Origin: a virus
Taxonomy: Duplodnaviria > Caudoviricetes
Length of the DNA stretch: 64,000 nucleotides
Virus record (IMG/VR): IMGVR_UViG_3300025909_000005
Reading direction: 5' to 3' (one strand)
Part shown: in pieces, positions 1-64,000 of the stretch
Numbering within the stretch: position 1 is the stretch's first letter
How the letters are laid out: each line of letters opens with the position of its first letter
The notes under the pieces: model-generated
The model's input: the letters and a program-made list of their open reading frames with translations, nothing else
Told to the model about the DNA's origin: nothing
The model's database searches: none
Program-made: the position numbers and the translations under genes

Positions 1-1
1 C

Positions 2-292
2 GATGTCTACTTCCAGATGAAGTACGACGAGGCCTGCCTCAACAAGAACGTCAACGAGCAGATCAAGATGCTTGACCGCATCGTCGCAGAACTCGAGGAG
101 GTTCACCGCCGTGGCATGGACCAGTTCATGCGCACGATCATCTACATCCTCGATACCTTCCGCCAGAACAACGTCGTGTGGGGAGTAGGTCGTGGTTCGT
201 CTTGCGCGTGCTACCTCCTGTTCTTGGTCGGCCTCCATGCCGTCGATTGTGTTAAGATGGAAGTTCCAATGACAGAGTTCTTCCATGAATAA
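2..292 (+). CDS. DnaE (Pol III alpha)-like N-terminal fragment, C-terminal part only (frame open to window edge)
   Basis: WGVGRGSSCACYLLFLVGLHAVD matches the DnaE GxGRGS...L.Y.LGIT.VDP motif. Confidence 0.75.
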   Translation, partial: DVYFQMKYDEACLNKNVNEQIKMLDRIVAELEEVHRRGMDQFMRTIIYILDTFRQNNVVWGVGRGSSCACYLLFLVGLHAVDCVKMEVPMTEFFHE

Positions 293-893
293 CCCCTACC
301 CAAGCCCCTGGTCTGGCCGCAACAGCGAACCAGGCGAACCGACTGCCTTCACTCTGTGGTACTCCGTGGAGTTTCGTGCAGCGCTTCGGTTTGAGGAAGG
401 TCTCGAACAGCTCGAATCTGACCGCCGAAACTTGGACATCTACGAACGGCAAACTGGCTCCACGATACACGTCATGCGTATTCGGCAGGAGCTGGACGAA
501 ATCGAGAAGAGGTTTAAGCGGTACATCCAGCAGCGTGATGGGGCTGAGGACGAAGAGGAGAAGCCGTCGCGAGTTCCTGAGAACTTCCAGAAGGGCTACG
601 CCATTCGTCTGGCTGACCTGCCGCCCGGCGGACAGGTTCTGTTCGATGGGAAGTACTCGAAGGACAAGGACACCATCCTCGCCCTGATCAAGCTGCGGTA
701 CGACGTCGACATGTTCGACTCCGATTTTGTGGACGAGTTCGATGTCTCGATGATGACCCGTGAGGAGGCCTACTCCCTCCGTCTGATCGACCTGGATGGC
801 TGGATAGACATGAAGTTTGAACCACAACCATGGGTGAAGAACACTGAGCTGAACGCGGACAAGACCAAGTGGAGGACCAGGAAGCTTCCGTAG
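285..893 (+). CDS. hypothetical protein
   Basis: 202-aa ORF overlapping the upstream stop; ends in TAG. Confidence 0.7.
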   Translation: MNNPYPSPWSGRNSEPGEPTAFTLWYSVEFRAALRFEEGLEQLESDRRNLDIYERQTGSTIHVMRIRQELDEIEKRFKRYIQQRDGAEDEEEKPSRVPENFQKGYAIRLADLPPGGQVLFDGKYSKDKDTILALIKLRYDVDMFDSDFVDEFDVSMMTREEAYSLRLIDLDGWIDMKFEPQPWVKNTELNADKTKWRTRKLP

Positions 894-909
894 TCTTGGG
901 GCGGTGGCC

Positions 910-934
910 TATAAATAGGCTAGTGCGATAAATA
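910..934 (+). promoter_or_regulatory. putative late promoters (TATAAATA / TAAATA, T4 gp55-like)
   Basis: TATAAATA at 910-917 and TAAATA at 929-934 upstream of ORF 962; motif recurs before many genes. Confidence 0.55.
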
Positions 935-961
935 TCGCCTTTTCACCGGAGAACCAAGACA

Positions 962-1192
962 ATGGGACAACTAGTACGTAGCGCCCGTGGCGAGCTGATC
1001 GACTTCGAACTGCTGGCCATCAAGCAACAACTCGCGTCAGCCCCTGTTCCCAAGGCCGTCGAGCAGCGCAAGAAGGCAATCGACTTGAAGGACGGCGTAA
1101 AGTCGGACGTCAAGCCAGATGTGGACTTCTTGAAGCCTTCCCTCGAGGCAGCTGCGGCTTCAGGACAAGCGAAGCAAATCAAAAGGAAGTAA
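962..1192 (+). CDS. hypothetical protein
   Basis: SD GGAG, 76 aa. Confidence 0.75.
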   Translation: MGQLVRSARGELIDFELLAIKQQLASAPVPKAVEQRKKAIDLKDGVKSDVKPDVDFLKPSLEAAAASGQAKQIKRK

Positions 1193-1193
1193 G

Positions 1194-1391
1194 ATGTCAG
1201 CATGCGCCTGCATGGGCCCGCCAGGAAACTGCTACTGCATGAGGCAGGCCCGAGGAGAGAAGATCGCGATCACTGAGACGCAAATCTCCGCAGATCTGTT
1301 TGACCTTCTCCCTGATGAGGACAAGAACACCATCAACGACCTGAAGGTCAAGGCGCTGGGTCTATACCTCGTCGCGAAGAATAAGAAATAA
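1194..1391 (+). CDS. hypothetical protein with Cys-rich N-terminus
   Basis: 65 aa, tightly packed between neighbours. Confidence 0.6.
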   Translation: MSACACMGPPGNCYCMRQARGEKIAITETQISADLFDLLPDEDKNTINDLKVKALGLYLVAKNKK

Positions 1392-1400
1392 GGAATCACC

Positions 1401-1724
1401 ATGCAAGTTGAGCCACTGCGCGACAACATCATGTTCCGCTTTCTCGATGAGACGAGCGGTTCAAAGGGCAAGTTCACCGATCGCCAGACCGCTTCTGGCA
1501 TCATCATCCCAACCCTCGACTCCTCGCAGAAGAATCCGCGCTGGGGTCAGGTGCTCGCAGTCGGTCCTGACTCGCAGGTAAACGTAGGCGACTACATCTT
1601 CATCGAGGCCCTTCAGTGGACCTTCGGCACGGAGATCGATGGCCAGAAGATGTGGAAGACCGAAGACAGCCGAGTTCTCTTCGCCACGGAAGATGAGACC
1701 CTCGTCTACAAGATGGAGGTCTGA
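1401..1724 (+). CDS. groES: co-chaperonin GroES (Cpn10)-like
   Basis: PLRDNI...TASGIIIP...GQVLAVGP...VGDYIF motifs of Cpn10; SD AAGGA. Confidence 0.85.
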   Translation: MQVEPLRDNIMFRFLDETSGSKGKFTDRQTASGIIIPTLDSSQKNPRWGQVLAVGPDSQVNVGDYIFIEALQWTFGTEIDGQKMWKTEDSRVLFATEDETLVYKMEV

Positions 1725-2182
1725 TGTTCAAGAAGAGCGAATACATTGCATATTCCCCTGAGGGTCTCCTTGATGCGGTTGTTCAAAAGATTCAGGCTCA
1801 GGGCAACTACAGGATCGGTGCACAGCTGCGAGGTCCTGTCGACCAAGTTTGGGACGGCAAGCTCGTTCAGCCGAAGGTGGACCTTCCTGTCGTCTCCCTT
1901 GACAAGCCTATCCCGCACGTTGATGTTCCATCAGTCATGGTGAACGTGACTCGTGTAAAGTTGAACCTTCGCCAACTTGACTGCATCATTCTGCCTGACG
2001 TGAAGAAGTGGCTTTACCCATGGGCTGCTGCTATTCCTCATGCAGAATGGCTGAAGGCTCGATCTCCGGGCGAACTAGTTCATGCAATGGACGATCAGTT
2101 CGACACGACACCATACACCCTAACCGAACAAGACTTTCTTGACCACGAGTACCTGATCTTCTCGTACGCCACGACCGACTAA
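1724..2182 (+). CDS. hypothetical protein
   Basis: 152 aa, TGATG coupling. Confidence 0.7.
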   Translation: MFKKSEYIAYSPEGLLDAVVQKIQAQGNYRIGAQLRGPVDQVWDGKLVQPKVDLPVVSLDKPIPHVDVPSVMVNVTRVKLNLRQLDCIILPDVKKWLYPWAAAIPHAEWLKARSPGELVHAMDDQFDTTPYTLTEQDFLDHEYLIFSYATTD

Positions 2183-2184
2183 CC

Positions 2185-3474
2185 ATGTTTTTCATCTTTC
2201 TAACGTTTGCGGCCGCGATCTTCATCGAGGCTCTCGGCAGCCTAGTCTCCGTCATCGGTATCTCTGCCCTGTTTGGCGCGAACCCGATCATCATCGCCTT
2301 GGCCATTGCACTGGACGTTGGAAAGATCGTTACGGTCTCCCTCCTGTACACCTACTGGAAGCAGCTCTCGAAGCTCATGAAGGGCTACGCCCTCATCGCG
2401 GCTGGTGTCACCATGATCATCACCAGTTCTGGTGCAGCAGGCTACCTGTCAGCCCAGTTCCAGACGGCCATTCAGGGCACGAAGGAAGGTGAGCTCAAGG
2501 TGTCCGTACTGAAGGACCAACAGGCCAAGTACGAGGCGCGGAAGAAGCAGATCGACGACCAGATCGCGAACCTCCCAACGAAGACGACCGTCACACAGCG
2601 ACTGCGTCTCATGAAGGGATTCAAGGACGAGCAGGCGGCACTCGACAAGAAGATCACTGACCTCGACAAGCAGCTTCCTGACGCGCAGATCGCGCAGATC
2701 GGCACTGAGGCTCACGCTGGTCCAATCCTGTACATCGCGAAGGCGTTCAACGTGACTGTTGAGCAGGCCGTGAAGTACGTGATCGGCATGATCATCACCG
2801 TGTTCGACCCACTGGCCGTGTTCCTGATCATCGCTGGCAACTTCCTTGTTGCTCAACGTAAGAAGAAGTTGGAGACAGGTGAGTTGGTTCACCGCACTTC
2901 ACCACTCCCTGTATGGGACGAGGTTAAGAAGGCCGCTGAGGAAACGCAACGATACACAGGACCAGAGGTCGACTTCGGTCCACCAGTTGGCAAGGAGTTC
3001 CCGAACGAGGAGCCCGCTCCGATGGTCGGTGACGAGCTCGAGCGGTTCAATCGTGCCCAGGAAGAAGGACAAACTGGCGGGTGGCGACGCGATGACGGCA
3101 CCGTAATCTATCCACAGATGCCTGACTTCGTGCTTGACCCGCTGCCACAACCGGCACTACACGCTGAGCCAGCGAAGGTGAACATCGACGTGCCGATGGT
3201 GGATGATGAGGAGCTCGAAGCCCGTCGTTTGAAGGCGCAGGCTGAGCGTGACGCAGAGCTCGAAGAACAAGCGCGCAGGGAAGCAGAGCAGGCAACTGCA
3301 GCAGCCAAGCGCATGCAACCAGGCATGGACTTCCTGCCGACCCCTCGACAAGAGATCACAAAGTCGACCCTTGGATTGGTCCAGCCTGACGCGAGCACGA
3401 TCGTTGATGCACCTCAGGTGCACGGCTTCAAGCGCTCGCAGTTGATGACCACTCCAACCAAGAAGAAGTCATGA
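2185..3474 (+). CDS. membrane protein with coiled-coil region
   Basis: three N-terminal hydrophobic helices, coiled coil, further TM segment, low-complexity C-terminus. Confidence 0.75.
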   Translation: MFFIFLTFAAAIFIEALGSLVSVIGISALFGANPIIIALAIALDVGKIVTVSLLYTYWKQLSKLMKGYALIAAGVTMIITSSGAAGYLSAQFQTAIQGTKEGELKVSVLKDQQAKYEARKKQIDDQIANLPTKTTVTQRLRLMKGFKDEQAALDKKITDLDKQLPDAQIAQIGTEAHAGPILYIAKAFNVTVEQAVKYVIGMIITVFDPLAVFLIIAGNFLVAQRKKKLETGELVHRTSPLPVWDEVKKAAEETQRYTGPEVDFGPPVGKEFPNEEPAPMVGDELERFNRAQEEGQTGGWRRDDGTVIYPQMPDFVLDPLPQPALHAEPAKVNIDVPMVDDEELEARRLKAQAERDAELEEQARREAEQATAAAKRMQPGMDFLPTPRQEITKSTLGLVQPDASTIVDAPQVHGFKRSQLMTTPTKKKS

Positions 3475-3905
3475 CCCACGAGTACATCACCGAGGCACGA
3501 TACAGGGAGCTGCTCAAGCGAGCAGAGGGAAATGAGCAGATGCAGCTCGGAATGCGTGTTCGCTTCCGCGACTTCGTCTTCACGGACCCAATGTACGACT
3601 CGTATGCGGACTATGAGGGTCAGGTGTACATCGTCTCGAAGTTTCGCTGGGACGATGAGTACGCAGAGAACGACTACGATCACGTCTTCCTGAAGAACCT
3701 TGACGGCACTCCAGCCTGCGGTGGGTGCATGGTGCACTCCGGCGATCTCGAATCAGCCGACAAAGCTACCGGTGTTGCTCCTCTGGATTTGTACCCACCG
3801 ACGCACCATTTTGAGCAGACCGTGCAGCCAGTGAGTGAAAACCACCTACTGGGTGCTGACTCTTGGACACGGTGGCTGACCGACACTTTCCTCGGTTCCC
3901 ACTAA
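3471..3905 (+). CDS. hypothetical protein
   Basis: ATGA overlap, 144 aa. Confidence 0.7.
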   Translation: MTHEYITEARYRELLKRAEGNEQMQLGMRVRFRDFVFTDPMYDSYADYEGQVYIVSKFRWDDEYAENDYDHVFLKNLDGTPACGGCMVHSGDLESADKATGVAPLDLYPPTHHFEQTVQPVSENHLLGADSWTRWLTDTFLGSH

Positions 3906-4039
3906 GTAGAGGGTGGACCTCCGCTGCCGCTTTGGTCTGCATGAGTGGACACCATGGTCCAGACCATTTCAAAAGAGAATGAACTCGTTCTGGTTCAGCC
4001 GGCGCTTTTGCCCGCACTGCCAGAAGATAGAGGAGAAAG

Positions 4040-4267
4040 ATGTTTCAGTTTCCATGGCCAAAAGGGACCGTTCATTCCTATGAGCTTCCCGCCGACTTCC
4101 TTGATGCTCTAAACGAGTTTTACGTGAGCTCGGAGGGATACGTCAGTGACGAGCTACCCATTCACCACACTGCCACCGAGGGTCCTTACATCGGCTTTGC
4201 GGGGTACAAGGTGCGAGTTACAATAGAAGAAACGTCACCAACAACGTATCTCGTAAGGCTCGCATGA
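4040..4267 (+). CDS. hypothetical protein
   Basis: SD GAGGAG, 75 aa. Confidence 0.7.
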   Translation: MFQFPWPKGTVHSYELPADFLDALNEFYVSSEGYVSDELPIHHTATEGPYIGFAGYKVRVTIEETSPTTYLVRLA

Positions 4268-4389
4268 CCACCCTCGCCGTTCTACTGTTCCTCTTCATGC
4301 TCTTCTGGTTCACGCTTCGCGTGCTAGGGATCATCCTCGCCATTCTGCTTGTCATCATCTTCGCTGCGATCTTCGGCGGCCTGTCGTGA
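4264..4389 (+). CDS. small hydrophobic membrane peptide (41 aa)
   Basis: MTTLAVLLFLFMLFWFTLRVLGIILAILLVIIFAAIFGGLS; ATGA overlap. Confidence 0.55.
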   Translation: MTTLAVLLFLFMLFWFTLRVLGIILAILLVIIFAAIFGGLS

Positions 4390-4503
4390 TCACTGTGATC
4401 AAGATGGACAAACCGAATCGAATGCTTCGGTTTGGTGGTGGCTTGAACAATGGAAGGTGGTTCGTGCGGTTGGATCTTTGGGCAATTGGAATCAGGTGGT
4501 CGC

Positions 4504-5004
4504 ATGGCGTTTGATCTGTTTGAAAGTCTTGCGAAGCTGTCGAACGGTGACCTGCAGTGGTACGACAACCTCTCAGAGGAAGACAAGAAAACGGCCTCAC
4601 CTCTCGTGCTCGCACGTTGGATGACAGGCACGAGCGACCTTGCCCAACTCGTCCGGATAAATACGTTCGTCAATCCCTACGGGTTCTCTCTCGGTCAAGA
4701 GAAGAGTCTCCTCTTCAAGCTGCTCGCTGCGGCAGCTACGGGGAAAACCCGGCGATACAGTTGGCTCAAGGCACCAGGCACGAAGGTGCAGGTGAAGCAA
4801 CGGGTCGAGGTCATCAAGCAGTACTACGGCGTCTCAACACGCGAAGCCACTCTTTACGCGCAGACAATCTCAGGTGAGGACCTCCTCGAGATGGCTGAAG
4901 AATGTGGTCTGGACAAGGACGAGCTCGCAAAGCTCAAGAAGGAAGTAGCTGATGGATCGGGAAGCACTGAAGGGACTGGCAAAGGGAAGGCGAAACTCAA
5001 GTGA
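4504..5004 (+). CDS. clamp-loader small subunit, T4 gp62-like
   Basis: SPLVLARWM...RRYSWLK...EVIKQYYGVSTREA resembles the gp62 family; start placed at MAFDLF. Confidence 0.6.
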   Translation: MAFDLFESLAKLSNGDLQWYDNLSEEDKKTASPLVLARWMTGTSDLAQLVRINTFVNPYGFSLGQEKSLLFKLLAAAATGKTRRYSWLKAPGTKVQVKQRVEVIKQYYGVSTREATLYAQTISGEDLLEMAEECGLDKDELAKLKKEVADGSGSTEGTGKGKAKLK

Positions 5005-5704
5005 GCCTGCTGTCACCCCACGTAAGGTGACCTGGACCTGTGAGTACTGCCAGCACCCGTTCGTAAGCGAGCGGGTCTTCATGAACCACCGCTGCAAGGA
5101 GAAGGGGCGCCTTGAGGAGCTGCGTGGTTTGGTTGGTCAGTCGGCCTACGCGTACTACAGCGAGTGGATGAAGCAGTCGAAGCGCAGCGTCCCACCCCTG
5201 GAAACGTTCGCACACTCGAGCTTCTACTCGACGTTCATCAAGTTTGCGAACCATGTTCGGCGCGTGAACATGCCGAATCCGATGGGCTTCATCAAGATCA
5301 TGGTCAGCAGCAACATTCAGCCATCGCTGTGGTGCCGTGACAACGTCTACGCACTCTACCTCCAAAGCTACGACACGGCTGTTCCTCCCACCACGCAGTT
5401 CATTGACTCGCTCGATTTCGCGCTGTGGATGGCGGGAGAGCACGAGGTACAGCCAGCCGAGGTGTTCTCGGCCATGGGCCTTGAGAAGGTGCTCTTGAGC
5501 GTGCAGAAGCGAAAGCTCTCGCCGTGGTTCCTTGTTGCCTCGAAGAAGTTCCGTGAGTGGATGGCGGCCCAGAACGAGTGGGACAAGTCTCGTCTCGAGG
5601 GTGCAGTCCAGGTTGGTGCCATGATCATGCGCATACAGCAGACTGAGAAGCACATCAAGCTCTTCAAGGAGTTCTCGAAGGCGACTGAGGAAGCAGGCCT
5701 GTGA
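4952..5704 (+). CDS. C2H2 zinc-finger-containing protein
   Basis: CEYC...FMNHRC motif, 250 aa. Confidence 0.65.
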   Translation: MDREALKGLAKGRRNSSEPAVTPRKVTWTCEYCQHPFVSERVFMNHRCKEKGRLEELRGLVGQSAYAYYSEWMKQSKRSVPPLETFAHSSFYSTFIKFANHVRRVNMPNPMGFIKIMVSSNIQPSLWCRDNVYALYLQSYDTAVPPTTQFIDSLDFALWMAGEHEVQPAEVFSAMGLEKVLLSVQKRKLSPWFLVASKKFREWMAAQNEWDKSRLEGAVQVGAMIMRIQQTEKHIKLFKEFSKATEEAGL

Positions 5705-5916
5705 CGCGCAAGCTCTTCGATTCGATGGATGAGGACTCCGCCCGCTTCTACCAGCGAATCTTCAACACGGCCCTCCTGAACATGCACGCAGTTCGGCGCG
5801 GCTGGTTCGACACGTTCATCTGCGAGACCGAGGACCCTACGATCTTGATTCGTTGGCGTGAGGCGGTGCCCCAAGTTATAATGCTGCTTAGCGCGGCACG
5901 AGACCGCAATGAGTAA
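5701..5916 (+). CDS. hypothetical protein
   Basis: GTGA overlap, 71 aa. Confidence 0.6.
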   Translation: MTRKLFDSMDEDSARFYQRIFNTALLNMHAVRRGWFDTFICETEDPTILIRWREAVPQVIMLLSAARDRNE

Positions 5917-5919
5917 AGC

Positions 5920-6492
5920 ATGGACGTAGACATCGACATTGACCCAAACTTCAAGCCGCTTGAGCTGTTCAAGGACTGGCGACGGGCGTCGCTTGTCAAG
6001 GACGGAAAGCTGTCAGCCCACAACGTCGGCGTCTACCCTCAGAAGATCGCGAAGGACCCGATCACGGGCTTCGCGGCAATCCCGTACGAGGAAGCTGAGG
6101 ATCTCGGCTACCTGAAGGTTGACTTCCTTCCGCTTCACGTCTACAAGAACTTCAAGACGCGCGCTGAGATCGACGCGCTCCTCCAGAAGGAGCCAGACTG
6201 GACCCTCCTGCAGGTGCCATCTGTTCAGCCGAAGATCTTCCAGCTTGCCAAGCACGGCGACCTTCTCAGTGACCTGAAGGTAAAGGACGTTCAGGAACTC
6301 GCTGACGTGATGGCTCTCATCCGCCCAGGCAAGAAGGCCCTCGTCGGGCTCTACAAGAAGGAGCGGAAGGCAGCTCGTGCCATGCTCTACGCGAAGGACG
6401 AGACCGGCTACTCCTTCAAGAAGTCACACGCGCTGGCCTACGCCTACGTCGTCTGGCTACAGCTCCACTTGATTGAGCAAGGGCACCTTTGA
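5920..6492 (+). CDS. minimal DnaE (Pol III alpha)-like catalytic fragment
   Basis: DVDID, HNVGVY, KVDFL, ALIRPG and YSFKKSHALAYA correspond to DnaE DxDxD, HAAGVV, KxDFL, ALYRPG and YxFNKSHAxAY. Confidence 0.8.
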   Translation: MDVDIDIDPNFKPLELFKDWRRASLVKDGKLSAHNVGVYPQKIAKDPITGFAAIPYEEAEDLGYLKVDFLPLHVYKNFKTRAEIDALLQKEPDWTLLQVPSVQPKIFQLAKHGDLLSDLKVKDVQELADVMALIRPGKKALVGLYKKERKAARAMLYAKDETGYSFKKSHALAYAYVVWLQLHLIEQGHL

Positions 6493-6494
6493 CT

Positions 6495-6529
6495 GTGTAC
6501 TTCTTGTTTGACTTGAGCTACAATAAATA
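6495..6529 (+). promoter_or_regulatory. promoter (GTGTAC-N18-TACAAT) plus TAAATA, overlapped by inverted repeat TTGACTTG/CAAGTCAA (possible TA operator)
   Basis: direct sequence reading. Confidence 0.55.
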
Positions 6530-6547
6530 CAAGTCAAGGAGCACACC

Positions 6548-6724
6548 ATGAAGCTGCACGAACTCACCAACGATCACCACGCCGAGAACAACAAGCCCGA
6601 AGCCGATGAAACGGACGAGGCCGCTTGGGATGCTTGGGACAAGCAGATCGAAGCTGACCTGAAGTCGGGCAAGCTGCAGCCGGTCATCGAGGAAGCTCTC
6701 AACCAGGAAGGCGAACCTCTTTGA
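6548..6724 (+). CDS. putative type II antitoxin (58 aa; missed by ORF track)
   Basis: SD AAGGAG; acidic; AWDAWDKQIEADLKSGKL..IEEAL pattern typical of antitoxins paired with ParE-like toxins; TTGA overlap with the toxin. Confidence 0.65.
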   Translation: MKLHELTNDHHAENNKPEADETDEAAWDAWDKQIEADLKSGKLQPVIEEALNQEGEPL

Positions 6725-7041
6725 TCAAGCACCGTCGCTCAATCGAATTCAAGAAGATGTTTGCGGCTCTGCCGCCGAATATCCAGAAGGAAGCCACTGC
6801 GCACTTTAAGCTGCTGCAGGAAGACCCGTCCAATCCGATCCTCCACTTCAAGGAGTTCCGATCGTCGGGCGGTGGCATCCACAATGACGGCACCTTCTCC
6901 GTGCGCGTCACATCCAACTACCGTGCTCTCGGCACGAAGGTGAACAGCAACCCACAGACCATCGTTTGGTTCTTCATTGGCGACCACAGCGCCTACATGA
7001 AGGTGGCGTCTGCGAAAAAGACCTACTCTCCGAAAAAGTAG
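6721..7041 (+). CDS. RelE/ParE-superfamily toxin
   Basis: LP..IQ..A...F.LL..DP.NP.LHFK...FSVRVT.NYRALG...IVWFFIGDH.AY pattern; basic, 106 aa. Confidence 0.75.
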   Translation: MIKHRRSIEFKKMFAALPPNIQKEATAHFKLLQEDPSNPILHFKEFRSSGGGIHNDGTFSVRVTSNYRALGTKVNSNPQTIVWFFIGDHSAYMKVASAKKTYSPKK

Positions 7042-7076
7042 GACACGCGTCCGCTCCCGTGTTGTATAATGGGAGC

Positions 7077-7568
7077 ATGACTCAAATCATCTACATCGTG
7101 CGCGGCAGCTGCGGCTCCTACGAGGACTATTCCGAGTGGGACGTGAAGGGCTTCTTCGACCCGGAGAAGGCCAAGCACCGCATGTGGCAAGAGCAGGAGA
7201 ACCTCAAGGAACTCGTGCGACTGACCGAGCTTGGCCGCAACATTTACCAGGAATGGTGCAAGACGCACCCGCGTCCGGTCTGCGCCGACCTGGTAAAGAT
7301 TCCGAACATCCCGCAGGGTGTCAAGAAGAAGGACTGGCCGAAGGACTTCGTGGAACGCCAGAACGCGGCGCGAGAAGAGAACCGAAAGATCGGTGAAGCC
7401 TACACGAAGGAAATGGGAGAGTGGTGGGAAGCTGGCAAGGTCGACGTTCTCGCTGAACTGCGAAAGCACTGCGAGGACGAGGAACTCCTCGCTCGCCTGA
7501 ATCTGCCGCACTGCGGCTATGCCGATCCGGAGACCACCTACGAGATCGTTGAACTGGAAGTAGAATGA
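7077..7568 (+). CDS. hypothetical protein
   Basis: TATAAT and GGGAG upstream; start at MTQIIYIV. Confidence 0.7.
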   Translation: MTQIIYIVRGSCGSYEDYSEWDVKGFFDPEKAKHRMWQEQENLKELVRLTELGRNIYQEWCKTHPRPVCADLVKIPNIPQGVKKKDWPKDFVERQNAAREENRKIGEAYTKEMGEWWEAGKVDVLAELRKHCEDEELLARLNLPHCGYADPETTYEIVELEVE

Positions 7569-8755
7569 AAGAATTCCTGAAGATCACCTACGGCTCGAAG
7601 CTGTACGGAACGAACACGCCCACGTCGGACACCGACGAGAAGGTGGTGTACATTCCTGAGCTCAACGAGTTGCTCCTGTGCAGGACGCCAGGCATCTTCA
7701 AGAGGCGCTTCGATGCTGAAGGGCGACAGCTGAACGACAACGAAAAGATGGCCGACAACGGCGTCGAGACCGAGTACATCCCGCTGCAGCGCTTCGTTCG
7801 CGACTTCGTCGCTGGTCAGACTTACGCGCTGGAGATCGCGCACGGCTACATGTCGAACGTCGACAAGATGACGGTCACCGATGCTGAAAATATGACCCAA
7901 GCGGAGTATGACGAGTTCATCTCCAAAGTGGAGTTCGTCGACGACCTCATCACACTCTTCTCGAACTCCGAGGTCTACTCGATGGTTGGCTTCGCGGCCA
8001 AGCAGACGTTCGACTACGTGAAACGCGGTGAACGACTCAACGAGGCGCGCAAGGTGATGGCTGTTCTGTCAGCAATCCGGCTGGACGTGAGCTTGGAGCT
8101 CGCTGCTCCTACGTCTGTTCAGGTTCCTCCTGAAGGTTCGTGGCAGCTTGAAAGTTCGAAGTTCAAGGTGAGCGACATCGAGACATCGAACCCGAATCCT
8201 GCTCAAGGTCCGAACAAGCGACTTGAGATTCGTCTCGACACGCCGTACCTTGGTGCAGCTGTGCTGGACGCAATCGCGCTGCAGACCGGTCTACCAATTG
8301 GTGAAGCTGTTTCGAACGGCAACCGAAAGCTGCGGACGCTCGAGCTGAACGGTCGGCAGTACCTCGAGACGACCACGATCGATCATGTCACGAGCCAAGT
8401 GGCGAAGTTGATCCAGCAGTATGGTGATCGGTCGACGGATGCGGCAGAAAAGGACGTCGACTACAAGTCGCTGTCTCACGCTGTACGCGTCTACGAACAG
8501 GCAATCGAACTGCTCGATACCCGTCGGATCAAGTTCCCCCGGCCGAACGCTGACTTCCTGCTCGATATCAAGCAGGGTTCGATCAGCCTTGAGACCGTGA
8601 AGGAGCTGCTGTCATCTCTCGACGCAGAGGTGAAGGAAGCCATCGCGACTTCAAAGCTGCCTGCGCGAACGCCCGCTCTAGAGGCTGAAGCTGACAAGTG
8701 GATGCTGGAACAGCTCCAGAAGATCTACAAGACGCACCGTCTCAGCGCGGAGTGA
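7565..8755 (+). CDS. DNA polymerase beta-superfamily nucleotidyltransferase
   Basis: YGSKLYGTNTPTSDTD (GS...DxD) and C-terminal KSLSHAVR helix. Confidence 0.8.
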   Translation: MKEFLKITYGSKLYGTNTPTSDTDEKVVYIPELNELLLCRTPGIFKRRFDAEGRQLNDNEKMADNGVETEYIPLQRFVRDFVAGQTYALEIAHGYMSNVDKMTVTDAENMTQAEYDEFISKVEFVDDLITLFSNSEVYSMVGFAAKQTFDYVKRGERLNEARKVMAVLSAIRLDVSLELAAPTSVQVPPEGSWQLESSKFKVSDIETSNPNPAQGPNKRLEIRLDTPYLGAAVLDAIALQTGLPIGEAVSNGNRKLRTLELNGRQYLETTTIDHVTSQVAKLIQQYGDRSTDAAEKDVDYKSLSHAVRVYEQAIELLDTRRIKFPRPNADFLLDIKQGSISLETVKELLSSLDAEVKEAIATSKLPARTPALEAEADKWMLEQLQKIYKTHRLSAE

Positions 8756-9212
8756 AGTGCTCGTCTTCGTGGGGCTGAATCGGTTGAACTGACCGTTTCA
8801 GCTTGATCTCGACGCCAGCTGGAATCTTGTTCACACGGCGGCGTCGCACCTTTGGTGGTGTGTCGAGCTCGTACTTGAAGTTGTTGCCGATCAGTCGTGT
8901 GACGTGAGCTAGCTCGAAGTTCTTGTAGATGCGGTTCGTGTGGTGTGCCATGCCCAGGCGCGAGAACTCGAACGAGAGTGGGTACTTGTAGGAGGCTCGA
9001 TAGAACCAGGTGGTGATGACTGAGATCAGCTGTGCGAGGTTCAATCCCTCCTGCTGGGCAAAGTCGAGGACGTAGGCCGAGATTGCTTCCTCTGTGATGT
9101 TGTCGACGATCACGAGGTAGTTCTCGCGTCGATACTCCAACACCGCAAGGAAGAAGTAGTTGCCTTGATCTGACGCAAATTCAACGTGCAGATCTGGAAT
9201 GCGCTTCTTCAT
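8742..9212 (-). CDS. hypothetical protein, late-promoter driven
   Basis: SD AAGGA on minus strand; TAAATA on minus strand at 9237-9242. Confidence 0.75.
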   Translation of the reverse strand: MKKRIPDLHVEFASDQGNYFFLAVLEYRRENYLVIVDNITEEAISAYVLDFAQQEGLNLAQLISVITTWFYRASYKYPLSFEFSRLGMAHHTNRIYKNFELAHVTRLIGNNFKYELDTPPKVRRRRVNKIPAGVEIKLKRSVQPIQPHEDEHFTPR

Positions 9213-9253
9213 GGGTTCCTTTAGATTCAGATTGGGTATTTACTGGCTGGAAA

Positions 9254-9298
9254 CTGTTACACTTTAGATGTGTACAAGAACCACAGGTTGCTTATAAT
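9254..9298 (+). promoter_or_regulatory. promoter CTGTTACACTT-N5-GTGTAC-N17-TATAAT
   Basis: near-identical architecture at 11118-11162. Confidence 0.65.
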
Positions 9299-9361
9299 GA
9301 ATCATCGGTTAAACAAACAGACGTTCAAACCGAATCAACCCAAACTTTGAAGGAATCTGAA

Positions 9362-9682
9362 ATGACCACCACGCAAACCACCCAAGTCGAAGCCACCAGC
9401 ACCGTCGCGACGGTCAAGCCCCTGGCCAAGTACCTCGCCGAGCGTCAAGCCCGCCGCCGCTGCAGCTTCGGCCCGGTCTGGATCCAGTCGGTCCTCGCCG
9501 GCACGGTCACCGACCAGGTCAAGCTCGTCGAACACGCCGTCGAACTGAAGATCGGCGCCCGCAGCGACATGAAGCGCCTGAAGCCGGCCACGCTGCTCGC
9601 CAAGGTGCAGAACGCCCTGGTCCCCGGCTTCGCCACCCTGCACAGCGAACCGGCCCCGACGGCCGAAACCACCGTCGCGTAA
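9362..9682 (+). CDS. hypothetical (probably early) protein
   Basis: SD AAGGA; strong C-ending codon bias. Confidence 0.75.
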   Translation: MTTTQTTQVEATSTVATVKPLAKYLAERQARRRCSFGPVWIQSVLAGTVTDQVKLVEHAVELKIGARSDMKRLKPATLLAKVQNALVPGFATLHSEPAPTAETTVA

Positions 9683-9702
9683 GCGAACCCTTCGCTTCCT
9701 TC

Positions 9703-9723
9703 AAAGCCGCCTTGTGCGGCTTT
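9703..9723 (+). terminator. putative intrinsic terminator
   Basis: AAAGCCGC-loop-GCGGCTTT hairpin. Confidence 0.5.
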
Positions 9724-9740
9724 GCCCGTTAGGAGAACCC

Positions 9741-9890
9741 ATGAACTACTTCACCTTCTCGGCCGTCGCCATCGTTGCGATGTTTGCCCTCTTCGGCTTC
9801 CAATCCTACCAGGAAAACCAGCTGAAGATCGCCCAGATCAACGCGCAGGCCAAGTGCCCGAGCACCGCGGCTTCGGGAGTGGCGCGATGA
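9741..9890 (+). CDS. small membrane-anchored protein (49 aa)
   Basis: SD AGGAG; N-terminal hydrophobic helix. Confidence 0.6.
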   Translation: MNYFTFSAVAIVAMFALFGFQSYQENQLKIAQINAQAKCPSTAASGVAR

Positions 9891-10174
9891 TATCACGCTC
9901 CAACACGATCGTCGGCAGCATCGCCATCGTTCTCGCCCTGCTGGTGGGCCTCGCTGTCGCCTACAAGGCCATGTACGGCCCGATCGCGTCGCACAAGTAC
10001 ACCTCGAACGTGAAGGACATTGCGTACTCGAAGGTCTGCATCGACGGTCACCAGTACCTGCACATCACCGACGAGGGTACTGCAGGCAACGACGGCAAAC
10101 CGCCGATTCCGCGCGCAAGCGCGTACGTGGTCAACGTCAACGACGACGGCACACCCGTCAAGTGTGGCCTCTGA
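9887..10174 (+). CDS. membrane-anchored protein
   Basis: ATGA overlap; N-terminal TM helix; two Cys. Confidence 0.65.
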   Translation: MISRSNTIVGSIAIVLALLVGLAVAYKAMYGPIASHKYTSNVKDIAYSKVCIDGHQYLHITDEGTAGNDGKPPIPRASAYVVNVNDDGTPVKCGL

Positions 10175-10347
10175 TGTACTCGGTCTACCTCGACCAGATT
10201 CCAGGAAGCTCGGGCTTTGGTGGCTGGAGCATCATCGATCCAGCTGGTAAGGTCGTGGACGAAGGCTACACGGAAGAGGGTGCCAAGCAGTTGGTCGAAC
10301 GTCTCAACGCACGTGAACATGGAGGACAAGATGCCAGTGTCGAATGA
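10174..10347 (+). CDS. hypothetical protein
   Basis: TGATG coupling. Confidence 0.55.
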   Translation: MYSVYLDQIPGSSGFGGWSIIDPAGKVVDEGYTEEGAKQLVERLNAREHGGQDASVE

Positions 10348-11080
10348 AGATGCCGAGTTCCTGAAGGTCGATGAGCTTACGTTCGGTACGCTCGTGCAGA
10401 AGGGCGGCTGGTGGATCGGTGTTCACTACTCGCCCAACGAGAAGCGCTACTGCCTCAACCTCCTGCCGTGCCTCACGATCTACTGGGTCATGCCGGGCGG
10501 CTACCTCCCGATCCGCGAGCTCGAGAAGCAGAAGGCGAAGCGCCGTTCGGCCACGATCGAGCCGGACGTTCCATGGTCACATGACCATTCGGAACACGTC
10601 CCGCAGTTCCATGAGGTGCAGTCCGCGCTGCGTGAGTACGAGCTGCTCGCTGGTTCGCCCGCGGCCCTGCAGCTGCTGTCGTACTTCGGCTCGACGCGCA
10701 TTCACGCGATGCATCCCGAAAAGTACCAAGGCCTGATCGATCGCTGTGCTCAAGAGGTGAGTCGAATCCGGATGAAGGGCTGGCACCGCGTTCCAGTGGA
10801 AAATGTGTGGACTGAGGACATCTGCCGCAGCGCGCCAGAAGAGGTTTCGTGGACTCCAAAACCTGGGGTCGCGGTGAAGTACCTTGGCAACCATGCCATG
10901 GACTACGCATGGTCAAATGGCGGTGGTACCAGCTTTAGCGAGTTGGTGCAAATTGGAGGCGCTGACTTCCTGATCGCAGGTCAGGTGCTTGAGGCAGGCA
11001 AGACCTACGAGCGGAAAGATGGAATGAAGTGGACAGAGACCGACGTCGGTGAAATAGGAAGGCGCCTCGGTTTGGGTTGA
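10331..11080 (+). CDS. hypothetical protein
   Basis: SD GGAGG. Confidence 0.7.
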   Translation: MPVSNEDAEFLKVDELTFGTLVQKGGWWIGVHYSPNEKRYCLNLLPCLTIYWVMPGGYLPIRELEKQKAKRRSATIEPDVPWSHDHSEHVPQFHEVQSALREYELLAGSPAALQLLSYFGSTRIHAMHPEKYQGLIDRCAQEVSRIRMKGWHRVPVENVWTEDICRSAPEEVSWTPKPGVAVKYLGNHAMDYAWSNGGGTSFSELVQIGGADFLIAGQVLEAGKTYERKDGMKWTETDVGEIGRRLGLG

Positions 11081-11117
11081 GACCGGTGTACGAGCGACGC
11101 GTCGCTCCCACATCTCG

Positions 11118-11162
11118 CTGTTACACTTCTCCTGTGTACATCTAGGGCAGAGTCGCTATAAT
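11118..11162 (+). promoter_or_regulatory. promoter CTGTTACACTT-N5-GTGTAC-N17-TATAAT
   Basis: second copy of the 9254 architecture. Confidence 0.65.
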
Positions 11163-11201
11163 GAATCTATCGACTAACCAACCTGCTCAAGGAAACTGAT
11201 C

Positions 11202-11597
11202 ATGCTGACCAAGACCCAAATCGCCGCCCTCCGTGTCAAGCTCGACAAGGCCCTCGCCGATTTCGCAGCTGAAAACGGCCTCACCTCCGGCGTCGGTTCC
11301 ATCAAGTACTCGGACACCTCGTTCGAAGCGAAGGTCACCTTCACCGAGAAGGACGCGAACCCGAACGCCGTCAACCCCGAATTCATCGTTCACCTCAAGC
11401 GCCGCGGCTTCTTCCTCGGCCTGACCGAGGCGATGATCGGCACGACCGTGGTCCTCAACGGCCGGCGCGGCCTGATCAAGTACACCTTCCAAGGCATGAA
11501 GAATTCCAAGATCGTCATGAAGGACGGCAACGCGCAGAACTTCCTGTTCAGCGACGAAATCGCCCCGAAGATCGTCGCCGCCTACAAGGCCGCCTGA
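11202..11597 (+). CDS. hypothetical (probably early) protein
   Basis: SD AAGGA. Confidence 0.75.
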   Translation: MLTKTQIAALRVKLDKALADFAAENGLTSGVGSIKYSDTSFEAKVTFTEKDANPNAVNPEFIVHLKRRGFFLGLTEAMIGTTVVLNGRRGLIKYTFQGMKNSKIVMKDGNAQNFLFSDEIAPKIVAAYKAA

Positions 11598-11599
11598 TC

Positions 11600-11980
11600 A
11601 TGAACTGGCCGCTCATCGGAGCCGGCCTTTCTCTCACAGTTGGCGCCATCGGTATTGGCGCCATCTTGTGGGATGCGAGGCGAACTCGTAGGACAGCTCG
11701 GGACCTGCGAGTAGCGAGCATCAAGCGCATCCAAGCGGACGTTGACGAGTATGTCAAGTCAATTGCTCTGTTGGACGCTCAGCTCGAGAAGTTTCAGAGG
11801 GTCGTAGACGCCTGCGTTGGTGAACGCCCCATGAAGAAGATCAAGCTTCTCGCTGACCTCGAAGGGATCACGATCGCGATCGACAAGTGTCGCGAGGCCT
11901 ACGAGAGACGAATGTTCGACCTCATCCTTGCAAAGGAAATGCTCGACTTGATCGACAACCCGCCCACCGAGGTCCGATGA
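11600..11980 (+). CDS. membrane-anchored coiled-coil protein
   Basis: N-terminal TM helix. Confidence 0.65.
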   Translation: MNWPLIGAGLSLTVGAIGIGAILWDARRTRRTARDLRVASIKRIQADVDEYVKSIALLDAQLEKFQRVVDACVGERPMKKIKLLADLEGITIAIDKCREAYERRMFDLILAKEMLDLIDNPPTEVR

Positions 11981-12279
11981 ACGTCATCGAGGTTGGTGCC
12001 ATATGGATTGGGGCGATGGCGATCCTCGGCCCGCTGAGCGACTTGCAGATGCGGCGCAGCAGCAAGCGCTACATCAAGCGAGATTTACGCATCTGGCACC
12101 AAGCTAGGCTTGAAGATGCGAATGCCCGTGGGAAGATCATCTATGCCCTTCAGGAACGAGCTAAAGGCGAGACGAAAATGAAGCGCTTGAAGATCGAACA
12201 CGATTTGCAGGTTCTCTCCCTGAAGCAATCGATCACGATGAGTCAGATCAAATCGCTTAAAAGTGATTTACGCAAGTAG
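11977..12279 (+). CDS. membrane-anchored hypothetical protein
   Basis: ATGA overlap; ends in TAG. Confidence 0.6.
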   Translation: MNVIEVGAIWIGAMAILGPLSDLQMRRSSKRYIKRDLRIWHQARLEDANARGKIIYALQERAKGETKMKRLKIEHDLQVLSLKQSITMSQIKSLKSDLRK

Positions 12280-12318
12280 CGCATCGGTGTATAATGGAAC
12301 CATCAACACGGAGTCCCA

Positions 12319-13629
12319 ATGAATTTTGCTGAAGTCATCGCAGCCTGTGAGAACTCCACGGGTGGCGGCTCGAAGGCTGCCATCAAGGAACACCTGGCGA
12401 AGCTGGATGCACCGAGCCGGCGGCTCGCGTGGTACGCCCAGAACCCCTACGTCACCTTCTACGTGAAGAAGTTCGACAAGCCGTTCACGTATGCCGAGCA
12501 GGACCCCGAGTCGCTCGACATGTTCTTCGCACTGCTCGATCGTCTCTCGAAGCGTGAGATCACCGGCAACGCAGCCCGCGAAGCCGTTCGCGATGCGCTC
12601 GGCACGTTCACGCAGAAGACCGCCGAGTTCATCGAGCGCGTCATCGACAAGGACCTCAAGGGTGGCTTCAGCGCCGACACCTACAACAAGGTGTGGCCGA
12701 CCGACCCCGTTCCCAGCTGGGAAGAGCAGCTCGCCGAGAAGTGCGAGGAGGTCGAAGACTTCGAGAAGTACGTCACCTTTCCGTGCTGGGCGGACATCAA
12801 GTACGACGGCACCCGCCAGTTCGCGTTCGTTCGCAAGGGCCAGCCGGTCGAGTACCGCGCTCGTGGTGGCAAACCATCAGACCACCTGAACGGCCTGTTC
12901 GACGAGGACCTCCTCGCTGTTCGAGAGCAGCTCGACTACGACTTCATCGTGGACGGCGAAACGCTGTCGGCCGAGTTCGCCGGCGCGATGAACGCCAAGG
13001 GCAGCAAGAACGTGGATGCGAAGAAGAGCCTGATCTTCCGCGCCTTCTACATCATGCCGATCGCCCACTGGATCGAGCAGTCGACCACCATCACGAACGA
13101 TGAAGCCCGCGAGTTCATCGCACGCATGTTCAAGGACACCAAGACGGTTCGTCCGACGGTCGGCCGCATGGTCTCCGACTACAACGACATGATGGCCTTC
13201 TGCAACCAGGTCATCGACGACGAGACGAAGTCGAAGGCCGAGCGTGAAGGTCTGATCCTCAAGGACGGCTCGGCCGTCTACGAGTGGAAGCGGTCCTACA
13301 CGTGGGTGAAGGTCAAGCGCTTCTACGACGTTGATGCACGCATCGTCGGCTTTTACCCTGGCCGCGCCAAGAGCAGGCTCGAGAACACCGTCGGCGGGGT
13401 CAACTGCGTGGCCTTCCTCGAAGGCGGTGAACGCGTCGAGTTCAACGTCGGCTCCGGCTTCAGCGACGCGCAACGCGCCGACATGAAGGCCAACCCCGAC
13501 AAGTGGCTCAAGGGCACCCATGTCATCTCGTACCAGGAGATCACGAAGGCCAAGGGCAAGGAGCTTCGCTCCCTCCGCTTCTGCACGCTGAAGCAGGCCT
13601 TCCGCGAAGACAAGCTGGTCGAAATCTAA
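12319..13629 (+). CDS. ATP-dependent DNA ligase
   Basis: KYDG adenylation motif, DGE, EGLILK, KVK, C-terminal OB fold (VGSGFSD). Confidence 0.92.
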   Translation: MNFAEVIAACENSTGGGSKAAIKEHLAKLDAPSRRLAWYAQNPYVTFYVKKFDKPFTYAEQDPESLDMFFALLDRLSKREITGNAAREAVRDALGTFTQKTAEFIERVIDKDLKGGFSADTYNKVWPTDPVPSWEEQLAEKCEEVEDFEKYVTFPCWADIKYDGTRQFAFVRKGQPVEYRARGGKPSDHLNGLFDEDLLAVREQLDYDFIVDGETLSAEFAGAMNAKGSKNVDAKKSLIFRAFYIMPIAHWIEQSTTITNDEAREFIARMFKDTKTVRPTVGRMVSDYNDMMAFCNQVIDDETKSKAEREGLILKDGSAVYEWKRSYTWVKVKRFYDVDARIVGFYPGRAKSRLENTVGGVNCVAFLEGGERVEFNVGSGFSDAQRADMKANPDKWLKGTHVISYQEITKAKGKELRSLRFCTLKQAFREDKLVEI

Positions 13630-13639
13630 GGAGATTCTG

Positions 13640-13837
13640 ATGGCCCCGTACGTATGGTTCGTGATCTCGATCCTCGTCTTCTACGCCATCCTCCTCCGAT
13701 ACGCCCGTGACGTGAGCAACATTGAGTGCCCTGAGTCGCGGGACGTTCCCTTCCCCCTGATCTTTCACCTCGCGGTGCTGGTCGTCGCAGCGGTCCCCTC
13801 CTCTGTCATCGCGCTCCTCTCCGCCTACATCAACTAA
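13640..13837 (+). CDS. small membrane protein
   Basis: SD AAGGAG; two hydrophobic helices. Confidence 0.65.
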   Translation: MAPYVWFVISILVFYAILLRYARDVSNIECPESRDVPFPLIFHLAVLVVAAVPSSVIALLSAYIN

Positions 13838-13839
13838 AA

Positions 13840-14304
13840 ATGACCTTTGCAGAAATCAAAGCCCTGGGCGACAACGGCGTCACAGGCAAGGCGAACGCGT
13901 TCGTGCAGGCACTCATGTCTGCGTGGCTCGATACACAGAACATGGAAGAGCTGCTCGAGTACGCAGATGACTACGAGACCGCAGAAGAGTACCGTGAGGG
14001 TTTCCTCGAGGTCGACAGTTACTGCGACGAGAACTACCTCGAAATGTTCACTGAGCTGGACTGCATCGAGCTCAAGGACGGAACCTTCTACCTGAAGACC
14101 TACGAGTCCCAGGGAGGTGGTGAAGGTGGTGGTGAAGACGTCACCCGCGTGATCGGCGTCTCTGATGACCAGCACGTGGAGCCCTTCGCCTACGTGCGCG
14201 TCACTGGCACCTACTACTCGTACGACGGCACCACGTACAGCGAGAACCAGTACTTCGTCTTCCCGTACGAAGTGCTGGTTACGAAGTTCAAGGACCGGCC
14301 GTGA
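13840..14304 (+). CDS. acidic hypothetical protein
   Basis: 154 aa. Confidence 0.7.
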   Translation: MTFAEIKALGDNGVTGKANAFVQALMSAWLDTQNMEELLEYADDYETAEEYREGFLEVDSYCDENYLEMFTELDCIELKDGTFYLKTYESQGGGEGGGEDVTRVIGVSDDQHVEPFAYVRVTGTYYSYDGTTYSENQYFVFPYEVLVTKFKDRP

Positions 14305-14570
14305 GCCAATTCAAGAAGCAGGACGAAACGTCAAAGCAGGTTGCCTACCGCATCCTGCAGGCGCTGAATCTCTTCAAGAACGAGAAGCCTGAGATTCGTG
14401 AACGAGCTGAGCAGATCGTGATGAGCCGCGTTCAGCGGTTTCGCTCGGGTGAAGGAAACCTTGTCATTGACGGTCGAGACCTCGTTCGGGAAATTCCTGA
14501 ACCTGGGACTGAGCCAGAGATAAATACCAGTGAGGACAAACCCACTGGAGAGGATCCTGAAGCTCTATGA
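14301..14570 (+). CDS. hypothetical protein
   Basis: GTGA overlap. Confidence 0.55.
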   Translation: MSQFKKQDETSKQVAYRILQALNLFKNEKPEIRERAEQIVMSRVQRFRSGEGNLVIDGRDLVREIPEPGTEPEINTSEDKPTGEDPEAL

Positions 14571-14751
14571 CTTCTCAGCGTACGCCGAAAGGCGAGACGC
14601 CATCCGTAAGGAACGTGCCGCTGCTGAGGCGGTCGTAGAAGCCGTCGCGCATCTCCAGGAACCGGGATCGGTACACGAGCTGAAGCAGCGAGTAAACGGG
14701 TGGTTCTCACTACACAAAGAAGCAATCCAACGCGTGGCGAACCTGTCCTAA
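14530..14751 (+). CDS. hypothetical protein
   Basis: 73 aa. Confidence 0.5.
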   Translation: MRTNPLERILKLYDFSAYAERRDAIRKERAAAEAVVEAVAHLQEPGSVHELKQRVNGWFSLHKEAIQRVANLS

Positions 14752-14780
14752 TGAGTCGTCCCGTATGAGGACGTGATAGA

Positions 14781-15632
14781 ATGGACAATATGAAGCCGCG
14801 TTACATTAGAGTCGTTAGCGACCTCCACCTCGAACAGTACTCGGGCAACCGCCCTGAGTTCAATCTGAAGACGTTTATTCCCGAGGATCCTCGCGATGCC
14901 GAGTCAGTTCTCGTGTTGGCTGGTGACATCGACTCTCACCCGGAAACGCTGTACCCGTTTCTTCAAGTTGCACCTACGCGGTTCATGCATGCGATTTATG
15001 TGCCTGGAAACCATGAGTTCTACGGTCACGACATGGATGAGTGGGCAAAGAACCTTCAAGCGCTGGCCGATGCGTACGCCTTTCCAAAGCTGAGTCTCTC
15101 GACGCTGGGTGTTGGCGAGCTGAAGCTAGAGAACGTCCGCTTCATCTTCACCACGTTGTGGGGAGATGGTGGCAAGTCACAATATGAACAGCTGATGGTC
15201 GGAAAGTACCTGCGTGACTTCTCCGTGATTCGTCGCAGTGGGCGTGGCTTCAAGGTGCCCGACATGATCGAGCTGCACAAGCAGCAGCGCGCAGAAGTAG
15301 AGCGTTTGTTGGGCGAACCGTTCGATGGCGTGAATGTCGTCGTCTCGCACCACATGCCCTCGTACCGCTTGTGTCATCCGCGCTTTGGCACGGATGCCAA
15401 TGGCGGTTTCGCGTCGAACATGGACCTGTTCCTGTCGCATGATACCGCGCCGCACATCTGGATTCATGGCCATACGCATGATTCCATCGACACCCGTCTA
15501 TGGAAGACCCGCGTCGTCTGCAACCCATCGGGTTACTACTTTGAGAACGATGCACGCTACAAGAACTTCAAGCCCAGGTTTCTTGACCTAGAGAACCTTA
15601 ATGAGGATCGTGAGGCGCAAGTCGATGGCTGA
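14781..15632 (+). CDS. calcineurin-like metallophosphoesterase
   Basis: SDLHLE, AGDI, PGNHEFY, SHHMPS and HGHTH motifs. Confidence 0.9.
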   Translation: MDNMKPRYIRVVSDLHLEQYSGNRPEFNLKTFIPEDPRDAESVLVLAGDIDSHPETLYPFLQVAPTRFMHAIYVPGNHEFYGHDMDEWAKNLQALADAYAFPKLSLSTLGVGELKLENVRFIFTTLWGDGGKSQYEQLMVGKYLRDFSVIRRSGRGFKVPDMIELHKQQRAEVERLLGEPFDGVNVVVSHHMPSYRLCHPRFGTDANGGFASNMDLFLSHDTAPHIWIHGHTHDSIDTRLWKTRVVCNPSGYYFENDARYKNFKPRFLDLENLNEDREAQVDG

Positions 15633-16044
15633 CATCCTACAGTTCCCCACTCCCAAGAAGTCGTCCACGCCGCCGTCTATCCAGCAGCTGGCGCTGGACT
15701 GCTCTGAGGAGATCGATGGGAACTGGGAGAAGTTTGCCCGCAACAACCGGCTGAACGACTACTTCGTCCAGTCCGTCCCATCGTGGACACAACCTAGCGT
15801 CGACTATCTGTCAGACCTCAACGCGCTCTCACTGATCGAGAGCAAGATTGGTTTGAACATCGGTCTCTTCGCGCCGCAGACAATCGATGAGTCTCAAATC
15901 GGTTGGCTTGCAAACTTCAAGATCAATGGAATACCCGTCGGTACGCCCTTCATGATGTCTGAAGCGTACGCCCGGTGTTTCAATATCCTGCTTTTCCTGA
16001 AACTCCGCCGAGAGATGACCACCCTCGGCATTGAAATCTTCTGA
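15625..16044 (+). CDS. hypothetical protein
   Basis: start MADILQF. Confidence 0.7.
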   Translation: MADILQFPTPKKSSTPPSIQQLALDCSEEIDGNWEKFARNNRLNDYFVQSVPSWTQPSVDYLSDLNALSLIESKIGLNIGLFAPQTIDESQIGWLANFKINGIPVGTPFMMSEAYARCFNILLFLKLRREMTTLGIEIF

Positions 16045-16050
16045 GACACC

Positions 16051-16344
16051 ATGACAACCATTTCCCTGTACGCCATCAGGCGTGATGTTGACGGCCAGTA
16101 CTTTGGCGGCTTTGATCCAACGATGAATCAAGCCCGCCTCGTAAGCTCGGCACTTGAGGCAAAGCTTTTCACCAACAAGTTCGACATCAACCTCCGTCCA
16201 GACGAGAAGATGGTAGAGGTCATCGTGACCCTTTCCGAATCGAATACACAGATCACCGCAGCTTTCAAGCCGCGCCGTCGCTCTGACCGCATCGTGGGTG
16301 CTGAAGGCGTTCCACGCGATGGAGGCCGTCGCAGCACCGACTGA
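16051..16344 (+). CDS. hypothetical protein
   Basis: 97 aa. Confidence 0.65.
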   Translation: MTTISLYAIRRDVDGQYFGGFDPTMNQARLVSSALEAKLFTNKFDINLRPDEKMVEVIVTLSESNTQITAAFKPRRRSDRIVGAEGVPRDGGRRSTD

Positions 16345-16373
16345 TGTACGTGAGCGCAGGTTCGGTGTATAAT
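16344..16373 (+). promoter_or_regulatory. promoter ATGTAC-N18-TATAAT
   Basis: consensus shared with at least 9 other sites. Confidence 0.55.
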
Positions 16374-16378
16374 GAACC

Positions 16379-16582
16379 ATGACCACCGAACTTACTCCTG
16401 AATTCCAAGCCGCTCTCCGCGAGTGGCTCTCGGAAAACCTCCGCGTGCAGGTCGACATCGATCGCGGCAGCTACGGTGCTGACCCGTCGATCATCATCGG
16501 TCTCCGCTTCGGCGACGAGATCGATTCGTTCTACGAGGTGCGCGAAACGCTGCCACCTCCCGAACGCTTCGGACGAGACTGA
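16379..16582 (+). CDS. hypothetical protein
   Basis: 67 aa. Confidence 0.6.
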   Translation: MTTELTPEFQAALREWLSENLRVQVDIDRGSYGADPSIIIGLRFGDEIDSFYEVRETLPPPERFGRD

Positions 16583-17184
16583 TGCAAGTCTACCACTCTG
16601 AACTGAGCCTCGAGGAGGGCTTCGATGTCCTGAGCAAGGACAAGGAGTCTCGCCTCGTTCGTGGCAAGCGCGTGAGCGCTTGCTCTGGCATTCGCCTGTT
16701 CGAGTCCCTTCGCGGGCGGCCGATCCGCTGCTGGGAATGTGGGGCGCAAGCCGACCGCTGGATCGCCGAGAAGGGCCAGCGTGACCTCTACGGCGCGCCC
16801 GTCCTGAACCTCTACGGTCTGCGTGACGGCAAACTCGTCATGATCAACCGCGACCACATCATCCCCAAGTCCCTGGGCGGCGTCGACGACATTGCCAACC
16901 TCCGGCCTGCCTGTGAGGTCTGCAACGGCAGTCGTGGCAACGAAGTCACGGGAGTGGACATCCAGTTCCGCCTCGACAACCCGCACCTCATCTCTCCGCA
17001 TCGCCTGCAAGAAGGTCGGAACGGTGCGCGGCGCGCGTGGTACCGGGCTGGCATCCCGGAGTGGGAACGTCAGAAGGCAGTGGCGCCTTTCGTGGCGCTC
17101 GACCCGAACTTCATGAAGTGGATTCGTGAGAACCCACTGGAAGTTCCGACCGACAAGCACAAGCCAAAGAAGGCGGCGGCATGA
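16582..17184 (+). CDS. HNH endonuclease
   Basis: CWEC...DHIIPKSLGG.DDIANL.PACEVCNGSRGN. Confidence 0.85.
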   Translation: MQVYHSELSLEEGFDVLSKDKESRLVRGKRVSACSGIRLFESLRGRPIRCWECGAQADRWIAEKGQRDLYGAPVLNLYGLRDGKLVMINRDHIIPKSLGGVDDIANLRPACEVCNGSRGNEVTGVDIQFRLDNPHLISPHRLQEGRNGARRAWYRAGIPEWERQKAVAPFVALDPNFMKWIRENPLEVPTDKHKPKKAAA

Positions 17185-17528
17185 AGCGCAAGATCAATCC
17201 CGATCACGAGATGACGGGCGGTGATGCAATCGGCTGGAACCTCTTCTACAAGAAGGACAAGCCGTACATCACCGTGCGTCTGACGACGCCTGACCTCTTC
17301 CTTGCCGAGGTCAACTGGGGTGACGCCATCTACATGTTCCAGCGATGGACGAAGTTCGTTCGGAAGCCCAACTATTGGAAGGTGTACCGCCTCGGCCGCA
17401 ACGCGGGTCGAGAGGTTCTTTTCGAGGGGCTCAATCCGAATGAGATGCTTCGCCGCATCTGGAACGGTGAGTTTGGTGACTTCGCCCGCATTGATGACAG
17501 CAAGCCAGAAGACGCGACTACCCACTGA
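17181..17528 (+). CDS. hypothetical protein
   Basis: ATGA overlap. Confidence 0.65.
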   Translation: MKRKINPDHEMTGGDAIGWNLFYKKDKPYITVRLTTPDLFLAEVNWGDAIYMFQRWTKFVRKPNYWKVYRLGRNAGREVLFEGLNPNEMLRRIWNGEFGDFARIDDSKPEDATTH

Positions 17529-17589
17529 AACGCGCGGGTAATAGCATTAGTGGCTAGATAGCCGCCGCACCCAGTAGTGGCAAGATAGT

Positions 17590-17618
17590 GTGTACATTTC
17601 CCAAGGTGTGGGTATAAT
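17590..17618 (+). promoter_or_regulatory. promoter GTGTAC-N17-TATAAT
   Basis: direct sequence reading. Confidence 0.6.
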
Positions 17619-17624
17619 GAACAC

Positions 17625-17918
17625 ATGAACGCAAACCTCCACATCGTCCTGAAGCACATGTCCTACGGCTGGCGCGACGACGAAATCCTGGGTCCCGTCA
17701 ACTGGGTGTCGGTTCACGAGTGCGTGCAGATGCTGATCATGGACCACAGCGGTCCGCATCAGCTCGTGCACTGCATCTACGAGCTGGAAGTCAAGGACGG
17801 CAAGACCTGGGAAGACCAGGTCGCAGGCCTCCTGAAGATCGCCACGAAGGAACGCGTTCCTGCCAAGAACCGCAAGGTCGAAGTCCAGCACCTCGACTGC
17901 GGCCCTCGTTACCGCTAA
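17625..17918 (+). CDS. hypothetical protein
   Basis: 97 aa. Confidence 0.65.
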   Translation: MNANLHIVLKHMSYGWRDDEILGPVNWVSVHECVQMLIMDHSGPHQLVHCIYELEVKDGKTWEDQVAGLLKIATKERVPAKNRKVEVQHLDCGPRYR

Positions 17919-17926
17919 GGAACCAC

Positions 17927-18340
17927 ATGCGCTCAGCAGTTTGCGTCCTCATCGAGGGCGAGGAGTCCGGCACCTACATCGCCGTCTCGCGCCGCAACGA
18001 CTACACCAAGTGGGGCCTGCCCGGCGGCAAGGTCGATCCAGGTGAAACGAATCTCGAAGCAGTTCAGCGCGAAACGTTCGAAGAAGTCGGTTTTCTACCG
18101 CACAAAATCTGGCTCGAACCGATCTACTCGGGACTGTGCGAAGGTGGCGAAGGTGGCGAGGACTTCTGGGTCACAACGTATGCATCGCGCTACGTACGCA
18201 TGAACCTCTCGGACCTCGTCCTCGAAGAAGGACTGCAGGTAATGTCGCTGACCCGCTCGAACCTGACCGATCCCTTGATCTGTCCGTTCGCCAAGTACAA
18301 CAGGTTCGTCTTCGCAGCCCTGGAGGCCTATCAGTCGTGA
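17927..18340 (+). CDS. NUDIX hydrolase
   Basis: GLPGGKVDPGETNLEAVQRETFEEVG Nudix box; SD AAGGA. Confidence 0.9.
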   Translation: MRSAVCVLIEGEESGTYIAVSRRNDYTKWGLPGGKVDPGETNLEAVQRETFEEVGFLPHKIWLEPIYSGLCEGGEGGEDFWVTTYASRYVRMNLSDLVLEEGLQVMSLTRSNLTDPLICPFAKYNRFVFAALEAYQS

Positions 18341-18618
18341 GTTCGCAAGGCTCTCGTTGAGATGGTCTTGCCTTGCTCATTCATGATGTAGACGTTGCCC
18401 AAGATCGGGTACGTCTCCTGCGCGTCGCTGTTCTCCCGAATGACGATCATGACTGAGGCGTTGCCGTTGAAGTCGCTTGGATTGTAGGGGTTCGTGTAGA
18501 GCGAACCCCACTCGCCGAACTGAATCCGATCCTTCGGACCAACGGTGATGAGGGAGTAGTTCTTGCCCTCGTAAACGTCAGCCGTATCTTCGGCCGACAT
18601 CATCTTGATGTAAAGCAT
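18331..18618 (-). CDS. hypothetical protein, late-promoter driven
   Basis: SD AGGA on minus strand; TAAATA on minus strand at 18660-18665. Confidence 0.65.
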   Translation of the reverse strand: MLYIKMMSAEDTADVYEGKNYSLITVGPKDRIQFGEWGSLYTNPYNPSDFNGNASVMIVIRENSDAQETYPILGNVYIMNEQGKTISTRALRTHD

Positions 18619-18756
18619 GGTGAGTCCTAGTAGTTGTGGTGTTGCCATCTCTGGCTCACTATTTACCAGGCCATCAACCTGCGAGGTGTCCTGATCAAAC
18701 CAACACCTCCGGTGACCTTCGAACTATAATGAATGACCTAACAGAAGGACAGTGAC

Positions 18757-20154
18757 ATGACAGAAGAAATCATCATCGTGGATGACGGCACAGCTGTGGC
18801 CGAGCGCATCAGGGAACTCATCGCTGAAGCAGTGGCAGACGGCCGCAAGCTCGTCACTGTTCGTACCATCGACGCGATCAACGACATCCCCGGTGCCGAC
18901 CTCATCAAGGTCGCACAGATCGAGGGCTGGCAGGTCGTCGTGAAGGCCGGCGAGTTCAACGTCGGAGACCCGTGCGTCTTCTTCGAGGTCGACGCGTTCC
19001 TGCAGCTGAGTGACCCGCGCTTCGCGTTCCTTGAGAAGAACGCCATCACGTGGCACGGTATTCGTGGTGCTCGCCTCAAGACCATTCGCCTGCGCAAGCA
19101 GCTGTCGCAGGGTCTCGCGCTGCCGCTGAAGGACTTCCCAGAGATCATCGCTGAGTGGGACCGTCTCTGCAACGAGCCGGGCGTGAAGGCCGCCAACACG
19201 ACCATTCGTGACGTGAACTTCACTGGCGTCGTTGGCGTCATGAAGTGGGAGAAGATCATGAGCGCCCAGCTGGCTGGTCAGGCTCGTGGCAACTTCCCAT
19301 CCTTCATCCAGAAGTCGGACCAGGAGCGTGCGCAGAACATGGGCGACCGCATCTTCAGCTACGACGAGCAGCTGCGTCCAGTCGACATCAGCGGCATCTC
19401 GATGGAGCAGCTGACCCTCGCCTTCGACGCGAAGCGTATCATCGAGAAGAACGGCCAGTACTTCACGGTCGTGCCGCCGCGTGCCTCACGTGAGACGCGC
19501 TACGACATCACCATCAAGCTCGATGGCAGCTCCATGACGATGTACTGCCGCCTGCCGGACAGCGAAGGTGACATGCTCATCAAGGATGCCGAAGGCAACG
19601 TCATCGGCAACGGCGTGCAGTCAGGCGTCTGCTCTCGCAACCTCGACCTCAAGATCGAGGGCAACGAAGGCAACTCGTTCGTCGACATGGCGCAGAGCGG
19701 CATGCTCGATCAGCTGGTCGAGTACTGCAAGCGGACTGGTCGCAGCCTCGCGCTGCAGGGCGAGCTCATGGGTCCTGGCATTCAGGGCAACCGTGAAGGC
19801 CTGACTGAGAACAAGTTCTTCCTCTACAACATCTTCAACATCAACACGGGCGTCTACCTCGCTCCTGAAGAACGTTACAAGGTGCTGGCAGAGATCAACG
19901 CCCTCGCAGATGAAGGCATCGACCCGCGCTTCAAGTACATCGCGCACGTGCCGGTTCTCTTCCCGACCGAGCGGTTCGGGGATAACGGCATGAGCCTTGC
20001 TGAACTTGGCATCACCGACATGGCATCGCTGCTGAAGTTCGCCGAAGGCAAGTCACTGCACAACGCCGTGCGTGAAGGTCTCGTCTTCAAGGCGTACGAC
20101 GGCACGCACCAGTTCAAGGTGATCAGCAACCTCTACCTCGAACAGGAGAAGTAA
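18757..20154 (+). CDS. RNA ligase (Rnl2/DRB0094-like) with N-terminal OB-like domain
   Basis: KLDGSS motif I, LQGELMG, REGLVFK, FKVISNLYL. Confidence 0.85.
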   Translation: MTEEIIIVDDGTAVAERIRELIAEAVADGRKLVTVRTIDAINDIPGADLIKVAQIEGWQVVVKAGEFNVGDPCVFFEVDAFLQLSDPRFAFLEKNAITWHGIRGARLKTIRLRKQLSQGLALPLKDFPEIIAEWDRLCNEPGVKAANTTIRDVNFTGVVGVMKWEKIMSAQLAGQARGNFPSFIQKSDQERAQNMGDRIFSYDEQLRPVDISGISMEQLTLAFDAKRIIEKNGQYFTVVPPRASRETRYDITIKLDGSSMTMYCRLPDSEGDMLIKDAEGNVIGNGVQSGVCSRNLDLKIEGNEGNSFVDMAQSGMLDQLVEYCKRTGRSLALQGELMGPGIQGNREGLTENKFFLYNIFNINTGVYLAPEERYKVLAEINALADEGIDPRFKYIAHVPVLFPTERFGDNGMSLAELGITDMASLLKFAEGKSLHNAVREGLVFKAYDGTHQFKVISNLYLEQEK

Positions 20155-20240
20155 GTCAACCTGCGTTTTCATCCTGAGGTGTTGTACTGCCTCAGGATGA
20201 CGTGGTAGAATTGCTTTATCAGATCAACACAGGAATGAAC

Positions 20241-20906
20241 ATGGGTATTCTCGACACACTCAAAGGCTCCCTCTTCGAGGATGACGGCTCGACGCCGGCA
20301 GCCCCGCAAAAGGTGGCCCCCGCCCCGGTAACGGCGGCTCCACAGGCGGCACGTGCAACGTCCACGTACACGCCGGGCCCCGTGCTCAACCAGGCCATGG
20401 TCGACAAGATCCTCAGCCAGACGATGGCGCGCAACACGGCGCTGACCGCCCTCATCAAGGCGGCAGATGCCCTCAGCGACGTCATTCCCGACCAGACGAT
20501 GCGCCTCAAGGCAGCACAGCGCACCGCTGGTGCTGGCCGCTCGGGCCAGGACATCGCTGCCGCCGTGGACATCCACCTGAACGACGTCGACATGGCGGAA
20601 CGCACGTTCTCGTCGATGGTCCAGAAGGAAGTGGACACGCAGGCCGGCGGTCTGAAGACCCAAGCGCAGGCCGCCGAGGCGACCGTATCGAACAAGCAGG
20701 CCGAGCTCCAGCGCGCACAGGACACGATCGCGCGCCTCACGCAGGAAATCGCCGACGCGCAGCACGCCGCATCTGACCTCGCCGCTCAGGCGTCGCAGAA
20801 GGAATCCGAGCTGCGCCAGTCCGAGACCGAATTCAAGGCCGCCGCACAAGCCGTGCGCGACCAGCTGAACGGTCAGAAGCAAACCATTCTCTCAACTCTC
20901 GGCTAA
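20241..20906 (+). CDS. coiled-coil protein, first gene of the transporter-like cluster
   Basis: Ala/Gln-rich helical C-terminus; SD AGGA. Confidence 0.7.
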   Translation: MGILDTLKGSLFEDDGSTPAAPQKVAPAPVTAAPQAARATSTYTPGPVLNQAMVDKILSQTMARNTALTALIKAADALSDVIPDQTMRLKAAQRTAGAGRSGQDIAAAVDIHLNDVDMAERTFSSMVQKEVDTQAGGLKTQAQAAEATVSNKQAELQRAQDTIARLTQEIADAQHAASDLAAQASQKESELRQSETEFKAAAQAVRDQLNGQKQTILSTLG

Positions 20907-20925
20907 GCCGAAAAGGAAACCAAAC

Positions 20926-21948
20926 ATGGACGAACTCACCACCAAGCCGAAGTCCTTCTGGGAACGGCCTGAAGGCACCACCGGCATGCTCGTCATCGGC
21001 GGCATCCTGGTCGGCCTCTTCTTCCTCGGCGACACGCTGATGCGGCTGTTCAACACCGCCATCACGCTCGTCGGCCAGGCGATCACCCTCACGATCCTCG
21101 GCTCGATCCTCTTCGCGCTGATCATGATCGTCACGAACAAGAAGTTCCAGACGCTCATCGGCTACATGTTCAAGTCGGCGATGCGGAAGATCACCGGCCT
21201 GTTCGTGGAGATCGACCCGATCGGCATCATGAAGTCGTACATCGAGGACCTGCGGAAGAAGCAGGAAACGATGGACGAGTCGATCGCGAAGCTGAACGGC
21301 CAAGTGAAGATCTGCCAGAAGCAAGTCGACACGAACAAGGCCGAGTACGACCAGCAGATGGCAACGGCAAAGGTCGCGAAGGACAAGAACATGACGTCCG
21401 CACTGACCGTCGCCAGCCGCCAAGCCGGCCGCCTGCAGAAGCTGAACTCCACCTCACTCGAGCCGCTGCTCCTGCAGATGACGATCCACCTGAAGGCACT
21501 GCGCAAGTACCGCGAGGTGACCGACACGGTGATCGCCGACCTGGCCAACGAGGTCAAGGCGCAGGAGATGCAGCGTGACATGATCCGTACATCGTACAAC
21601 GCCATGTCGACCGCCAAGAAGATCCTCATGGGCGGCACCGACGAGAAGGAGCTGTTCGACATGGCCATGGAATCCACGGTCAACGACTACGGCATGAAGA
21701 TGGGCGAAATCGAGAACTTCATCGAGAACTCGAAGGGCTTCGTCGACACGCTCGACCTCCAGAACGGCGTCTACCAGGAAGACGCGCTGAAGAAGCTGCA
21801 AGAGTGGGAGTCCCGTGCGGACAGCATCCTGCTCGGTAACGAGAAGCAGAAGATGCTCGAGCAGACGACGATGTCCTCGCCGGTCGCCACTGGCATCGGC
21901 CTGCCGGCAGCCGCTGACAACGACTTCGCCTCGCTACTGCGCCGCTAA
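20926..21948 (+). CDS. membrane-anchored long coiled-coil protein (PspA/IM30-like architecture)
   Basis: two N-terminal TM helices then about 250 aa of coiled coil. Confidence 0.65.
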   Translation: MDELTTKPKSFWERPEGTTGMLVIGGILVGLFFLGDTLMRLFNTAITLVGQAITLTILGSILFALIMIVTNKKFQTLIGYMFKSAMRKITGLFVEIDPIGIMKSYIEDLRKKQETMDESIAKLNGQVKICQKQVDTNKAEYDQQMATAKVAKDKNMTSALTVASRQAGRLQKLNSTSLEPLLLQMTIHLKALRKYREVTDTVIADLANEVKAQEMQRDMIRTSYNAMSTAKKILMGGTDEKELFDMAMESTVNDYGMKMGEIENFIENSKGFVDTLDLQNGVYQEDALKKLQEWESRADSILLGNEKQKMLEQTTMSSPVATGIGLPAAADNDFASLLRR

Positions 21949-22053
21949 AATAGCTAACACGTTCCAGGTCGGTGAGTTATAATGACTCATCGGCCTTGCG
22001 CTGATAGAGAAGTCTGACAGGACTTAGTTTCATCAACTTTGTAGGAAAATTTC

Positions 22054-23727
22054 ATGGCAAAACTCAAGGCGGCCCCAAAGGCCATTCTGATCGCCGCTGT
22101 GCTGGGCATCGCCGGTTACGGCGTCCACGCAGCGATGAATGCGGGCTACTTCAAGCCGAAGGCAACCATCGCGTCGTCCGTCCCGGACAAGATCGACCTG
22201 CCGACCGCAGGCGCGAACTCCACCACGACCTCCGGCACCGTGATCGCCCCGATCACCGCCAACTCGGCCGACACCGTCAAGGTCGACACCCTCGCGTGGA
22301 ACGCGACGATGGGCATGCACTACGCCAACGGCGGCGTGGACACGGCGAGCGGCTCGCTCATGGACAAGCACGGCCTGAAGGTGCATCTCGTCCGCCAGGA
22401 CGACTACAGCAAGATGGTCGCTGACCTCGCGCTGAACGCCAAGGACCCTTCGCAGGGCGCCAACTTCGTCGTCATCATGGGCGACGGCTACCCGGCCTTC
22501 GTCAAGGGCGCGAACGACGCGCTCAAGCAGTTCAACACCTCCGCCGAAGTCGTCGGCTCGCTCGGCTACAGCCGCGGCGAAGACAAGTGCGTGATCGACG
22601 CGAACGCCTCCCCGAAGGGCGCCCTGATCGCCGGCGTGCTCGGTGACGGCGACATCAACATCTGCATCAAGTACGCCTCCGACAACGGCATCGTCGTCAA
22701 CAGCGACCCGAAGACCTACGACCCGAACGCGATGAACTTCGTCGGCGTGTCGGCCTTCACCGATGCTGACCAGAAGTTCATCGCCGGCGCCAGCGACCGC
22801 GGCCACACGATCAACGGCACCGCCACCTGGACGCCGGGCGACGTGAACGTCTACGACCACCACCCGAACATCAAGGTCCTCGCCTCCACGAAGGAGTACG
22901 CGTGGCAGATGCCGGCCGTCGTGATCGGCAACAAGGCCTGGATGGCCGCTCACCCCGACGTCGTGAAGGCCTTCCTCGCGGCTTCGTTCGAAGGTGGCGA
23001 AGCAGTTCGCTCCGATGACAGCGCCCTGCTGAAGGGTGCCGCAGTCGAAGCCAAGGTCTACGGCGAGCAAGACGCGAACTACTGGGCGACGTACTTCAAG
23101 GGCACCACGAAGGGTGGCATCGCACTGGGCGGCTCGACGACCAGCGGCCTCGCCGACAACGCCTTCCTGTTCGGCCTGAAGGGCAACGACAACCTGTACA
23201 AGAAGGTCTACGACGTCTACGGCAAGATCGCGGTGAAGTACTTCCCTGACAACCTGCCGGCCCTCGTGCCCTACGGTCAAGTCGTGAACACCACCTACGT
23301 GCAGGCCCTGCTCGACTCGGCAACGAACGTCGGTGAAGCAGCGAAGCCGGTCTACGGTGGTCAGAAGTCGGAAGTCGTGGCGAACAAGAGCTACAGCATC
23401 GAGTTCGAAACGGGCAAGGCGACCCTGAAGCCGGCGTCGATCGCGGTCCTCAACGACCTGCTCGACCAGATCGCGGTCTCCAGCCTGAGCGTTCAAGTGA
23501 ACGGCCACACCGACAACGTCGGCGACCCGAACGCGAACCTCGCCCTGTCGAAGGCACGTGCCGAAACGGTGAAGCAGTTCCTGATGGCCAACGCCAGCGG
23601 CAACTTCCCGTCGGAACGCATCACGACCCGCGGTTACGGTGACACCCAGCCGGTCGCCGACAACTCGACCGCTGCCGGCAAGGCGAAGAACCGCCGCGTC
23701 GAAGTCGTGCTCTTCAGCACGAAGTAA
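22054..23727 (+). CDS. periplasmic substrate-binding protein (NMT1/SsuA-like) fused to an OmpA C-terminal peptidoglycan-binding domain
   Basis: N-terminal anchor; C-terminal IEFETGKA..GHTDNVG...NLALSKARAETV...GYGDTQPVADN....KNRRVE. Confidence 0.85.
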   Translation: MAKLKAAPKAILIAAVLGIAGYGVHAAMNAGYFKPKATIASSVPDKIDLPTAGANSTTTSGTVIAPITANSADTVKVDTLAWNATMGMHYANGGVDTASGSLMDKHGLKVHLVRQDDYSKMVADLALNAKDPSQGANFVVIMGDGYPAFVKGANDALKQFNTSAEVVGSLGYSRGEDKCVIDANASPKGALIAGVLGDGDINICIKYASDNGIVVNSDPKTYDPNAMNFVGVSAFTDADQKFIAGASDRGHTINGTATWTPGDVNVYDHHPNIKVLASTKEYAWQMPAVVIGNKAWMAAHPDVVKAFLAASFEGGEAVRSDDSALLKGAAVEAKVYGEQDANYWATYFKGTTKGGIALGGSTTSGLADNAFLFGLKGNDNLYKKVYDVYGKIAVKYFPDNLPALVPYGQVVNTTYVQALLDSATNVGEAAKPVYGGQKSEVVANKSYSIEFETGKATLKPASIAVLNDLLDQIAVSSLSVQVNGHTDNVGDPNANLALSKARAETVKQFLMANASGNFPSERITTRGYGDTQPVADNSTAAGKAKNRRVEVVLFSTK

Positions 23728-23732
23728 GACCT

Positions 23733-23763
23733 GAAGGAGAGAGTCGGGAGACTCTCTCCTCTT
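23733..23763 (+). terminator. strong hairpin / terminator
   Basis: GAAGGAGAGAGTC-loop-GACTCTCTCCTTC. Confidence 0.55.
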
Positions 23764-23804
23764 CTCGTTGTAGCTGACTACCCGTGTGGGTAATGGAAAA
23801 GACA

Positions 23805-24590
23805 ATGTTCACCACTCTCCTCGTACCGTTTGCGCAAGGCAGGAAGTTCAGCCTCAAGTTTCTTGCAGCGGTTCAACTCGCGATTCTCGCGGCCATCTGG
23901 GTCGTGTTGCCTGCCTCGACTGGCATCCCATCCCCAACAGACATCGGCTCGGCGTGGCAAACGCTGGCCACAACTCAAGGTCTTCTCCTTGAGCTCATGA
24001 AATCCGTGGTGGTGATTTGGGAGGCGCTGATCCTGTCAGCAGCATTTTCCTTCGGTGTCGCCTATCTCACCACTGCGGACATTTTCAAGCCAGCAGGCAC
24101 GATGATCGCTTCGATGCGGTTCCTCGGCTTCGCTGGTCTCACGTTCCTCTTCACGATGTGGACGTCGAGCGGGCAGAACCTCAAGCTTGCGCTGCTGACC
24201 TTCGGCATGACGGTTTTCCTGACCCGCTCCACCATCGATGACGTCAAGAGCATCCCGCTGGAGTCCATCGACTACGCTCGTTCGCTCGGCCTCCGAGGCT
24301 GGCGCATCACCTACGAGATGGCAGTTCGTGGCCGTCTCCATGCGATGCTCGACCTCGTGCGACAGAACGCAGCAGTTGGTTGGACCCTCATCGTGATGGT
24401 CGAAGGCCTGGTTCGCAGCGACGGTGGTATCGGCGCTATGCTCCTGATCCAAGGCAAGTACTTCAACCTCGCGTCAGTGTTCGCCATTCAGCTCACCATT
24501 CTGACGTACGGCATCGTTCAGGACATCCTGCTGAACCTTCTCCGGGCGATCGTGTGCCCATACACTGAACTGAACCGGAGCGACAAGTGA
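23805..24590 (+). CDS. ABC transporter permease (NitT/TauT-type)
   Basis: multiple TM helices; EAA-like loop ESIDYARSLG. Confidence 0.85.
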   Translation: MFTTLLVPFAQGRKFSLKFLAAVQLAILAAIWVVLPASTGIPSPTDIGSAWQTLATTQGLLLELMKSVVVIWEALILSAAFSFGVAYLTTADIFKPAGTMIASMRFLGFAGLTFLFTMWTSSGQNLKLALLTFGMTVFLTRSTIDDVKSIPLESIDYARSLGLRGWRITYEMAVRGRLHAMLDLVRQNAAVGWTLIVMVEGLVRSDGGIGAMLLIQGKYFNLASVFAIQLTILTYGIVQDILLNLLRAIVCPYTELNRSDK

Positions 24591-24754
24591 TCGACGACGA
24601 CGATGATGATGATGAAATCATTGAGCACGAAATCAACATCACGGTGCGGTTTCGTGGTACAATGTCAGAGTACGAGGCAGTTGCCGACTGCGTGTGCGAC
24701 GCTGAGTCCATGATCAGTGAATTCATCTCTCAACTCGGCTGCGAGGAACTCTGA
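24587..24754 (+). CDS. small acidic protein (55 aa)
   Basis: GTGA overlap; poly-Asp start. Confidence 0.45.
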   Translation: MIDDDDDDDEIIEHEINITVRFRGTMSEYEAVADCVCDAESMISEFISQLGCEEL

Positions 24755-25065
24755 TGACTAAGCCTTTTACCCCACGTGATGCAGTCGCCGCTCATGCGGA
24801 AACCATTCCAGACCTCGTGATCGATGTCGTCAACGGCCTTCTGGCGGAGGAAAGCCGTGGCACCAGCCGTCGCATCACCTTCACGTCGAAGGAAGTGTCG
24901 AAGCGTATCAAGGCCCTACTCCCAGACCATGTCAAGTTCGAGGACCGCTGGCTCGACTTCGAGGGCGTCTACCGACGTTACGGCTGGAAGGTGTCCTATG
25001 ACGGACCCGGTTACAACGAGTCGTACGATGGCTTCTACATCTTCGAGAAGAAAGACGAGGACTGA
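24754..25065 (+). CDS. hypothetical protein
   Basis: TGATG coupling. Confidence 0.7.
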   Translation: MTKPFTPRDAVAAHAETIPDLVIDVVNGLLAEESRGTSRRITFTSKEVSKRIKALLPDHVKFEDRWLDFEGVYRRYGWKVSYDGPGYNESYDGFYIFEKKDED

Positions 25066-25307
25066 TGGCCTACTCAACCCCTGGCGTCTCCATCTACTGC
25101 ACCATCTACGCGACGATCAACGATCGCGTAGAGGAGTTCAAGAACAAGAAGGGCGAGATCGAGGCGCGCACCATCGAAGGTGAAAAGGTCTGCGAGATGC
25201 TGAACGTCGGCCTGACGCCAGGCGCCTTCCACTCCCTCTACACCCAGTTCAAGCGGCAGCACCCGACAGCTGTCGTCCGCTTTGGCAAGGAATACAAGCC
25301 ATCATGA
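25065..25307 (+). CDS. hypothetical protein
   Basis: TGATG coupling. Confidence 0.65.
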   Translation: MAYSTPGVSIYCTIYATINDRVEEFKNKKGEIEARTIEGEKVCEMLNVGLTPGAFHSLYTQFKRQHPTAVVRFGKEYKPS

Positions 25308-26095
25308 GCACCACCCGACAGTACCGCTACGCCGATCGTCTGATGACGATCGAGGGACTCAACCTCTCGTACGGCAGCAAGACGATCCTTCGCGACATCA
25401 ACCTCGTGATCGACGACATCATCCGCCCAGAGATCACGCAGGGCCAATGCGTCGCGCTGCTCGGCCCCTCGGGCATCGGCAAGACGCAACTCTTTCGCTG
25501 CATCGCAGGCCTACAGCGCCCCACGTCTGGCATCGTCCGGATCAATGGTGACAAGGACCACGTGAAGGCTGGTGAGATCGGTGTGGTTCAACAGAGCTAC
25601 CCATTGCTCGCTCACCGCACGATCCTCAGCAACCTTCTGCTCGTGAACAAGGACAAGTCGAAGGTGATAGAGCTCCTCACTCGCTTCGGCCTCGAGGAGC
25701 ACGCGGACAAGTACCCCATTCAGCTGTCAGGTGGTCAGCGTCAACGCGTCGCGATCATCCAGCAGATGGTCTGCTCACGCCACTTCCTGCTGATGGACGA
25801 GCCGTTCTCGGGCCTCGACATCATCGCGAAGGACAAGGTCTGCAGCCTCATCAACGAGGTCAACCACGTCGACGAGCTGAACACGACCATCTTCACGACC
25901 CACGACCTCGAGTCCAGTGTACAGATCGCTGACCACATCTGGGTCCTTGGTCGCGAGAAGGACAAGCCTGGTGCCACCGTCATCAAGACGATCGACCTCA
26001 TCGAGCGAGACCTCGCCTGGTCACCGGACATCACGAAGCACCCCAACTTCCAACCAACGGTGAACGAGCTCAAGGAGCTCTTCAAGACGCTATGA
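25304..26095 (+). CDS. ABC transporter ATP-binding protein (NitT/TauT-type)
   Basis: Walker A GPSGIGKT, signature LSGGQRQR, Walker B LLMDEPFS, H-loop. Confidence 0.93.
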   Translation: MSTTRQYRYADRLMTIEGLNLSYGSKTILRDINLVIDDIIRPEITQGQCVALLGPSGIGKTQLFRCIAGLQRPTSGIVRINGDKDHVKAGEIGVVQQSYPLLAHRTILSNLLLVNKDKSKVIELLTRFGLEEHADKYPIQLSGGQRQRVAIIQQMVCSRHFLLMDEPFSGLDIIAKDKVCSLINEVNHVDELNTTIFTTHDLESSVQIADHIWVLGREKDKPGATVIKTIDLIERDLAWSPDITKHPNFQPTVNELKELFKTL

Positions 26096-26433
26096 ACGGC
26101 GACACATACCACTTCAAGGCGCTCAAGCGCCACCTTCGCGTCTCCTCTATCGACGGCATCACACCGCTCCGCTACAGTGAGGAAGGTGGGCCTATCGACG
26201 TCTTCGGCGATGGCGTAGTCGAGCACGTGCCTGAATCAGGGTTTGCAAGCTTCTCCTTCCTGAGCGGTGGGCGGTGGCAAGAAGTCTCGATCAGCTTCGA
26301 CACAGAGACCTATCACCGCCGCGGCATCAAGGCCGAGAGCGTGTGGCCCGCTCTCCGCGCCTTCAAGGCGGACTACGAAGAGCTGGTTCGGCAATTCCAT
26401 GGGTGGTCGCGCCCTCGTCTGGCCATCGACTGA
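26092..26433 (+). CDS. hypothetical protein
   Basis: ATGA overlap. Confidence 0.6.
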   Translation: MNGDTYHFKALKRHLRVSSIDGITPLRYSEEGGPIDVFGDGVVEHVPESGFASFSFLSGGRWQEVSISFDTETYHRRGIKAESVWPALRAFKADYEELVRQFHGWSRPRLAID

Positions 26434-26506
26434 TCAACCTGCGTTTGTGAGTGTCTAACCTGTCACAGGTTGCTTACAATAGCTCATCAACAACCAAAAG
26501 GACATC

Positions 26507-27610
26507 ATGCCGAAGCTCAAGGTTCTCCCGAAGGCGCTCATCGTCGCTGCAGTCGTCGGTGGTGGCGCGTTCGCTGCCTACAAGTTCATGCCGAAGAAGA
26601 CCGAAGTGGCACAAGCCACTGAGACGGTCACGACCCCCGCTCCAGCTCCCGTCACCGTCGCGCAAGCACCGGTTCCCGCTCCCATCGCCCAGCCGCCTGC
26701 CGTCCAGAACGACGCACCTGCTGCAACCGAGGCAGCCACCATTCCCGGCCCGGGCGGCAAGCTCCCTGGTGCAGGCATCGCGTCCGGCCAGAAGACCGGC
26801 ACGAACTGGCCGATGGCCGAGAACATCGTCAAGGTCTGCTCGACGAGCGCCTACCCGCTGCGCAACGTCATCAGCGACGGCTCGATCGACAATCTCAACA
26901 AGATCTACACGGACCCGAACACGCAGTTCGGCATCGCGCAAGAAGATGCGATGGCCTACCAGAAGCAGATCGACCCGAAGATGATGTCGCGCGTTGTCGC
27001 CGTCTTCCCGTTCTTCTCGGTCGAAGTGCACGCGATCGCCGCCAACGGCTCACCGATCCACAACCTGGCCGACCTCGAAGGCAAGCGCGTCATCGAGGGC
27101 CCTGAAGGTTCCGGTACCTGGGTGACCACGCAGATCATCAAGCAGGTCACGGGCATCCACTGGCAGACCGTCGAGGGCAACCTCTCCCAGAAGGACGGCC
27201 TCAAGGCCGTCGAGACCGGCGCCGCAGACGTTGAGTTCATCGTCGCTGGCCAGCCGATCCAAGTCCTCACCGGCGCGAGCGGCATCCAGCTCGTCAACAT
27301 CAAGGATCCGCGTCTCGACAAGTACGGCTACTACACGAAGACGATGCTCCCGACGGGCACGTACCCATGGCAGAGCCAGCCCGTCTCGACCTACAAGGTC
27401 AACAACGTGCTCGCGACGTTCGCGTACAAGTCGCAGTACCAGAAGGAAATCGGCGACCTTGTCGGCTGCATCACGAAGAACATGGACCAGCTGCAGGCAA
27501 CCGGTCACCCGAAGTGGCGCGACGTCGACCCGCTGGACATCGATCGCGTGAAGTGGCCGGTTCACCCCGCCGCCGTGGCCGCCATCAAGCGTGAAGCGAA
27601 GCACAAGTGA
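26507..27610 (+). CDS. TAXI-family (TRAP-associated) solute-binding protein
   Basis: GSIDNL, FGIAQED, DLEGKRV..GPEGSGT motifs; N-terminal anchor and Pro/Ala linker. Confidence 0.8.
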   Translation: MPKLKVLPKALIVAAVVGGGAFAAYKFMPKKTEVAQATETVTTPAPAPVTVAQAPVPAPIAQPPAVQNDAPAATEAATIPGPGGKLPGAGIASGQKTGTNWPMAENIVKVCSTSAYPLRNVISDGSIDNLNKIYTDPNTQFGIAQEDAMAYQKQIDPKMMSRVVAVFPFFSVEVHAIAANGSPIHNLADLEGKRVIEGPEGSGTWVTTQIIKQVTGIHWQTVEGNLSQKDGLKAVETGAADVEFIVAGQPIQVLTGASGIQLVNIKDPRLDKYGYYTKTMLPTGTYPWQSQPVSTYKVNNVLATFAYKSQYQKEIGDLVGCITKNMDQLQATGHPKWRDVDPLDIDRVKWPVHPAAVAAIKREAKHK

Positions 27611-27804
27611 GCGAGTTCCGCGCGATCTTCGAAGGTAGAGGGCAGGGCTTGCACAACACAAGCCTGACCCTCGAGCTGGATGGCGAGGACATCTACTACT
27701 TTCGGGCCGACGACATCGGCTACAACGGACTCGACTCGATCGCGATCATGTACCACAACATCGCCGTCAAGCTCGGCCACACCTACGTGGAGCAGGATCG
27801 ATGA
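27607..27804 (+). CDS. hypothetical protein
   Basis: GTGA overlap. Confidence 0.55.
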   Translation: MSEFRAIFEGRGQGLHNTSLTLELDGEDIYYFRADDIGYNGLDSIAIMYHNIAVKLGHTYVEQDR

Positions 27805-28022
27805 GCGCCAAGTCTGAGGCTGCAGGAGTCGCCAGCAAGTTCATGGATCGCGCCATCAAGAAGCGTGAGAAGGAATGGAAAGAGGGTGATGCCTCCAACC
27901 CACCTCCACTGGGCTTGCTCATGACTGACGTCGCTGAGCTGATGGCGAGGGAGATCGTTCGGCTGCAGCGGAAGATTCACAAGCTGGAGAATCCTCCAGT
28001 GCCTGAAAGACCGTGGAAATGA
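27801..28022 (+). CDS. hypothetical protein
   Basis: ATGA overlap. Confidence 0.6.
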   Translation: MSAKSEAAGVASKFMDRAIKKREKEWKEGDASNPPPLGLLMTDVAELMAREIVRLQRKIHKLENPPVPERPWK

Positions 28023-28531
28023 AGTGGCCCCTCTTCTTTGCCTACATGGTTGCGTCGTACGTGGTTGGAACGTGGATCGGTGACACCTCTGACTCCATCT
28101 GGCTCTACGCGCTCATCACCGCACCAGGCACGTTCTTCCACGAGTCCATGCACTGGCTTACGGCAGCAGCGTTGCATGGCAATCCTGGAAGCATGCACCT
28201 GATTCCATCGGGTGACGCACTCGGGTACGTGGCTGTGGAGCCCAACTGGTACAACGCAGCCACGATCGGTGCAGCTCCACTCGTGCTCGCTCCCTTCGCC
28301 GGGCTCTTCCTTGGCCTTGCAACGAGTGCTGGCTTCTCGTGGAAGGCGCCGCTCTACCTGTACCTCGCCTGCTGCTCATGGGCAGCCTGCATTCCATCAG
28401 GCGCCGACTGGGAAATCGCCCGCTCTTCGGCAATTTCATGGCCAATTGCCCTCGTCATTCTTGGTTCACTCACCGCGCTTATCATCTGGCTGCTGATGCG
28501 CTGCGTGGGAACTCAGGATACAAAGCACTGA
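28019..28531 (+). CDS. membrane-embedded zinc metalloprotease-like protein (M50-like)
   Basis: HESMH (HExxH) within a hydrophobic segment; GAAP motif; several TM helices. Confidence 0.6.
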   Translation: MKWPLFFAYMVASYVVGTWIGDTSDSIWLYALITAPGTFFHESMHWLTAAALHGNPGSMHLIPSGDALGYVAVEPNWYNAATIGAAPLVLAPFAGLFLGLATSAGFSWKAPLYLYLACCSWAACIPSGADWEIARSSAISWPIALVILGSLTALIIWLLMRCVGTQDTKH

Positions 28532-28601
28532 ATCACCCTTTTGTGTTATAATGAACTAAGCGGTCGAACCGCGTCACCTACTTTCGTTTGGAGATTTTGA
28601 A

Positions 28602-29192
28602 ATGGCAAAACAACTTTACGTGTCGTCCGCGGTGCAGGTCGCACTACTCAAGGAAGTCCTCATTCCCGAGATGGCAACGGGCTTCTGGAAGGATCACCGC
28701 CCCGCCGACCACGCAGCGCAGTGGGCTGACGTCGAGATCCTGGTCTCCGATACCGACACCCTCGGCCCAGTCGACTTCAAGATCCCCCGCCTCTACAACT
28801 TCGTCAACCCCGACTTCATCAAGCCGAACGAGGCCAAGCTCGTGGCAGCAGCCCAGTCCGCCAAGGCGTCGAGCAACTTCCGCTCCGTCAAGAAGGAACT
28901 CATCGAGCTCTCGCGCATCGTCGGCGGCCGTCTCACCGACAAGAACGCCAACCCGACCAAGGCCAATCGCGGCAACAACAAGGTCGGCACCATCCAGGAG
29001 AAGTCGAAGGACATCGTCAAGGAAGCCGGCAAGACCGTGAAGAAGGTCAAGAAGGACACCGAAGGCGACGTCACCGTCACGAAGACGGCCAACGGCGGCA
29101 CCGTGATCCGCCGCGCGGTCACCCGTGCTGTCGAGACCACGGCCTTCTCCAGCCCGTTCGCAATGGGCCAGGCAATCGCCGACGGCCAATAA
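28602..29192 (+). CDS. hypothetical protein with basic C-terminus
   Basis: SD GGAG; strong codon bias. Confidence 0.75.
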   Translation: MAKQLYVSSAVQVALLKEVLIPEMATGFWKDHRPADHAAQWADVEILVSDTDTLGPVDFKIPRLYNFVNPDFIKPNEAKLVAAAQSAKASSNFRSVKKELIELSRIVGGRLTDKNANPTKANRGNNKVGTIQEKSKDIVKEAGKTVKKVKKDTEGDVTVTKTANGGTVIRRAVTRAVETTAFSSPFAMGQAIADGQ

Positions 29193-29202
29193 GGAGACCA
29201 AC

Positions 29203-29481
29203 ATGGGATGCTACATCAACCCGACCAACGGCCAAACCAAGGAGCAGTGGCTCGCTGAGCACAGCGACGGCCCCTCCACGACCGGCAAGGCTGGCATCAT
29301 CGTCAACGACTATTACCCCGTCTGCCTCGTCGACAACGGCGCGTTCACCGCTGCCGCTGTCTGCTACAACGGCAGCGAGCTCGAGACGTTCAAGCGCGAC
29401 GACGGCCGCCGCAAGGCCTGGTTCCAGGTCCACAAGGACGACCTCTACACGGTCTCCGATCTGGCCAGGTACGAGCGCTGA
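29203..29481 (+). CDS. hypothetical protein
   Basis: SD AAGGAG. Confidence 0.7.
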   Translation: MGCYINPTNGQTKEQWLAEHSDGPSTTGKAGIIVNDYYPVCLVDNGAFTAAAVCYNGSELETFKRDDGRRKAWFQVHKDDLYTVSDLARYER

Positions 29482-29482
29482 C

Positions 29483-29686
29483 ATGATCACCATCACGTGG
29501 CATGACGTCGCCATCGCAATCTTCATCATCGGCCTCCTTGGCCTGATCGGTGGAACGTGGTGGATGGGTCGCCCCGATGACGACGTCGGTTCTGGCACGT
29601 CAGGTGCGCTGGGCGGCACCATCCTTCTCTGGATCATCTTCGTCCCTGTGACGATTGCTGGTCTCATTTCCATGTTCGTGTTCTGA
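29483..29686 (+). CDS. small membrane protein
   Basis: two TM helices. Confidence 0.65.
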   Translation: MITITWHDVAIAIFIIGLLGLIGGTWWMGRPDDDVGSGTSGALGGTILLWIIFVPVTIAGLISMFVF

Positions 29687-29693
29687 GGAAACA

Positions 29694-29966
29694 ATGAGCT
29701 CTGGTCAAAAACAATGCGCTGAAGACGAGGACGACTGGGACGCCCTCAAGAAGAGAGCGGGCGTCGAGGATACGAACTGGCAGGTCTACAGCAACGAGGC
29801 GACTGCCGCCCGCCGCATCTTTCAAGCAGAAGGCTCCACAGGGATCATGCTGAAGCTGAAGGTCAAGCACGAGATCGAACGTGCAAACCTTCACCGCAAG
29901 CAGATGGATGAACTGCGCAAGCTCGCCGACGCCCAGGAAACCCTCCGCGAGATGAGCAAACTCTAA
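29694..29966 (+). CDS. hypothetical protein
   Basis: SD GAGGA. Confidence 0.65.
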   Translation: MSSGQKQCAEDEDDWDALKKRAGVEDTNWQVYSNEATAARRIFQAEGSTGIMLKLKVKHEIERANLHRKQMDELRKLADAQETLREMSKL

Positions 29967-30067
29967 CCTGCGTAAGTTCGGACTTTTTCGCAAGAGTTCG
30001 ACTTACAATGTAAATACAGTCAGAGAGAAAGACTCTCTACGTCAACCGCCTATCGAGGAGCTCGAAC

Positions 30068-31192
30068 ATGGCATCGAAAGTTCTGACCGTCTACATCGGT
30101 CGTTTCCAACCACTTCACAACGGACATGTCCACGTTCTGACGAATGCGCTTCGCACGTCGGACCACACGCTGGTGCTCGTCGGCAGCTCGTTCCGTTCCC
30201 GCACGATCAAGAACCCCTTCACGTTCGACGAACGTAAGGAAGTGCTCATGGCCTGGCACGACGACTCGGAGCTCGACAAGAAGAGCCTGACCGTTCTGCC
30301 ACTGCGTGACCAGCCCTACTCAAACTCCAAGTGGATCGAGTCGGTGCAGAAGACGGTCCACAACTTCATGATCGAGAAGCATCTCGACCCCCGCACCACT
30401 GAAGTTCGCCTCACCGGTTCCGACCGTGACGAGTCGACCTGGTACCTGCAGGCCTTCCCGCAGTGGAAGCTGGCGCTCTGCGCTCCAGTTCCTGCCGGCC
30501 GCGACCTCTCAGCCACCAACCTCCGTCATGAGCTGTTCGGCGCCATGCTTGGCACGGCCATCAAGGACGACACCCCTCGCATCACGCAGTTCTTCATCGA
30601 GAAGTTCCGATTCGGCGAGGAGTTCGCGCTCCTCAAGGCCGAGTACGACTTCATCGAGAAGTACAAGAAGGCCTGGAAGGCAGCACCCTACGCACCCTAC
30701 TTCCTGACCGTCGACGGCGTCGTGATCCAATCCGGCCACGTGCTGGTCGTCCGCCGCGGCGCCCTCCCTGGCAAGGGCCTGCTCGCTCTGCCTGGTGGCT
30801 TCCTCGATCAGAACGAGCGCCTCGCCGACGGCGTGGTTCGTGAACTCATCGAGGAAACGGGTCTGCGTCTGGCTGACGGCAAGAACGCCGAACGCATCAC
30901 GAAGTCGATGCTGCAGGGCGCCATCAAGGCGAAGGAAATCTTCGACGATCCGAATCGCTCGCTGCGTGGTCGCACCGTGACGACTGCCTACCTCATCCGC
31001 CTCGATGACACCAAGCCGCTTCCGAAGGTGAAGGGCCAGTACGCACCGCTCCACGAGACCGGCGGCAAGCTCGTCGTCGAAACGGCTGACGCGTTCTGGA
31101 TGCCGATCGCCGACGCGCTGCGCGACAGCTCGGTGTGGTTCGAGGACCACTACTACATTCTCGAGACGATGCTCGGCTTTGCGAAGGACTGA
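30068..31192 (+). CDS. bifunctional NMN adenylyltransferase / NUDIX (ADP-ribose) hydrolase (NadM-Nudix, NatV-like)
   Basis: GRFQPLHNGH (HxGH), LSATNLR, ALPGGF....E......RELIEETG, WFEDH. Confidence 0.92.
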   Translation: MASKVLTVYIGRFQPLHNGHVHVLTNALRTSDHTLVLVGSSFRSRTIKNPFTFDERKEVLMAWHDDSELDKKSLTVLPLRDQPYSNSKWIESVQKTVHNFMIEKHLDPRTTEVRLTGSDRDESTWYLQAFPQWKLALCAPVPAGRDLSATNLRHELFGAMLGTAIKDDTPRITQFFIEKFRFGEEFALLKAEYDFIEKYKKAWKAAPYAPYFLTVDGVVIQSGHVLVVRRGALPGKGLLALPGGFLDQNERLADGVVRELIEETGLRLADGKNAERITKSMLQGAIKAKEIFDDPNRSLRGRTVTTAYLIRLDDTKPLPKVKGQYAPLHETGGKLVVETADAFWMPIADALRDSSVWFEDHYYILETMLGFAKD

Positions 31193-31345
31193 ATGGCAAG
31201 ATCAAAATGCTGCGCCAAGTGCTTCGGCGTTCTCGAGTATGAAGGCACACCAGTTACAGGCGCTTTTGGCTGTAACTGTTCAAACACCCCATTGTCAGTT
31301 TGGCCTGACGGCAATGGCACCCAAACACAAGGCCACAAGGAGAAA

Positions 31346-32116
31346 ATGATGACCGGATTCCAATTCCCAGGCAGCGACAAGCTGATGAACCGCCTCTTCC
31401 GCCGCGCCGATGGCGTCGTGTGGGACCTCATGACCGGCCGCGTCGGCGTCCAGTCGAAGGAAGGCATCTCGACCCTGACCGGCGAAGGTGATGACGCTGA
31501 AGTCAGCATCAACATGTTCGACCAGTTCGGCATGGAAGTTCCCGCCTTCGCGCAGTCCACGCCCGTCGAGGCCGTCAACATCGGCGACCTGATCTTCTTC
31601 GGCTCGACCGAGAAGCCGGGCTGGGTCGTCGACAAGAAGTACGGCGTCAAGCCGACGGGCTCCACGACTGCCACGAAGCGCAAGACGGCCGCATCTGCTG
31701 CCGTCGCAACGACCGAGGAAGACAAGAAGAACGTGCAGTTCACCCTCATGAAGGTCGACGGCCAGCGCACCACGTGGAAGCCACCGAAGGTTCAACTGCT
31801 CGGCATGGGCGGTGATGGCGTCATGGTCATTCGCTCGCTGCTGACGATGCTGCCTGGCGGACAGAACGCCCTCGGCGGCATGCAGAACAACCTCGTCATG
31901 ATGATGCAGATGTCTGCGATGTCCGGTGACGGTGGTGGCATCGACATGGAATCCCTGATGCCGATCATGCTCATGAGCGCGATGGGCAACGGCGATGGTG
32001 GTGCAGGCGGCAACAACATGATGCAGACCATGATGCTGATGTCCATGATGAAGGGCGGCAACGGCCTCTTCGGCAGCAAGAAGACGGGCTCAAGCAACAG
32101 CCCTTTCAATCGCTGA
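31346..32116 (+). CDS. Met/Gly-rich C-terminal-tail protein of unknown function
   Basis: SD AAGGAG before MMTGFQFPG; repeated MMMMQM/LMPIMLMS segments. Confidence 0.75.
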   Translation: MMTGFQFPGSDKLMNRLFRRADGVVWDLMTGRVGVQSKEGISTLTGEGDDAEVSINMFDQFGMEVPAFAQSTPVEAVNIGDLIFFGSTEKPGWVVDKKYGVKPTGSTTATKRKTAASAAVATTEEDKKNVQFTLMKVDGQRTTWKPPKVQLLGMGGDGVMVIRSLLTMLPGGQNALGGMQNNLVMMMQMSAMSGDGGGIDMESLMPIMLMSAMGNGDGGAGGNNMMQTMMLMSMMKGGNGLFGSKKTGSSNSPFNR

Positions 32117-32211
32117 CCGACGACAGCGACGTAGAGGCGAAGTTCCACTCGGGGCTTCGTTCTCTGACGTACCCTGAGCTTCAGGTTCTCAGTGACGTCA
32201 CAATCGTCGGA

Positions 32212-32616
32212 ATGCGGTTCTACAAGGGCGCGCACGACTACCTTCACACGGTAGGACGCGAGGTCCGCGATACCGAAGAGCAGTGCCTGTACCTGGTGCC
32301 GGAGGCCTCAAATGAGTTCGACAGCAACGCGGTGATGCTGCACAACGGAAAGATCAAGCTCGGGTCTGTCGCAGCAGAAAGTGCTGCCAAGGTTCGTCGG
32401 ATCATGGCCGATTGGAAAGCAGAATCGGCGAAGAAGGCAGCTGCGGCGGGCGCAAAGCATCCCGAGTGGGCAGATGATGTCATAGTTGTACGGATGGCAC
32501 CAATTTCAAGTACAAAGCAAGACTTTGCCCACGTGGCAAGCTTGAAGGTCTACGGGAAGTATCGTATCAACGAGCGTCTCGCTAGGAAGTTTTCAGACAA
32601 ACATCGGAAGGAATGA
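32212..32616 (+). CDS. HIRAN-like domain protein (true start probably upstream)
   Basis: IVGMRFY...LVPEASNEFDSNAV....KLGSV; frame open upstream to 31930. Confidence 0.6.
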   Translation: MRFYKGAHDYLHTVGREVRDTEEQCLYLVPEASNEFDSNAVMLHNGKIKLGSVAAESAAKVRRIMADWKAESAKKAAAAGAKHPEWADDVIVVRMAPISSTKQDFAHVASLKVYGKYRINERLARKFSDKHRKE

Positions 32617-32618
32617 TC

Positions 32619-33524
32619 ATGGGTGGTTCACGTTGGTCAAATGACGACTATGTGTCGTACGCACGCACTACAAACTACGTCAACAAGTCGCGCGACGAAG
32701 TCTTCTCTCACAAGGTTGGTGAGAAGCTGGATCCGCGCAACGTCAAGGTCGGCAAGGGCGACCGCAAGGGCCTGCAGCTTCGCGAGTCCATCATCTCCGA
32801 GCAGAACCCGGACCCGACGCCGATCATCTTCGGTCTCGACGTCACGGGCTCCATGGGTGCGGTCGCCGAGCAGATCGCGAAGACCGAGCTGCCGAAGCTG
32901 ATGACGCAGGTGCACGAGACAGGTGTCGTCTCCGACCCGCACGTCATGTTCATGGGCATCGACGACGTCTTCGCTCAAGGCCACGGCGCCCTGCAGGTCT
33001 CGTACTTCGAGCCTGACCTGAAGATCGTCGAGCAGCTGCGCCAGATGTGGCTCGTCGGCAACGGCGGCGGCAACGGCTCAGAGTCGTACGACCTCGCCTG
33101 GTACTTCGCTGGCCACTACACGTACCTCGAGAACTTCGAGAAGACGGGCAAGCCTGGCTTCTTGTTCACGTTCGGCGACGAACCGGCTCCGTACCAGACG
33201 GTGTCCAAGTCCGACCTCCAGACCATCTTCGGTCCGGGCGAGTACGAGAACACCCCGCCGGAATCGAGCCTGCGCTCCGCTCAGGCGAAGTTCCAGGTCT
33301 TCCACATCATCGTGGAACGCGGTCGCGCCGACCGTGCAACGCGTGACAGCTGGACGAAGATGCTCGGCAACAATGCCATTTTCCTGCGTGACCCGCAGTA
33401 CCTGACGGAAGTCGTCATCGCGACCATGGCAATCGCCGGTGGCCGTGACATCAACGAGGTCATCTCCGAGTCGCGTGTTCCCGAGGAACTGCGCTACGCC
33501 TTCAGCAATTCGCTGAAGGGCTGA
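32619..33524 (+). CDS. vWA-domain protein
   Basis: MIDAS-like DVTGSM, GGGNGSESY, FTFGDE. Confidence 0.85.
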   Translation: MGGSRWSNDDYVSYARTTNYVNKSRDEVFSHKVGEKLDPRNVKVGKGDRKGLQLRESIISEQNPDPTPIIFGLDVTGSMGAVAEQIAKTELPKLMTQVHETGVVSDPHVMFMGIDDVFAQGHGALQVSYFEPDLKIVEQLRQMWLVGNGGGNGSESYDLAWYFAGHYTYLENFEKTGKPGFLFTFGDEPAPYQTVSKSDLQTIFGPGEYENTPPESSLRSAQAKFQVFHIIVERGRADRATRDSWTKMLGNNAIFLRDPQYLTEVVIATMAIAGGRDINEVISESRVPEELRYAFSNSLKG

Positions 33525-33579
33525 TGTACGTGGGTCCTACTCTGTGATACAATGGAGTAGGACCCACAATGGAGCAAGC

Positions 33580-34887
33580 ATGGCAGGATCACGAATCGCA
33601 CCAGTACTCGCAGTGATTGGAGCTGGTTACGGTGACGAAGGCAAGGGCCTCTTCACCGACTACCTTGCCCGCAAGCACTCGAGATTCCAAGGCACGAAGG
33701 TTCCTCTCGTCATGAGAGGAAACGGTGGTGCACAAGCTGGCCACACTGTCGTCGATGGCACGAGGCGTCACGTCTTTGGCCACATCGGCTCAGGCACGAT
33801 GGCTGGTGCTCGTACCTACCTCGCTGAGAACTTCATCGTCAACCCCATGGCCTTCGCTCCTGAACTGGAGAAGGTGAAGGCCCTTGGCATGGACCCGACC
33901 GTCTATGCCCACTCCAACTGCCGTGTCACAACGATCTTCGACATGGCGCTGAATTCCCTGGCCGAGCTCTTCCGAGGTCGCGCCCTTCACGGCTCATGCG
34001 GCTACGGCATCAACGAGACCGTGACTCGCAACGAGGCGGGCTACTACCTCACGATGGCTGACATCCGTGCAGGCACCGCAGTTCTCGCAACCAAGCTCGA
34101 GGACATCCTTCGCGAGTACGTACCGACCCGGCTCTATGCCATCGGCTACCAGGAATGGGACCGCGACTCGGCCACCCCGCAAGTCAGAGCGCAGGCGGAC
34201 GTCTACCTCAAGACCGTCATGGTGCAACAGGACGATCGTGCGGCCCACTGCAGCGCCCTCGCATCGAGGATGCAGAAGGACGTTCACTCGATCCACCTCT
34301 ACGACCCGAAGTCGTTCACGTGGTCAGGCGAGCCGATCATCTACGAAGGTGCACAAGGCCTGCTGCTCGACGAGTACCACGGTACGTTCCCGCACGTGAC
34401 CCGCTCCGTGACAGGCGTCGCCTCCGCTGTTCGTGCTGCCGCTGAAGCTGGACGCACTCAAGTTCAGCCGTACTACATCACGCGCTGCTACACGACCCGC
34501 CACGGTGCGGGTCCCCTGTACAAGGAAGGCGAGATCATCACCGATGGCGTCCGCTCGCTTCCTGATGAAACGAACATGCCGAACCAGCACCAGGGCACGC
34601 TGCGCTTCGCACCGCTGAATCTCGGCCACCTTCGGAACGCAATCGAGCGAGACATGGAACGTGCACGTCACGTCGGCCAGGTCTTCAACATCGAGGTCCT
34701 TCAGCCGAAGCTTGTCGTCACCCACCTCGACCAGCTCGGCCGCAAGGTGCAGTTTGCTGGATGGAGCTACCTTGTCGAGAGTGAAGCTGCTGCGAAAGCA
34801 ATCGGCAACTTCCTCGAGGTGTCCGTCTCGCACGTTTCCTACGGACCTGAAGCAAAGGATGTACGAGAGTTCACCTCTGAGCTATAA
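33580..34887 (+). CDS. purA: divergent adenylosuccinate synthetase (PurA-like)
   Basis: GAGYGDEGKG, NGGAQAGHT, EGAQGLLLD, PHVTRS, TRHGAGP, THLD. Confidence 0.8.
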   Translation: MAGSRIAPVLAVIGAGYGDEGKGLFTDYLARKHSRFQGTKVPLVMRGNGGAQAGHTVVDGTRRHVFGHIGSGTMAGARTYLAENFIVNPMAFAPELEKVKALGMDPTVYAHSNCRVTTIFDMALNSLAELFRGRALHGSCGYGINETVTRNEAGYYLTMADIRAGTAVLATKLEDILREYVPTRLYAIGYQEWDRDSATPQVRAQADVYLKTVMVQQDDRAAHCSALASRMQKDVHSIHLYDPKSFTWSGEPIIYEGAQGLLLDEYHGTFPHVTRSVTGVASAVRAAAEAGRTQVQPYYITRCYTTRHGAGPLYKEGEIITDGVRSLPDETNMPNQHQGTLRFAPLNLGHLRNAIERDMERARHVGQVFNIEVLQPKLVVTHLDQLGRKVQFAGWSYLVESEAAAKAIGNFLEVSVSHVSYGPEAKDVREFTSEL

Positions 34888-34946
34888 TGTTTCCATACAG
34901 TCGTGATAGACACGACTGCCCATCAACTTGATTAGGAGCTAATCAA

Positions 34947-36419
34947 ATGTCTGAAAAACTCGTTCCCTACACCCCGAAGCGCCTCACGTACAACCCGCTG
35001 ATGCGCACGGACAGCTACAAGTTCTCGCACGCCTTCTCGTACCCGAGCAACGCCACTGGCATGTTCTCGTACATCGAGGCCCGCACCGGCGGCCAGGACA
35101 TCATCGTCCCTTTCGGCCTGCAGATCTGGCTGAACGAACACCTCTCCATTCCCATCACCGCAGAGAACATCGACGAGGCCGAGCTCTTCGCAGCTGCCCA
35201 CGGTGAACCCTTCAGCCGCGCGGCCTGGGAGAAGGTCCTCAACAAGTATCACGGCTACATGCCCGTGACCATCCGCGCCGTTCCCGAAGGCACGCCGGTT
35301 CCGAGCGGCAACGCCCTCGTGACCATCCAGTGCGAGGACGAAGAGCTCGTCGGCGAAGTCAACAGGATTCTCGTCTTCTGGATCGCCTCGTACCTCGAGA
35401 CGCAGATGCTGCGCGCCTACTGGTACCCGACCACTATCGCCACCCTCGACCGTGCGACGAAGCTGCAGATCAAGCGCTTCTACGAAATCGCCGGTGCCGA
35501 CCTCAACTTCCTGCCCTTCTCGCTGCACGACTTCGGCGGCCGCGGCGTTTCGTCCGGCGAGACCGCTGCCATCGGCGGTGCCGCCCACCTGCCGTCCTTC
35601 ATGGGCTCGGACACGGTCGAAGGCGTTCGCTACGCCAACTTCTACTACGACGAGGCCATGTCGGCCTTCTCCGTCCGTGCGACGGAGCACTCGGTCGCCT
35701 GCTCGTTCGGCCTGTCGGATGAAGACGAGATCGCGTACATCGCCCACCAGCTGAAGGTCTTCGAAGGCAATGGCAACATCATCTCGATGGTCGGCGACTC
35801 GAAGAGCATCAAGCGCTTCGCAAAGCACCTGTGCACGACCTTCCGTGACCAGATCATGGACCTCCATGAGCGCCTCGGCATGAAGATCGTCTGCCGCCCG
35901 GACTCCGGCGATCCGCTCGAGATCATTCCGATGCTGCTGAAGATGTTCGCTGACGCGTTCCCGACCACGAAGACCAGCGCCGGCTACATCAAGCTCTACC
36001 CCGGCATCGGCATCCTGCAGGGCGACGGCGTCGATCGCATGACGATCCTCACCATCCTCGGCAACATCATGGCCATGAACTTCTCGCCGGACAACATCGT
36101 CTTCGGTTCCGGTGGCGGCCTGCTGCAGAAGGTCAACCGCGACACGTTCAAGTTCGCGATGAAGGCCTCTGCGATCAAGGTCGACGGCAAGTGGAAGGGC
36201 ATCGTCAAGGACCCGGAAACCGACCCCGGCAAGAAGTCGAAGGAAGGCATCCTGACCCTCGCGACGAACGGCCTCGGTGACTACCTCACGGTGCGCCTCG
36301 ACAACTCCGAGAACCCGTACCCGCGCGGCTATCACGATGCCATGGTCACGGTCTACGACAAGGGCCAGTTCTACAACCATACGACGCTGGCTGAAGTCCG
36401 CGCCCGCTGCGCGGTCTAA
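34947..36419 (+). CDS. nadV: nicotinamide phosphoribosyltransferase (NAMPT/NadV)
   Basis: TDSYKFSH, LHDFGGRG, ATEHS, RPDSGDP, QGDG, FGSGGGLLQKVNRDT, KDP.TDPGKKSK.G. Confidence 0.93.
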   Translation: MSEKLVPYTPKRLTYNPLMRTDSYKFSHAFSYPSNATGMFSYIEARTGGQDIIVPFGLQIWLNEHLSIPITAENIDEAELFAAAHGEPFSRAAWEKVLNKYHGYMPVTIRAVPEGTPVPSGNALVTIQCEDEELVGEVNRILVFWIASYLETQMLRAYWYPTTIATLDRATKLQIKRFYEIAGADLNFLPFSLHDFGGRGVSSGETAAIGGAAHLPSFMGSDTVEGVRYANFYYDEAMSAFSVRATEHSVACSFGLSDEDEIAYIAHQLKVFEGNGNIISMVGDSKSIKRFAKHLCTTFRDQIMDLHERLGMKIVCRPDSGDPLEIIPMLLKMFADAFPTTKTSAGYIKLYPGIGILQGDGVDRMTILTILGNIMAMNFSPDNIVFGSGGGLLQKVNRDTFKFAMKASAIKVDGKWKGIVKDPETDPGKKSKEGILTLATNGLGDYLTVRLDNSENPYPRGYHDAMVTVYDKGQFYNHTTLAEVRARCAV

Positions 36420-36421
36420 TC

Positions 36422-36766
36422 ATGATGCGGGTCGTGTACATCGCGGTCCCCAGTCGTGGGGTTGTCAATGGCAACCTCACCTCTGGCTTCATCGAGGAGA
36501 TGGCAATCCTCACTGAAGAGAACCGCAACTGCTGCTTCATCTCGCCCATGCTGCAGAACTACCAGCTCCTTGGCTACATGCGAGTCCATGGCGCCGAGTG
36601 GGCGGACTGGGAGGAGCACTGCACCGCGCTCATCAAGAAGTGTGATGAGATGTGGGTGATCAAGTATCGCGGCTGGGAGGAGTCTACTGGCGTGAAGGTC
36701 GAGACCTCGATCGCCAAGGCTGCTGCCATTCCGGTAGTCTACAAGGAAAGCGTCTGGGCTGAGTGA
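36422..36766 (+). CDS. DUF1937 / nucleoside deoxyribosyltransferase-fold protein
   Basis: YIAVPS...ISP....W...C..LIKKCDEMWV...GWEESTGV..E...A pattern. Confidence 0.6.
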   Translation: MMRVVYIAVPSRGVVNGNLTSGFIEEMAILTEENRNCCFISPMLQNYQLLGYMRVHGAEWADWEEHCTALIKKCDEMWVIKYRGWEESTGVKVETSIAKAAAIPVVYKESVWAE

Positions 36767-37254
36767 TGGACAACAGAGGCAAGCGTCACACTCGCATCGT
36801 GAGCTGGCAGCATTCTCCAATGTGGACGTATGCGGAGCAGGCGGAGTGGCTTGGATTGCAAGGCCTCAAACACCCGCGGCTTAATAAGGCGGCTGACGAG
36901 TGGATGGCGAACACGTGGACCTACGACACCCTCTCTGACGCCGCAAAGCAGTGGATGAAGGAGAATGTCAAGGACTGGGAGGATGAGGAGGCGCTGTACT
37001 CCGCCCAGTACAAGGGCAAGAAGCTTCGCTTCAGGTGCAAGCGCTGTACCGAGTGGTACTCGATCTCGTACTCGCACTGCAAGCGCGGCGGGTGGGGGTC
37101 TGAGTACGAACACACGGACGGTGGCAGCCACTTTCCATGTCGCACACCTGAGGAGCAGATGGCAGAGTGGGACAGGCAGTGGAGGGATTACCAGCGCATG
37201 CAGGAGCAGTGGGCCAAGGAGCCATACGACCCTCACGCACCGAGTGGCTTCTGA
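36763..37254 (+). CDS. hypothetical protein
   Basis: Trp-rich; CxxC plus HCK. Confidence 0.65.
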   Translation: MMDNRGKRHTRIVSWQHSPMWTYAEQAEWLGLQGLKHPRLNKAADEWMANTWTYDTLSDAAKQWMKENVKDWEDEEALYSAQYKGKKLRFRCKRCTEWYSISYSHCKRGGWGSEYEHTDGGSHFPCRTPEEQMAEWDRQWRDYQRMQEQWAKEPYDPHAPSGF

Positions 37255-37298
37255 CCCCACTGTGATATAATGGGTCATCAGCCACTGAAGGACCCAAT

Positions 37299-37613
37299 AT
37301 GACTCCCGAATACAAGGCCTCGTCCGTGATGATCCTCGCGGTGGCCTACAAGACCGTCTCCGCAAAGAAGGGGAAGGGCGAGACCGTCACCCACGAGAAC
37401 GCCATCGGCCTGATCCCTTGGAACGTGGAAAAGGACCCACTGCCCGTCGGCTGGAAGTCCGGCAAGAGCCGCGTCGATTTCCGCACCATCTCCATTGGCT
37501 GGACCCGCGATGCGGGCAAGAGCTTCATCAACCACATGGACCTGCTTGAGAAGTACGGTCACCTCGGCGGGATCGGTATGGTCGAAGCCGAGTACCCGAA
37601 GGACAAGGAATGA
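37299..37613 (+). CDS. hypothetical protein
   Basis: TATAAT and AAGGA upstream. Confidence 0.7.
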   Translation: MTPEYKASSVMILAVAYKTVSAKKGKGETVTHENAIGLIPWNVEKDPLPVGWKSGKSRVDFRTISIGWTRDAGKSFINHMDLLEKYGHLGGIGMVEAEYPKDKE

Positions 37614-38149
37614 GAAACACCCACCAGTACCCCGTCACCCTCGAAGAGGTGAACAGCATGATCAAGGGCGTCGATCTCGGTGGCCCTGACGCTCCAATCG
37701 GCAGCATCGATCCGCTGGCCCTACACCTGCTCAAGGGCTTCCTCGACACACCGAAGGTGCAGAAGGCGCTGGGTGCCTACCTCGAAGAGGTTCAGCCCAA
37801 GTCAACTGACAAGGGACTCGATGCGCTGACGCTCAGCACCATTCGCAACCTCTTCTCGTACGCCTACGGCCGCCGCCCGTTCACGCACATCTACAGTGCC
37901 GACTACGCCGGCATCTCGACCCGCGGCTCGTACGTGTACGACCTCAACAAGGACAACCCGCACACGAAGGTTCGGCTCTACGTTCGCCTCGATCGCATGC
38001 GCCTGCGTGGTGAACTCGATGAAGACCTATTCCAGGACGTGCCACGAATCGAGACCCTGCCTGAGCTGAATGCGCTCAGTGATGAGCCCATCTCCGGCAT
38101 CGGTGCGCTTCTCCGGGACCTCCGAAACCTTTTCCCAGGACGTAGCTGA
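37610..38149 (+). CDS. hypothetical protein
   Basis: ATGA overlap. Confidence 0.7.
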   Translation: MRNTHQYPVTLEEVNSMIKGVDLGGPDAPIGSIDPLALHLLKGFLDTPKVQKALGAYLEEVQPKSTDKGLDALTLSTIRNLFSYAYGRRPFTHIYSADYAGISTRGSYVYDLNKDNPHTKVRLYVRLDRMRLRGELDEDLFQDVPRIETLPELNALSDEPISGIGALLRDLRNLFPGRS

Positions 38150-38202
38150 TCCTACTTCATGCCATAAATAAGTGATCTGGAAAAGATCACTTAGAGGCAT
38201 GA

Positions 38203-39567
38203 ATGAGAATCGACCACCTGTACCGTCCGATCCTGCTCGAGTACAAGCGCGACATCACCGCAAAGAACTGGGGCGAGAAGCTCCTGAAGCGCTACAACGA
38301 AGACACGGGTCAAAAGCCTGAGATCAAGGTTGGTCGCAAGCCTGGTGACAACGAAGCCGCAATCAACACCCTCCTCGAGCACATCGAGGCGATGGACCCA
38401 ACCAAGAACAAGCAGTACACCGAGTGGCTCATTCGTCAGTACCTGAAGGGTCAGTTCCTGCTTGAAGACAGTGAGCGAGTCAAGGGAACCCTTGTCAACT
38501 TCGAGTCGCGCAAGCGCCGTATGGAGAACGCCGACATCGGCAAGTACACGTACCACTCGCTCGAGGACGCAGTCGACGCGCACGCCAAGAAGGAAGATGA
38601 CGAGATCGACCTTGACAAGGCTGACGCCACTGACGGTGATGACCCTGACGCCAAGATCAAGGACGTAAAGGTCCTGTACAAGGGACCGCTCGGCCTGCTC
38701 GCCATCCCTCTGACGAAGGAAGCTTCGTGTGAGATTGGTCGCGGCACCAAGTGGTGCACCGCAGCAACCGGTTCGGGCAACTACTTCCACCACTACTCCA
38801 AGCCAGACAAGCCGCTCATCGTCTGGAAGGACAAGAACGGTGAGAAGTACCAGTTCCACTTCGACACTGACCAGTACATGGACGCGCAGGACCGTGCAAT
38901 CCCTCAGTCGAAGCTTGAGGACATGCGCAAGAACAACCCAGTGCTCCGCAAGATGTTTGCGAAGTACGAGGGCGAATTCGGCACCGATCCTGCCAAGGCC
39001 ATCCGTTACGCCCGTCGTTTCGGCAAGCTTGGTCCAGATGTTGAGAAGGCCATCATCAAGTCTGGTCCAGAGAACGTTTACAACTACGCTGTTGCCATCA
39101 ACCGCCGCTTCCCCGAGGGCGAGGACACCCTCATGAAGGGACCGATCCGCAACACACTGGACTACGTTGGCAAGTTCCTGAAGGGTGAGGGTCTCTCAAA
39201 GGAGAACCTCAAGATCATCGCGTCGAGCCCAGTCTCTGCAGTCGGCTACGCCGTGCAGATGAAGAAGCCATTCCCTGAGGGTGAGGATGCCATTGCATCT
39301 GACCCAACAGCATCTGCTGAGTACGCAAAGTCGGTCATCAAGGGTCGTTGGCAACCAGGTGAGTCTGCGATCTCACGAGATGCAGAAGCCACGGTCTCTT
39401 ACGCAAAGGACGTTCTCAAGGGTCGCTTTGAGCGCGGTGAGGACAGCCTTGAAAACAACAAGACAGAGGCGTATCGCTACGTCCACTACCTCCGCAGCCT
39501 GATCCCTGGATCCCAGTACAAGGACATCGAAGAGCTGCCAGACATGGCACCAGGCTGGAAGAAATAA
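38203..39567 (+). CDS. late protein with GTKWCTA domain and C-terminal helical repeats
   Basis: TAAATA at 38165; SCEIGRGTKWCTA; repeats DP..A..YA..V.KGR...GE.AI. Confidence 0.75.
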   Translation: MRIDHLYRPILLEYKRDITAKNWGEKLLKRYNEDTGQKPEIKVGRKPGDNEAAINTLLEHIEAMDPTKNKQYTEWLIRQYLKGQFLLEDSERVKGTLVNFESRKRRMENADIGKYTYHSLEDAVDAHAKKEDDEIDLDKADATDGDDPDAKIKDVKVLYKGPLGLLAIPLTKEASCEIGRGTKWCTAATGSGNYFHHYSKPDKPLIVWKDKNGEKYQFHFDTDQYMDAQDRAIPQSKLEDMRKNNPVLRKMFAKYEGEFGTDPAKAIRYARRFGKLGPDVEKAIIKSGPENVYNYAVAINRRFPEGEDTLMKGPIRNTLDYVGKFLKGEGLSKENLKIIASSPVSAVGYAVQMKKPFPEGEDAIASDPTASAEYAKSVIKGRWQPGESAISRDAEATVSYAKDVLKGRFERGEDSLENNKTEAYRYVHYLRSLIPGSQYKDIEELPDMAPGWKK

Positions 39568-39576
39568 GGAACGAAC

Positions 39577-40221
39577 ATGCCAAACGCAGTTGTAAAGAGC
39601 TACGCCAAGAAGACTGGAAAGTCGCCTGAGCACATCGAAGGATGGTGGAAGGAGGCCGAGAAGGAAGCCAAGAAGAAGTTCCCAAAGAAGGGCCCTCACT
39701 ACTGGGCGTACGTGAACGGCATCGTGAAGCGCCGTGGTGGCATCAAGGAGGTCATCGGCTTCCGTGACTTCGTTGACCTGCTCTCAGAAGAGGATGGCGG
39801 TGAGAAGGAGTCAGCGCTCTCCAAGATGTCCAAGGAACACGGTCCTGTCCTGGACAGGATCGAGAAGATCAAGGACCTTGGGCGCACCTTCGACAAGGCT
39901 CTCAAGGCTGACGGAGATGAGAAGGCGAAGGGCAACTACGCGCACTGGCTGAAGACGACCGACAAGTACCGAGTCGCCTACTTCACCGACACCGATCTCG
40001 ACATTGAAACCGTCCTCGTCTTCCGCGGCCACAAGTGCTTCGGCCTGGCATCGAAGAACGACAGCGACGCAATCATCGACTTCAAGTTCGTGCCAATGGA
40101 ACGCAGCGACTGGCAGGCGATCGAGGACTTCAGCTTGGACAACCTTGACTCCTCGGCTACAATCACTGATGAGAACCTCGACCACTATGTTGAGATGATT
40201 CTCCAGGCCACTCATAAATAA
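39577..40221 (+). CDS. hypothetical protein
   Basis: SD AAGGA; basic N-terminal half. Confidence 0.7.
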   Translation: MPNAVVKSYAKKTGKSPEHIEGWWKEAEKEAKKKFPKKGPHYWAYVNGIVKRRGGIKEVIGFRDFVDLLSEEDGGEKESALSKMSKEHGPVLDRIEKIKDLGRTFDKALKADGDEKAKGNYAHWLKTTDKYRVAYFTDTDLDIETVLVFRGHKCFGLASKNDSDAIIDFKFVPMERSDWQAIEDFSLDNLDSSATITDENLDHYVEMILQATHK

Positions 40222-40260
40222 ACCAGAGCACAGGTTGAGGCCTGTGCTATAATAGAAACA

Positions 40261-40560
40261 TACTGCAGCAATGCAGTTGTATTGTCGTAATTCGGCATGA
40301 CTTGAAGGATTTGAGACGCGGGTTCGATTCCCGCCGGCTCCACCACAAATCATCTTAGCAAGAACCTTACGCCAACGTTGTGGCAAGGAAAGCAGCAAGG
40401 GTGATTTGTCATGGGGCCGACCAGGCTATCGATCAGGTTACGGAGATGATTGACGCGACACGTCGTAGTGACGTTAAAAACTCGTCTAGTAAACGCAAAC
40501 GACTCCAACTACGCGATCGCCGCTTAATAACCGGCCCGCGCGCGGCATAAGCCACCGTGT
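40261..40560 (+). ncRNA. ssrA: circularly permuted (two-piece) tmRNA: acceptor piece ending CCA at 40345, intervening segment, coding piece from G40413; tag ANDSNYAIAA at 40495-40524
   Basis: GACGCGGGTTCGATTCCCGCCGGCTCCACCA precedes GGGGCCGA; 7-bp acceptor stem with G3.U70; P2 pairing TCAGGTTA/TGACTTGA; TATAAT at 40248; outer ends approximate. Confidence 0.88.
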
Positions 40561-40574
40561 AAAAGAATGAGCTA

Positions 40575-40615
40575 GGACGGACCCGAGGAGCAATCTTTGG
40601 GTCCGTCTGCCTTTC
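40575..40615 (+). terminator. terminator-like hairpin after tmRNA
   Basis: GGACGGACCC...GGGTCCGTCT hairpin. Confidence 0.5.
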
Positions 40616-40676
40616 CAGGTCGATGGACCTGACTTTCGCTTCCATCGTAAATACGTTCAACTTCAAAGGAGTTGAG

Positions 40677-41111
40677 ATGATGACCCACCTTCTGGCCGCT
40701 GTAGTTGCAGTTGGCCTGGCCGCAGCAACACCCACACCTCGTCAACCCGTGTGGGATGACATAGCGAGTTCGAAGGTGTTCAAGATCAGTCTGGACCTAA
40801 AGTCGGTAGACGTCAAGGCAGACAACACGGTTCATTCTCAGCTGAAGGTCACGTACAACGTGCCCATCCCTGTGAAGGGAAAGAAGAAGACAGGGCACTA
40901 CTACATCGAGCAGGTAACTGCAGACTGCGGTGCCGACAAGCTCGTCGTGACTGGTGCCACACTGTTCTCAAAGGACGGTGAGCCTTTGGCGCAAGACGAC
41001 CACCTCAACATGGACCTGCCAAACAACCACATCGATGGCACGTTTGTCACGAGCTTCATGGACCTCATGTGTAACGGCGGCAAAAATACGATTCCTGCGA
41101 TCAACGTTTGA
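40677..41111 (+). CDS. secreted protein (adhesin-E-like beta protein)
   Basis: signal peptide, two Cys, TAAATA at 40648. Confidence 0.65.
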   Translation: MMTHLLAAVVAVGLAAATPTPRQPVWDDIASSKVFKISLDLKSVDVKADNTVHSQLKVTYNVPIPVKGKKKTGHYYIEQVTADCGADKLVVTGATLFSKDGEPLAQDDHLNMDLPNNHIDGTFVTSFMDLMCNGGKNTIPAINV

Positions 41112-41140
41112 GTTATAATGACTCATCGACGGTAAATACT

Positions 41141-41259
41141 GAAGGATGTTGTAGCTCACCGGGAGAGCGGCCCCGAGGACGGGGTGTCCAATCATGTTCA
41201 GTCGGGTTCGCCCGTCATGCGTGATAGCGTAGGTGGTTCGATTCCATCCACAACCTTCA
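41141..41259 (+). ncRNA. tRNA-like element with expanded central region; identity undetermined
   Basis: D-arm GCTC/GAGC and T-arm GGTGG-TTCGATT-CCATC present; no canonical anticodon arm. Confidence 0.4.
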
Positions 41260-41274
41260 GTGTTATTGTTCGAC

Positions 41275-41346
41275 GCCTCGGTAGCTCAGTGGTAGAGCGG
41301 ATGCCTCTAAAACGTCGGGTCGTGGGTTCGATTCCCACCCGGGGCA
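41275..41346 (+). tRNA. amber suppressor tRNA, anticodon CUA (copy 1; CCA not encoded)
   Basis: GCCTCGG/CCGGGGC acceptor; anticodon loop CT-CTA-AA; canonical D and T arms; C-A mismatch at 31:39. Confidence 0.85.
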
Positions 41347-41355
41347 CAGATAAGG

Positions 41356-41568
41356 ATGACCATGGGACGTAGACTTTCCCTGCATGAAATGAATGCCATC
41401 AGGCATGAGGACGATGTTCGCAACTCGCAGATCAAGCGAGGCGAATGGAAGCCGAAGACAAACAACAACTATCACTGCGTGTGTGGTTGTGGTGCGTTCG
41501 CATGCGTGTTCGTGAGCTCAATTCCGCAGACGGTCCTGCCCATGGACGAACGATCAAATGTCTCTTAG
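41356..41568 (+). CDS. small Cys-containing protein between the two suppressor tRNAs
   Basis: SD AAGGA; HCVCGCG; stop TAG lies inside the downstream tRNA. Confidence 0.55.
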   Translation: MTMGRRLSLHEMNAIRHEDDVRNSQIKRGEWKPKTNNNYHCVCGCGAFACVFVSSIPQTVLPMDERSNVS

Positions 41569-41634
41569 CTCAATGGGTAGAGCGACGGTCTCTAAAACCG
41601 TATGTTCCGGGTTCGAGCCCCGGAGGGACGGCCA
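41559..41634 (+). tRNA. amber suppressor tRNA, anticodon CUA (copy 2)
   Basis: perfect anticodon stem ACGGT/ACCGT, loop CT-CTA-AA; weak T1.G72, G73, CCA encoded. Confidence 0.9.
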
Positions 41635-41637
41635 AAC

Positions 41638-41883
41638 ATGTCTGCATTGAAGCGTATCGTTGCTGAGGCTGACGCCGACCCGAAAGGGTACGAGAAGGTG
41701 AATGACTTCTGGCAACAGTTCTTCGACTCGGTAAAGTTCGACAAGGTGAATGACACCGCCATGGTCGAATTTCGCGTCGAGCTGAACATGATCGACGAGG
41801 TGCGTGAGCTGCAGGAAGACCTGGAAAATTTCGAGCAGCTCGAGGCTCAGTTTCGACATCAAATCTCTGGAGACCAGAAGTGA
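41638..41883 (+). CDS. DADPxGY-family paralog 1
   Basis: MSALKRIVAEADADPKGY. Confidence 0.65.
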   Translation: MSALKRIVAEADADPKGYEKVNDFWQQFFDSVKFDKVNDTAMVEFRVELNMIDEVRELQEDLENFEQLEAQFRHQISGDQK

Positions 41884-42059
41884 AGCGCGTTACCATCACC
41901 GATGTCAAGCTACCTGACGCAGCGATCGAGGTGTACAAGATGTACGCCAAGCTGCTGAAGGACCAGGGGAAGTCTGTTCCCGAGCACGAAGAACTGCTGG
42001 AGTACGGCGAGTACTTCAACGTTCGTCTGAACGCAGACGGAACGTGGGAGCTGGTGTAA
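41880..42059 (+). CDS. hypothetical protein (59 aa)
   Basis: GTGA overlap. Confidence 0.55.
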   Translation: MKRVTITDVKLPDAAIEVYKMYAKLLKDQGKSVPEHEELLEYGEYFNVRLNADGTWELV

Positions 42060-42065
42060 TCTAGT

Positions 42066-42094
42066 GTGTACTTCCCGGGGACGGGTAGTATAAT
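42066..42094 (+). promoter_or_regulatory. promoter GTGTAC-N17-TATAAT
   Basis: direct sequence reading. Confidence 0.6.
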
Positions 42095-42100
42095 GGCTTC

Positions 42101-42358
42101 ATGAACAAACACATCCTCAAGCTGCTCGAAGAGATCAACAAGCGCAACACCACGCTGCGTGACATCTTCAAGATGAACGTCGAGGTCTACGACCTGACGA
42201 AGCCCCTGACGAACGAGGAGATCGACAAGCTCCTCGTCCACTGCGAGGTCGAGCTCTCTCCCGAGGTCCTCACCTGCGACGGCGAACGCCGTGTTCCGAA
42301 GGGTCGTGTCGCCATGCTGACGAAGGCGCAGGAAGCCCTGCGTGCCGCGAAGCAATGA
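42101..42358 (+). CDS. hypothetical protein
   Basis: 85 aa. Confidence 0.65.
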   Translation: MNKHILKLLEEINKRNTTLRDIFKMNVEVYDLTKPLTNEEIDKLLVHCEVELSPEVLTCDGERRVPKGRVAMLTKAQEALRAAKQ

Positions 42359-42678
42359 GCATCCTCGGCCGACTCGCTGCAGCCGCTGACGCGGACCCGG
42401 AAGGGTACAAGAGGGCGACGCAGCCGAAGTTCGACTTCTGGAAGGCGGGCCGCGGGAAGACGAGCATTCGACTGCTTGAGGAGCTTGCTGGCGACTTCAA
42501 CATTGACACGCACATGTTTCAATTGGAACGATCACGCGTGATCACTGAGACGGCCCGAGGTATTCAACAGGACATGCTCCGCTACCTTGAGAATGATCTT
42601 GCGATCACCAATGCTCTGATGCCGCGCCAGCGCGCGATCTTGAGCATTGACACCTCTGGTTCGATGGGGCAGCTGTGA
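42355..42678 (+). CDS. DADPxGY-family paralog 2
   Basis: MSILGRLAAAADADPEGY. Confidence 0.7.
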   Translation: MSILGRLAAAADADPEGYKRATQPKFDFWKAGRGKTSIRLLEELAGDFNIDTHMFQLERSRVITETARGIQQDMLRYLENDLAITNALMPRQRAILSIDTSGSMGQL

Positions 42679-42989
42679 GCACACTCTCAAGGATCATCGC
42701 AGCTGCTGATGCAGACCCTGAGGGGTACGAGTCCGCAACGACGCCGCTCTACAACCGGCTTCTTAAGGCGTTAGGCAAAGTGGAGATTCGTTCGATTTTA
42801 ACGCCTCAGCTTTCAGATCAGCACATCGGTCGTGGCTGGCGTCAACTGGCAGATGTACTGCTGATTGCGCCACCGCGAACAGGCAAGTCTGCGATCCGCA
42901 ACGAGCTGATCGTGCTGCGCAGCAAAGAGCGACCTGCGTCTCCGAATGTTCATTTCGACCCACAGTGGTACAATAAATACATCGACTAA
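42675..42989 (+). CDS. DADPxGY-family paralog 3
   Basis: MSTLSRIIAAADADPEGY. Confidence 0.7.
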   Translation: MSTLSRIIAAADADPEGYESATTPLYNRLLKALGKVEIRSILTPQLSDQHIGRGWRQLADVLLIAPPRTGKSAIRNELIVLRSKERPASPNVHFDPQWYNKYID

Positions 42990-43141
42990 CAAGTTGTAGT
43001 TCCGATCAACAACCGACGAGGCACCCGAAATGTAAGTCCGACCCTGAGTTTCATCACACAGGCTAACGATTTTGAGTTTCGAGTTTCATGGGAACCTTCT
43101 CCATGGTAAAAAGGTTCCCCAACTTCCCAAGGAAGACCATC

Positions 43142-43498
43142 ATGCAATCGTAGATCCGCGAAGACGCCAAGACCTATCTGTACACCATCTCTCGCCGCGA
43201 CATCCCTCTCGCGCAACAAGCTGTGCAAGCCGGCCACGCCGCCCTTGAACACGCTTACCTCTACGGCCGTCCGGCCGACCATCACCCCTCCTACATTCAC
43301 CTGACGATTCGAGACAAGGAACGGCTCGAGAAGCAACGGCGTGCGCTCCAAGAAGCTGGCATTCCGACGGCCGAGTTCCACGAACCGTACAAGGACTGGG
43401 GTCTCACCGCCATTTCCTGCCTCCTCACCGAGGAACAACGTCACCACCTGAAGGGGCTCCAGCTGTGGCGCCTCCCCACCCAAGGAGAAGAAGCATGA
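43142..43498 (+). CDS. Pth2-like peptidyl-tRNA hydrolase with in-frame TAG at codon 4 (43151-43153); needs amber readthrough
   Basis: SD AAGGA then ATG CAA TCG TAG ATC...; YTISRRDIPLAQQAVQAGHAA...F.EP...LTAI matches the Pth2 fold, with its first strand upstream of the ORF-track start at 43223. Confidence 0.75.
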
Positions 43499-43899
43499 AC
43501 TACACCATCATTGTCCATGAAGAAGCCCGCCATGGTTACGACCGCTGCGGCGACGGCTGGAACGAACCTGGCACCTTCGAGGTGTTCTGCACCTCTGATC
43601 AAACCGAGTTCGTGAAGAAGTGGGCTGAGTTCGACCTGAAGCAGCCATCCGGTTGCTGGGACGACTTCCAGATCCTGTACGATGGCGTGCCGACGGAATT
43701 CGATGACGCGCACTACGAGCTGGAGCGACTCAAGGACATCGAGTACGCCGCGCTGAAGAAGCAGGCCGAGGCAGACAAGCTGGAGGCGAAGCGTCGCGCC
43801 GAGGAAGAAGCCAGGGTGAAGGCGGCTCGTGCCGTCGAAGCTCAACGACAAGCAGACCTCGCGCAGCTCGAGGCCCTCAAAAAGAAGCTGGGAGTCTAA
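43495..43899 (+). CDS. hypothetical protein with coiled-coil C-terminus
   Basis: ATGA overlap, SD GGAG. Confidence 0.7.
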   Translation: MNYTIIVHEEARHGYDRCGDGWNEPGTFEVFCTSDQTEFVKKWAEFDLKQPSGCWDDFQILYDGVPTEFDDAHYELERLKDIEYAALKKQAEADKLEAKRRAEEEARVKAARAVEAQRQADLAQLEALKKKLGV

Positions 43900-43900
43900 C

Positions 43901-44425
43901 ATGAAGATTACGTACAAGGAAAATCCGCTGGCAACCGTCATCGAGCTCGATGACCATGAGAAGGAGGTCATGCGCCTGAAGCTCAAGCTGGAGATCTACG
44001 AGGACCGTGCCTTCGCCGCCCACTGGGCCCTCGCAAACATTGGCAACGAGCTGCGTGGTCAGATTCGAACGAAGGACATGGCCATCGAGCAGGCCATGAA
44101 GGAACTTGACCCTGACTACTTGCTTGCTGAGGATGGTGAGGGTATCGAGAAGCGGACTGACGATCTACTGACGTGGTACCTTCAGGAACTCCAGTCATGG
44201 CACGACGGTGACTGCACGGCCTTCCCCGCGTCTTGCTGCAAGTGCCATGCCGAGGACATGCTTGGTCTCAATACGATCAAGGGAATTGGCAAGCACCAAG
44301 GGTACGCACTGAGCCAGTACTTCGCCCGTGGTCGCACGCTCAATGAGCTCATCGAGGACGTGTCCCTGAAGCAGGAGCTTCGTGACTGGCTCAGTGAACA
44401 TCGCGAGCGGCTATCTAGCCACTAA
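43901..44425 (+). CDS. hypothetical protein
   Basis: SD GGAG; HDGDC..F..SCCKCH metal-binding-like motif. Confidence 0.7.
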   Translation: MKITYKENPLATVIELDDHEKEVMRLKLKLEIYEDRAFAAHWALANIGNELRGQIRTKDMAIEQAMKELDPDYLLAEDGEGIEKRTDDLLTWYLQELQSWHDGDCTAFPASCCKCHAEDMLGLNTIKGIGKHQGYALSQYFARGRTLNELIEDVSLKQELRDWLSEHRERLSSH

Positions 44426-44459
44426 TGCTATTACCCGCTCGCTCACTAAGGAAAGTAAC

Positions 44460-45029
44460 ATGACGTAGGTTTTCTCCCCCAAGCTGCAGGCTCTTCGTGA
44501 GAAGATGGCCGCCTGCAACCAGACCCAAGGCCAGACCATTCTCCAGCACGGCGAGTCCGTGGCCGAGTGGTACAAGGACCTGATTGGTGCACGCACACGT
44601 GAGTGGCGCCTGCCTGACTGGTTCGATCCCGCCCTCTTCGAGCTCTGCCCAGATGTGGGGACGATGGAGCGCTACCACATCTACCATGATTGTGGTAAGC
44701 CGTACTGCCGTACGGTTGACGAAGAAGGTCGTCAACACTTCCCTGACCATGCCCGTATCAGCGCCTCCATCTGGCGCGTGACCGGTGGCGACGCGGCTGT
44801 TGCTCGTCTCATCGAACACGACATGGACATGCACACCCTCAAGCCGGCAGATGCCGACACCTACCTGCACCTGGACATTGCTCCAGCTCTGCTTCTCACC
44901 GCCCTTGCTGAACTGCACTCCAACGCCGACATGTTCGGCGGGATCGAGAGCACGTCCTTCAAGATCAAGTTCAAGAACCTCAACAAGCTCGGCAACCGCC
45001 TCATCAACCGCATCAAGGAGATCGCATAA
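44460..45029 (+). CDS. HD-domain phosphohydrolase with in-frame TAG at codon 3 (44466-44468); needs amber readthrough
   Basis: SD AAGGA then ATG ACG TAG GTT TTC...in frame with ORF 44505; H...YHDCGKP...HFPDHA...IEHDM HD motifs. Confidence 0.72.
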
Positions 45030-45271
45030 TGGACCGCACTGAATACCTGGCTGAAGTCGCCACCTGGATCAACAACTACAACGAACTCTCGGAGAAGATC
45101 CGCAAGGCTCGTACTGCCTACAAGCAGGCCCAACGAGAAGGCGAGTCGGTCTACAAGACCCTCGGTGAGTACGAACGCCTGAAGCACGAAGCCACGGCTG
45201 AGCTCAGCAACCGAGAGGAGCTCAAGGAGGAGGCGCGCCTGGCCTGGGAAGCTCGACGCCAACCTGCATAA
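45029..45271 (+). CDS. hypothetical coiled-coil protein
   Basis: TAATG coupling. Confidence 0.7.
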   Translation: MDRTEYLAEVATWINNYNELSEKIRKARTAYKQAQREGESVYKTLGEYERLKHEATAELSNREELKEEARLAWEARRQPA

Positions 45272-45337
45272 GCCAGCCACACCAGGTCGATCTGGAGTTA
45301 CAATAGATATAAGAGCCCACACTCATAAAAGGCTCTC

Positions 45338-45646
45338 ATGAAGCGCGAAAAAGAAATCACAGATCGACTTTGGTACAAAGCACGTTTGACCCCCGTTGCA
45401 GCAGGCCTTTTCACCGAGGCCTTCTACCCGCCCGCAAAGCGGGGTAGCGGGGCACAGTACGTCTTCTTCACGCAAGTGGACACCACTCCTACCTCTCAGA
45501 AGGTGGTCGTGGCCTCGAAGATGTCTGAAGCTGGTCTGAGGATGATGACGCGAGACCTGGCCCAGATGTGCCTGATCCCTGGGGACAAGGCAACGAAGGC
45601 TGAAATGTCTCAGCTCAATGAGCTGAGCAAGAACCTCAAACTCTGA
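45338..45646 (+). CDS. hypothetical protein
   Basis: 102 aa. Confidence 0.65.
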   Translation: MKREKEITDRLWYKARLTPVAAGLFTEAFYPPAKRGSGAQYVFFTQVDTTPTSQKVVVASKMSEAGLRMMTRDLAQMCLIPGDKATKAEMSQLNELSKNLKL

Positions 45647-45648
45647 CA

Positions 45649-45876
45649 ATGAAGATCATCACTCGTTCGAAATCGGCTGGACTCGTTTCATTCAGCACTA
45701 ACAGGGTTCACGCCCTCGGTACTGATTGGGCAACGGGTGATCCAATCCTTCCGGTCACCGTCGACATCCGCATTCCCGCTGACAACATCGACAGGCTTAT
45801 CGACGATGCGCGGGCCAACGACCTGGACGTGATCGACTACATCGCCAGCCTGCTGCAGAAGAAGATCGAGACATGA
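45649..45876 (+). CDS. hypothetical protein
   Basis: 75 aa. Confidence 0.6.
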   Translation: MKIITRSKSAGLVSFSTNRVHALGTDWATGDPILPVTVDIRIPADNIDRLIDDARANDLDVIDYIASLLQKKIET

Positions 45877-46193
45877 GACCAAATCAGAAGCGTTACCTTG
45901 GCCACGTGAACCCAGCTCGCGAGCTGATCCGTCAGCTTGCCGACGAGGCACTGAACTTCCGCATGTGTATGAGCGTTCGGTTCCCAAGCAAGCCAGGTGA
46001 CGTTATTCTGAACCTCCCGCCTGAACAGAGGGCAGCTCTCGCCAACCTAAAGCCCGAGGACCTCATGAACGACCGCTGGCCAAACGGCGTGTGGTCTGGC
46101 ATGAACCTTGAAAAGCTGCCAACATGTGGCAGCAGATCACTGTACGACCTCGACTATGACAGAACGTCGCCGCCACTTGCACCTAGACCTTGA
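45873..46193 (+). CDS. hypothetical protein
   Basis: ATGA overlap. Confidence 0.6.
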   Translation: MRPNQKRYLGHVNPARELIRQLADEALNFRMCMSVRFPSKPGDVILNLPPEQRAALANLKPEDLMNDRWPNGVWSGMNLEKLPTCGSRSLYDLDYDRTSPPLAPRP

Positions 46194-46734
46194 GTCGACC
46201 CTCATCGCCCCCGTTCCAACAGGAACTGGAGGCTGGTATCACACCGACCTCTACCCTGCTGGCATCGTGCGAACGAAGGAGTACATCCGCCGGTGGCAGC
46301 CGCACTCGATCAACATCTTCTCGTTCGCCATCTGGAACGACGAGGAGCGCCAGAACTTCAACCTCGGCTGCCGCCCCAGTCTGGAGAAGGCGCTTGGTGT
46401 CAAGTTCGACGCCGTGCCAACCGTCGAGGAAATGTGCAAGGTCCTGATCCCCATCTTCCGTCGTGAGCTCTCACGAACTGAGCTGCTCCAATTTCTTGGT
46501 AAGCAGATCGCGTTTCGAGAGTGCATGCACGCGCGTGGTCTGAAGGGCAACATCGATCCTGGAATTGATGTCACTCTTCTTGACGACGTGGTGTATAATG
46601 AAAGCTTCAACTGGCCCGAGATGAAGATCAGCGGCCACATCCTGAACATCGACCAGATGGAGCACGTGCATGACCCCGACTCAAGACCGATCACTAAGTC
46701 AAGTTCTCCTGGACCACTGGGCTGGGATCGGTGA
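46156..46734 (+). CDS. hypothetical protein, possibly HAD-like
   Basis: LHLDLESTLI resembles HAD motif I (DxD/ExT). Confidence 0.55.
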   Translation: MTERRRHLHLDLESTLIAPVPTGTGGWYHTDLYPAGIVRTKEYIRRWQPHSINIFSFAIWNDEERQNFNLGCRPSLEKALGVKFDAVPTVEEMCKVLIPIFRRELSRTELLQFLGKQIAFRECMHARGLKGNIDPGIDVTLLDDVVYNESFNWPEMKISGHILNIDQMEHVHDPDSRPITKSSSPGPLGWDR

Positions 46735-46999
46735 GAACGTCGACGAGCAGTCCAAGAAGTACTACAAGGACAAGCTCGAGCACGGCACCTGGATTGTCGA
46801 GTTCACGAAGGCAGACGGGAGTGCAGCCGTCATGGAGTGCACCCTCGATCAGAAGCTGACACCGCCGTTGAAGACCGGTTCGACACCTCGACCGGAATCC
46901 CCGACCCTGATTCACGTTTACTCGCTGGACCGCAAGGGCTGGCGCAGCTTTCACGTGACCACTGTCAAGTCATTCTACCAGAAACCGGAGGAACTATGA
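46670..46999 (+). CDS. WYL_2 / SH3-like domain protein
   Basis: VEFTKADGS...MECTL...VYSLDRKGWRSF. Confidence 0.7.
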   Translation: MTPTQDRSLSQVLLDHWAGIGENVDEQSKKYYKDKLEHGTWIVEFTKADGSAAVMECTLDQKLTPPLKTGSTPRPESPTLIHVYSLDRKGWRSFHVTTVKSFYQKPEEL

Positions 47000-47397
47000 G
47001 CGAGAAAAGCGACGAAGAGCTCAGGGAATCTGTTCGCGCCCGGAGCCTTGGCAACTTCATGCAAAACCTCCAAGCAAGGTTCGACGCAAAGCGCGCGGAA
47101 CTTCTTGCAAAGTACGGGCTTGACTTTGAGAAGAGGGTCACCACGTTCGGGATAAATAAGGCTGAGCAAGGAGTAATCGACGACTGGCTGGCTCAAGTCC
47201 AGGCAGAAGTCGTGGCCAAGCAGAGCAAAGAACAGCAGGACCTTGGCGCAGGCCAACCCTACTACGGAGCAGTTGGAGGCGGCGTGAGCTACACGTTTAC
47301 ACCGACTTCCCTCGGCATGATATTGACTGTCAAGGAAGCCATCACGGGCAAGGAGCTGAACGTCACCGATGCCCTCGACTGGTACTTCTACGACTAA
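46996..47397 (+). CDS. hypothetical protein
   Basis: SD GGAGG; YYGAVGGG.SYTFTPTSLG motif. Confidence 0.7.
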   Translation: MSEKSDEELRESVRARSLGNFMQNLQARFDAKRAELLAKYGLDFEKRVTTFGINKAEQGVIDDWLAQVQAEVVAKQSKEQQDLGAGQPYYGAVGGGVSYTFTPTSLGMILTVKEAITGKELNVTDALDWYFYD

Positions 47398-47416
47398 CAG
47401 AAGAACCCTCACAACA

Positions 47417-48007
47417 ATGAAGAAGCTTTTCCTCTCCCTCGCTCTTGCGCTGACGACTGGTCTGGCCAGCGCCGCCGCAACTGTCGGCATCTCGACTGAC
47501 CTCGATCGTGCAACAGGTACGAGCAGCCTCGGCATCAAGACGATGTCCGAGACCAAGGCATCTGTCACCGAGTCCACCCGAGTCGGTGCTGTCGATGCAG
47601 GCCTGCTCGCGCTGCGCTTCAATGACTCAGCTCGCGCTCCAAACGCCAATGGCTTTGAAGTCGGCTACGGCAATGGCATCAGCTTCCAAAGTGTTGGCGT
47701 GACAGCTCGCATCGCGGCTGGTCGTCTGAACTTCGTTGATTCGAACGGCGGTGGTTTCACCGGTCACACGAAGTACTACAGCGTCGAAGCACAAGCCTCT
47801 ATCCGCCTGACCGACCACATCGACGCCTTCATTGGTGCTCGTCACCGCAATGGCCTCGGCGACTACTACCCGTCTGCCAACAAGATCCAAGTCGGCCTTG
47901 ACTACGCAGTCAACAAGCACTTTGACGTGCGCGTCGGCTACGGTCGTTCCCACCAAGATGGCACCAGCTTCAACGGCGTTGGTGTCGCAATCGGGTACAC
48001 CTTCTGA
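47417..48007 (+). CDS. outer-membrane beta-barrel protein
   Basis: signal peptide, alternating amphipathic strands, C-terminal GVAIGYTF. Confidence 0.75.
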   Translation: MKKLFLSLALALTTGLASAAATVGISTDLDRATGTSSLGIKTMSETKASVTESTRVGAVDAGLLALRFNDSARAPNANGFEVGYGNGISFQSVGVTARIAAGRLNFVDSNGGGFTGHTKYYSVEAQASIRLTDHIDAFIGARHRNGLGDYYPSANKIQVGLDYAVNKHFDVRVGYGRSHQDGTSFNGVGVAIGYTF

Positions 48008-48312
48008 TGCTAGTCCAAGGAATCAAGCTGGTCACAGGCCAGGAGCTCGTCGCTGAAGTTGTTCACGGTGTGGTTGGTGGCGGTGGTGTGGAGCTGAAGA
48101 ACCCGCTCCTCCTGATGGTGGCGCCAGGGAAGGACGGCCTCGCCGTCAACTTCTTCCCATGGACGATCATCGCCGAGGGCAACATCACCGTGAACTCGCA
48201 CGCGATCGTGGCGCGCTACGACGTGCCAAGCGACGTCGAGGCAGCCTACATTCAGAACACGTCTGGCATTCAGATCGTGTCTGGTATGCCGTCGCAACTT
48301 CTGCAGGGCTGA
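48007..48312 (+). CDS. Sm-like fold protein typical of T4-like myoviruses
   Basis: IKLVTGQELVAEV...LKNPL...PW....Y...TSGIQIV. Confidence 0.65.
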   Translation: MLVQGIKLVTGQELVAEVVHGVVGGGGVELKNPLLLMVAPGKDGLAVNFFPWTIIAEGNITVNSHAIVARYDVPSDVEAAYIQNTSGIQIVSGMPSQLLQG

Positions 48313-48313
48313 C

Positions 48314-48544
48314 GTGAACTTCGTCGAAATCTTCGGTGAGCTCCCGCCTGAGCTTGGAGACATGCTCGTAGAGGCGCTGGAGAAAGCGGAGATTCCAGCA
48401 GACGCCACGAACATGGAGGTGTTCCTCGCTGCGCACGCGGTTGTCGACGACATCCTGGCGCACCTCGAGAACTACCCACCATCAACACATGTCTGCTGGT
48501 TGCTGAGACAGGTTCCTCAAGCAATCGTCGACCAGGTATCCTAA
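48314..48544 (+). CDS. hypothetical protein
   Basis: 76 aa, GTG start. Confidence 0.55.
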   Translation: MNFVEIFGELPPELGDMLVEALEKAEIPADATNMEVFLAAHAVVDDILAHLENYPPSTHVCWLLRQVPQAIVDQVS

Positions 48545-48601
48545 TCGAAGGCCGATCACTGTAAATAGGTGATCGGCCTTTCTTCTATCCAGGACCACCA
48601 C

Positions 48602-49279
48602 ATGAAACTCGAAGACATCTGCATCAACGAAGAGGACGGCAAGCTGACTGCCCTCGCTGATGCCGCTGAGCAGCACCACCCTGACATCAAGGACGTGGTC
48701 AAGAACTTCCCCAACACCTACAAGAAGGCGATCCACGTTCTTCTTGCCAAGAGCCGCCTCATGTACAACGGCAAGGCGATCTATGATGGCTCCCACAACG
48801 GTGAAGCGATCGAAGACGCCTACGCAGCCGCGAAGGAAGCAGTGAAGGGCCAAACAGTGGAAGTCGACGTTGACATGGACGGCTCACACGCCGACATGGA
48901 CGACGCCACCTCGTACACGATCGAAGCCGAGGTTGACGACGCAGAGCCGGTCTGGGCTGGTTACTCTGTCAAGAACGGTGATCTCTACGTTGGTCTTGAC
49001 GCGTGGCTGAACGAGAATGAATTCAATGAGAAGTGGGACCATAACTTCGAACGCACGTTCGGTGAGGACCACGACCTCGACAACCCTGACCATGACAAGA
49101 TCTTCCAAGCTGCTTGGAAGACATGGATCGAACACCAACACTTCCAGGGCGTGCTTGTTCGCGTCAGCGGCGACCATGCTGAAGTTGTAGAGACTCGCCC
49201 AGGCGGCTTCCACAAGGGCATCCTTCACGGCCACGGCAGCTACGAAATTTCTTCTCAGAAGATCATCCCTCTCGAATGA
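48602..49279 (+). CDS. acidic late protein with MKLEDI leader
   Basis: TAAATA at 48562; SD AGGA. Confidence 0.7.
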   Translation: MKLEDICINEEDGKLTALADAAEQHHPDIKDVVKNFPNTYKKAIHVLLAKSRLMYNGKAIYDGSHNGEAIEDAYAAAKEAVKGQTVEVDVDMDGSHADMDDATSYTIEAEVDDAEPVWAGYSVKNGDLYVGLDAWLNENEFNEKWDHNFERTFGEDHDLDNPDHDKIFQAAWKTWIEHQHFQGVLVRVSGDHAEVVETRPGGFHKGILHGHGSYEISSQKIIPLE

Positions 49280-49482
49280 CAGCCACGCCTAATCCTATGG
49301 AACGAGTTGCGGCCCTTGAGAAGCAGGTCATTCTCCTGCTGAAGGTGACGAAGGAGCAGGAGACGCGGATCAAGAAGCAAGAGGCGGCAATTGCAGCCCT
49401 GAGGAAGGAGCATGCTGCCCACAAGGATCATGTCAACCTCATTCAACGTGGCGTACACGATCTTCAGAACAGGGTCAAGTGA
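49276..49482 (+). CDS. small coiled-coil protein
   Basis: ATGA overlap. Confidence 0.6.
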   Translation: MTATPNPMERVAALEKQVILLLKVTKEQETRIKKQEAAIAALRKEHAAHKDHVNLIQRGVHDLQNRVK

Positions 49483-49668
49483 CAAGTCAACCTGCACAAA
49501 CGTCCACGCTTTTCGGGCGAAACGCATATATAATCTCATGAACGCAAACCTTACATCACTCGCCGCTTTGGTCGCACTGCTTCCTGGATCAGGTTGCAGC
49601 TCGCTGTCCCCTGCTGCGGTCTATGTAACAAAGGGTTCCCGAATCTAACGAGTGCTAAGCTCTAGACG

Positions 49669-49705
49669 AAGGGACCCTCTGAAAAGACGGTCCCTTTGTT
49701 GTTTT
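49669..49705 (+). terminator. intrinsic terminator upstream of the tRNA-array promoters
   Basis: AGGGACC...GGTCCCT followed by T-rich tract. Confidence 0.55.
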
Positions 49706-49715
49706 CAAGGTTACA

Positions 49716-49898
49716 AAATTTGTGTGTACAAGCACGCAGCCGATGATAGAATAGCTTCATCGGTTGAAAAACTGATAACGAGTTAGGTCTTCCAAACAAA
49801 GACTGCGTCCGCAGATGGACTCTCTGAGACGGGAAAATTCTGCAGTTTGAACACTGATTGCAAAATTTGTGTACAAGCAAACGAAGTTGTTGTAAAAT
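49716..49898 (+). promoter_or_regulatory. tandem promoters of the tRNA array (GTGTAC-N17-TAGAAT at 49724; GTGTAC-N18-TAAAAT at 49869), each preceded by AAAATTT
   Basis: duplicated CAAAATTTG(TG)TGTACAAGCA. Confidence 0.7.
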
Positions 49899-49907
49899 AG
49901 CTTCTTC

Positions 49908-49944
49908 AGTCAAACAACGGTTTGATTGGTTCTTTAACAATTTG
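49908..49944 (+). promoter_or_regulatory. rrn-type antitermination signal: hairpin (boxB-like) followed by boxA GTTCTTTAACAATTT
   Basis: matches bacterial rrn boxA (TGCTCTTTAACAATTT); hairpin CAGTCAAAC/GTTTGATTG just upstream. Confidence 0.7.
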
Positions 49945-50148
49945 AGATGCCAACAGCTTACGCTATCTGGCGACAATCGAGATTGGTTCACTTCATCGCG
50001 GGCTCCGGGGTGTTGGACTAGTAGAAGGTCTCGTAGCTTGATAGACGTAAGAGGACTGTTGGCAGTGGAGCAAGGGTCTCGGTAGCCTTGCTTAAATTCC
50101 CATGTGCCCTCACAAGAACACGTGGAGTCCATCACAACAGTCCATTCT

Positions 50149-50223
50149 GGGTCCTTAGCTCAGCGGTAGAGCCCCTCCCTTACAAGGAGATTGTCGTAGG
50201 TTCGATCCCTACAGGACCCACCA
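50149..50223 (+). tRNA. tRNA-Val(UAC)
   Basis: cloverleaf, loop CT-TAC-AA, CCA. Confidence 0.85.
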
Positions 50224-50291
50224 TATCAAAGCGCTCCATGGTAGCGTAAGTCTTTTCATGCGGCCGCCGGTCGAGCGTTTTGATATGGTAA

Positions 50292-50416
50292 GGTGTTTGT
50301 GGGCAAGAGACGAAGCCGCCTGCGATTAAGTGGGTTCCAAGTCAATGAGTAGCGTCACCCTTGGGGTCGCGAAAAGCGAGCAAACACGCTGGTTTGAATC
50401 CAGCCAAACACCACCA
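50292..50416 (+). ncRNA. tRNA-like RNA with about 55-nt expansion; identity undetermined
   Basis: acceptor GGTGTTTG/CAAACACC-A-CCA and T-arm present; anticodon arm non-canonical. Confidence 0.5.
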
Positions 50417-50514
50417 TATCAAAGCACACTCGGTTGTGGCAAGATCAACCAACGTCTGCAGCGTATCCTGCCCAAGGGATCGTGGTTGCGCCTAGTGTGC
50501 TTTGATATGGTAAT

Positions 50515-50603
50515 GTACGTGCTGTCCTAGGAGAGATAAGTGGATTGTAAATCCGCGGCATAAAAGTAAGTCTGAGTGGGTTCGAATCCCACCGCGTACA
50601 CCA
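50515..50603 (+). tRNA. tRNA-Tyr(GUA)
   Basis: loop TT-GTA-AA, long variable arm, CCA. Confidence 0.75.
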
Positions 50604-50612
50604 ACAGAATTT

Positions 50613-50688
50613 GGGCTTGTAGTATTGGGGTTACGGCAGCGCCTTGCAAGTGCTGTGTCAGTGGGGTTCGATTCCCCCCAGGTCCACC
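50613..50688 (+). tRNA. tRNA-Ala(UGC), atypical
   Basis: G3.U70, loop CT-TGC-AA, CCA. Confidence 0.7.
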
Positions 50689-50796
50689 AAAATTCGCTGC
50701 GGCAACGGTCCTTCATGACGACTGCAGAGAAATGGAACATGAAGGCTGGTCGAACTACCTCCTTGCGAGACCTGCAAAATAAATCGTGGAGGTAAT

Positions 50797-50889
50797 GGAG
50801 ATGTTAGCCGAGTTGGCCTAGCGGCAGCGGTCTTGAAAACCGAAGGTTCAGAAATGGACGTGTGAGTTCGAGTCTCACCATCTCCGCCA
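50797..50889 (+). tRNA. tRNA-Ser(UGA)
   Basis: loop CT-TGA-AA, long variable arm, G73-CCA. Confidence 0.85.
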
Positions 50890-51103
50890 TTGAGTTTGTT
50901 TTGATCTAAGTGTGGCTATTGGTTGCTGACAAAGTTCTGCGCTGTCTAGAGCAAGGGACCGAATCGGTGGCTGATATCGTGAAGTTCAAGTAGGGTTCGA
51001 TTCCCAGCGGTTGAGGCCGTACAGGTGTCTTGCATGAATCGTTTGCCAGTCAGGAGCTAGACCTCCACCGATCCGTAACGGGCGCTTAGATCAAAACGAA
51101 TTT

Positions 51104-51179
51104 GGGGGATTAGCTCAGCTGGGAGAGCGGCTGCTTTGCAAGCAGTAGGTCAACGGTTCGATCCCGTTATTCTCCACCA
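51104..51179 (+). tRNA. tRNA-Ala(UGC)
   Basis: canonical bacterial-like tRNA-Ala with G3.U70. Confidence 0.92.
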
Positions 51180-51263
51180 AAACAAGAAGGTTGTAGGTAG
51201 ACGGTCTCTATGGCGCGTACCCGGAAGGGCAACGGCTACGAGTTGGAACCTTCACGAATAATT

Positions 51264-51340
51264 GTCGGGGTGGGAGAGTGGTCCATCCGAGGAGCTGCAA
51301 CCTCCTAGACGCATCGGTTCGATTCCGGCTCCCGACTCCA
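51264..51340 (+). tRNA. tRNA-Cys(GCA)
   Basis: loop CT-GCA-AC, U73-CCA. Confidence 0.85.
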
Positions 51341-51419
51341 AACATGCAACCGATCTGGCAGGCTTATCGGCAAAATATTCGCCTGTCAAACCTTTTTGTT
51401 GCACTTACACGAGACCTCG

Positions 51420-51815
51420 ATGATCTGCAAAGGCTGCGATAAGGAAACTTCGAATCTGAAATACTGTGACAATGCTTGTCAGCAAGTAGCTCAGACGAAG
51501 GCCAAAGTTGAAGCGTTCCTCGAAGGAAAATACGTCGGCAAATTCATGCAGTACGGGACCGGTTCCTGGCCGCGTAGAATGCTGATCGAACATTTTGGTT
51601 ACAAGTGCAATGCGCCGGGTTGCACTGTCGCTGATACGTGGCTAGGAAAACCAGTCACGTTGGAAGTGAACCACATTGATGGCATTGCGACAAACAATGT
51701 CCTAACGAATTTAGAATTCCTGTGCCCCACCTGTCACTCGCAGACGCCCAACTTTCGGGCTCTCAACAAGGTTTCAGTTAGAACGCACAGGAAGCCCCGA
51801 GCCCCTTTAGCATAG
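51420..51815 (+). CDS. HNH endonuclease (free-standing, in tRNA array)
   Basis: CKGC...YCDNAC; LEVNHIDG..TNNVLTNL..LCPTCH; stop TAG inside tRNA-Thr. Confidence 0.85.
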   Translation: MICKGCDKETSNLKYCDNACQQVAQTKAKVEAFLEGKYVGKFMQYGTGSWPRRMLIEHFGYKCNAPGCTVADTWLGKPVTLEVNHIDGIATNNVLTNLEFLCPTCHSQTPNFRALNKVSVRTHRKPRAPLA

Positions 51816-51875
51816 TGGCACTGCATCCGCCTTGTAAGCGGGAGATCGTCTGTTCGATTCAGACAAGGGGCACCA
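51801..51875 (+). tRNA. tRNA-Thr(UGU)
   Basis: loop CT-TGT-AA, CCA. Confidence 0.85.
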
Positions 51876-51883
51876 AGAATTTT

Positions 51884-51970
51884 GCGGTCGTGATGGAATT
51901 TGGTAGTCTTCACGCGTTGAGAACGCGTGGCTCTTAGAGCGTGCGGGTTCGACTCCCGCCTTCCGCACCA
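51884..51970 (+). tRNA. tRNA-Leu(GAG)
   Basis: loop TT-GAG-AA, long variable arm; pyrimidine mismatches at 5:68 and 6:67. Confidence 0.8.
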
Positions 51971-51976
51971 AGTTAT

Positions 51977-52055
51977 CTGTGTGTATTGTCAGTCTGGTTA
52001 GACGGCTGAGTTTGGAACTCGGAGGTCGCAGGTTCAAATCCTGCCACACAGACCA
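51977..52055 (+). tRNA. tRNA-Pro(UGG)
   Basis: C1-G72, loop TT-TGG-AA. Confidence 0.8.
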
Positions 52056-52083
52056 AGTTATTGTGATACAATGAAAGTTCAAT

Positions 52084-52160
<77 letters not shown>

Positions 52161-52215
52161 TTCACCTACTCGCGTGAAGTAAACGCAGCTGACATCTTCA
52201 ACAACGGAGTATGTC

Positions 52216-52497
52216 ATGCGAGTATCAGTGAAGCAAGTTGTTAACGTAGCATTCGCCCACCATGGCGCTCGTACGTTGTCTCCTGGCTGCCTTGGCGAAA
52301 ATCCTTCGGGATGGACGATCACAGGTGAAGTGATGGAAGACTACGTTGAGTGGGTCAACTACTTCGAAGCAACGCATCCTACTCTCGGGTGGGTACGCGG
52401 CGACTACGAAGGAATTGTCGAAGCGAAGTCGAAGAAGGCGTACGCGCACTTCATTGAACACCACCCTCCACAAGAGTGGGACTACTGGGACATCTAA
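52216..52497 (+). CDS. hypothetical protein
   Basis: 93 aa between tRNAs. Confidence 0.6.
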   Translation: MRVSVKQVVNVAFAHHGARTLSPGCLGENPSGWTITGEVMEDYVEWVNYFEATHPTLGWVRGDYEGIVEAKSKKAYAHFIEHHPPQEWDYWDI

Positions 52498-52566
52498 CGC
52501 CCTTCCTCTGCGTCATGAGGCTGCTTACCGCCAACGGGGAGAGCGTAAGTTAACAGTTGGATTTTA

Positions 52567-52642
52567 GCGGGCGTAATTCAGTTGGTAGAATGCTTCCTTG
52601 CCAAGGAAGTCGTCGTCGGTTCGAGTCCGATCACCCGCTCCA
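52567..52642 (+). tRNA. tRNA-Gly(GCC)
   Basis: canonical, U73-CCA. Confidence 0.92.
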
Positions 52643-52647
52643 AATTT

Positions 52648-53079
52648 ATGACACCAATCCAAGATTACATTCAGCTCCCACGAGAAACAAGACGTTCGCA
52701 TCTTGATCTCACTGCTGAGTGCTCGAAGATCGGTGGAACGTCGAAGGAGTTCAAAGGGCTTCTTGCTTACCATCTTGGAACAACGATTCCATCTGGTCGT
52801 CAAGTTTTCCTCTGCCATGCATGCCATAATGGAGCTTGCTCCAATGTCAAGCACCTCTACTGGGGAACTCCAAAGGACAACTACATTGACTGTGTAGAAG
52901 ATCGTGGAACACTCCATGAAAGAAGTTTGAAAATTCACGGTCAAGAGTTTCTTGCAAAGCGCTACACGAGTGGAAGCTCAGCAGGCGGAAAGGGAAATTC
53001 TGGAAGACCAAAATCCGAAGAGCACAAGCAAAAGATCGCTGAATCTCTGCGGAAGAAGAAAAATGCGGCTATGGTGTAG
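52648..53079 (+). CDS. HNH (His-Me finger) endonuclease
   Basis: LCHACHNGACSNVKHLYWGTPKDN; stop TAG inside tRNA-Gly. Confidence 0.8.
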   Translation: MTPIQDYIQLPRETRRSHLDLTAECSKIGGTSKEFKGLLAYHLGTTIPSGRQVFLCHACHNGACSNVKHLYWGTPKDNYIDCVEDRGTLHERSLKIHGQEFLAKRYTSGSSAGGKGNSGRPKSEEHKQKIAESLRKKKNAAMV

Positions 53080-53138
53080 TGGTAACCCATGACATTGCCA
53101 ATGTTAAGACGCGAGTTCGATTCTCGCTAGCCGCTCCA
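53065..53138 (+). tRNA. tRNA-Gly(GCC)
   Basis: loop TT-GCC-AA, U73-CCA. Confidence 0.88.
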
Positions 53139-53296
53139 AACACGTTCTGGTTTCGCTAATGAAGCGTAGTCAGATAGACAGACGATCCCGTGTAGTTCGT
53201 CTGCGACATGCGCCAGCACGGTGGAAAAGTCCACAACTGTGGCCAGCGAGCATTGCTGATTACGAGTAGGGAGTGAAGCTCCGCGGCCCTACACAT

Positions 53297-53383
53297 GCGG
53301 GTGTGGTCCATAGGCGGGCACCAGCCTTCCAAGCTGGCAGTGCGCAAGCACGCAAGTGGGTTCGAGTCCCATCACCCGCTCCA
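53297..53383 (+). tRNA. tRNA-Gly(UCC) with long variable arm
   Basis: loop CT-TCC-AA; GTGC-GCAA-GCAC variable hairpin. Confidence 0.8.
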
Positions 53384-53389
53384 AATTCT

Positions 53390-53475
53390 GGGTTCTGAGC
53401 AGCACTGGCGACTGCACCGGACTGTAAATCCGACGCCTTCGGGCATACTTGGTTCGACTCCAAGAGGACCCACCA
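53390..53475 (+). tRNA. tRNA-Tyr(GUA)
   Basis: loop CT-GTA-AA, long variable arm. Confidence 0.88.
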
Positions 53476-53480
53476 AATTT

Positions 53481-53555
53481 GCGGGAGTAGCTCAGTGAAA
53501 GAGCAGCCGGTGTATAACCGGACGGTCGTAGGTTCAAGTCCTACCTCCCGCACCA
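53481..53555 (+). tRNA. tRNA with atypical anticodon loop (TGTATAA; possibly UAU)
   Basis: good acceptor, D and T arms plus CCA; lacks U33 in the 7-nt loop reading. Confidence 0.6.
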
Positions 53556-53840
53556 GGAATTTCAGAAGTACATGCCGCGGCGGAAGCACGACGGCTCCAA
53601 GAATTCCCACGTGGCGGCGTGAATCCGCTAGTTTGTATAGTCTGTCACTTAACATGACTTTCGTCGCCATTACGTTACTGGTAGGCGTCAACTCAGGACC
53701 CCTGGCTTTCGACTCAAAATCGAAGGAGATACGAAGCTGCTGATGTCGGTGTTGTGAGAACCTTTTCGTTAGGGGAACTCTCTAGGTGCTTGAGCCAAAT
53801 CTCTTGAAGTCGTGAGGGTGGAACCTGGCGCAGAAATTTC

Positions 53841-53957
53841 GGGGACCTAGCTCAGTAGGTAGAGCACTGGATGAAAACGTTGCTGCATAGGTCGACCTTC
53901 AATGCACAACGAAGTACGTACCGGCTGTCCGAGGTTCGAGCCCTCGGGTCCCCACCA
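53841..53957 (+). tRNA. tRNA-Phe(GAA) with 43-nt insertion 3' of the anticodon
   Basis: GGGGACC/GGTCCCC acceptor, loop AT-GAA-A, insert 53877-53919. Confidence 0.65.
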
Positions 53958-54110
53958 GAATTTGACAACCGATAGATTAGGATTATCATCCAAGCAGGTA
54001 TACGTAGGTTCGAATCCTACACGGTGCGCAAGTGCCGTTCGACAAGTGGTAAAGTCACCCGCCTCGCCGCAAGGCATTTTCCTGTCGCTCCTTTGTTGTC
54101 ACTTAGATTT

Positions 54111-54196
54111 GCGGTTGTGATGGAATCTGGTAGTCTTCCTGTGCTCAGAACGCAGGGCCTTCGGGCGTGTGGGTTCGAATCCCACCTTCCGCACCA
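54111..54196 (+). tRNA. tRNA-Leu(CAG)
   Basis: loop CT-CAG-AA; U.U mismatches at 5:68 and 6:67. Confidence 0.85.
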
Positions 54197-54613
54197 AACA
54201 AGTGTCCTACTCTAGGATTAGTCATAGGAACGACCGGGAAATCATAACCGGATGTAAGCAAACCTATGGAGTGAGAGAGGAATGAGATTTTCCTCACGAT
54301 TTAGCTCACGTACCATGTGTACGAGGAGTATACGGCATCGTTCTGCGATGCTAGCCTATTTGATTGATGCCCTTAGCGGGGACAGTGTGGTGGCACGGAT
54401 CGTTTTGCGGTAGTCACCTATGCATGAAGGTTCTTCCCAAGAGTAAGCAAACGTGAGGGGAGACGTCAATCACCAGTTGTCGTAACTGCAGCCTAAGGGT
54501 ATGCAGTACCGGCGCTTCGCCTGCCAATGGCTCCAGGTAGGGACGCACAGTGTGCCGAATCCGTTCAAGCCGGTTTGAGAATAAGGCTGCGTGCCGAATA
54601 TAGGACCACAATT

Positions 54614-54705
54614 GGAGACATGGCAGAGAGGCCGATTGCGCCGGTTTGCTAAACCGGAGATCCACGAAAGTGGGTCCGTGGGTTCGAATCCCACTGTCTC
54701 CTCCA
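54614..54705 (+). tRNA. tRNA-Ser(GCU)
   Basis: loop TT-GCT-AA, long variable arm. Confidence 0.88.
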
Positions 54706-54712
54706 GAATTTT

Positions 54713-54797
54713 GCACTCGTGGCGTAATTGGTAGCCGCGCTAGCTTGAGGTGCTAGAGGGGAAACCCGTGCTGGTTCGAGTCCAGTCGAGTGCACCA
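54713..54797 (+). tRNA. tRNA-Leu(GAG)
   Basis: loop TT-GAG-GT, long variable arm. Confidence 0.88.
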
Positions 54798-54925
54798 GAA
54801 TGAACTCCCCTTCGAGGGAATCGCCGAACGTGGTAGGCGTAGAGCGCATGGCTAAGATCGATGATGCAGTGCGAGGCTAAGTAAAGACAACTCTTTCGGG
54901 TTATCAGACCAAACCCGACCAACAT

Positions 54926-55017
54926 GGAGAAATGGCAGAGAGGCCGATTGCACAACCTTGGAAAGGTTGAGACCGGGTCAAACCGGTCCGTGGGTTCGAA
55001 TCCCACTTTCTCCTCCA
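54926..55017 (+). tRNA. tRNA-Ser(GGA)
   Basis: loop TT-GGA-AA, long variable arm. Confidence 0.88.
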
Positions 55018-55133
55018 TGAAAGAAGACTGGCGTTCCATGCCCGGCCAAAAACCGTAATGCACATGAAAGTGTGGGGCTGTCAGGGAGAAATATGGTGGA
55101 AGTAAATCTCCTTCATCTTCATGAACAAGATTT

Positions 55134-55208
55134 CAGGGTGGGAGGCGTGTGGCAGCCGATGACGTCCGGAGCGTTGTAGTCAGGGTTCGACTCCCTGCAC
55201 CCTGACCA
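55134..55208 (+). tRNA. degenerate tRNA, possibly Pro(CGG)
   Basis: CAGGGTG/CACCCTG-A-CCA and T-arm; irregular D and anticodon arms. Confidence 0.5.
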
Positions 55209-55329
55209 GATTTACCTCGCGAGAGGGCTGCCCCTTGTCTACGGACCTGGGGACCAGCAAAGGAACAGCACATCGTGGTTTGCGGCTGTTCCCTTCACCA
55301 GCACAGGCTGGAGGAAGTCCACGAGATCA

Positions 55330-55405
55330 CGGTGCATGGAGTGAGAGGTTAACCGGCTGTGTAACATACAGTCTGATGTAGGTTCGAGTCCTACTGCACC
55401 GACCA
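55330..55405 (+). tRNA. atypical tRNA, loop GT-AAC-AT (possible AAC anticodon)
   Basis: CGGTGCA/TGCACCG-A-CCA and T-arm. Confidence 0.55.
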
Positions 55406-55410
55406 ATTTC

Positions 55411-55490
55411 GTTTCGATAGCTCAAGGGACAGAGCACGTGGCCCAAGAGGTAGGTACGATGGAAAGCGGTTCGACTCCGCAACGAAACAT
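55411..55490 (+). pseudogene. degenerate tRNA-like sequence
   Basis: TAGCTCAAGGGACAGAGC D-arm and GCGGTTCGACTCCGC T-arm; no clear anticodon arm or CCA. Confidence 0.4.
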
Positions 55491-55659
55491 CCAATTTGAA
55501 GCGTTAGCATGAGAGAATCCTGCATGCCTAATTGTCGTTTGTCCGAGGTCCGACTGGTTGTCGATGAACGATTACAGCGACGTGGATCGGCCGATCCTAG
55601 CTGTTTGTGACTACCTGGTTGTGGGGAGTAACGGTCCCACCGCTTCAATTCAATTTCAT

Positions 55660-55734
55660 GGGGGCAGCAATGGGTTGCGGTTCTCGCTGGCAGCGAGGAT
55701 GTCTAGACGAGTTCGATTCTCGCGGTCTCCACCA
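55660..55734 (+). tRNA. tRNA-Ala(GGC), atypical D-arm
   Basis: G3.U70, loop CT-GGC-AG, CCA. Confidence 0.7.
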
Positions 55735-56083
55735 GATTTGATCCAAGGCATTAGCCGCCCCTAGGCAAGTCCCAACGAAAGTTGAGGTGGAACGCAGTGT
55801 TGAAGCGTTGAGGATCGCCCGAACAAGTCACGGCTTGGAACTCCGCAGTGCGCCATGGAACTCTGCGTCGATAAGAGAAGGCAGTCGTGCACCAATTTGA
55901 GAGCTAGATGCGGATACGGGACACCCACGTCGGAAAACCCTTCCACCGCCATGACAGAACGTAGACGAGCTAGTGGATGCAGCATGAAACCTCGTAGGCG
56001 TGGTTGCCGTAGAGGAAGTTCCCTGCTCTAGGCCAACCTACGCAGGCAATCACTGCTCTCAATGAACATGGTATAATGAACTC

Positions 56084-56299
56084 ATGATCCTCTGCAGCTG
56101 CGCGAACATTCCTGAGAGCGTTGCTCGAGAGAAGCTTAAGACGCAAACGCTGTCTGAGTTCATGATCGAAACGAATTGCGCGATGCAGTGCGGCTCCTGC
56201 TGGCAGGACCTCCTTGACATCGCAGATGAATACGACAACCGATCGACCAGGGTTATCTCCCATTCGACAACCCCTGGTCAACCTCCTTCGTTGTCATGA
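56084..56299 (+). CDS. bfd: Bfd-like (2Fe-2S) ferredoxin
   Basis: MILCSC...CAMQCGSC (CxC...CxxC) pattern; TATAAT upstream. Confidence 0.8.
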   Translation: MILCSCANIPESVAREKLKTQTLSEFMIETNCAMQCGSCWQDLLDIADEYDNRSTRVISHSTTPGQPPSLS

Positions 56300-56303
56300 T
56301 TGC

Positions 56304-56380
56304 GCCCTTGTACGCTAATCGGCAGTGCGGCTCCCCTTAAAATGGAGTGGTTGTGGGCTCGAATCCCACCTTGGGCACCA
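56304..56380 (+). tRNA. tRNA-Leu(UAA) with short variable loop
   Basis: loop CT-TAA-AA; U.U mismatches at 5:68 and 6:67. Confidence 0.65.
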
Positions 56381-56566
56381 ACCCTGTTGGCAAATGTTAG
56401 AGCAACCGCTTGATCTTGGATTATCTACTTTTATTGGTTAAAAACCCGGATACGTTCGACTCGTGTCATCCCTTTATGCCGGTGCACGGAAGGGAATTCT
56501 CCAAATCGCCTTTTGTTGCCCTAACATTTGCCAATGATAAATAGTCCTCCAACAGGAGGACGATGA

Positions 56567-56911
56567 ATGTTGCTGAACGAACTGCTCGAGCTAAACGAAA
56601 TGGCCGAGCTTGAAGAACTCTTCGAGAAGGAATGGTCTGACGCGGTGACGCACCGCAAGCCAGGCACCTTCGCCCCAAAGGGAACGCACTCCAAGTCCGC
56701 TGAAGAGATCTTCAAGATCTACAAGCGACACAGGGTCTCTCCACATGGAGACGGCTCTGCAATTCAGATGCTGCAGTTCTTCATCAACCGTGCCGGAAAA
56801 CGTCTGAAGCCGGAACGGAAACAGGAACTTGAGAAGGCCATTCGAATGCTTCAGGCGGACAACGCCAAGATGAAGGCAGAGAAGAAGGCCAAGGAAAAGA
56901 AGGACGACTGA
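56567..56911 (+). CDS. DUF3175-like protein with MLLNELLE leader
   Basis: KEWS..VT...SAEEI...SAIQMLQFFINRAGK.L..ERK..LEKA; TAAATA at 56538. Confidence 0.75.
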   Translation: MLLNELLELNEMAELEELFEKEWSDAVTHRKPGTFAPKGTHSKSAEEIFKIYKRHRVSPHGDGSAIQMLQFFINRAGKRLKPERKQELEKAIRMLQADNAKMKAEKKAKEKKDD

Positions 56912-56915
56912 TTGT

Positions 56916-56989
56916 AGCGGGCGAGTGTGATGGTAGCACGTTGGGCTCATAACCCAGAGGGCCGGTTCGATTCCGAGGCGCCGCAACCA
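56916..56989 (+). tRNA. initiator-type tRNA-Met(CAU), irregular acceptor stem
   Basis: GGG/CCC anticodon stem with CT-CAT-AA; ACCA end. Confidence 0.7.
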
Positions 56990-57257
56990 AATCCGTAAGG
57001 ATCGTGGAGATTCGCACATCTCCTAGTATAAAGTGGGCGGCTCGCGACCGCAATGACTCGGCTACCTGAGACTTCCTAACGGTGCTCATACGCGGCTAAC
57101 AGAGTCCACGACGGGTCCTAGCCCGTCACGAACAAATGGCATGCAGACGTGTATGCAAAGTCCCACGCCGGAACCAAGGACCTTCACAGGCACCAAAGAC
57201 GGTGGGAAAAGGTGGGCGACGAACAGGGCAGAGCACCCTTCCTGTTTCACGAATTTA

Positions 57258-57336
57258 TGCGGAGGGCCGGCCAGCAGTCGGACGAGGTCTCATAAGCCAC
57301 GGTAAAGATGGGTGCGACTCCTAATCTCCGCTACCA
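57258..57336 (+). tRNA. degenerate tRNA-Met(CAU)-like
   Basis: CTCATAA loop and GCGGAG/CTCCGC acceptor with ACCA; poor T-arm. Confidence 0.4.
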
Positions 57337-57353
57337 TAACTAGAAGGAAGCCC

Positions 57354-57683
57354 ATGAAGAAGATCCTCCTCGCGCTCAGTGCGCTCGTCTCCATTTCCGC
57401 CCTGGCTGCTCCTCAAGCTCCGGCCCCACAAGGAAGCTTTGAAACCCGCCCCGGCTGTATCTGGTCTCATGACGTTGCGCGATGCGCCGTGGACAATCAC
57501 TCACGGGTAAACTTGAGCTGCACCGTGCATGTCTTCGGTCGCACCGAAAGGGGCTTCAAGATCGGCAACACACGCACCGTATCGGTTCCAGCCTTCAAGT
57601 ACAACGACGACGCTCGCCTCTATGCCGCTGAAGGCGACAAGCTCGTCAAGGTCGATGCAGAAGCAACCTGCTCGCCTGAATGA
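57354..57683 (+). CDS. secreted protein
   Basis: signal peptide; four Cys; SD AAGGA. Confidence 0.7.
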   Translation: MKKILLALSALVSISALAAPQAPAPQGSFETRPGCIWSHDVARCAVDNHSRVNLSCTVHVFGRTERGFKIGNTRTVSVPAFKYNDDARLYAAEGDKLVKVDAEATCSPE

Positions 57684-57692
57684 AAACGCGCG

Positions 57693-57765
57693 GTCTCGGT
57701 ATCTTAACTGGTAAAGACGCCTCCCTTATAAGGGGTAGATCTAGGTTCGAATCCTAGTCGAGACA
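57693..57765 (+). tRNA. tRNA-Ile(UAU) candidate (CCA not encoded)
   Basis: GTCTCGG/TCGAGAC, loop CT-TAT-AA. Confidence 0.7.
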
Positions 57766-57776
57766 CACAGAACAAC

Positions 57777-57853
57777 GCGGGTGTGACGCAATTGGTAGAC
57801 GTACTGGATTTAGAATCCAGGTCCTGAGGGTTCGAGTCCCTCCACCCGTACCA
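57777..57853 (+). tRNA. tRNA-Leu(UAG) with short variable loop
   Basis: loop TT-TAG-AA, CCA. Confidence 0.85.
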
Positions 57854-57858
57854 AACAT

Positions 57859-57948
57859 GGATTGTGCGGAGCATGGCGCTCAACTGCCCTCGAAAAGCAG
57901 CGTGTCGGTGATGAGCCGGCAGGGGTTCGATTCCTCCACTCTCCGCCA
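57859..57948 (+). tRNA. tRNA-Ser(CGA)
   Basis: loop CT-CGA-AA, long variable arm, G73-CCA; pyrimidine mismatches at 4:69 and 5:68. Confidence 0.75.
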
Positions 57949-58093
57949 AGATATGGAAGACGCGGCGTCGAAACCGCGTGGTAGTTCGGCCGAACGGTCC
58001 GGTAGCGGGTGGCCACCTGCGAAAGACTTAGAACCTGATTTGGCTCGCGGGGTTCGACTCCTCGCAGGTAAAACCAACTTCCATTTGAACTCT

Positions 58094-58171
58094 GCCCTTG
58101 TACGCTAATTGGAAGACGCGCGCGAGCTCAAACCTCGTGGGTTGTCGGTTCGAATCCGACCTTGGGTACCA
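58094..58171 (+). tRNA. tRNA-Leu(CAA) with short variable loop
   Basis: loop CT-CAA-AC; U.U mismatches at 5:68 and 6:67. Confidence 0.75.
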
Positions 58172-58322
58172 CCATATGGCATCTCAGATTGAGACCCCAC
58201 CCCACACTGATTTGCGATCTGTAGCTTTTACAGATCGCATGTTGTCGTTCCCGGCCCCGCCAGCCGGTGTCCGGATAAATACCCATACGTGCTACGATGT
58301 TGTAGCTCTTCCTCAAGGAATC

Positions 58323-58712
58323 ATGATGACCAAGCTTACCCTCTCCGCTCTTGCGGCAGGCCTCCTCGCCCTCTCGGCAGGTGCCTTCGCAGACGAACCC
58401 GTCCTCAAGGCAACGCCAAACAAGGACGCATACCTCTACTCCAACACATGGGATCGTGCTGACCTTGGCGTCCGTGGCTACGGCTGCGTTCTCCCATGGA
58501 AGTACGCAGGCAAGGTCGCTCTCGGCCACGACACCGTCGTGCGCGTTGAAGTTGGCGACATCACGACCTTCGTCGACTGCCACTACGCACCAGAAGTAGT
58601 GAAGCAAACTGTCGTCGAACAGACGGTCCAAGTCACCGAAGAACCAGCACCGGCTCCAGCTCCTGAACCAGCTCCAGCACCGGTCGAAACCAAGAAGCGA
58701 GTCAAGGAATGA
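58323..58712 (+). CDS. secreted protein with Pro/Ala tail
   Basis: signal peptide, SD AAGGA. Confidence 0.7.
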   Translation: MMTKLTLSALAAGLLALSAGAFADEPVLKATPNKDAYLYSNTWDRADLGVRGYGCVLPWKYAGKVALGHDTVVRVEVGDITTFVDCHYAPEVVKQTVVEQTVQVTEEPAPAPAPEPAPAPVETKKRVKE

Positions 58713-58945
58713 CACTTCAACGTCTCAAGGCCGCGATGAAGGACAAGACGCTCTTGCGTCGAGTTCTTCTTCGATATGACGGACGCTACTCAGTTGGCGT
58801 CGGCTCAGAGGGCGATGAGTACGTTCTGAATCTTCATGTTGAACCCACCACACCGCTGTACGACTTCCCATTCGTCATTGACGTCGAAAACGAGATCGTG
58901 CGCGTTGTGGTGAAGGATGACTTCACAGTCCCTGTACTTTCGTAA
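58709..58945 (+). CDS. hypothetical protein
   Basis: ATGA overlap. Confidence 0.6.
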   Translation: MTLQRLKAAMKDKTLLRRVLLRYDGRYSVGVGSEGDEYVLNLHVEPTTPLYDFPFVIDVENEIVRVVVKDDFTVPVLS

Positions 58946-58995
58946 GGGACTTCTCCTAGACACAGAGCCGCAAACGGCGGTCACAGTAAGGAGAG

Positions 58996-59310
58996 ATGAT
59001 GGACAACAAGAATCCACCGGACGTACCTCAGCAGCCTGAAACTGAGGAAGAAAAGCTGAAGCGTCTCCAGCAAGAAGCTGAGATTCGCAAGGTTGGCCCG
59101 AACGCACCTGACGTTCACACGGGCGATGACACCGTTGGGGTTGGCATGCCAGCTGCACAGCCAGTTTCGCAAGGCAACTCCCTTCCACAGTCAGCCATTC
59201 CTGTGAAGAGCAAGTTCGAAGGAGCCGACTTCTACAACCCACAGGATGCAGAGAACTCTGCCATCCAGAAGGAGCGCGCTAATAGCGGCGCCCAGAAGAC
59301 GGAGGAGTAA
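58996..59310 (+). CDS. hydrophilic low-complexity protein
   Basis: SD AAGGAG. Confidence 0.7.
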   Translation: MMDNKNPPDVPQQPETEEEKLKRLQQEAEIRKVGPNAPDVHTGDDTVGVGMPAAQPVSQGNSLPQSAIPVKSKFEGADFYNPQDAENSAIQKERANSGAQKTEE

Positions 59311-59756
59311 TGGACGCAATTCAACTCCTGATCGATGACCACAACGCGGTCAAAGAGAAGTTTGCGCAGTTCGAACACATCGACAACTTGAACAACGCCG
59401 ACGAGAAGATCACGCTGTCACACGAGATCTGTGCTGCTCTAGCCACTCACATGGCGATCGAGGAAGAGCTCTTCTACCCGGCTGCTCGTGCCCTCTTCGA
59501 CGACAAGGACGATGAACTCGTCGATGACGCCGTGAAGGAACACAAGCACGCTCGCTCGTTGATGAAGGACATTCAGACTCTTGAGGTCGGTGTTCGCCTC
59601 AATCTCGAGATGAAGGCGCTCAAGCTCATGATCGAAGACCACGTCAAGGACGAGGAAGGCACCATGTTCCCTAAGCTTCGTCAGCTTGGCATGGAGACGA
59701 CCCAGCTCGGTGAAAAGATGGCTCAACGAAAGAAGGAACTTTCACCGAACGTGTGA
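59310..59756 (+). CDS. hemerythrin (HHE) domain protein
   Basis: DAI.LL..DH..V...F...H...EEE.FYPA...EH....H...EE..MFP. Confidence 0.85.
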   Translation: MDAIQLLIDDHNAVKEKFAQFEHIDNLNNADEKITLSHEICAALATHMAIEEELFYPAARALFDDKDDELVDDAVKEHKHARSLMKDIQTLEVGVRLNLEMKALKLMIEDHVKDEEGTMFPKLRQLGMETTQLGEKMAQRKKELSPNV

Positions 59757-59769
59757 TATAATCACCACA

Positions 59770-60172
59770 TGCTCAATCACCCGGCCTAACGCTGGCTTCA
59801 CGGCTAGAACAAGTTCGGGGCTGCACAGGACAGGGCTTGTCGCTCTGTGGAAGAAGCGGTCGTGCGTTGGAAACTGCCTTTAAACTCGAAAGGGTCGGAA
59901 GCTCCAGCAACGTTCAATCGTGGTCGATCTCTCGCGGTAACAGTGAGAGCTCTCTATTGCCACTTTAGCTTTGCTTGACCACAACGACTCCGCAGCAAGT
60001 CAAACAGACCTCGTCGACGCTGTCCGCTGAGGGGTCGGGTTGATGCACCTATGATCCGGATTGGAACCCGGGGAGGACGTCGGTCACACGGCGTAGTCAA
60101 ATGTTAGGAACCATCGGCGGTTGTGAATGCCTGATGGAGAAAGTAGAACCCCGGCTATGAGGTGATTGAGCA
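59770..60172 (+). ncRNA. rnpB: RNase P RNA (type A-like, divergent)
   Basis: 12-bp P1 TGCTCAATCACC/GGTGATTGAGCA; P2 CCTAAC/GTTAGG; P4 G(T)TCGGGG/CCCCGGC with bulged U; conserved-region look-alikes AACAAGTTCGGGGCT, GCAGCAAGTCAAACAG, AACCCGGGGAGG, TAGTCAAATG, AGAACCCCGGCTA; TATAAT at 59757. Confidence 0.85.
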
Positions 60173-60314
60173 CCTTTTACAAACACATCTCCATAAAAGA
60201 AGCAGATGAAGCACTTGTCCCTGCTAAATACTAGCAAGGATGAAGTTGAGATTCTTCCCGAATGCCGGTTCCCTCACGGACCCGAGAAGCATTCCAACCT
60301 TTTAAGGAGATGAC

Positions 60315-60875
60315 ATGACTGACATGACCAACAAGGATGCAGCACAGAACTCGGCACCAGATGCCAAGGTTCTTCCTGCTTCCCAGCAGCCAGCAGCAAC
60401 TGGCACGTCGACGAACTCGCTGCCTGTGACCCCACAGACCGCTGACGCCGCACACGTTGCCAACGCAAACCTGCCTCGCGCCGCAGTTCCAACCACAAAC
60501 GCCGTTCCAACGGCCAAGATGACGGACTCGACGAAGGAAGAGCAGTCGAACCTGAAGTCCATCGTTGACAAGACGAAGGACATGTCGGAGTACGACAAGC
60601 AGGAAGCCTACGCCAAGATGGCTGAGGACAAGCTCGGTGAAGACAGCTACCGCAAGGCAGCTCGTCTCGAACGCGAGCGTGAAGCTGCTCTCGCCGAAGG
60701 CGACCCAACCCGTGACCCTGTTGCAAAGCAGAAGGCCATGGACATGACGGTCGTCCAGCCAGGCGCAGTTGCTGACGCACAGAAGATCAAGCAAGTCGGC
60801 AAGGAAGCACTCGCTGATCAAGCGAAGGCACGTGGCACTGACGGCGACGTCAACCCACAGTTCGTTCAGAAGTAA
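60315..60875 (+). CDS. hydrophilic Ala/Thr-rich protein
   Basis: SD AAGGAG; TAAATA at 60225. Confidence 0.7.
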   Translation: MTDMTNKDAAQNSAPDAKVLPASQQPAATGTSTNSLPVTPQTADAAHVANANLPRAAVPTTNAVPTAKMTDSTKEEQSNLKSIVDKTKDMSEYDKQEAYAKMAEDKLGEDSYRKAARLEREREAALAEGDPTRDPVAKQKAMDMTVVQPGAVADAQKIKQVGKEALADQAKARGTDGDVNPQFVQK

Positions 60876-60985
60876 GAAAGATGGGAGGGCTTCGGCTCTC
60901 CCACTTCAGCCCAGGGAGGGCCAGCCACCAAGATGATGGTGGCCAGTGATGTGAAGACGGAGAGTGTTTCCGTCGGGAGACCATC

Positions 60986-61270
60986 ATGGACCTTTGGACC
61001 ACATGGGCAGATCACTACGCCTCTGGTGAAGGCCGGACGCTGATGGCCCAGATCTCGTACTGTCAAGACGAGACAGATGCCAGACAGAAATTCAAACAGA
61101 CTTTCGGGGACTTCTTCGCAGTTGGCTGTGGAGCGGGCCCCGGTGTCGTTACAAACGCAGTGACGAACTACCTGTTCTCCGAGCGTCACCTGCACCTGAT
61201 CAAGTCAGAAGTAGGAAATGCAAAGAGCTTGGACACTCACGTGCAGTTTCATATCAGCTTCGTCCAGTAA
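60986..61270 (+). CDS. hypothetical protein
   Basis: SD GGAG. Confidence 0.6.
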   Translation: MDLWTTWADHYASGEGRTLMAQISYCQDETDARQKFKQTFGDFFAVGCGAGPGVVTNAVTNYLFSERHLHLIKSEVGNAKSLDTHVQFHISFVQ

Positions 61271-61298
61271 ATAGAAGTTCCAGATACAGGAGACTTAC

Positions 61299-61550
61299 AT
61301 GAAGGTAGATGAACTGTTCGAGGCGAAGTGGTCAGCGGACGTCAAGGAGAAGAAGCACCCTCCAGAGGGACTCTTCAAGGATGGCTCAGCTGAAAAGATT
61401 GCAGCGTGGGCATTGAAGTCGCATGGTGGAGACAAGGCAAAGGCCATGGCTTCCCTGAACTTCTACAACAACCGCGCAGGCAAGAACGAAAGCGCAGAAA
61501 TCAAGGCGAAGGTAAACGCCGCAAAGAAGATTGTTTCCGCCAAGGAATAA
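61299..61550 (+). CDS. DUF3175-like protein with MKVDELFE leader
   Basis: KWSADV...PEGLF..GSAEKIA...AMASLNFYNNRAGKN; TAAATA at 61268. Confidence 0.75.
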   Translation: MKVDELFEAKWSADVKEKKHPPEGLFKDGSAEKIAAWALKSHGGDKAKAMASLNFYNNRAGKNESAEIKAKVNAAKKIVSAKE

Positions 61551-61618
61551 CAAACTTTGAGATGATAGACATAGACTCCAATCCTTGGAGCCCATGTTCA
61601 ATTGATGAAGGAATTACC

Positions 61619-62131
61619 ATGAAGAAGACTCTTGTAGCAGTCGCCGTAGCGGCATTGTCGCTCGGCGCGTTTGCGCAAACCGCACAGACGCAAACCATCC
61701 AAGTGCAGCACCACGAGGAACACCACGATCGCGATCGTCATGATGATCGTCGTGGTGACCGTGATGGCGATCATCGCGGTTGGCACCGTGACAACCACGG
61801 CAACTGGGTTCGTGACCTCGCAATCGGCGCCGGCATCGGCCTGTTGATCAACGGCATCGAACACAACAACGAAGCAGCTCAGCAAGATCAATGGCGTGAC
61901 CGCGAAGAGTGGCGCCACCGCTACCATCGTTGGGATCGTGGCTACTACCTCGACGACAACGATCAGCCATACATCGAGCCAACTGTCACCGTGTCCTACG
62001 AGTGGGACCGCTACGGTCGCAAAATCCGTGTAACGCGTACCCAAACTTGTGTAGAATCTACACTGGATGCGTATGACAACGCCGTGTGCACCCGCTGGGA
62101 AATCACGACTGAACGTCGTTACGTTCGCTAA
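61619..62131 (+). CDS. secreted His/Arg/Asp-rich protein
   Basis: signal peptide; HHEEHHDRDRHDDRRGD repeats. Confidence 0.7.
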   Translation: MKKTLVAVAVAALSLGAFAQTAQTQTIQVQHHEEHHDRDRHDDRRGDRDGDHRGWHRDNHGNWVRDLAIGAGIGLLINGIEHNNEAAQQDQWRDREEWRHRYHRWDRGYYLDDNDQPYIEPTVTVSYEWDRYGRKIRVTRTQTCVESTLDAYDNAVCTRWEITTERRYVR

Positions 62132-62175
62132 ATCTACGGAGGGGCTTTCGCCTCTCCTAGAAGTTCTCACTAACC

Positions 62176-62499
62176 ATGGAGATGAATGAGATGATCAAGA
62201 CCCTTATTGTAGCTGCGCTTGCAGCAATGTCCCTCGGCGCAGTCGCTGCCGAAACCGTCGTCACAAAGACGGTGGACACCCACCATGAAATGCGTGATCA
62301 AGGTCGCCATGAAGGCCACCCATACCGCCATGACATGGGCCACCACTACGGCTGGCGCCATCACCGTCACCACCGCCACGTAGTGGTCGTGCGTGACACG
62401 GAAGTGCGTCACATGCACCGTCACCACCGCCATCACATGATGCGCGACGGCAGCGTTGATCGCCATGTCGTTGTAACGAAGGACGTGCACTCGCACTAA
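62176..62499 (+). CDS. secreted His-rich protein
   Basis: signal peptide; HHRHHRH tracts. Confidence 0.7.
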   Translation: MEMNEMIKTLIVAALAAMSLGAVAAETVVTKTVDTHHEMRDQGRHEGHPYRHDMGHHYGWRHHRHHRHVVVVRDTEVRHMHRHHRHHMMRDGSVDRHVVVTKDVHSH

Positions 62500-62580
62500 G
62501 AAAACGCGGTGGTTGAAAGACCACCCGTAAATACTTCGTGAGCGGCAATTCCGCGGCTCAACGTTGATTAGGAGACTCAC

Positions 62581-62757
62581 ATGCTGTACTACGCACTTGT
62601 CTTCTTTGTCATCGCCGTTATCGCTGGTCTGCTTGGCTTTGGTGTCATCGCCACTGCTGCTGCCGGCGTAGCGAAGATCCTCTTCTGGATCTTCCTGGTT
62701 GTCTTCCTCGTCGCGCTCGTCGTGGGCATGATGGGTGGACGTGGGCCAAGGCTGTAA
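62581..62757 (+). CDS. DUF1328 / UPF0391 (YtjA-like) small membrane protein
   Basis: [37 protein letters not shown]; SD AGGAG; TAAATA at 62528. Confidence 0.85.
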
Positions 62758-62775
62758 CGACGTCGCAAAGACACC

Positions 62776-62800
62776 AAAGGACCTTCGGGTCCTTTTTCTT
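62776..62800 (+). terminator. intrinsic terminator
   Basis: AAAGGACC-TTCG-GGTCCTTT followed by T-tract. Confidence 0.75.
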
Positions 62801-62933
62801 TGCCCGCCTCAATCAGGCTAACCTCATGTACTTCGAACACAGCAGGTTGTACAATGAACCTCTGAGCGTATAAATAGACCGTCGCGAACGAGCGACAGTG
62901 TTTCATTTTACAGTTTCGTTTGAAAGGTTTTCC

Positions 62934-63986
62934 ATGAAGAACTACGTAGGCATGTCCCGTGACCACTCCTCGTCAATGCAAGGGATCGCCAAGGCCGCAA
63001 TGGCCGACTACAACGGTACCGTCAACGCCATCAAGGCCGGCGCCGTGGCAAACAACCAAGACACCATTCTGTCAACGGTCCGTTTCGCCAACCGAGTTCA
63101 ACGCGAACTCGTCAACTCCAACGTTCAAGTCTTTCAGCCCATCACGAGCTACCCTGCGAACGGCATGACTGCGCTGTGGGACTCCATCTGGGAACTGATG
63201 GACATCATGGAGTCGGTACCTGATGCCGACGACCCGAACGTTTCGTTTCTGATCCTCGCCACCACCGACGGCGAAGAGAACAACTCCGATCACACCATCG
63301 ATCAACTGCTTGCGCGTATGTACGAGAAGACCCGTACGGACCGCTGGACGTTCGTGTTCCGTGTGCCACGTGGTGCTGCACGTCGTCTGATCCAGCTGGG
63401 CATCCCAGAGGGCAACGTCCTCGAGTGGGACACGACCTCGCGCGGCATGGCAGTCGCTCAACAGCAGAGCGAGCAGGCCTTCACGCAGTACTTCAACGAC
63501 CGCTCGACGGGCATGAAGTCGACGACGAAGTTCTACGCGAACCTCGCCGACGTCTCCATCAAGGACATCCAGCAGTACGCTGCCAACGGTGACCTCACCG
63601 ACATCTCTAGCGAGGTCAAGTACTTCCCTGTCTCCAACATCGAGGCCGGCACGGCGATCCGTGACTTCGTCGAGCAGAAGACGGGTGCTCCTCTCCTGAA
63701 GGGCGCCGCGTTCTACCAGCTCGTGAAGACGGAACCGAAGGTGCAGGCCAACAAGCGCATCGCGATCCGCAACAAGACGACCGGCGCGGTCTACGCAGGC
63801 GACGCTGCACGCCAGATGCTGGCTCTCCCGCTGATCGGCACGGTGCGTCTCGCGCCTGACGAGCTCGGCGACTTCGAGGTCTTCATTCAGTCCACCTCCG
63901 TGAACCGCAAGGTCGACGGTGGCACCAAGCTGATGTACTGGGACCAAGTCGGCAAGGCCTTCAAGGAAGGTCCGTCGGCACGCTGA
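62934..63986 (+). CDS. vWA-domain protein
   Basis: DHSSSM (DxSxS), TALWDSI, ILATTDGEENNS. Confidence 0.85.
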   Translation: MKNYVGMSRDHSSSMQGIAKAAMADYNGTVNAIKAGAVANNQDTILSTVRFANRVQRELVNSNVQVFQPITSYPANGMTALWDSIWELMDIMESVPDADDPNVSFLILATTDGEENNSDHTIDQLLARMYEKTRTDRWTFVFRVPRGAARRLIQLGIPEGNVLEWDTTSRGMAVAQQQSEQAFTQYFNDRSTGMKSTTKFYANLADVSIKDIQQYAANGDLTDISSEVKYFPVSNIEAGTAIRDFVEQKTGAPLLKGAAFYQLVKTEPKVQANKRIAIRNKTTGAVYAGDAARQMLALPLIGTVRLAPDELGDFEVFIQSTSVNRKVDGGTKLMYWDQVGKAFKEGPSAR

Positions 63987-64000
63987 TCATGCGTACCTAC

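Follow-up and report, generated by a model that had tools for sequence, protein, structure and literature searches.

The region 20241-27610 of the window (the whole 64,000-nucleotide stretch of DNA that was analysed) is, judged from its sequence, a member of a mobile five-gene envelope cassette, C-P-S-M-A, carried by a giant soil phage and accompanied by a TAXI binding protein. The genes encode, in this order, a soluble helical protein (C), a PspA/Vipp1-like protein (P), a binding protein with a TauA/SsuA fold joined to an OmpA domain (S), a permease (M) and an ATPase (A), followed by TAXI. All six components are intact and located on the plus strand, so that the co-oriented module described in the original prediction is real in its anatomy. 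As the best explanation of its function, to which we assign a probability of roughly 0.55, we propose that the cassette maintains inner-membrane integrity and the osmotic or ionic state during infection. The cassette type itself has already been published, both as bacterial operons (Ravi et al. 2024, PMC11237479) and as huge-phage PspA beside ABC transporters (bioRxiv 10.64898/2026.10.24.761521). Four details are absent from both sources: the TAXI arrangements, the anchor fusion, the −10 element of S and the KdpD neighbours.

Table 1. Features in the module region, with positions counted from the first letter of the window.
Feature	Position	Strand	Basis or remark
Extended −10-like element TGGTAGAAT, 30 nt upstream of C	20203..20211	+	motif TGNTAKAAT
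C, soluble helical/coiled-coil protein, 221 aa	20241..20906	+	alignment of 39 homologues
P, PspA/Vipp1/ESCRT-III-like, predicted inner-membrane-anchored, 340 aa	20926..21948	+	hydropathy, profile, AlphaFold model and Foldseek
σ70-like promoter CTAACA-18-TATAAT, P-S intergenic	21954..21983	+	promoter-like sequence; −10 kept in relatives
S, binding domain and OmpA fusion	22054..23727	+	PF00691, AlphaFold model, Foldseek
11-bp G+C-rich hairpin directly after S stop codon	23735..23760	+	weak T tail CTTCTCGTTG
M, type I ABC importer permease, BPD_transp_1-like	23784..24590	+	Pfam, NCBIfam, phrog
Small ORF between M and A, 103 aa	24754..25065	+	phmmer matches in 9 loci; no family
A, ABC ATPase	25304..26095	+	PF00005 (ABC_tran) E 7.7e-28
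ORF, 113 aa	26092..26433	+	0 matches in 140 loci; no family match
TAXI-family binding protein	26507..27610	+	TIGR02122, PF16868

Binding protein, permease and ATPase

S is composed of a membrane anchor (residues 6-29), a disordered linker (34-58), a binding domain (about 70-440) and an OmpA-like domain (about 445-557). The last of these matches PF00691 with 73.1 bits against a cut-off of 27.2 (E 2.4e-20), and Foldseek aligns it with TagL/OmpA-like structures at TM up to 0.88. The binding domain of the AlphaFold model (pLDDT 90, pTM 0.85) resembles TauA (6ssy, TM 0.75-0.78), SsuA (3ksx and 2x26, 0.74-0.76) and 2g29 (0.62), and PF09084 gives faint matches on S homologues. Both the PF00691 match and the TauA/SsuA/NrtA fold of the model agree with the earlier description of a binding domain tethered to peptidoglycan by an OmpA domain. 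S is predicted to be anchored at its N-terminus in the inner membrane and at its C-terminal OmpA domain to peptidoglycan. More than 1500 homologues of S were found. An alignment of 46 of them from phages and bacteria contains 37 invariant columns, located in the OmpA motif and, within the binding domain, where strands end and helices begin. D487 and R502, inside GHTD...N..LS..RA, are invariant in all 46; we take them to be the Asp and Arg of the diaminopimelate-binding motif, with the role known from the A. baumannii OmpA structures 3td3-3td5. Phylogenetically, S of the window falls into a clade of 16 rows (14 viral) within a 49-row set shared with Burkholderiales at 99% support.

M follows S in 130 of 140 loci, and its coupling-loop region ARSLG..W is conserved. 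It matches phrog_6743 at 4.2e-9 and BPD_transp_1 in Pfam at E 0.0018, under the curated cut-off, while its NCBIfam matches to SaoP (5.5e-6), TauC (6.8e-5) and SsuC (2e-3) are all far under their cut-offs. Walker A, Q-loop, LSGGQ signature, Walker B (DEP), D-loop and H-loop are intact in A and conserved across 96 homologues, and the protein continues for about 45 residues past the core as a C-terminal extension. The best NCBIfam matches of A are CysA and PhnT, with TauB at 4e-32, and are not discriminating. A permease and ATPase of NitT/TauT type had been proposed: the ABC permease and ATPase are indeed present, and the narrower type is less well defined, with a weak TauC/SsuC resemblance of M. 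Together, S, M and A are predicted to form a type I ABC importer of the TauA/SsuA/NrtA kind.

Proteins C and P

The longest ORF for C begins at GTG 20202 and the Atlas record at ATG 20241. In homologues of C (alignment A4), a conserved LKxLxFxxD motif at the N-terminus is followed by a Pro-rich linker and, at the C-terminus, a helical domain; the protein belongs to no known family and has no specific Pfam or PDB match. It is encoded directly upstream of P in 94 of the 140 loci.

Two hydrophobic helices (residues 21-39 and 52-70) precede the PspA/Vipp1-like domain of P. The family profile (alignment A2) matches Vipp1 at E 5.6e-6, a modest similarity of a kind whose scores are inflated by coiled-coil bias, with profile positions 97-225 lying near-gapless on Vipp1 22-149. 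D97 and P98, the only near-invariant residues of the family, are aligned to the DP of Vipp1. PF04012 in Pfam does not match the window protein and gives weak matches in only 3 of 40 homologues (best E 0.0028). The AlphaFold model reaches pLDDT >90 over residues 110-210, and its top Foldseek matches are all Vipp1, PspA or ESCRT-III proteins at a Foldseek E of about 1e-3. Its helical hairpin of the ESCRT-III type (helices 1-3) matches 6zvs with TM 0.78 and 4whe with TM 0.80, and has an amphipathic helix and the DP motif ahead of it, as in members of the PspA/IM30 fold. By profile and predicted fold, P is a member of the PspA/Vipp1/ESCRT-III superfamily, and its two N-terminal helices would fix it to the inner membrane on the cytoplasmic side. 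Proteins of the PspA type protect membranes against permeabilisation. The PspA-like protein and the membrane-anchored coiled coil, formerly listed as two proteins, are both P; a second coiled-coil protein does exist in the form of C, which has no membrane segment.

The TAXI protein and its anchor

The second binding protein of the original prediction was recovered as a TAXI protein with 98.8 bits for TIGR02122 (cut-off 84.35) and E 4.7e-23 for PF16868. An S-like membrane anchor (residues 1-30) is followed by a Pro/Ala-rich linker (31-90) and the TAXI domain (91-359), for which 8u79, 1us4 and 8s4j are the nearest solved proteins. Its 374 homologues fall into two length classes. This anchor and that of S are homologous, and in more distant relatives the TAXI anchor is encoded as a separate small ORF beside a TAXI protein with a signal peptide, in contrast to the single fused gene of the window sub-lineage. 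Here, TAXI has become joined to a small anchor protein with an N-terminus copied from S. Three different arrangements of TAXI genes next to the cassette were seen. We looked for a TRAP membrane component, defined as fused Q-M with at least 12 helices, and a hydropathy scan of all plus-strand ORFs of at least 60 aa gave none with more than 4 hydrophobic segments; DctQ and DctM are likewise absent from the Pfam matches of the module genes. We know of no precedent for a TAXI protein serving an ABC importer.

Promoter-like elements and codon usage

The motif TGNTAKAAT, present upstream of C, occurs 10 times in the window where 0.8 copies are expected. Nine of the ten are on the plus strand, and two directly precede the tmRNA and RNase P RNA. 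The −10 of the P-S intergenic region, TA(T/G)AAT, is invariant in 7 diverged relatives in an alignment with a mean identity of 44%, pointing to a promoter-like −10 element belonging to S itself. The hairpin behind S could possibly act as an attenuating terminator between S and the membrane components.

Codon usage is strongly biased in S, P and TAXI, with Nc values of 28.7, 29.8 and 31.4 (ranks 2, 5 and 6 of 76 ORFs; window median 43.5). The high-expression codon bias ascribed earlier to S and TAXI is therefore present as a bias; high expression is one possible reading only, because NAMPT and other bacterial-type auxiliary genes in the window share it. The bias may stem from bacterial ancestry instead of expression.

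Distribution and selection

The window is phage-like: it carries 28 tRNAs, a tmRNA and genes for RNA and DNA ligases, has IMG/VR relatives and belongs to a contig of its own, 376,619 bp long. When gene neighbourhoods were surveyed, as the original prediction had suggested, the order C-P-S-M-A was found in about 80 of 140 related loci, in bacteria as well as huge phages. Carriers include cultured Undibacterium, Collimonas, Caballeronia, Massilia, Albitalea and Serratia as well as IMG/VR contigs of 230-580 kb, and the locus set contains CPR-type bacterial examples (L032, L036, L037). Bacterial copies lie beside pairs of a KdpD-family kinase and an OmpR-type regulator in three arrangements. With the cassette on 59 IMG/VR contigs and 15 pspA-linked systems in the preprint, the statement that full ABC systems are unusual in phages is overstated for huge phages.

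Relatives with identities as low as about 30% still have the same gene order and intact frames. At protein identities of 57-76% synonymous sites are saturated and dN/dS ranges from 0.08 to 0.6, values that indicate purifying selection on the cassette genes.

Comparison with known systems

Ravi et al. [quoted passage not shown] The window resembles these operons in its membrane-segment-bearing PspA/ESCRT-III protein, its exported binding domain-OmpA fusion and its co-oriented ABC ATPase and permease. It differs in its huge-phage carrier, adds the conserved soluble helical C and a TAXI receptor with an S-type anchor, and has phage-type promoters where a two-component regulator would stand. Another difference is that no AAA+ unfoldase domain was found in any module gene with Pfam or NCBIfam; this component is optional in the published description, where some but not all related operons carry an AAA+ ATPase, and the same paper asks how PspA homologues without one are regulated.

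The preprint (bioRxiv 10.64898/2026.10.24.761521) describes 15 huge-phage pspA genes with complete ABC systems next to them and reads PspA with a substrate-binding protein, permease and ATPase as membrane-stress management. Shared with the window are the huge-phage setting and a PspA-type protein adjoining binding protein, permease and ATPase, while the OmpA fusion, C, and TAXI with its anchor are window features not described there. The survey required PF04012 as the best Pfam match; since P has no such match, the lineage of the window was probably not counted.

E. coli TauABC/SsuABC and cyanobacterial NrtABCD/CmpABCD share with the window the fold of S (TM 0.62-0.78 to TauA, SsuA, NrtA and CmpA), a weakly TauC/SsuC-like permease and a single-domain ATPase. 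Identity to the window is only 10-15%, S is tethered to membrane and wall, and the importer is associated with a PspA-like protein, whereas TauABC-type importers are associated with regulons for sulfur or nitrogen. TAXI-GltS of Bordetella pertussis (Jaques et al. 2025, PMC12344293) likewise has a membrane-tethered TAXI, encodes no TRAP membrane gene and had its partner deduced from gene context and fusions. That partner is the secondary transporter GltS and the anchor a lipid; in the window TAXI lies next to an ABC importer and a PspA-like protein, and its anchor is a transmembrane helix copied from S. With PspA/Vipp1 (IM30; 4whe, 7o3w, 6zvr) P shares its helical hairpin fold as well as a DP motif where helix 1 begins. 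Unlike these peripheral proteins P would be permanently anchored by two transmembrane helices, and unlike PspA it is below the Pfam threshold and has no PspBC or PspF partners.

Proposed function and alternatives

We propose that S would be made in excess from its own promoter during a long infection cycle and would capture a small polar solute near the membrane for import by M2A2. P, probably with C, would polymerise on the inner membrane and keep it tight and energised, and the cassette together would hold membrane integrity and osmotic or ionic balance until the virions are finished. TAXI may be a second tethered receptor of the same importer or a receptor using a host membrane partner. The huge-phage lineage of the window has kept the cassette under purifying selection and has added TAXI. 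Among the functions offered in the original prediction, envelope-stress control alone has independent support, from the superfamily of P and the KdpD-family pairs beside bacterial copies.

It is conceivable, if rather unlikely, that the module is a plain auxiliary metabolic one, in which the importer, with S and TAXI as its receptors, supplies phage replication with a scavenged nutrient or precursor (sulfonate, a nitrate/bicarbonate-type anion, a pyrimidine or thiamine precursor, an amino acid or a dicarboxylate) and C and P are merely co-inherited. The importer is complete with intact motifs, the fold of S is nearest to the nutrient receptors TauA, SsuA, NrtA and ThiY, the surrounding window genes belong to auxiliary metabolism (NAMPT, NMNAT, ligases), and the nearest solved TAXI relatives include glutamate binders (PMC11574862). 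However, C and P stay with S-M-A across phyla and phages to about 30% identity, and without a joint function this would be difficult to account for; scavenging systems are not known to pin their nutrient receptors to peptidoglycan, and the bacterial copies are associated with stress sensors of the KdpD type and not with nutrient regulators. We consider it unlikely that S, stretched between membrane and wall, serves as a reporter of envelope geometry or of a periplasmic signal while the M2A2 ATPase cycle drives or gates assembly and disassembly of a P/C polymer and so takes the place of the AAA+ ATPase (Vps4/PspF-like) of other ESCRT-III/PspA systems. The double tether of S, the C-terminal extension of A and the question raised in PMC11237479 about AAA+-less homologues, matched by cassette genes without that domain, would fit such a role, but M is of the type I importer kind, not of the mechanotransmission kind (FtsEX/MacB/LolCDE), and S has a highly conserved binding cleft, as a real ligand site would.

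Superinfection exclusion or lysis timing, in which the wall-tethered proteins and the membrane polymer block entry of rival DNA or delay holin-triggered membrane collapse, seems very unlikely to us. The protective property of PspA-type proteins against permeabilisation is summarised in bioRxiv 10.64898/2026.10.24.761521, which also raises superinfection interference for other envelope proteins, and tethered periplasmic proteins could obstruct incoming phage machinery. Against this, a full, motif-intact importer is unnecessary for exclusion and no lysis gene is linked within the window region; because many free-living bacteria carry this cassette in their chromosomes, controlled by two-component systems, its primary function would be cellular. 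Least credible of all is a recently captured host operon heading to decay with no role in the phage, an outcome that the original prediction had allowed for. The nearest homologues of S in Burkholderiales and a GC3 above the phage median would suit a capture, but homologues are intact in dozens of huge-phage contigs, and the lineage has its own elaborations in TAXI, the anchor fusion and the phage-type promoters. The intact frames, saturated synonymous sites and dN/dS below 1 contradict decay, and since its genes are under purifying selection the cassette is not a decaying capture.

Small ORFs in the module region

The 113-aa ORF behind A is probably outside the module. The 103-aa ORF is kept only in the closest phage relatives and lies between M and A in all 9 loci with phmmer matches.

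The envelope cassette and its gene products

The original prediction had described a phage-encoded envelope transport and sensing module at 20158-27610, and the run of co-oriented genes, all on the plus strand, was borne out. It comprises genes for a soluble helical protein (C), a PspA/Vipp1-like protein anchored by two helices (P), a TauA/SsuA-fold binding domain joined to an OmpA domain (S), a permease (M) and an ABC ATPase (A), followed by a gene for a TAXI-family binding protein. The window is phage DNA: it carries 28 tRNAs and a tmRNA as well as genes for RNA ligase, DNA ligase, NAMPT and NMNAT, its own contig measures 376,619 bp, and the related IMG/VR contigs span 230-390 kb. Conservation of a small ORF at 24754 is limited to near relatives, and one at 26092 showed no conservation across the 140 related phage and bacterial cassette loci. 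Searches of Pfam, NCBIfam and PHROGs gave no match for C, the P of the window or the small ORFs at 24754, 25065 and 26092.

Coordinates of the cassette genes, promoter-like motifs, regulator pairs and anchor ORFs (L numbers are single loci among the 140 related ones)
Feature	Position	Strand	Description
C	20241-20906	+	221 aa; no membrane segment; longest ORF from GTG 20202
P	20926-21948	+	340 aa; hydrophobic helices 21-39 and 52-70, then long helical domain
S	22054-23727	+	557 aa; C-terminal OmpA domain PF00691, E 2.4e-20
M	23784-24590	+	weak BPD_transp_1 permease match; SaoP, TauC and SsuC nearest
A	25304-26095	+	ABC ATPase, E 7.7e-28
TAXI	26507-27610	+	TIGR02122, 98.8 bits against curated threshold of 84.35
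TGNTA(T/G)AAT	14774, 20203, 28544, 37263, 40245, 49744, 52583, 56069, 59754	+	
TGNTA(T/G)AAT	46980	−	
KdpD-family kinase and OmpR-type regulator	L011:2891-5990	−	
KdpD-family kinase and OmpR-type regulator	L007:1293-4794	−	
KdpD-family kinase and OmpR-type regulator	L035:7471-9847	+	
KdpD-family kinase and OmpR-type regulator	L015:10690-13841	+	
KdpD-family kinase and OmpR-type regulator	L031:10690-13859	+	
Stand-alone anchor ORF	L001:13133-13417		directly upstream of TAXI
Stand-alone anchor ORF	L086:12389-12685		directly upstream of TAXI
Stand-alone anchor ORF	L088:13870-14355		directly upstream of TAXI
Stand-alone anchor ORF	L085:7909-8307		directly upstream of TAXI

When the profile of P (40 homologues) was compared with the PDB, Vipp1 was the top match (E 5.6e-6), with an almost gapless alignment across Vipp1 residues 22-149. 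The alignment starts at D97-P98, the sole near-invariant residues of the P family, which fall onto the DP of Vipp1. In the AlphaFold model of P residues 110-210 reached a pLDDT above 90, and every top Foldseek match was Vipp1, PspA or ESCRT-III, with a TM-score of 0.78-0.80 for the hairpin. Since P scores below a family match to PF04012, profile and model together place it as a putative member of the PspA/ESCRT-III superfamily and not in the Pfam family. Its neighbor C carries a short conserved N-terminal LKxLxFxxD motif, which a Pro-rich linker connects to a helical domain at the C-terminus, and both the alignment and the Atlas record favor the ATG as its start codon. The Atlas feature search with C returned unnamed clusters only, and its profile retrieved only generic coiled coils from the PDB. 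A predicted complex of P (residues 72-340) and C (12-234) scored 0.00, which is evidence neither way.

The AlphaFold model of S, built on an alignment of 46 phage and bacterial homologues, reached a pLDDT of 90 and a pTM of 0.85 and consists of an N-terminal helix (6-29), a disordered linker, a two-lobed binding domain and an OmpA-like domain. The binding domain is closest to TauA (TM 0.75-0.78) and also resembles SsuA, NrtA/CmpA and ThiY-type proteins; for the OmpA-like domain, TM-scores against TagL and OmpA C-domains go as high as 0.88. Of the alignment columns, 37 do not vary between phage and bacterial homologues; among them are the motifs WN, MGDG, GYSRGEDKC, DGD and ATWTPGD, placed at strand ends and helix starts, and the OmpA motif GHTD…N..LS..RA. 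This conservation of the cleft argues for a specific ligand of S. On the importer side, A retains Walker A, Q-loop, LSGGQ, Walker B, D-loop and H-loop (96 homologues), and the coupling-loop region of M is conserved.

TAXI genes and a shared membrane anchor

Among the 140 loci, TAXI-type genes are found next to the cassette in three positions: downstream of A in the phage clade of the window, between P and S in one locus (L134), and upstream of C in two CPR contigs. For the phage TAXI family 374 homologues were found, which fall into two length classes. The N-termini of TAXI (MPKLKVLPKALIVAAVVG…) and S (MAKLKAAPKAILIAAVLG…) are alike, and the LKxxPKA anchor is common to S, TAXI and stand-alone small proteins. 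In the more distant relatives L001, L085, L086, L088, L095 and L113 the TAXI protein has an ordinary signal peptide and is preceded by a separate ORF of 94-161 aa, which consists of the anchor and a Pro-rich tail. A single fused anchor-TAXI gene is present in the window, L002 and L082-L084. Judged from these sequences, the fusion argues that anchor protein and TAXI act together and that one kind of helix tethers both S and TAXI to the membrane, and it points to specific protein contacts.

Distribution and selection

At the nucleotide level the 7.5-kb region matched none of the 50,697 phage records searched, and a protein-level search found only distant homologues (21-32% identity), from Lak megaphages and LR756500. 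Pattern scans found 59 loci in IMG/VR and 282 relatives in bacterial and archaeal species genomes, a lower bound for carriers among the species-representative genomes scanned. The cassette is widespread: its carriers include at least 282 species-representative bacterial genomes and dozens of huge phages, and S has over 1500 homologues. The gene-neighborhood survey suggested along with the original prediction, carried out by iterated HMM searches on all ORFs, recovered the order C-P-S-M-A in about 80 of the 140 loci, the rest being mostly S-M-A cores or truncated contigs. Carriers recovered from metagenomes belong to Acidobacteriota, Myxococcota, Armatimonadota and CPR genomes. Cultured ones are found in Serratia and in Undibacterium, Collimonas, Caballeronia, Massilia and Albitalea, the latter five making the system testable.

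In the tree of S the window falls within a clade of 16 rows, 14 of them viral; the remaining two, short contigs, were binned with bacterial genomes, and one of these contigs (L002) has a phage-type TAXI gene. This clade is nested, together with a purely bacterial Burkholderiales clade, in a set of 49 rows (support 99%), a position that fits a Burkholderiales host. As the tree is unrooted and its bacterial sample comprises the best 80 loci, it does not call the direction of transfer between phage and Burkholderiales.

A recently captured host operon in decay had been named as an alternative to a working module. Between the window and six relatives synonymous sites are saturated, the proteins are 57-76% identical and dN/dS lies at 0.08-0.6 for all six genes, which contradicts such decay. 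The earlier interpretation is partly supported. Retention of the cassette under purifying selection in phages indicates that it pays off during infection.

Promoters, regulators and codon usage

We found a σ70-like promoter before S, the −10 element of which is invariant in seven relatives, the spacer being otherwise poorly conserved, and a strong hairpin directly 3' of S. Between the −10 element and the S start lies a leader element, AAGTCTGACAGGNCTTAGTTT (22011-22031), with a short inverted repeat inside; it is conserved at corresponding positions in the closest relatives (L082, L084 and L087). Upstream of C lies a motif of the extended −10 type that is 12-fold overrepresented in the window: TGNTA(T/G)AAT occurs 10 times against 0.8 expected, with 9 copies on the plus strand. 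Several copies immediately precede genes, including those for tmRNA (40253) and RNase P RNA (~59752), and the motif is probably the host-type promoter signal of this phage.

The 13-mer TCAACCTGCGTTT has only two copies in the window, before C (20156-20168) and before TAXI (26434-26446), each at or no more than 2 bases from the stop codon of the preceding gene. Because none of the 140 related loci contains it and its spacing to the −10-like element is unequal between the two sites, we regard it as unexplained or due to chance. Ahead of TAXI, the 13-mer and a TACAAT element flank a perfect palindrome, AACCTGT-C-ACAGGTT (26458-26472), which could be an operator-like site. A 10-bp inverted repeat, CATCCTGAGG…CCTCAGGATG (20170-20199), separates the stop codon of the RNA ligase gene from the promoter-like element of C and may be a terminator or processing hairpin that lacks a T tail.

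In 14 loci, cassettes of Burkholderiales and Chitinimonas adjoin a sensor kinase and an OmpR-type regulator, located divergently upstream or directly downstream. The kinases belong to the KdpD family (DUF4118-HisKA-HATPase, with or without the KdpD N-domain), a link that suggests K+ and osmotic stress as candidate stresses; this regulator pair is absent from the phage. In L015 and its relatives there is also, upstream, a large hybrid kinase whose sensor domain is of the SBP_bac_3 type.

With effective codon numbers of 28.7-31.4 (median 43.5), S, P and TAXI rank 2nd, 5th and 6th among the 76 ORFs, and their GC3 is 0.85-0.92. The strong bias reported earlier for S and TAXI is thus confirmed. We rejected it as proof of high expression, since NAMPT and other bacterial-type genes are biased alike, and it may reflect expression, ancestry or both. 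One rhizosphere metatranscriptome run contained contigs 90-99% identical over parts of C, P, S and the 3' end of TAXI, including three, 272-493 nt long, that match S at about 98.5% identity; coming from a relative of the phage and from an RNA library that possibly contains DNA, they do not demonstrate transcription. The high depth over A stems from ABC genes of other organisms.

Relation to known systems and proposed function

The operon type is already in the literature, and the novelty lies in lineage-specific variations. [quoted passage not shown] 2024, PMC11237479). In comparison, the window adds a TAXI protein with an S-type anchor and phage promoters, whereas it lacks the AAA+ ATPase and its P is too divergent for PF04012. 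Among 189 pspA genes in huge phages, 15 stand beside complete ABC transporters (2026 preprint, 10.64898/2026.10.24.761521). A TAXI protein with a non-TRAP partner has a precedent in TAXI-GltS (PMC12344293).

What the data show are the identities of the domains, the segments relevant to topology, conserved catalytic motifs, synteny and purifying selection. For the mechanism we propose that S, produced in excess and tethered to membrane and wall, would hand a small polar solute to the M2A2 complex of permease and ATPase, and that P with C would, like PspA and Vipp1, assemble on the inner membrane at its cytoplasmic side. The module as a whole would keep the membrane intact and the osmotic or ionic state balanced, under a KdpD-like sensor in bacteria and on the infection programme in the phage, with TAXI acting as a second tethered receptor or working with a host partner. 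Besides decay, the rivals to such a role in envelope maintenance are plain nutrient scavenging, a sensor or energiser device, and superinfection exclusion or lysis timing.

A more far-reaching reading, which we consider unlikely at roughly one chance in eight, is a single machine in which the tethered receptors (S, and TAXI via the same anchor) couple the ABC ATPase cycle to an ESCRT-III-like polymer of P and C, with the shared LKxxPKA anchor as docking element. If true, it would represent a new, AAA+-independent control of PspA-type membrane repair and the first TAXI-family receptor with an ABC system. The cassette brings together components of two well-studied machineries, ABC import and PspA/ESCRT-III membrane repair, and offers a way to study how giant phages maintain a functional host envelope during long replication cycles.

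Neighboring genes in the window

A 447-aa ORF at 33544-34887 matches phrog_1211 (PurZ-type adenylosuccinate synthetase of the 2-aminoadenine pathway; E 3.6e-57) and could be PurZ-type or, equally, an ordinary PurA homologue. NAD salvage is represented by a cytidylyltransferase/NMNAT-NUDIX fusion (30068-31192) and a nicotinamide phosphoribosyltransferase (34947-36419), the codon bias of which is as strong as that of the envelope genes. Two tRNAs with the amber-reading anticodon CUA are located outside the main tRNA array, at 41275-41347 and 41559-41634.

What the first reader, a model, noticed from the sequence alone, without database searches (positions are those of the whole stretch)
40248..40615. 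Circularly permuted two-piece tmRNA encoded by a phage
The tmRNA 3' end (T-arm plus CCA, ending 40345) comes before the 5' end (GGGGCCG at 40413). They are separated by a 67-nt intervening segment closed by ACAAATCA/TGATTTGT. The acceptor stem has G3.U70, P2 pairs across the two pieces, and the tag ANDSNYAIAA ends in a protease-recognition-type AA followed by TAA TAA. Permuted tmRNAs are established in alphaproteobacteria, some cyanobacteria and some Rhodocyclales; I do not know of a phage example, though I cannot exclude one. Maturation needs RNase P cleavage at G40413, and the phage appears to encode its own RNase P RNA.
Basis: partly seen in the sequence, partly recalled or inferred. Interest (0 to 1): 0.85.

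Follow-up and report, generated by a model that had tools for sequence, protein, structure and literature searches.

The report
Two-piece tmRNA gene in soil phage
A giant soil phage carries a complete, rearranged ("two-piece") gene for tmRNA, the RNA that frees stalled ribosomes and tags the unfinished protein for destruction; the gene is real and well conserved, but phage copies of this kind are already published and common, so it is a new member of a known kind.

Summary
ARAGORN calls a permuted tmRNA at 40253-40618 with tag ANDSNYAIAA**. Rfam matches tmRNA_permuted (102 bits, cut-off 47) and beta_tmRNA (91.9 bits, cut-off 84). All the coordinates given check out: CCA ends at 40345, G1 is at 40413, the spacer is 67 nt, G3.U70 is present, P2 pairs across the pieces and the stops are TAA TAA. 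The spacer-closing helix is 12 bp, not 8.

The setting is a tRNA-rich T4-like phage. Two soil-metagenome relatives keep the gene at 99.2% and 97% identity while their flanks are 95.6% and 92.6% identical. Ten of the 12 differences in the more distant relative fall within 28 nt around the resume codon and tag codons 4-6, without breaking the frame.

The novelty claim fails. Buchholz et al. 2022 (PMC9004378) describe a phage two-piece tmRNA and list 53 in public phages. This scan has also noted such genes on other DNA.

The phage RNase P RNA claim (59757-60176) is unsupported: Rfam, an nhmmer profile of 30 real RNase P RNAs and fold energy were negative, leaving only short collinear motifs.

No SmpB gene lies in the window.

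The parts
40245..40253 (+). Extended -10 promoter-like motif TGCTATAAT. The transcript is predicted to start near A40260.
   Evidence: TGNTATAAT occurs 5 times in the window, all on the + strand, against 0.12 expected. This copy lies 7 nt before the first hairpin of the RNA. It is identical in relatives L150 and L127. Promoter activity is inferred, not shown.
40260..40345 (+). Acceptor piece (3' tRNA-like half). It holds the 5' hairpin 40262-77, the P2 5' strands 40283-40314, GAC 40315-17, the T-arm 40318-34, the acceptor 3' strand 40335-41, discriminator A 40342 and an encoded CCA 40343-45.
   Evidence: Rfam alignments to RF04321 and RF01850, ARAGORN and the sequence itself. There are no differences from L150 and one structure-preserving change in L127 (40275, U-A to U.G). 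The 5' end is a prediction.
40346..40412 (+). Intervening spacer (67 nt), excised on maturation. It is closed by a 12-bp leader-trailer helix (40345-56 / 40398-40409) that sits one 3x3 internal loop away from the acceptor stem.
   Evidence: Pattern match. MFE and centroid folds are identical, at -39.7 kcal/mol and z -4.94. A closing helix of 9 or more pairs is present in 62 of 104 unique spacers of this gene family, against about 0.4 expected from shuffles. Excision itself was not observed.
40413..40494 (+). 5' part of the coding piece. It holds the acceptor 5' strand GGGGCCG 40413-19 (G3 pairs with U40339), the D-loop analogue 40420-32, the P2 3' strands 40433-60, a hairpin CGUC/GACG at 40461-73 where PK1 normally lies, and a linker to the resume codon with U at -5 and A at -4.
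   Evidence: Rfam alignments. In 92 unique family members G3.U is present in 92 of 92, and the innermost P2 helix is 88% paired in register against 32-57% out of register. No second stem for PK1 could be found.
40495..40530 (+). Tag reading frame GCA AAC GAC TCC AAC TAC GCG ATC GCC GCT (ANDSNYAIAA), followed by TAA TAA.
   Evidence: The relatives encode ANDSNFAIAA** (L150) and ANDNLFAIAA** (L127). Frame, resume codon, C-terminal AIAA and the double stop are all kept despite 5 changes in codons 4-6.
40531..40615 (+). 3' domain of the coding piece. It includes a 10-bp hairpin 40575-84 / 40599-40608 whose loop GAGG (40585-88) could pair with CCUU (40610-13) to form a PK2-like pseudoknot.
   Evidence: The hairpin is matched by the last helix of RF01850 and appears in the MFE folds. 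There are no differences in L150 or L127. The pseudoknot is my reading of the sequence and has no covariation support.
40616..40641 (+). Terminator-like hairpin CAGGTC-GATG-GACCTG followed by ACTTTCGCTT.
   Evidence: Consensus scan. It lies before the likely real start (ATG 40677, preceded by AAGGAG) of the next gene.

Best explanation
This is a functional phage gene for a two-piece tmRNA of the beta-like type.

Proposed mechanism:
1. One precursor, about 380 nt long, is transcribed from an extended -10 promoter (40245-53) to a hairpin terminator (40616-41).
2. The T-arm and 3' acceptor strand, which come first, pair with the 5' acceptor strand that follows the 67-nt spacer. The spacer's own ends form a 12-bp helix that holds the two strands in register.
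3. RNase P cuts before G40413, and 3' trimming stops at the encoded CCA (40345). This releases the spacer and leaves an acceptor piece and a coding piece joined by the 7-bp acceptor stem and about 18 pairs of P2.
4. Host AlaRS charges the RNA through G3.U70 and discriminator A.
5. With host SmpB and EF-Tu it enters ribosomes stalled on broken or stop-less mRNAs. Translation resumes at GCA 40495 and adds ANDSNYAIAA. The ribosome terminates at TAA TAA, and the tagged protein goes to the host proteases.

For the phage, this adds ribosome-rescue capacity during an infection that degrades host mRNA. It fits with the phage's roughly 27 tRNAs and its RNA-repair enzymes.

Shown: sequence and structural membership, conservation, and the phage setting. 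Inferred: transcription, the cleavage sites, charging, dependence on SmpB, tagging and the benefit to the phage.
For: Family membership:
- ARAGORN and two Rfam models score above their curated cut-offs.
- All tRNA-like identity features are read directly.
- The tag frame is confirmed.

Selection:
- L150 differs at 3 of 396 nt, against 193 of 4478 in its flanks (Fisher 3e-5).
- L127 differs at 2 of 345 nt outside the tag patch, against 218 of 2931 in its flanks (Fisher 8.5e-9).
- The 5 changes inside the tag keep the frame, the resume codon, AIAA and both stops.
- The one change in the 5' hairpin keeps the pair.

Family-wide structure:
- G3.U is present in 92 of 92 members.
- Acceptor positions 5-6 and T-stem positions 1-3 covary.
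- P2 pairs only in register.
- The spacer-closing helix is common.

Own expression signals.

Phage setting:
- PHROG and Pfam hits to DNA polymerase, clamp loader, DNA ligase, RNA ligase, RlaP-like nucleotidyltransferase, HNH endonuclease, NAMPT/NadR and a PurZ-like enzyme.
- 27 tRNA genes.
- The best isolate match of one protein is T4-like Caulobacter phage Cr30, at 51% identity.

Precedent. The processing route is the one proposed for two-piece tmRNAs by Himeno et al. 2014 (PMC3985003).
Against: - There are no expression, processing or tagging data.
- The beta_tmRNA score (91.9) is only just above its cut-off of 84 and far below three bacterial members (169-296 bits). The first post-tag hairpin of that model aligns poorly.
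- PK1 appears only as a 4-bp hairpin with a 5-nt loop. I could not find a second stem.
- Plain MFE folding recovers the acceptor stem, the T-arm and the spacer helix, but not P2.
- The near-identity of the whole 396 nt, including the excised spacer and the promoter, could partly reflect recent exchange between related phages rather than constraint alone.
- No SmpB gene is in this window. Dependence on host SmpB is therefore assumed, and compatibility with it is untested.
Confidence: 0.77

Rival explanations
1. The RNA acts mainly as a decoy. Its tRNA-like domain soaks up host SmpB, AlaRS or EF-Tu, so host trans-translation is inhibited rather than supplemented, and the tag is irrelevant.
For: A phage tRNA-like-domain-only tmRNA (mycobacteriophage DS6A) is on record, and a similar molecule inhibits tmRNA (Hudson et al. 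2014, PMC4131195; PMC11915505). No phage SmpB lies in this window, so the RNA must compete for the host's. The tRNA-like domain is the most strictly conserved part.
Against: A full message domain is kept. The resume codon, the -5 U and -4 A, the 10-codon frame, the hydrophobic AIAA end and a double stop survive 10 substitutions in L127. The 84-nt 3' domain is identical in all three relatives. A decoy would not need any of these.
Confidence: 0.07
2. It is a recently captured host or foreign tmRNA gene carried as a passenger, with no role for the phage.
For: tmRNA genes are common integration sites, and fragments do end up in phages (discussion in PMC9004378). The uniform near-identity of the block, spacer included, is compatible with recent transfer.
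Against: The specific pattern scan of the species-representative bacterial and archaeal genomes gave one match. That match is a standard one-piece Cupriavidus tmRNA with a chance GGGGCCGA downstream. In the tree the gene sits on a long branch (0.75 changes per column) with only its two phage relatives. It uses the same extended -10 motif as four other + strand sites in this phage. Its position before the two tRNA-CUA genes is kept in L150 and L127.
Confidence: 0.06
3. It works as a tmRNA, but the tag serves a phage-specific purpose rather than bulk rescue, and the middle of the tag is evolving fast for that reason. Possible purposes are avoiding or redirecting the host adaptor and protease route, or reporting the state of host translation.
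For: Ten of the 12 differences between two phages that are otherwise 92-96% identical fall within 28 nt that cover positions -11 to -1 and tag codons 4-6 (SNY, SNF, NLF). The C-terminal AIAA is fixed (Fisher 9e-10 against the rest of the gene). Al-Shayeb et al. note that phages can use tmRNA to sense host state.
Against: There are only three sequences. Half of the clustered changes lie in the untranslated linker, which fits a small recombination patch as well as it fits selection on the peptide. Middle tag residues vary widely across the whole family anyway.
Confidence: 0.1

Closest known systems
Phage-encoded two-piece tmRNAs: Methylophilales phage Melnitz, pelagimyophages Mosig and HTVC008M, Caulobacter phiCbK-like phages and CcrPW/CcrSC/CcrBL9, Stenotrophomonas Mendera/Moby/YB07, and others (Buchholz et al. 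2022, PMC9004378, Table S1)
   Same: A permuted ssrA gene carried by large, often T4-like or jumbo, tRNA-bearing phages. It is complete with a tag frame and has no phage integrase context. The proposed role is upkeep of hijacked translation. I confirmed a permuted gene in CcrPW with ARAGORN and Rfam.
   Different: Melnitz and its relatives, and CcrPW, are alpha type (CcrPW: RF01849 66.8 bits). This one is beta-like. Buchholz et al. found 50 of 53 in marine or aquatic phages, whereas earlier notes of this scan call this genome a soil phage (not verified here). No glutamine riboswitch or any other Rfam element accompanies it. Sequence similarity to any GenBank phage is limited to the T-arm.
Betaproteobacterial two-piece tmRNA (Rfam RF01850; Sharkady and Williams 2004, cited from memory and through PMC9004378 and PMC3985003)
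   Same: Same gene order, the same P2 layout in the Rfam alignment, a short 10-residue ANDxxYAxAA-type tag, a UAAAxGC context before the resume codon, and a terminal long hairpin. All near neighbours also type as beta.
   Different: The score is 91.9 bits against 169-296 for three bacterial members. CCA is fully encoded here, while bacterial L168 and L169 read ..CCACCT/C. An extra hairpin of about 46 nt sits between promoter and P2. The first post-tag hairpin is not conserved. The gene lies on a long separate branch. The carrier is a phage, not a bacterial chromosome.
Xanthomonas phage JGB6 (OQ436456.1), and the many IMG/VR contigs over 100 kb with beta-type permuted tmRNA next to tRNA arrays
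   Same: Beta-type by Rfam (JGB6 94.7 bits; viral contigs 109-166 bits), carried by phages and adjacent to tRNA genes.
   Different: Only T-arm-level sequence similarity. The JGB6 gene is not annotated in GenBank and is overlapped by a 'hypothetical protein' CDS.
One-piece tmRNAs of mycobacteriophages (Bxz1 group), Bacillus phage G and huge phages (Hudson et al. 2014, PMC4131195; Al-Shayeb et al. 2020, PMC7162821)
   Same: A phage-borne ribosome-rescue RNA among other translation genes.
   Different: Those genes are collinear and give a single RNA. Some huge phages also carry SmpB, which was not found in this window.

Membership tests
Two-piece (circularly permuted) tmRNA | Permuted gene order: T-arm, 3' acceptor strand and CCA lie upstream of the 5' acceptor strand and the message domain, separated by an intervening segment. 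| tested here: met
   ARAGORN permuted call, RF04321 full-length match 1-213 and the coordinates read.
Two-piece (circularly permuted) tmRNA | A 7-bp acceptor stem with G3.U70, discriminator A and a CCA end (alanine identity). | tested here: met
   GGGGCCG (40413-19) pairs with CGGCTCC (40335-41), followed by ACCA. G3.U is present in 92 of 92 unique family members collected.
Two-piece (circularly permuted) tmRNA | A T-arm with the GGTTCGAnTCC-type loop, and no anticodon arm. | tested here: met
   GCGGG-TTCGATT-CCCGC at 40318-34.
Two-piece (circularly permuted) tmRNA | A long P2 helix formed between the two pieces. | tested here: met
   The Rfam alignment gives 18 standard pairs in 5 segments, with 2 mismatches. 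In the family the innermost helix is 88% paired in register against 32-57% when shifted. MFE folding alone does not recover it.
Two-piece (circularly permuted) tmRNA | A tag reading frame that starts at an alanine resume codon and ends in a hydrophobic ..AA degron plus a stop. | tested here: met
   GCA at 40495, ANDSNYAIAA, then TAA TAA. Kept in L150 and L127.
Two-piece (circularly permuted) tmRNA | A coding piece with PK1 before the tag and PK2 after it (Himeno et al. 2014). | tested here: inconclusive
   Only a hairpin (40461-73) sits at the PK1 site. A possible PK2 exists (hairpin 40575-40608, with loop GAGG pairing CCUU 40610-13). The relatives are identical there, so there is no covariation.
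Two-piece (circularly permuted) tmRNA | The precursor is cut into two RNAs. The RNA is charged with alanine, binds SmpB and tags proteins. | not testable with these tools
There are no biochemical data.
Beta-type two-piece tmRNA (RF01850) | A score at or above the curated cut-off of the clade-specific covariance model, and the best of the three permuted models. | tested here: met
   91.9 bits against 84, retained as the best of clan CL00001. This is marginal: bacterial members score 169-296.
Beta-type two-piece tmRNA (RF01850) | Groups with betaproteobacterial sequences rather than alphaproteobacterial ones in a tree. | tested here: inconclusive
   The gene lies outside the alpha clade (SH-aLRT 99), in the assemblage that holds the 3 bacterial beta genes and 99 viral ones. 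It sits on a long branch, and inner support is only 63-78. No cyanobacterial references were in the tree.
Phage-encoded RNase P RNA (claimed helper, 59757-60176) | Detectable homology to bacterial RNase P RNA (Rfam RF00010/RF00011, or a sequence profile). | tested here: not met
   No Rfam match at E<=1 on the window or at E<=10 on 901 nt. No nhmmer hit at E<=100 with a profile of 30 genuine RNase P RNAs. No blastn hit there. Fold z is -0.49. The only positive sign is collinear short motifs in a global alignment, z about 3.

The most novel reading that the evidence does not exclude
The tmRNA is matured by the phage itself. In this reading the unrecognised 400-nt RNA at 59757-60176, driven by the same TGnTATAAT promoter type, is a very divergent RNase P RNA, and the conserved 12-bp leader-trailer helix of the tmRNA precursor is its docking element. 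The phage would then carry a self-contained kit for maturing tRNAs and tmRNA and for rescuing ribosomes, next to its amber-suppressor tRNAs. The fast-changing middle of the tag would reflect an arms race with host adaptors or sensors.
Probability: 0.12. Interest if true: 0.7.

Novelty: new member of a known kind. Interest (0 to 1): 0.22.

Why it matters
The main value here is calibration. What looked like a first is a well-populated class. Permuted tmRNA genes have been published for phages since at least 2022. They are abundant in viral metagenome contigs and have been noted before in this scan. They are still left unannotated in GenBank records such as Caulobacter phage CcrPW and Xanthomonas phage JGB6.

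Three smaller points may be useful to people who work on trans-translation:
1. Most genes of this class close the excised spacer with a 9-16 bp leader-trailer helix next to the acceptor stem. I did not find this described in the papers I could read.
2. Between near-identical phages the gene is frozen except for a 28-nt patch over the resume-codon context and the middle of the tag.
3. In this sub-lineage the gene lies just upstream of suppressor tRNA genes.

None of these changes the basic reading of the gene.

Tried and rejected
- **Whole genome.** None is held for this window, so SmpB and other partners could be sought only in these 64 kb.
- **Close relatives among isolates.** Megablast of 20 kb against GenBank phages gave nothing. 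Distant blastn of the gene matched only T-arm stretches.
- **Close relatives in IMG/VR.** An exact 20-mer gave 0 hits. The search for related loci with two neighbouring proteins gave three distant loci without tmRNA, or nothing.
- **Bacterial source.** The one genome-contig hit (Cupriavidus sp. 2TAF22) is a standard one-piece tmRNA with a chance GGGGCCGA downstream, not a permuted relative.
- **PK1.** I looked for a second stem. The loop GUAGU/CGUAGU is complementary to ACUACG inside the tag, but L150 and L127 break that pairing. An alternative GACG/CGUC hairpin is also destroyed in L127. Both were rejected as chance.
- **Clustered L127 changes as compensatory pairs.** The 4-bp matches I found lie at different places in the two sequences, so this was rejected.
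- **Tag stop codon avoiding the nearby suppressor's codon.** This holds trivially for the amber-linked genes (TAA TAA). It fails for L163, which has tRNA-UUA nearby and a tag ending in TAA. TAA is the commonest stop anyway (99 of 116).
- **RNase P RNA at 59757-60176.** The Rfam, nhmmer, blastn and fold-energy tests were all negative.
- **SmpB.** tblastn with a genuine SmpB found nothing.
- **Neighbouring genes proposed by earlier notes.** Pfam does not recognise a Pth2 domain in 43142-43498 read with TAG=Q. The HD match at 44460-45029 is below its cut-off.
- **MFE cofolding of the two pieces.** It does not reproduce P2. I rely on the covariance-model alignment instead.

Full report
**1. Is it there?**

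Yes. ARAGORN, run on the whole window, calls one tmRNA, marked permuted, at 40253-40618 on the + strand, with tag ANDSNYAIAA**. Rfam release 15 gives two matches above the curated cut-offs:
- RF04321 tmRNA_permuted at 40283-40527 (102 bits, cut-off 47, E 9.5e-19, full model 1-213).
- RF01850 beta_tmRNA at 40181-40611 (91.9 bits, cut-off 84, E 1.8e-26).

Every coordinate in the finding checks against the sequence:
- T-arm GCGGG/TTCGATT/CCCGC at 40318-34.
- 3' acceptor strand CGGCTCC at 40335-41 and ACCA at 40342-45.
- A 67-nt spacer at 40346-40412.
- 5' acceptor strand GGGGCCG at 40413-19, giving seven pairs with G3.U.
- Tag at 40495-40524, followed by TAA TAA.

The Rfam alignment lays out P2 as five helical segments between the two halves, with 18 standard pairs and two mismatches.

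It has 12 pairs (40345-56 with 40398-40409), counting G.U pairs. The acceptor stem plus spacer folds at -39.7 kcal/mol, z = -4.94 against shuffles.

**2. Is it in a phage?**

The window has no bacterial housekeeping content that I could find. It gives these PHROG and Pfam matches:
- a DNA polymerase piece and a clamp loader;
- ATP-dependent DNA ligase and RNA ligase;
- an RlaP-like RNA-repair nucleotidyltransferase;
- an HNH endonuclease;
- NAMPT plus a NadR-like enzyme;
- a PurZ-like adenylosuccinate synthetase.

ARAGORN also finds 27 tRNA genes. Almost all genes lie on one strand, with about 82% coding density under the standard code. The best match of one conserved protein among GenBank phages is the T4-like Caulobacter phage Cr30, at 51% identity.

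Earlier notes of this scan on other windows of the same genome describe T4-type baseplate genes and capsid-targeting leaders, and call it a giant soil phage. I did not test those notes. They agree with what I see here.

**3. Is it maintained?**

A pattern scan of metagenome contigs found two close relatives, L150 and L127. Both carry the same arrangement: upstream gene, tmRNA, small lipoprotein-like gene, then two tRNA-CUA genes.
- L150 is 95.6% identical to the window over 4.5 kb, but differs at only 3 of 396 positions across promoter, gene and terminator (Fisher 3e-5).
- L127 is 92.6% identical in the upstream genes, but differs at 12 of 396 positions.

Ten of those 12 lie within 28 nt (40484-40511). 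These are positions -11, -10, -7, -2 and -1 before the resume codon, plus five changes in tag codons 4-6. Outside that patch the gene differs at 2 of 345 positions, against 218 of 2931 in the flanks (Fisher 8.5e-9).

The tags read ANDSNYAIAA, ANDSNFAIAA and ANDNLFAIAA. The frame, the GCA resume codon, the U at -5 and A at -4, the AIAA end and both stop codons are untouched. In E. coli the equivalent -5 and -4 positions matter for frame choice (from my own knowledge). The single change in the 5' hairpin turns U-A into U.G.

This is the pattern of a working gene, not a decaying passenger. I cannot say whether the patch is a small recombination tract or selection on the peptide.

**4. Family-wide checks**

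From all loci fetched I collected 92 unique permuted genes by anchoring on the T-arm.
- G3.U is present in all 92.
- Acceptor positions 5 and 6 and T-stem positions 1-3 take several different Watson-Crick pairs.
- The innermost P2 helix is 88% paired in the correct register and 32-57% paired when shifted.

A closing helix of at least 9 consecutive pairs between the first bases after CCA and the last bases before G1 occurs in 62 of 104 unique spacers. Shuffled spacers would give about 0.4. The leader-trailer helix is therefore a general trait of this gene class, not a peculiarity of this phage. The Rfam models do not annotate it, and I did not find it described in the papers I could read.

**5. 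Which lineage?**

Rfam keeps the beta model as the best of the clan, but the score is marginal. Three bacterial Burkholderiales genes found in a sample of 151 genomes score 169-296 bits. Viral contigs over 100 kb score 109-166, and Xanthomonas phage JGB6 scores 94.7. All near neighbours of this gene also type as beta.

I built a maximum-likelihood tree of 135 sequences: 20 bacterial alpha-type, 3 bacterial beta-type, CcrPW, JGB6, 99 IMG/VR, 10 metagenome and the window. The result:
- The alpha genes form a clade (SH-aLRT 99).
- The window, with L150 and L127 (support 100), sits on a long branch of 0.75 changes per column, inside the large beta-like assemblage.
- Inner support there is poor (63-78).

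No cyanobacterial references were included. The gene is beta-like and divergent. I would not claim more than that.

**6. How it most likely works**

The gene has the same extended -10 motif (TGNTATAAT) as four other + strand sites in the window: 5 found against 0.12 expected. It has a terminator-like hairpin at 40616-31. The proposed steps are these:
1. The precursor folds so that the spacer helix and the acceptor stem stack, separated by a 3x3 loop.
2. RNase P cleaves before G40413, and the 3' trailer is trimmed to the encoded CCA. This is the route proposed for two-piece tmRNAs in the review by Himeno et al. (PMC3985003).
3. Alanylation, SmpB binding, entry into stalled ribosomes, tagging and proteolysis then follow the established tmRNA pathway.

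All steps after the sequence features are inferred. No SmpB homologue lies in these 64 kb (tblastn with a genuine SmpB), so the host protein is presumably used. An OmpA-domain protein and an Adhesin_E-like lipoprotein suggest a Gram-negative host.

**7. The RNase P RNA remark**

The candidate lies at 59757-60176, according to first-reader notes on this window. The tests gave the following:
- Rfam finds nothing at E<=1 on the window, or at E<=10 on 901 nt around it.
- An nhmmer profile built from 30 genuine RNase P RNAs fetched from Pseudomonadota genomes finds nothing in the window at E<=100.
- blastn with a real rnpB finds nothing there.
- The fold energy is no better than shuffles, z = -0.49, although a 13-bp terminal helix is predicted.
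- A global alignment to a real rnpB does put CR-I-, CR-IV- and CR-V-like strings in the right order, with a score about 3 sd above shuffles.

I rate the claim unsupported but not excluded. It is not needed for the tmRNA reading.

**8. What is known**

- Buchholz et al. 2022 (PMC9004378) describe the two-piece tmRNA of phage Melnitz. They report 402 of 18,146 public phages with tmRNA genes, in 133 unique forms, of which ARAGORN two-piece. Their Table S1 names the phiCbK-like phages, CcrPW/CcrSC/CcrBL9, Stenotrophomonas, Bordetella, Sphingobium, Synechococcus and Pelagibacter phages, among others.
- Al-Shayeb et al. 2020 report tmRNAs and SmpB in huge phages.
- The 2025 tmRNA database lists 79 unique bacteriophage sequences.
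ARAGORN calls a permuted tmRNA in 105 of them.
- This scan's own index holds hundreds of notes on phage permuted tmRNAs in other genomes.

The kind is therefore known. This is a new, divergent member with no close relative among GenBank phages.

**9. Side observation on neighbours**

I compared tmRNA genes that share this acceptor and T-arm sequence. A suppressor tRNA lies 0.7-3.6 kb downstream on the same strand in three of four lineages: the window group, L139/L146 with CUA, and L163 with UUA. None of the 94 tRNAs in the 20 IMG/VR loci that have tRNAs is a suppressor (Fisher 0.002). The numbers are small, and shared descent may explain the pattern.

Earlier notes propose that the suppressors unlock two TAG-gated genes just downstream. 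Pfam did not confirm the proposed Pth2 domain, and gave only a sub-threshold HD match.

**10. Verdict**

The feature is real, the core reading is correct and the kind is known. Interest is low to modest.

Noticed in passing
window 59757-60176 (+): A gene-free stretch of about 400 nt behind TGATATAAT, which first readers call a divergent RNase P RNA. Negative tests: Rfam (E<=10), an nhmmer profile of 30 real RNase P RNAs, blastn, and fold energy (z -0.49). In its favour: a predicted 13-bp terminal helix, and collinear CR-I/CR-IV/CR-V-like strings in a global alignment to a real rnpB (z about 3). Unresolved.
   Followed up: partly
window 41275-41347 and 41559-41634 (+); L127, L150, L139, L146, L163: Two tRNA-CUA (amber suppressor) genes lie 0.7-0.9 kb downstream of the tmRNA and are kept in L127 and L150. 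More distant tmRNA genes with the same acceptor stem also have a suppressor tRNA (CUA or UUA) downstream. None of the 94 tRNAs near IMG/VR permuted tmRNAs is a suppressor. In a crude + strand gene call, TAG ends only about 2 of roughly 95 plausible genes in the window.
   Followed up: partly
window 40484-40511; L127 aligned (alignment A2): A hypervariable 28-nt patch. Ten of the 12 differences between the window and L127 in the 396-nt tmRNA unit lie here, half of them in the untranslated linker and half in tag codons 4-6. It could be a recombination tract or selection on the tag.
   Followed up: partly
104 unique spacers from L001-L165 and the window: In most permuted tmRNA genes collected, the excised spacer is closed by a leader-trailer helix of 9-16 consecutive pairs beside the acceptor stem: 62 of 104, against about 0.4 expected. 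The Rfam models do not annotate it.
   Followed up: yes
L124 2973-3388 (MH588545.1 about 140723-141138); L125 2952-3360 (OQ436456.1 about 52674-53082): The permuted tmRNA genes of Caulobacter phage CcrPW (alpha type) and Xanthomonas phage JGB6 (beta type) are not annotated in these GenBank records. In JGB6 a 'hypothetical protein' CDS on the opposite strand overlaps the gene.
   Followed up: yes
window 28544, 37263, 40245, 56069, 59754 (+): The extended -10 motif TGNTATAAT occurs five times, all on the + strand, against 0.12 expected. It lies before the tmRNA, before the RNase-P-like stretch, upstream of tRNA-Leu at 56304 and before two ORFs. It is probably a promoter class of this phage that needs no -35 element.
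   Followed up: partly
window 41141-41252 (+): A tRNA-like remnant that neither ARAGORN nor Rfam calls. It has a D-arm-like GTAGCTCA..GGGAGAGC, a T-arm GGTGGTTCGATTCCATCC and a long terminal pairing, with about 40 extra nt in the middle. Its fold energy is not better than shuffles (z 0.23).
   Followed up: partly
window 33544-34887 (+): An adenylosuccinate-synthetase homologue that matches the PHROG named '2-aminooxy adenylosuccinate synthetase' (PurZ-like, E 3.6e-57). This raises the possibility of a 2-aminoadenine (Z) genome.
   Followed up: no
window 7565-8755, 14781-15632, 18757-20154, 30068-31192, 34947-36419 (+): An RNA-repair set (RlaP-like nucleotidyltransferase, metallophosphoesterase, RNA ligase with a PHA02142 OB domain) and an NAD-salvage set (NadR-like cytidyltransferase/NUDIX, NAMPT) sit in the same 30 kb as the tmRNA.
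   Followed up: partly
L127 2319-2821: L127 has about 500 bp inserted between the upstream gene and the tmRNA promoter hairpin. This stretch is absent from the window and from L150. Identity resumes exactly at the hairpin before the -10 motif.
   Followed up: no
L168, L169 (bacterial beta-type tmRNA genes): Two bacterial beta-type genes read ..CTCCACCT/C after the acceptor strand, so the terminal A of CCA is not encoded. The phage gene encodes the full CCA.
   Followed up: no
window 40677-41111 and 22054-23727 (+): The gene right after the tmRNA encodes a small signal-peptide protein with a weak Adhesin_E match (24.3 bits, cut-off 23.7). The listed ATG at 40623 lies inside the terminator hairpin, and the likely start is 40677. 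A 557-aa protein carries a C-terminal OmpA domain. Both point to a Gram-negative host.
   Followed up: partly

What the first reader, a model, noticed from the sequence alone, without database searches (positions are those of the whole stretch)
41114..45029. Candidate amber-gated expression system: two phage CUA suppressor tRNAs plus two nearby genes locked by a TAG in their first four codons
Seen: two intact tRNA genes with CUA anticodons (41275, 41559). Within 3 kb downstream, two genes have a good SD (AAGGA) and ATG followed at once by an in-frame TAG: Pth2-like ATG-CAA-TCG-TAG (43142) and HD-domain ATG-ACG-TAG (44460). Other genes read intact in code 11, and TAG is scarce as a real stop (I found 893, 7041, 12279, plus three lying inside tRNA genes). 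So this looks like targeted gating rather than genome-wide recoding. Inference: these translation/RNA-end enzymes are made only once the phage suppressor tRNAs are expressed (TATAAT at 41114 and late-type TAAATA at 41133) or when host RF1 is limiting. Without readthrough they are 2-3 aa minigenes of the kind known to cause peptidyl-tRNA drop-off (lambda bar minigenes), which a readthrough-made Pth would relieve, giving a possible feedback loop.
Basis: partly seen in the sequence, partly recalled or inferred. Interest (0 to 1): 0.95.

Follow-up and report, generated by a model that had tools for sequence, protein, structure and literature searches.

The report
Stop-codon-gated phage genes with suppressor tRNAs
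A giant soil phage that otherwise uses the normal genetic code keeps a stop codon at the third or fourth codon of two tRNA-end-enzyme genes, right beside its own stop-reading tRNAs; dozens of related phages keep the same pair, and stop codon and tRNA anticodon change together, so it looks like a natural translational switch that gives these puzzling phage tRNAs a target.

Summary
Two tRNA(CUA) genes lie 1.5-3 kb upstream of a Pth2-fold gene (ATG CAA TCG TAG) and an HD-type gene (ATG ACG TAG). Both genes have a strong Shine-Dalgarno site. No other TAG in the 64 kb window has this layout, and TAG ends only 1-3 of about 90 genes.

The early stop is conserved. I found 80 distinct gated 5' ends in related phage contigs, and 58 of 67 distinct HD genes carry one. 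Cultured jumbo phages have it too: Ralstonia RsoM2USA, Serratia BF, Acinetobacter ME3 and Xanthomonas XacN1.

Three phages have TGA at the gate instead of TAG. These arose at least twice, and all three carry tRNA(UCA), not tRNA(CUA). Three complete relatives use the standard code. The stops sit in a shared context (stop-R-U-Y) that is rare at ordinary gene ends.

My best reading (about 0.68) is that both genes are translated in full only by read-through by the phage's own suppressor tRNAs. Their output would then be tied to suppressor activity.

I found no published description. This scan has noted the same tRNA-Pth2 cassette before on other DNA.

The parts
40181..40618 (+). Permuted (two-piece) tmRNA, tag peptide ANDSNYAIAA. 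It is a conserved upstream neighbour of the module in several relatives.
   Evidence: ARAGORN 40253-40618. Rfam beta_tmRNA 91.9 bits and tmRNA_permuted 102 bits. A tmRNA sits just upstream in L005, L006/7, L008, L010 and L011.
41275..41347 (+). Suppressor tRNA 1. Anticodon CUA, loop CU-CUA-AA, discriminator A73, no encoded CCA.
   Evidence: Its nearest relatives are tRNA-CUA genes of related phages at 76-77% identity.
41559..41634 (+). Suppressor tRNA 2. Anticodon CUA, U1-G72, G73, CCA encoded.
   Evidence: Weak blastn likeness to mycobacteriophage tRNA-Trp.
43129..43153 (+). Gate of gene 1: Shine-Dalgarno AAGGAAG (43129-43135), ATG 43142, CAA, TCG, TAG 43151-43153, followed by ATC.
   Evidence: Sequence. 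The same layout occurs in the orthologues.
43142..43498 (+). Pth2-fold (peptidyl-tRNA hydrolase 2-like) gene, 118 codons including the in-frame TAG at codon 4.
   Evidence: Translation P0001. AlphaFold model pLDDT 92. The Foldseek top 14 hits are archaeal and eukaryotic Pth2, TM about 0.7. Invariant Y14 and D20 and strand 11-18 lie upstream of the next canonical start, GTG 43223.
44448..44468 (+). Gate of gene 2: Shine-Dalgarno AAGGAAA (44448-44454), ATG 44460, ACG, TAG 44466-44468, followed by GTT.
   Evidence: Sequence. ATG-ACG-TAG-GTx is shared with L001, L004, L006/7, L008 and L012.
44460..45029 (+). HD-type phosphohydrolase-like gene, 189 codons including the in-frame TAG at codon 3. There is a conserved in-frame ATG at 44505.
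   Evidence: P0002. Pfam HD 18.5 bits, below the cut-off. Profile hit to a class II tRNA nucleotidyltransferase, E 0.004. Model pLDDT 97 with helix 7-18 spanning the stretch before Met16. Foldseek top hits 3wfo-3wfs.

Best explanation
This is a suppressor-tRNA-dependent translational gate. Ribosomes start at the strong SD-ATG of each gene and meet UAG after 2-3 codons. They make the full-length Pth2-fold and HD-type enzymes only when one of the phage's own tRNA(CUA) molecules decodes that UAG in frame.

The gate codon lies in the unstructured N-terminal tail, so the identity of the inserted residue matters little. The stop acts as a sensor of suppressor activity.

The conserved 3' context (stop, then purine, U, pyrimidine) probably makes these particular stops leaky to the suppressor, while ordinary gene ends terminate normally. 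The output of the two tRNA-end enzymes is therefore proportional to how much functional suppressor tRNA is present.

Shown here:
- the anatomy;
- its conservation;
- the covariation of stop codon and anticodon;
- standard code elsewhere in the genomes;
- the folds.

Inferred:
- that read-through really happens;
- that it depends on these tRNAs.

Speculative: the purpose. My preferred version is a closed or feed-forward loop. In it the two enzymes, which are fused in some phages and bacteria, either act on the suppressor tRNA itself or clean up the by-products of suppression. The phage tmRNA next door fits the second role.
For: (1) Anatomy. Two tRNA-CUA genes. Two genes with SD-ATG, 2-3 codons, then TAG. 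These are the only such sites among 250 TAGs on the + strand.

(2) Conservation in the window's clade. Pth2-like: ML*IS, MHKL*IS, MK*VQ, MKGAKV*IT, MKL*NL, MSL*IS, MKK*VE, MNA*VS, MKS*VS, MQS*IS. HD: MT*V.., MTM*T, MK*VK, MQMNAHHL*VL and leaders of 11-14 codons.

(3) Conservation more widely. There are 80 distinct gated 5' ends. The stop falls at codon 2-9 in the automated tally; four further HD leaders put it at codon 11-14. 58 of 67 distinct HD sequences are gated.

(4) Covariation. L011/G002 has TGA in both genes and two tRNA-UCA, with no CUA in the complete 342.6 kb genome. L139 has a TGA gate and a tRNA-UCA. L137 has a TGA gate and two tRNA-UCA elsewhere in its record. The HD tree needs at least 2 origins of the TGA state. 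Within +-10 kb: TAG gates with CUA 39, TAG gates with UCA 1; real TGA gates with UCA 3, with CUA 0. Fisher p = 3e-4, on gene instances and not corrected for phylogeny.

(5) An apparent exception is resolved. L006/7 has a tRNA-CUA with an odd T-loop 170 nt upstream of the gene.

(6) No recoding. TAG and TGA end ordinary genes in G001, G002 and G004. Read-through extensions behave like the controls. Opening TAG gains no more ORF cover than opening TGA.

(7) Context. Position +4 is a purine in 73 of 80 sites and +5 is U in 65 of 80. R-U follows the stop in 61 of 80 gates against 109 of 1371 ordinary gene ends.

(8) Read-through is needed for function. Invariant Y14 and D20 and strand 1 of the Pth2 fold precede the next start codon. 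In Serratia phage BF the TAG in the HD gene is at codon 47, mid-domain.

(9) Functional link. Pth2+HD fusions exist in both orders (P0219 and P0236; XacN1 ORF364; phage fusions). A tRNA-CUA lies directly 3' of ungated Pth2-like genes in distant phages.
Against: - Nothing is experimental. Expression, maturation and charging of the tRNAs, and read-through itself, are not shown.
- An efficient suppressor would be costly. TGA ends 54% of genes in the tRNA-UCA phage, and TAG ends 4-12% of genes in the CUA relatives. Suppression must therefore be weak or context-bound.
- The HD gene keeps an in-frame ATG 12-13 codons after the stop (Met16). In XacN1 the annotated ATG is only 4 codons after the TAG. 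A short form that does not need suppression could be made by re-initiation.
- 39 of 80 codons after the stop are AUU, AUC, AUA or AUG, that is rare or canonical start codons.
- For 34 distinct TAG-gated ends no suppressor tRNA lay within +-10 kb.
- One 97%-complete record (L123) showed only an odd tRNA-UCA with G33 and no CUA by a strict pattern search.
- tRNA 1 lacks an encoded CCA and sits in a stretch that strain variants replace.
Confidence: 0.68

Rival explanations
1. Mini-uORF attenuator. The 2-3 codon ORF ending in TAG is a start-stop leader. After termination the ribosome re-initiates just downstream, at the AUU/AUC/GUU after the stop or at Met16 of the HD gene. This throttles expression without any involvement of the suppressor tRNAs, which would serve another purpose.
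For: 39 of 80 codons after the stop are AUH or AUG. A conserved in-frame ATG lies 12-13 codons after the stop in the HD gene, and 4 codons after it in XacN1. An efficient suppressor would harm the phage's own genes.
Against: This model does not explain why TGA gates occur only with tRNA-UCA and TAG gates almost always with tRNA-CUA. GUU, GUA, GUC and AAC (29 of 80) are not start codons. The Pth2-like gene has no conserved start before its invariant residues. The BF TAG is at codon 47. The upstream ATG is always in frame with the gene.
Confidence: 0.12
2. Temporal late switch. The mRNAs are made early but stay locked until a separately promoted burst of suppressor tRNA, or a drop in host RF1, opens them. 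The unsuppressed minigenes cause peptidyl-tRNA drop-off that the Pth then relieves.
For: In this window the tRNAs and the two genes are 1.5-3 kb apart with five small ORFs between them. The leader has the form of a bar-type minigene. The product has a Pth2 fold.
Against: The consensus scan does not recover the named promoters. In many relatives the tRNA lies 30-200 nt from the gated gene on the same strand, upstream or downstream, so it is probably co-transcribed. No data exist on timing, on RF1 or on drop-off.
Confidence: 0.1
3. Part of a wider reassignment of TAG to a sense codon (code-15-like) in this phage lineage, of which these are just two instances.
For: Suppressor tRNAs are present. 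TAG is rare as a stop in this window. Gene callers translated these TAGs as Q under code 15 in public protein sets.
Against: No other in-frame TAG lies inside a coding region of the window. TAG ends 15-50 genes in complete relatives, with no excess of coding read-through extensions. Opening TAG adds no more ORF cover than opening TGA in 66 loci. The stops are confined to the first codons of two gene families.
Confidence: 0.03
4. Nonsense mutations or sequencing errors, that is decaying pseudogenes.
For: None beyond the presence of a premature stop.
Against: The same stops occur in an independent contig (L001) and at the homologous place in dozens of diverged phages, with strong purifying selection on the downstream protein.
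Confidence: 0.01

Closest known systems
Stop-codon-recoded phages with phage-encoded suppressor tRNAs (TAG read as Gln, 'code 15'; crAss-like, Lak and others; bioRxiv 10.1101/2021.08.26.457843, PMC9523058)
   Same: The phage carries its own tRNA(CUA) or tRNA(UCA). In-frame stops are proposed to regulate translation of particular genes.
   Different: In those phages, hundreds of in-frame stops are spread through late genes and the code itself is reassigned. Here the code is standard. The stop occurs once, in the first codons of one or two specific tRNA-end-enzyme genes, in a conserved stop-R-U-Y context.
prfB (release factor 2) autoregulation through an early in-frame UGA
   Same: A conserved early in-frame stop acts as a sensor of how that stop codon is being decoded. 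The gene product belongs to the termination and tRNA-recycling machinery.
   Different: prfB needs a +1 frameshift and senses release factor. Here the frame is unchanged and the sensed component is a dedicated suppressor tRNA. Feedback by the product is not shown.
Streptomyces bldA tRNA-Leu(UAA) and TTA-containing genes such as adpA (PMC10732093; mechanism stated from general knowledge, paper not read)
   Same: A single specialised tRNA gates translation of a few genes that carry its codon.
   Different: bldA reads a rare sense codon. Here the gate is a stop codon that competes with a release factor, and the tRNA and its targets form one small mobile module.
Suppressor tRNAs of cultured jumbo phages with no known target (Xanthomonas phage XacN1, PMC5852040)
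   Same: A standard-code jumbo phage with two tRNA(CUA) genes. XacN1 has an HD-Pth2 fusion gene (ORF364) preceded by SD-ATG-AAG-TAG.
   Different: The authors read through the amber stops of the genome (N = 18) and reported no targets. The early stop upstream of ORF364 was not annotated.
Lambda bar minigenes (AUG-AUA-stop) that cause peptidyl-tRNA drop-off (from general knowledge)
   Same: Shine-Dalgarno site, AUG, one or two codons, then a stop.
   Different: bar minigenes stand alone and are toxic only when Pth is limiting. Here the leader is in frame with, and continuous with, a conserved protein. Drop-off was not tested.

Membership tests
Amber suppressor tRNA | Cloverleaf tRNA recognised by independent programs | tested here: met
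   ARAGORN and the Rfam tRNA model at 62.4 and 61.9 bits, for both genes.
Amber suppressor tRNA | Seven-base anticodon loop with U33, anticodon CUA and a purine at position 37 | tested here: met
   The loop is C-U-C-U-A-A-A in both.
Amber suppressor tRNA | Expressed, aminoacylated and able to decode UAG in vivo | not testable with these tools
   Only metagenome contigs are available. Amino-acid identity could not be inferred from similarity.
Pth2 peptidyl-tRNA hydrolase (Pfam PF01981) | Sequence match to the family model | tested here: not met
   No Pfam hit. No PDB sequence or profile hit. hhalign against the PF01981-bearing fusion P0236 was not significant.
Pth2 peptidyl-tRNA hydrolase (Pfam PF01981) | Pth2 alpha/beta fold | tested here: met
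   Model pLDDT 92. The Foldseek top 14 hits are all Pth2 (1wn2, 3erj, 2zv3, 1xty, 1q7s) apart from one related protein of unknown function (2gax), at probability 1.0 and TM 0.61-0.73.
Pth2 peptidyl-tRNA hydrolase (Pfam PF01981) | Hydrolysis of peptidyl-tRNA; catalytic residues in place | not tested
   Invariant residues were listed but not mapped onto Pth2 active sites.
HD-domain phosphohydrolase (PF01966) | Sequence match above the family cut-off | tested here: not met
   18.5 bits against a cut-off of 22.
HD-domain phosphohydrolase (PF01966) | Conserved H...HD...H...D metal-ligand pattern | tested here: met
   H30, H76, D77, K80, H93, H97, D121, D123 and H125 are invariant in 37 sequences. 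The motif is YHxYHDCGKP.
HD-domain phosphohydrolase (PF01966) | HD fold or likeness to tRNA nucleotidyltransferase | tested here: inconclusive
   The best matches are 3wfo-3wfs, a class II tRNA nucleotidyltransferase, at TM 0.57-0.65, with a profile hit at E 0.004. Generic HD enzymes match at TM 0.35-0.48.
Stop-codon-recoded (code 15) phage | In-frame TAG in many genes; fragmented genes under code 11 | tested here: not met
prfB-type programmed recoding | Early conserved in-frame stop | tested here: met
prfB-type programmed recoding | Downstream frame shifted (+1) relative to the start | tested here: not met
   The start, the stop and the gene are in one frame at all 80 sites.
bar-type minigene | Stand-alone SD-AUG-(1-2 codons)-stop whose expression is toxic when Pth is limiting | tested here: not met
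   The form is met, but the leader continues in frame into a conserved protein. Toxicity cannot be tested here.

The most novel reading that the evidence does not exclude
This is a self-contained translational homeostat. The early stop senses the activity of the phage's suppressor tRNA. The gated Pth2-fold and HD-type enzymes then act back on that same tRNA by deacylating it or by trimming or repairing its 3' end. This gives closed-loop control. It would let a standard-code phage run a stop-codon suppressor at a safe set point, with the stop-R-U-Y context acting as a bacterial read-through signal.
Probability: 0.2. Interest if true: 0.9.

Novelty: new variant of a known kind. Interest (0 to 1): 0.8.

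Why it matters
Suppressor tRNAs turn up in many standard-code jumbo phages, and published genome papers say their targets are unknown (XacN1, PMC5852040; phiKp24, PMC8386662). This finding names concrete, conserved targets and makes the question testable in cultured phages.

If confirmed, it would be a natural one-codon, tRNA-keyed translational switch. It would come with orthogonal amber and opal versions and a defined read-through context. That is of interest for the following fields:
- phage takeover of host translation;
- the evolution of stop-codon reassignment, as a possible first step towards recoded phages;
- synthetic biology.

It also matters for annotation. Gene callers either truncate these genes, miss them, split them, or silently translate the stop as Gln.

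Tried and rejected
- Gln at the gate. Full-length database homologues show Q at the stop position, but the look-up says they translate 'with_TAG=Q'. This is an artefact of code-15 gene calling, so it says nothing about which residue is inserted.
- tRNA identity by similarity to other phage tRNAs is ambiguous. A blastn likeness of tRNA 2 to mycobacteriophage tRNA-Trp is weak.
- Sequence-only family searches for the Pth2-like protein found nothing. PHROGs gives only families of unknown function.
- My scan for mid-gene stops flanked by coding sequence on both sides was too noisy to use.
- Reads. Only Logan contigs of rhizosphere metagenomes were available. Independent DNA contigs cover both gates with no listed change there, but the difference table was truncated. 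A 263 nt metatranscriptome contig covers 43008-43269, but I could not place its single substitution. It therefore shows neither transcription nor an intact UAG.
- The bacterial Pth2-HD fusion P0236 (1 Mb contig) has no suppressor tRNA within 6 kb and no clear gate.
- Rfam gave no match for the tRNA-like element at 41138-41262.
- No whole genome is held for the window. I therefore ran genome-wide scans on three complete relatives instead.

Full report
**What is there.** The window is phage-like: 57% G+C, with nearly all genes on the + strand. It holds 27 tRNA genes and a permuted tmRNA. Two of the tRNAs have the anticodon CUA in a normal C-U-CUA-A-A loop. They lie at 41275-41347 and 41559-41634 and score 62 bits each with Rfam's tRNA model.

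- Gene 1 reads AAGGAAG, six bases, ATG CAA TCG TAG ATC. The TAG is at 43151-43153 and the frame is open to 43498.
- Gene 2 reads AAGGAAA, five bases, ATG ACG TAG GTT. The TAG is at 44466-44468 and the frame is open to 45029.

I checked all 250 TAG triplets on the + strand. Only these two combine an in-frame start a few codons upstream with a long coding frame directly behind. No TAG joins two coding halves. TAG ends 1 of 91 genes in my crude call.

**It is not an error and not chance.** An independent 7.9 kb contig that is 98-99% identical carries both TAGs. More telling, the orthologues in related jumbo-phage contigs (100-370 kb, 66-83% protein identity) nearly all have the same arrangement, although the leader differs.
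- Pth2-like gene: ML*IS, MHKL*IS, MK*VQ, MKGAKV*IT, MKL*NL, MSL*IS, MKK*VE, MNA*VS, MKS*VS, MQS*IS.
- HD gene: MT*V.., MTM*T, MK*VK, MQMNAHHL*VL, and leaders of 11-14 codons.

A second scan seeded with the HD alignment brought 79 further loci from phages of 24-62% G+C. In total I count 80 distinct gated 5' ends. The stop falls at codon 2-9 in the automated tally. Four further HD leaders put it at codon 11-14. After hand correction, 58 of 67 distinct HD sequences are gated.

Many public protein records of these genes either start at the next GTG or ATG (88-92 aa and 174 aa forms) or show 'Q' at the stop. The look-up shows that the Q is TAG translated under code 15. It is therefore no evidence for glutamine.

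**Link to the suppressor tRNAs.** In the window's clade, a tRNA-CUA lies within 10 kb of the gated genes in every locus with enough flank. The one apparent exception (L006/7) has a tRNA-CUA with an unusual T-loop 170 nt upstream of the gene. ARAGORN missed it and Rfam found it.

The decisive result is covariation.
- The complete 342.6 kb genome behind L011 has TGA instead of TAG in both genes (MES-TGA-VTQ, MTWS-TGA-VT). It carries two tRNA-UCA and no tRNA-CUA.
- L139 has a TGA-gated HD gene and a tRNA-UCA in the locus.
- L137 has a TGA-gated HD gene and two tRNA-UCA elsewhere in its record.

On a maximum-likelihood tree of the HD proteins, the TGA state needs at least two origins. Within +-10 kb, the gate type against anticodon counts are as follows. 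TAG with CUA 39, TAG with UCA 1. Real TGA with UCA 3, TGA with CUA 0. Fisher p = 3e-4. This counts gene instances and is not corrected for relatedness. Three automatic 'TGA' calls were false positives with a normal ATG just before the core.

Weak points remain. For 34 distinct TAG-gated ends no suppressor lay within 10 kb. In five such records that I followed up, a strict pattern found tRNA-CUA elsewhere in two. It found none in three, one of which is 97% complete.

**Not genome-wide recoding.** I fetched three complete or near-complete relatives: G001, G002 and G004. Under the standard code my crude caller covers 85-87% of each. TAG ends 15, 29 and 50 genes respectively. TGA ends 221 of 409 genes (54%) in the tRNA-UCA phage. 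Frames behind TAG-terminated genes are no more often coding than frames behind TAA-terminated ones. In 66 loci, opening TAG adds no more ORF cover than opening TGA. With ATG plus SD plus a stop of the matching type required, only the HD gene emerged from the whole-genome scan. The Pth2-like gene was missed by my caller and confirmed by hand. So the suppressed stop is confined to these two gene families. An efficient, context-blind suppressor would damage the phage's own proteome.

**A conserved context.** Across the 80 sites, the base after the stop is a purine in 73 and the next base is U in 65. The commonest following codons are ATT 29, GTT 14, AAC 6, ATC 5 and GTA 5. The signal holds in the high-G+C subset. 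R-U follows the stop in 61 of 80 gates, against 109 of 1371 ordinary gene ends in the four related genomes. The two protein families are unrelated, so this looks like selection on the mRNA. From general knowledge of E. coli amber suppression (Bossi; Miller and Albertini), a 3' purine favours suppression over release. I have not checked those papers here. The same data leave some room for re-initiation, because 39 of the 80 following codons are AUH or AUG.

**What the genes are.** The first protein has no Pfam or PDB sequence match. A confident model (pLDDT 92) matches archaeal and eukaryotic Pth2 structures almost exclusively, with TM about 0.7. The gate lies in the low-confidence N-terminal tail. 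Strand 11-18 and the invariant Y14 and D20 lie before the next start codon, GTG 43223. The 91-aa product would therefore lack core elements.

The second protein has the H...HD...H...D pattern with the motif YHxYHDCGKP. It has a sub-threshold Pfam HD hit and a profile hit (E 0.004). Its best fold matches are to a class II tRNA nucleotidyltransferase, 3wfo-3wfs. Its model places residues 7-18, before Met16, in a confident helix.

The two proteins are fused in both orders in other phages and in bacteria. In distant, ungated relatives a tRNA-CUA sits directly 3' of the Pth2-like gene. A tmRNA is the upstream neighbour here and in several relatives. The theme is tRNA 3'-end and ribosome-rescue chemistry bound to a suppressor tRNA.

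**Cultured phages and literature.** tblastn finds the genes in cultured jumbo phages.
- Ralstonia RsoM2USA has ML*IS and MKS*IS, with a tRNA-CUA 13 kb away.
- Serratia BF has MTH*ND, an HD gene split by a TAG at codon 47, and an annotated tRNA-Sup.
- Acinetobacter ME3 has MT*IH with a tRNA-CUA 450 nt upstream.
- Xanthomonas XacN1 has an HD-Pth2 fusion (ORF364) preceded by GAGGA...ATG AAG TAG.

The XacN1 paper reports two tRNA-CUA and states that no target genes could be identified (PMC5852040). A Klebsiella phage paper likewise leaves the role of its suppressor tRNA open (PMC8386662). Three full-text searches found no description of this arrangement. This scan's own notebook shows that other agents met the same tRNA-Pth2 cassette on other DNA at least eight times. 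I treat those notes as leads, not support.

New in this report:
- the second (HD) gate and its breadth;
- at least two TAG-to-TGA switches with matched anticodons;
- the stop-R-U-Y context;
- the XacN1 case.

**Verdict.** The best explanation (0.68) is suppressor-tRNA-dependent read-through that ties the output of two tRNA-end enzymes to suppressor activity. The main rival is a start-stop leader with re-initiation (0.12). It cannot explain the covariation. It is weakened by the close, same-strand placement of tRNA and gene in many relatives and by the absence of the claimed promoters from the scan. Recoding and error are essentially excluded.

The purpose of the circuit is unknown. Possibilities are a homeostat on the suppressor, or clean-up scaled to suppression.

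Noticed in passing
window 41138-41262 (+): A tRNA-like element lies just upstream of suppressor tRNA 1. It has a long acceptor-like stem, D and T arms (GGUGG-UUCGAUU-CCAUC), a 6-bp stem capped by a 4-base loop where the anticodon loop should be, and a long extra arm. There is no ARAGORN or Rfam match, and the fold z-score is only -1.6. In strain variants (contigs of two other metagenomes), 41134-41362, including tRNA 1, is replaced by 111 other bases.
   Followed up: partly
window 41638-41883, 42355-42678, 42675-42989 (+): Three small paralogous ORFs lie between the tRNAs and the Pth2-like gene. They share an N-terminal motif (I/L)xAxADADP(K/E)GY. No Pfam or PHROG match.
   Followed up: partly
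window 41347 and 41634: Suppressor tRNA 1 has no encoded CCA (it ends ...GGGGCA then CAG). tRNA 2 and most orthologues encode CCA. tRNA 1 would need a CCA-adding enzyme, which is notable beside a gene resembling the nucleotidyltransferase-type HD module.
   Followed up: no
window 40181-40618 (+): Phage-encoded permuted tmRNA of the betaproteobacterial type (tag ANDSNYAIAA). It is conserved immediately upstream of the suppressor/Pth2/HD module in several relatives. The closest cultured relative infects Ralstonia, and the holders are rhizosphere and soil metagenomes.
   Followed up: partly
window 53481-53555 and 57693-57766 (+): Two tRNA genes called Ile with anticodon UAU, which is unusual for bacteria, within the 24-gene tRNA array at 50149-58171. 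Rfam also reports a weak extra tRNA at 56920-56983 (30 bits) that ARAGORN did not call.
   Followed up: no
window 59757-60314: A 558-base non-coding gap. Another first-stage note calls it an RNase P RNA. cmscan of 59000-64000 against all Rfam families gave no match at E <= 0.01.
   Followed up: partly
L098 (Serratia phage BF, NC_041917.1 286418-286984): The HD-type gene is annotated as two short hypothetical ORFs (gp515, gp514) because of one in-frame TAG at codon 47 (GGA TAG GGC). The upstream Pth2-like gene (MTH*ND...) is not annotated at all.
   Followed up: yes
L104 (Xanthomonas phage XacN1, AP018399.1 about 243735-244595): ORF364 is an HD-Pth2 fusion. Twenty-one bases upstream of its annotated ATG lies SD-ATG-AAG-TAG in the same frame. 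This is a candidate target for the two tRNA-CUA genes whose targets the authors could not find.
   Followed up: yes
public protein sets (P0004-P0047 and others): Many database proteins of this family carry a 'Q' that is really a TAG translated under code 15 by the gene caller. Others are truncated at the next start. Residue-level inferences from such records are unsafe.
   Followed up: yes
window 40623-41111 (+): The ORF between the tmRNA and the tRNAs has a borderline Pfam match to surface adhesin protein E (PF16747, 23.9 bits against a cut-off of 23.7).
   Followed up: no
L123 7959-8034: A tRNA called UCA has G instead of U at position 33, in a phage whose HD gene is TAG-gated. No tRNA-CUA was found in the 97%-complete record by a strict pattern. 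This is the one mismatch to the covariation rule.
   Followed up: partly
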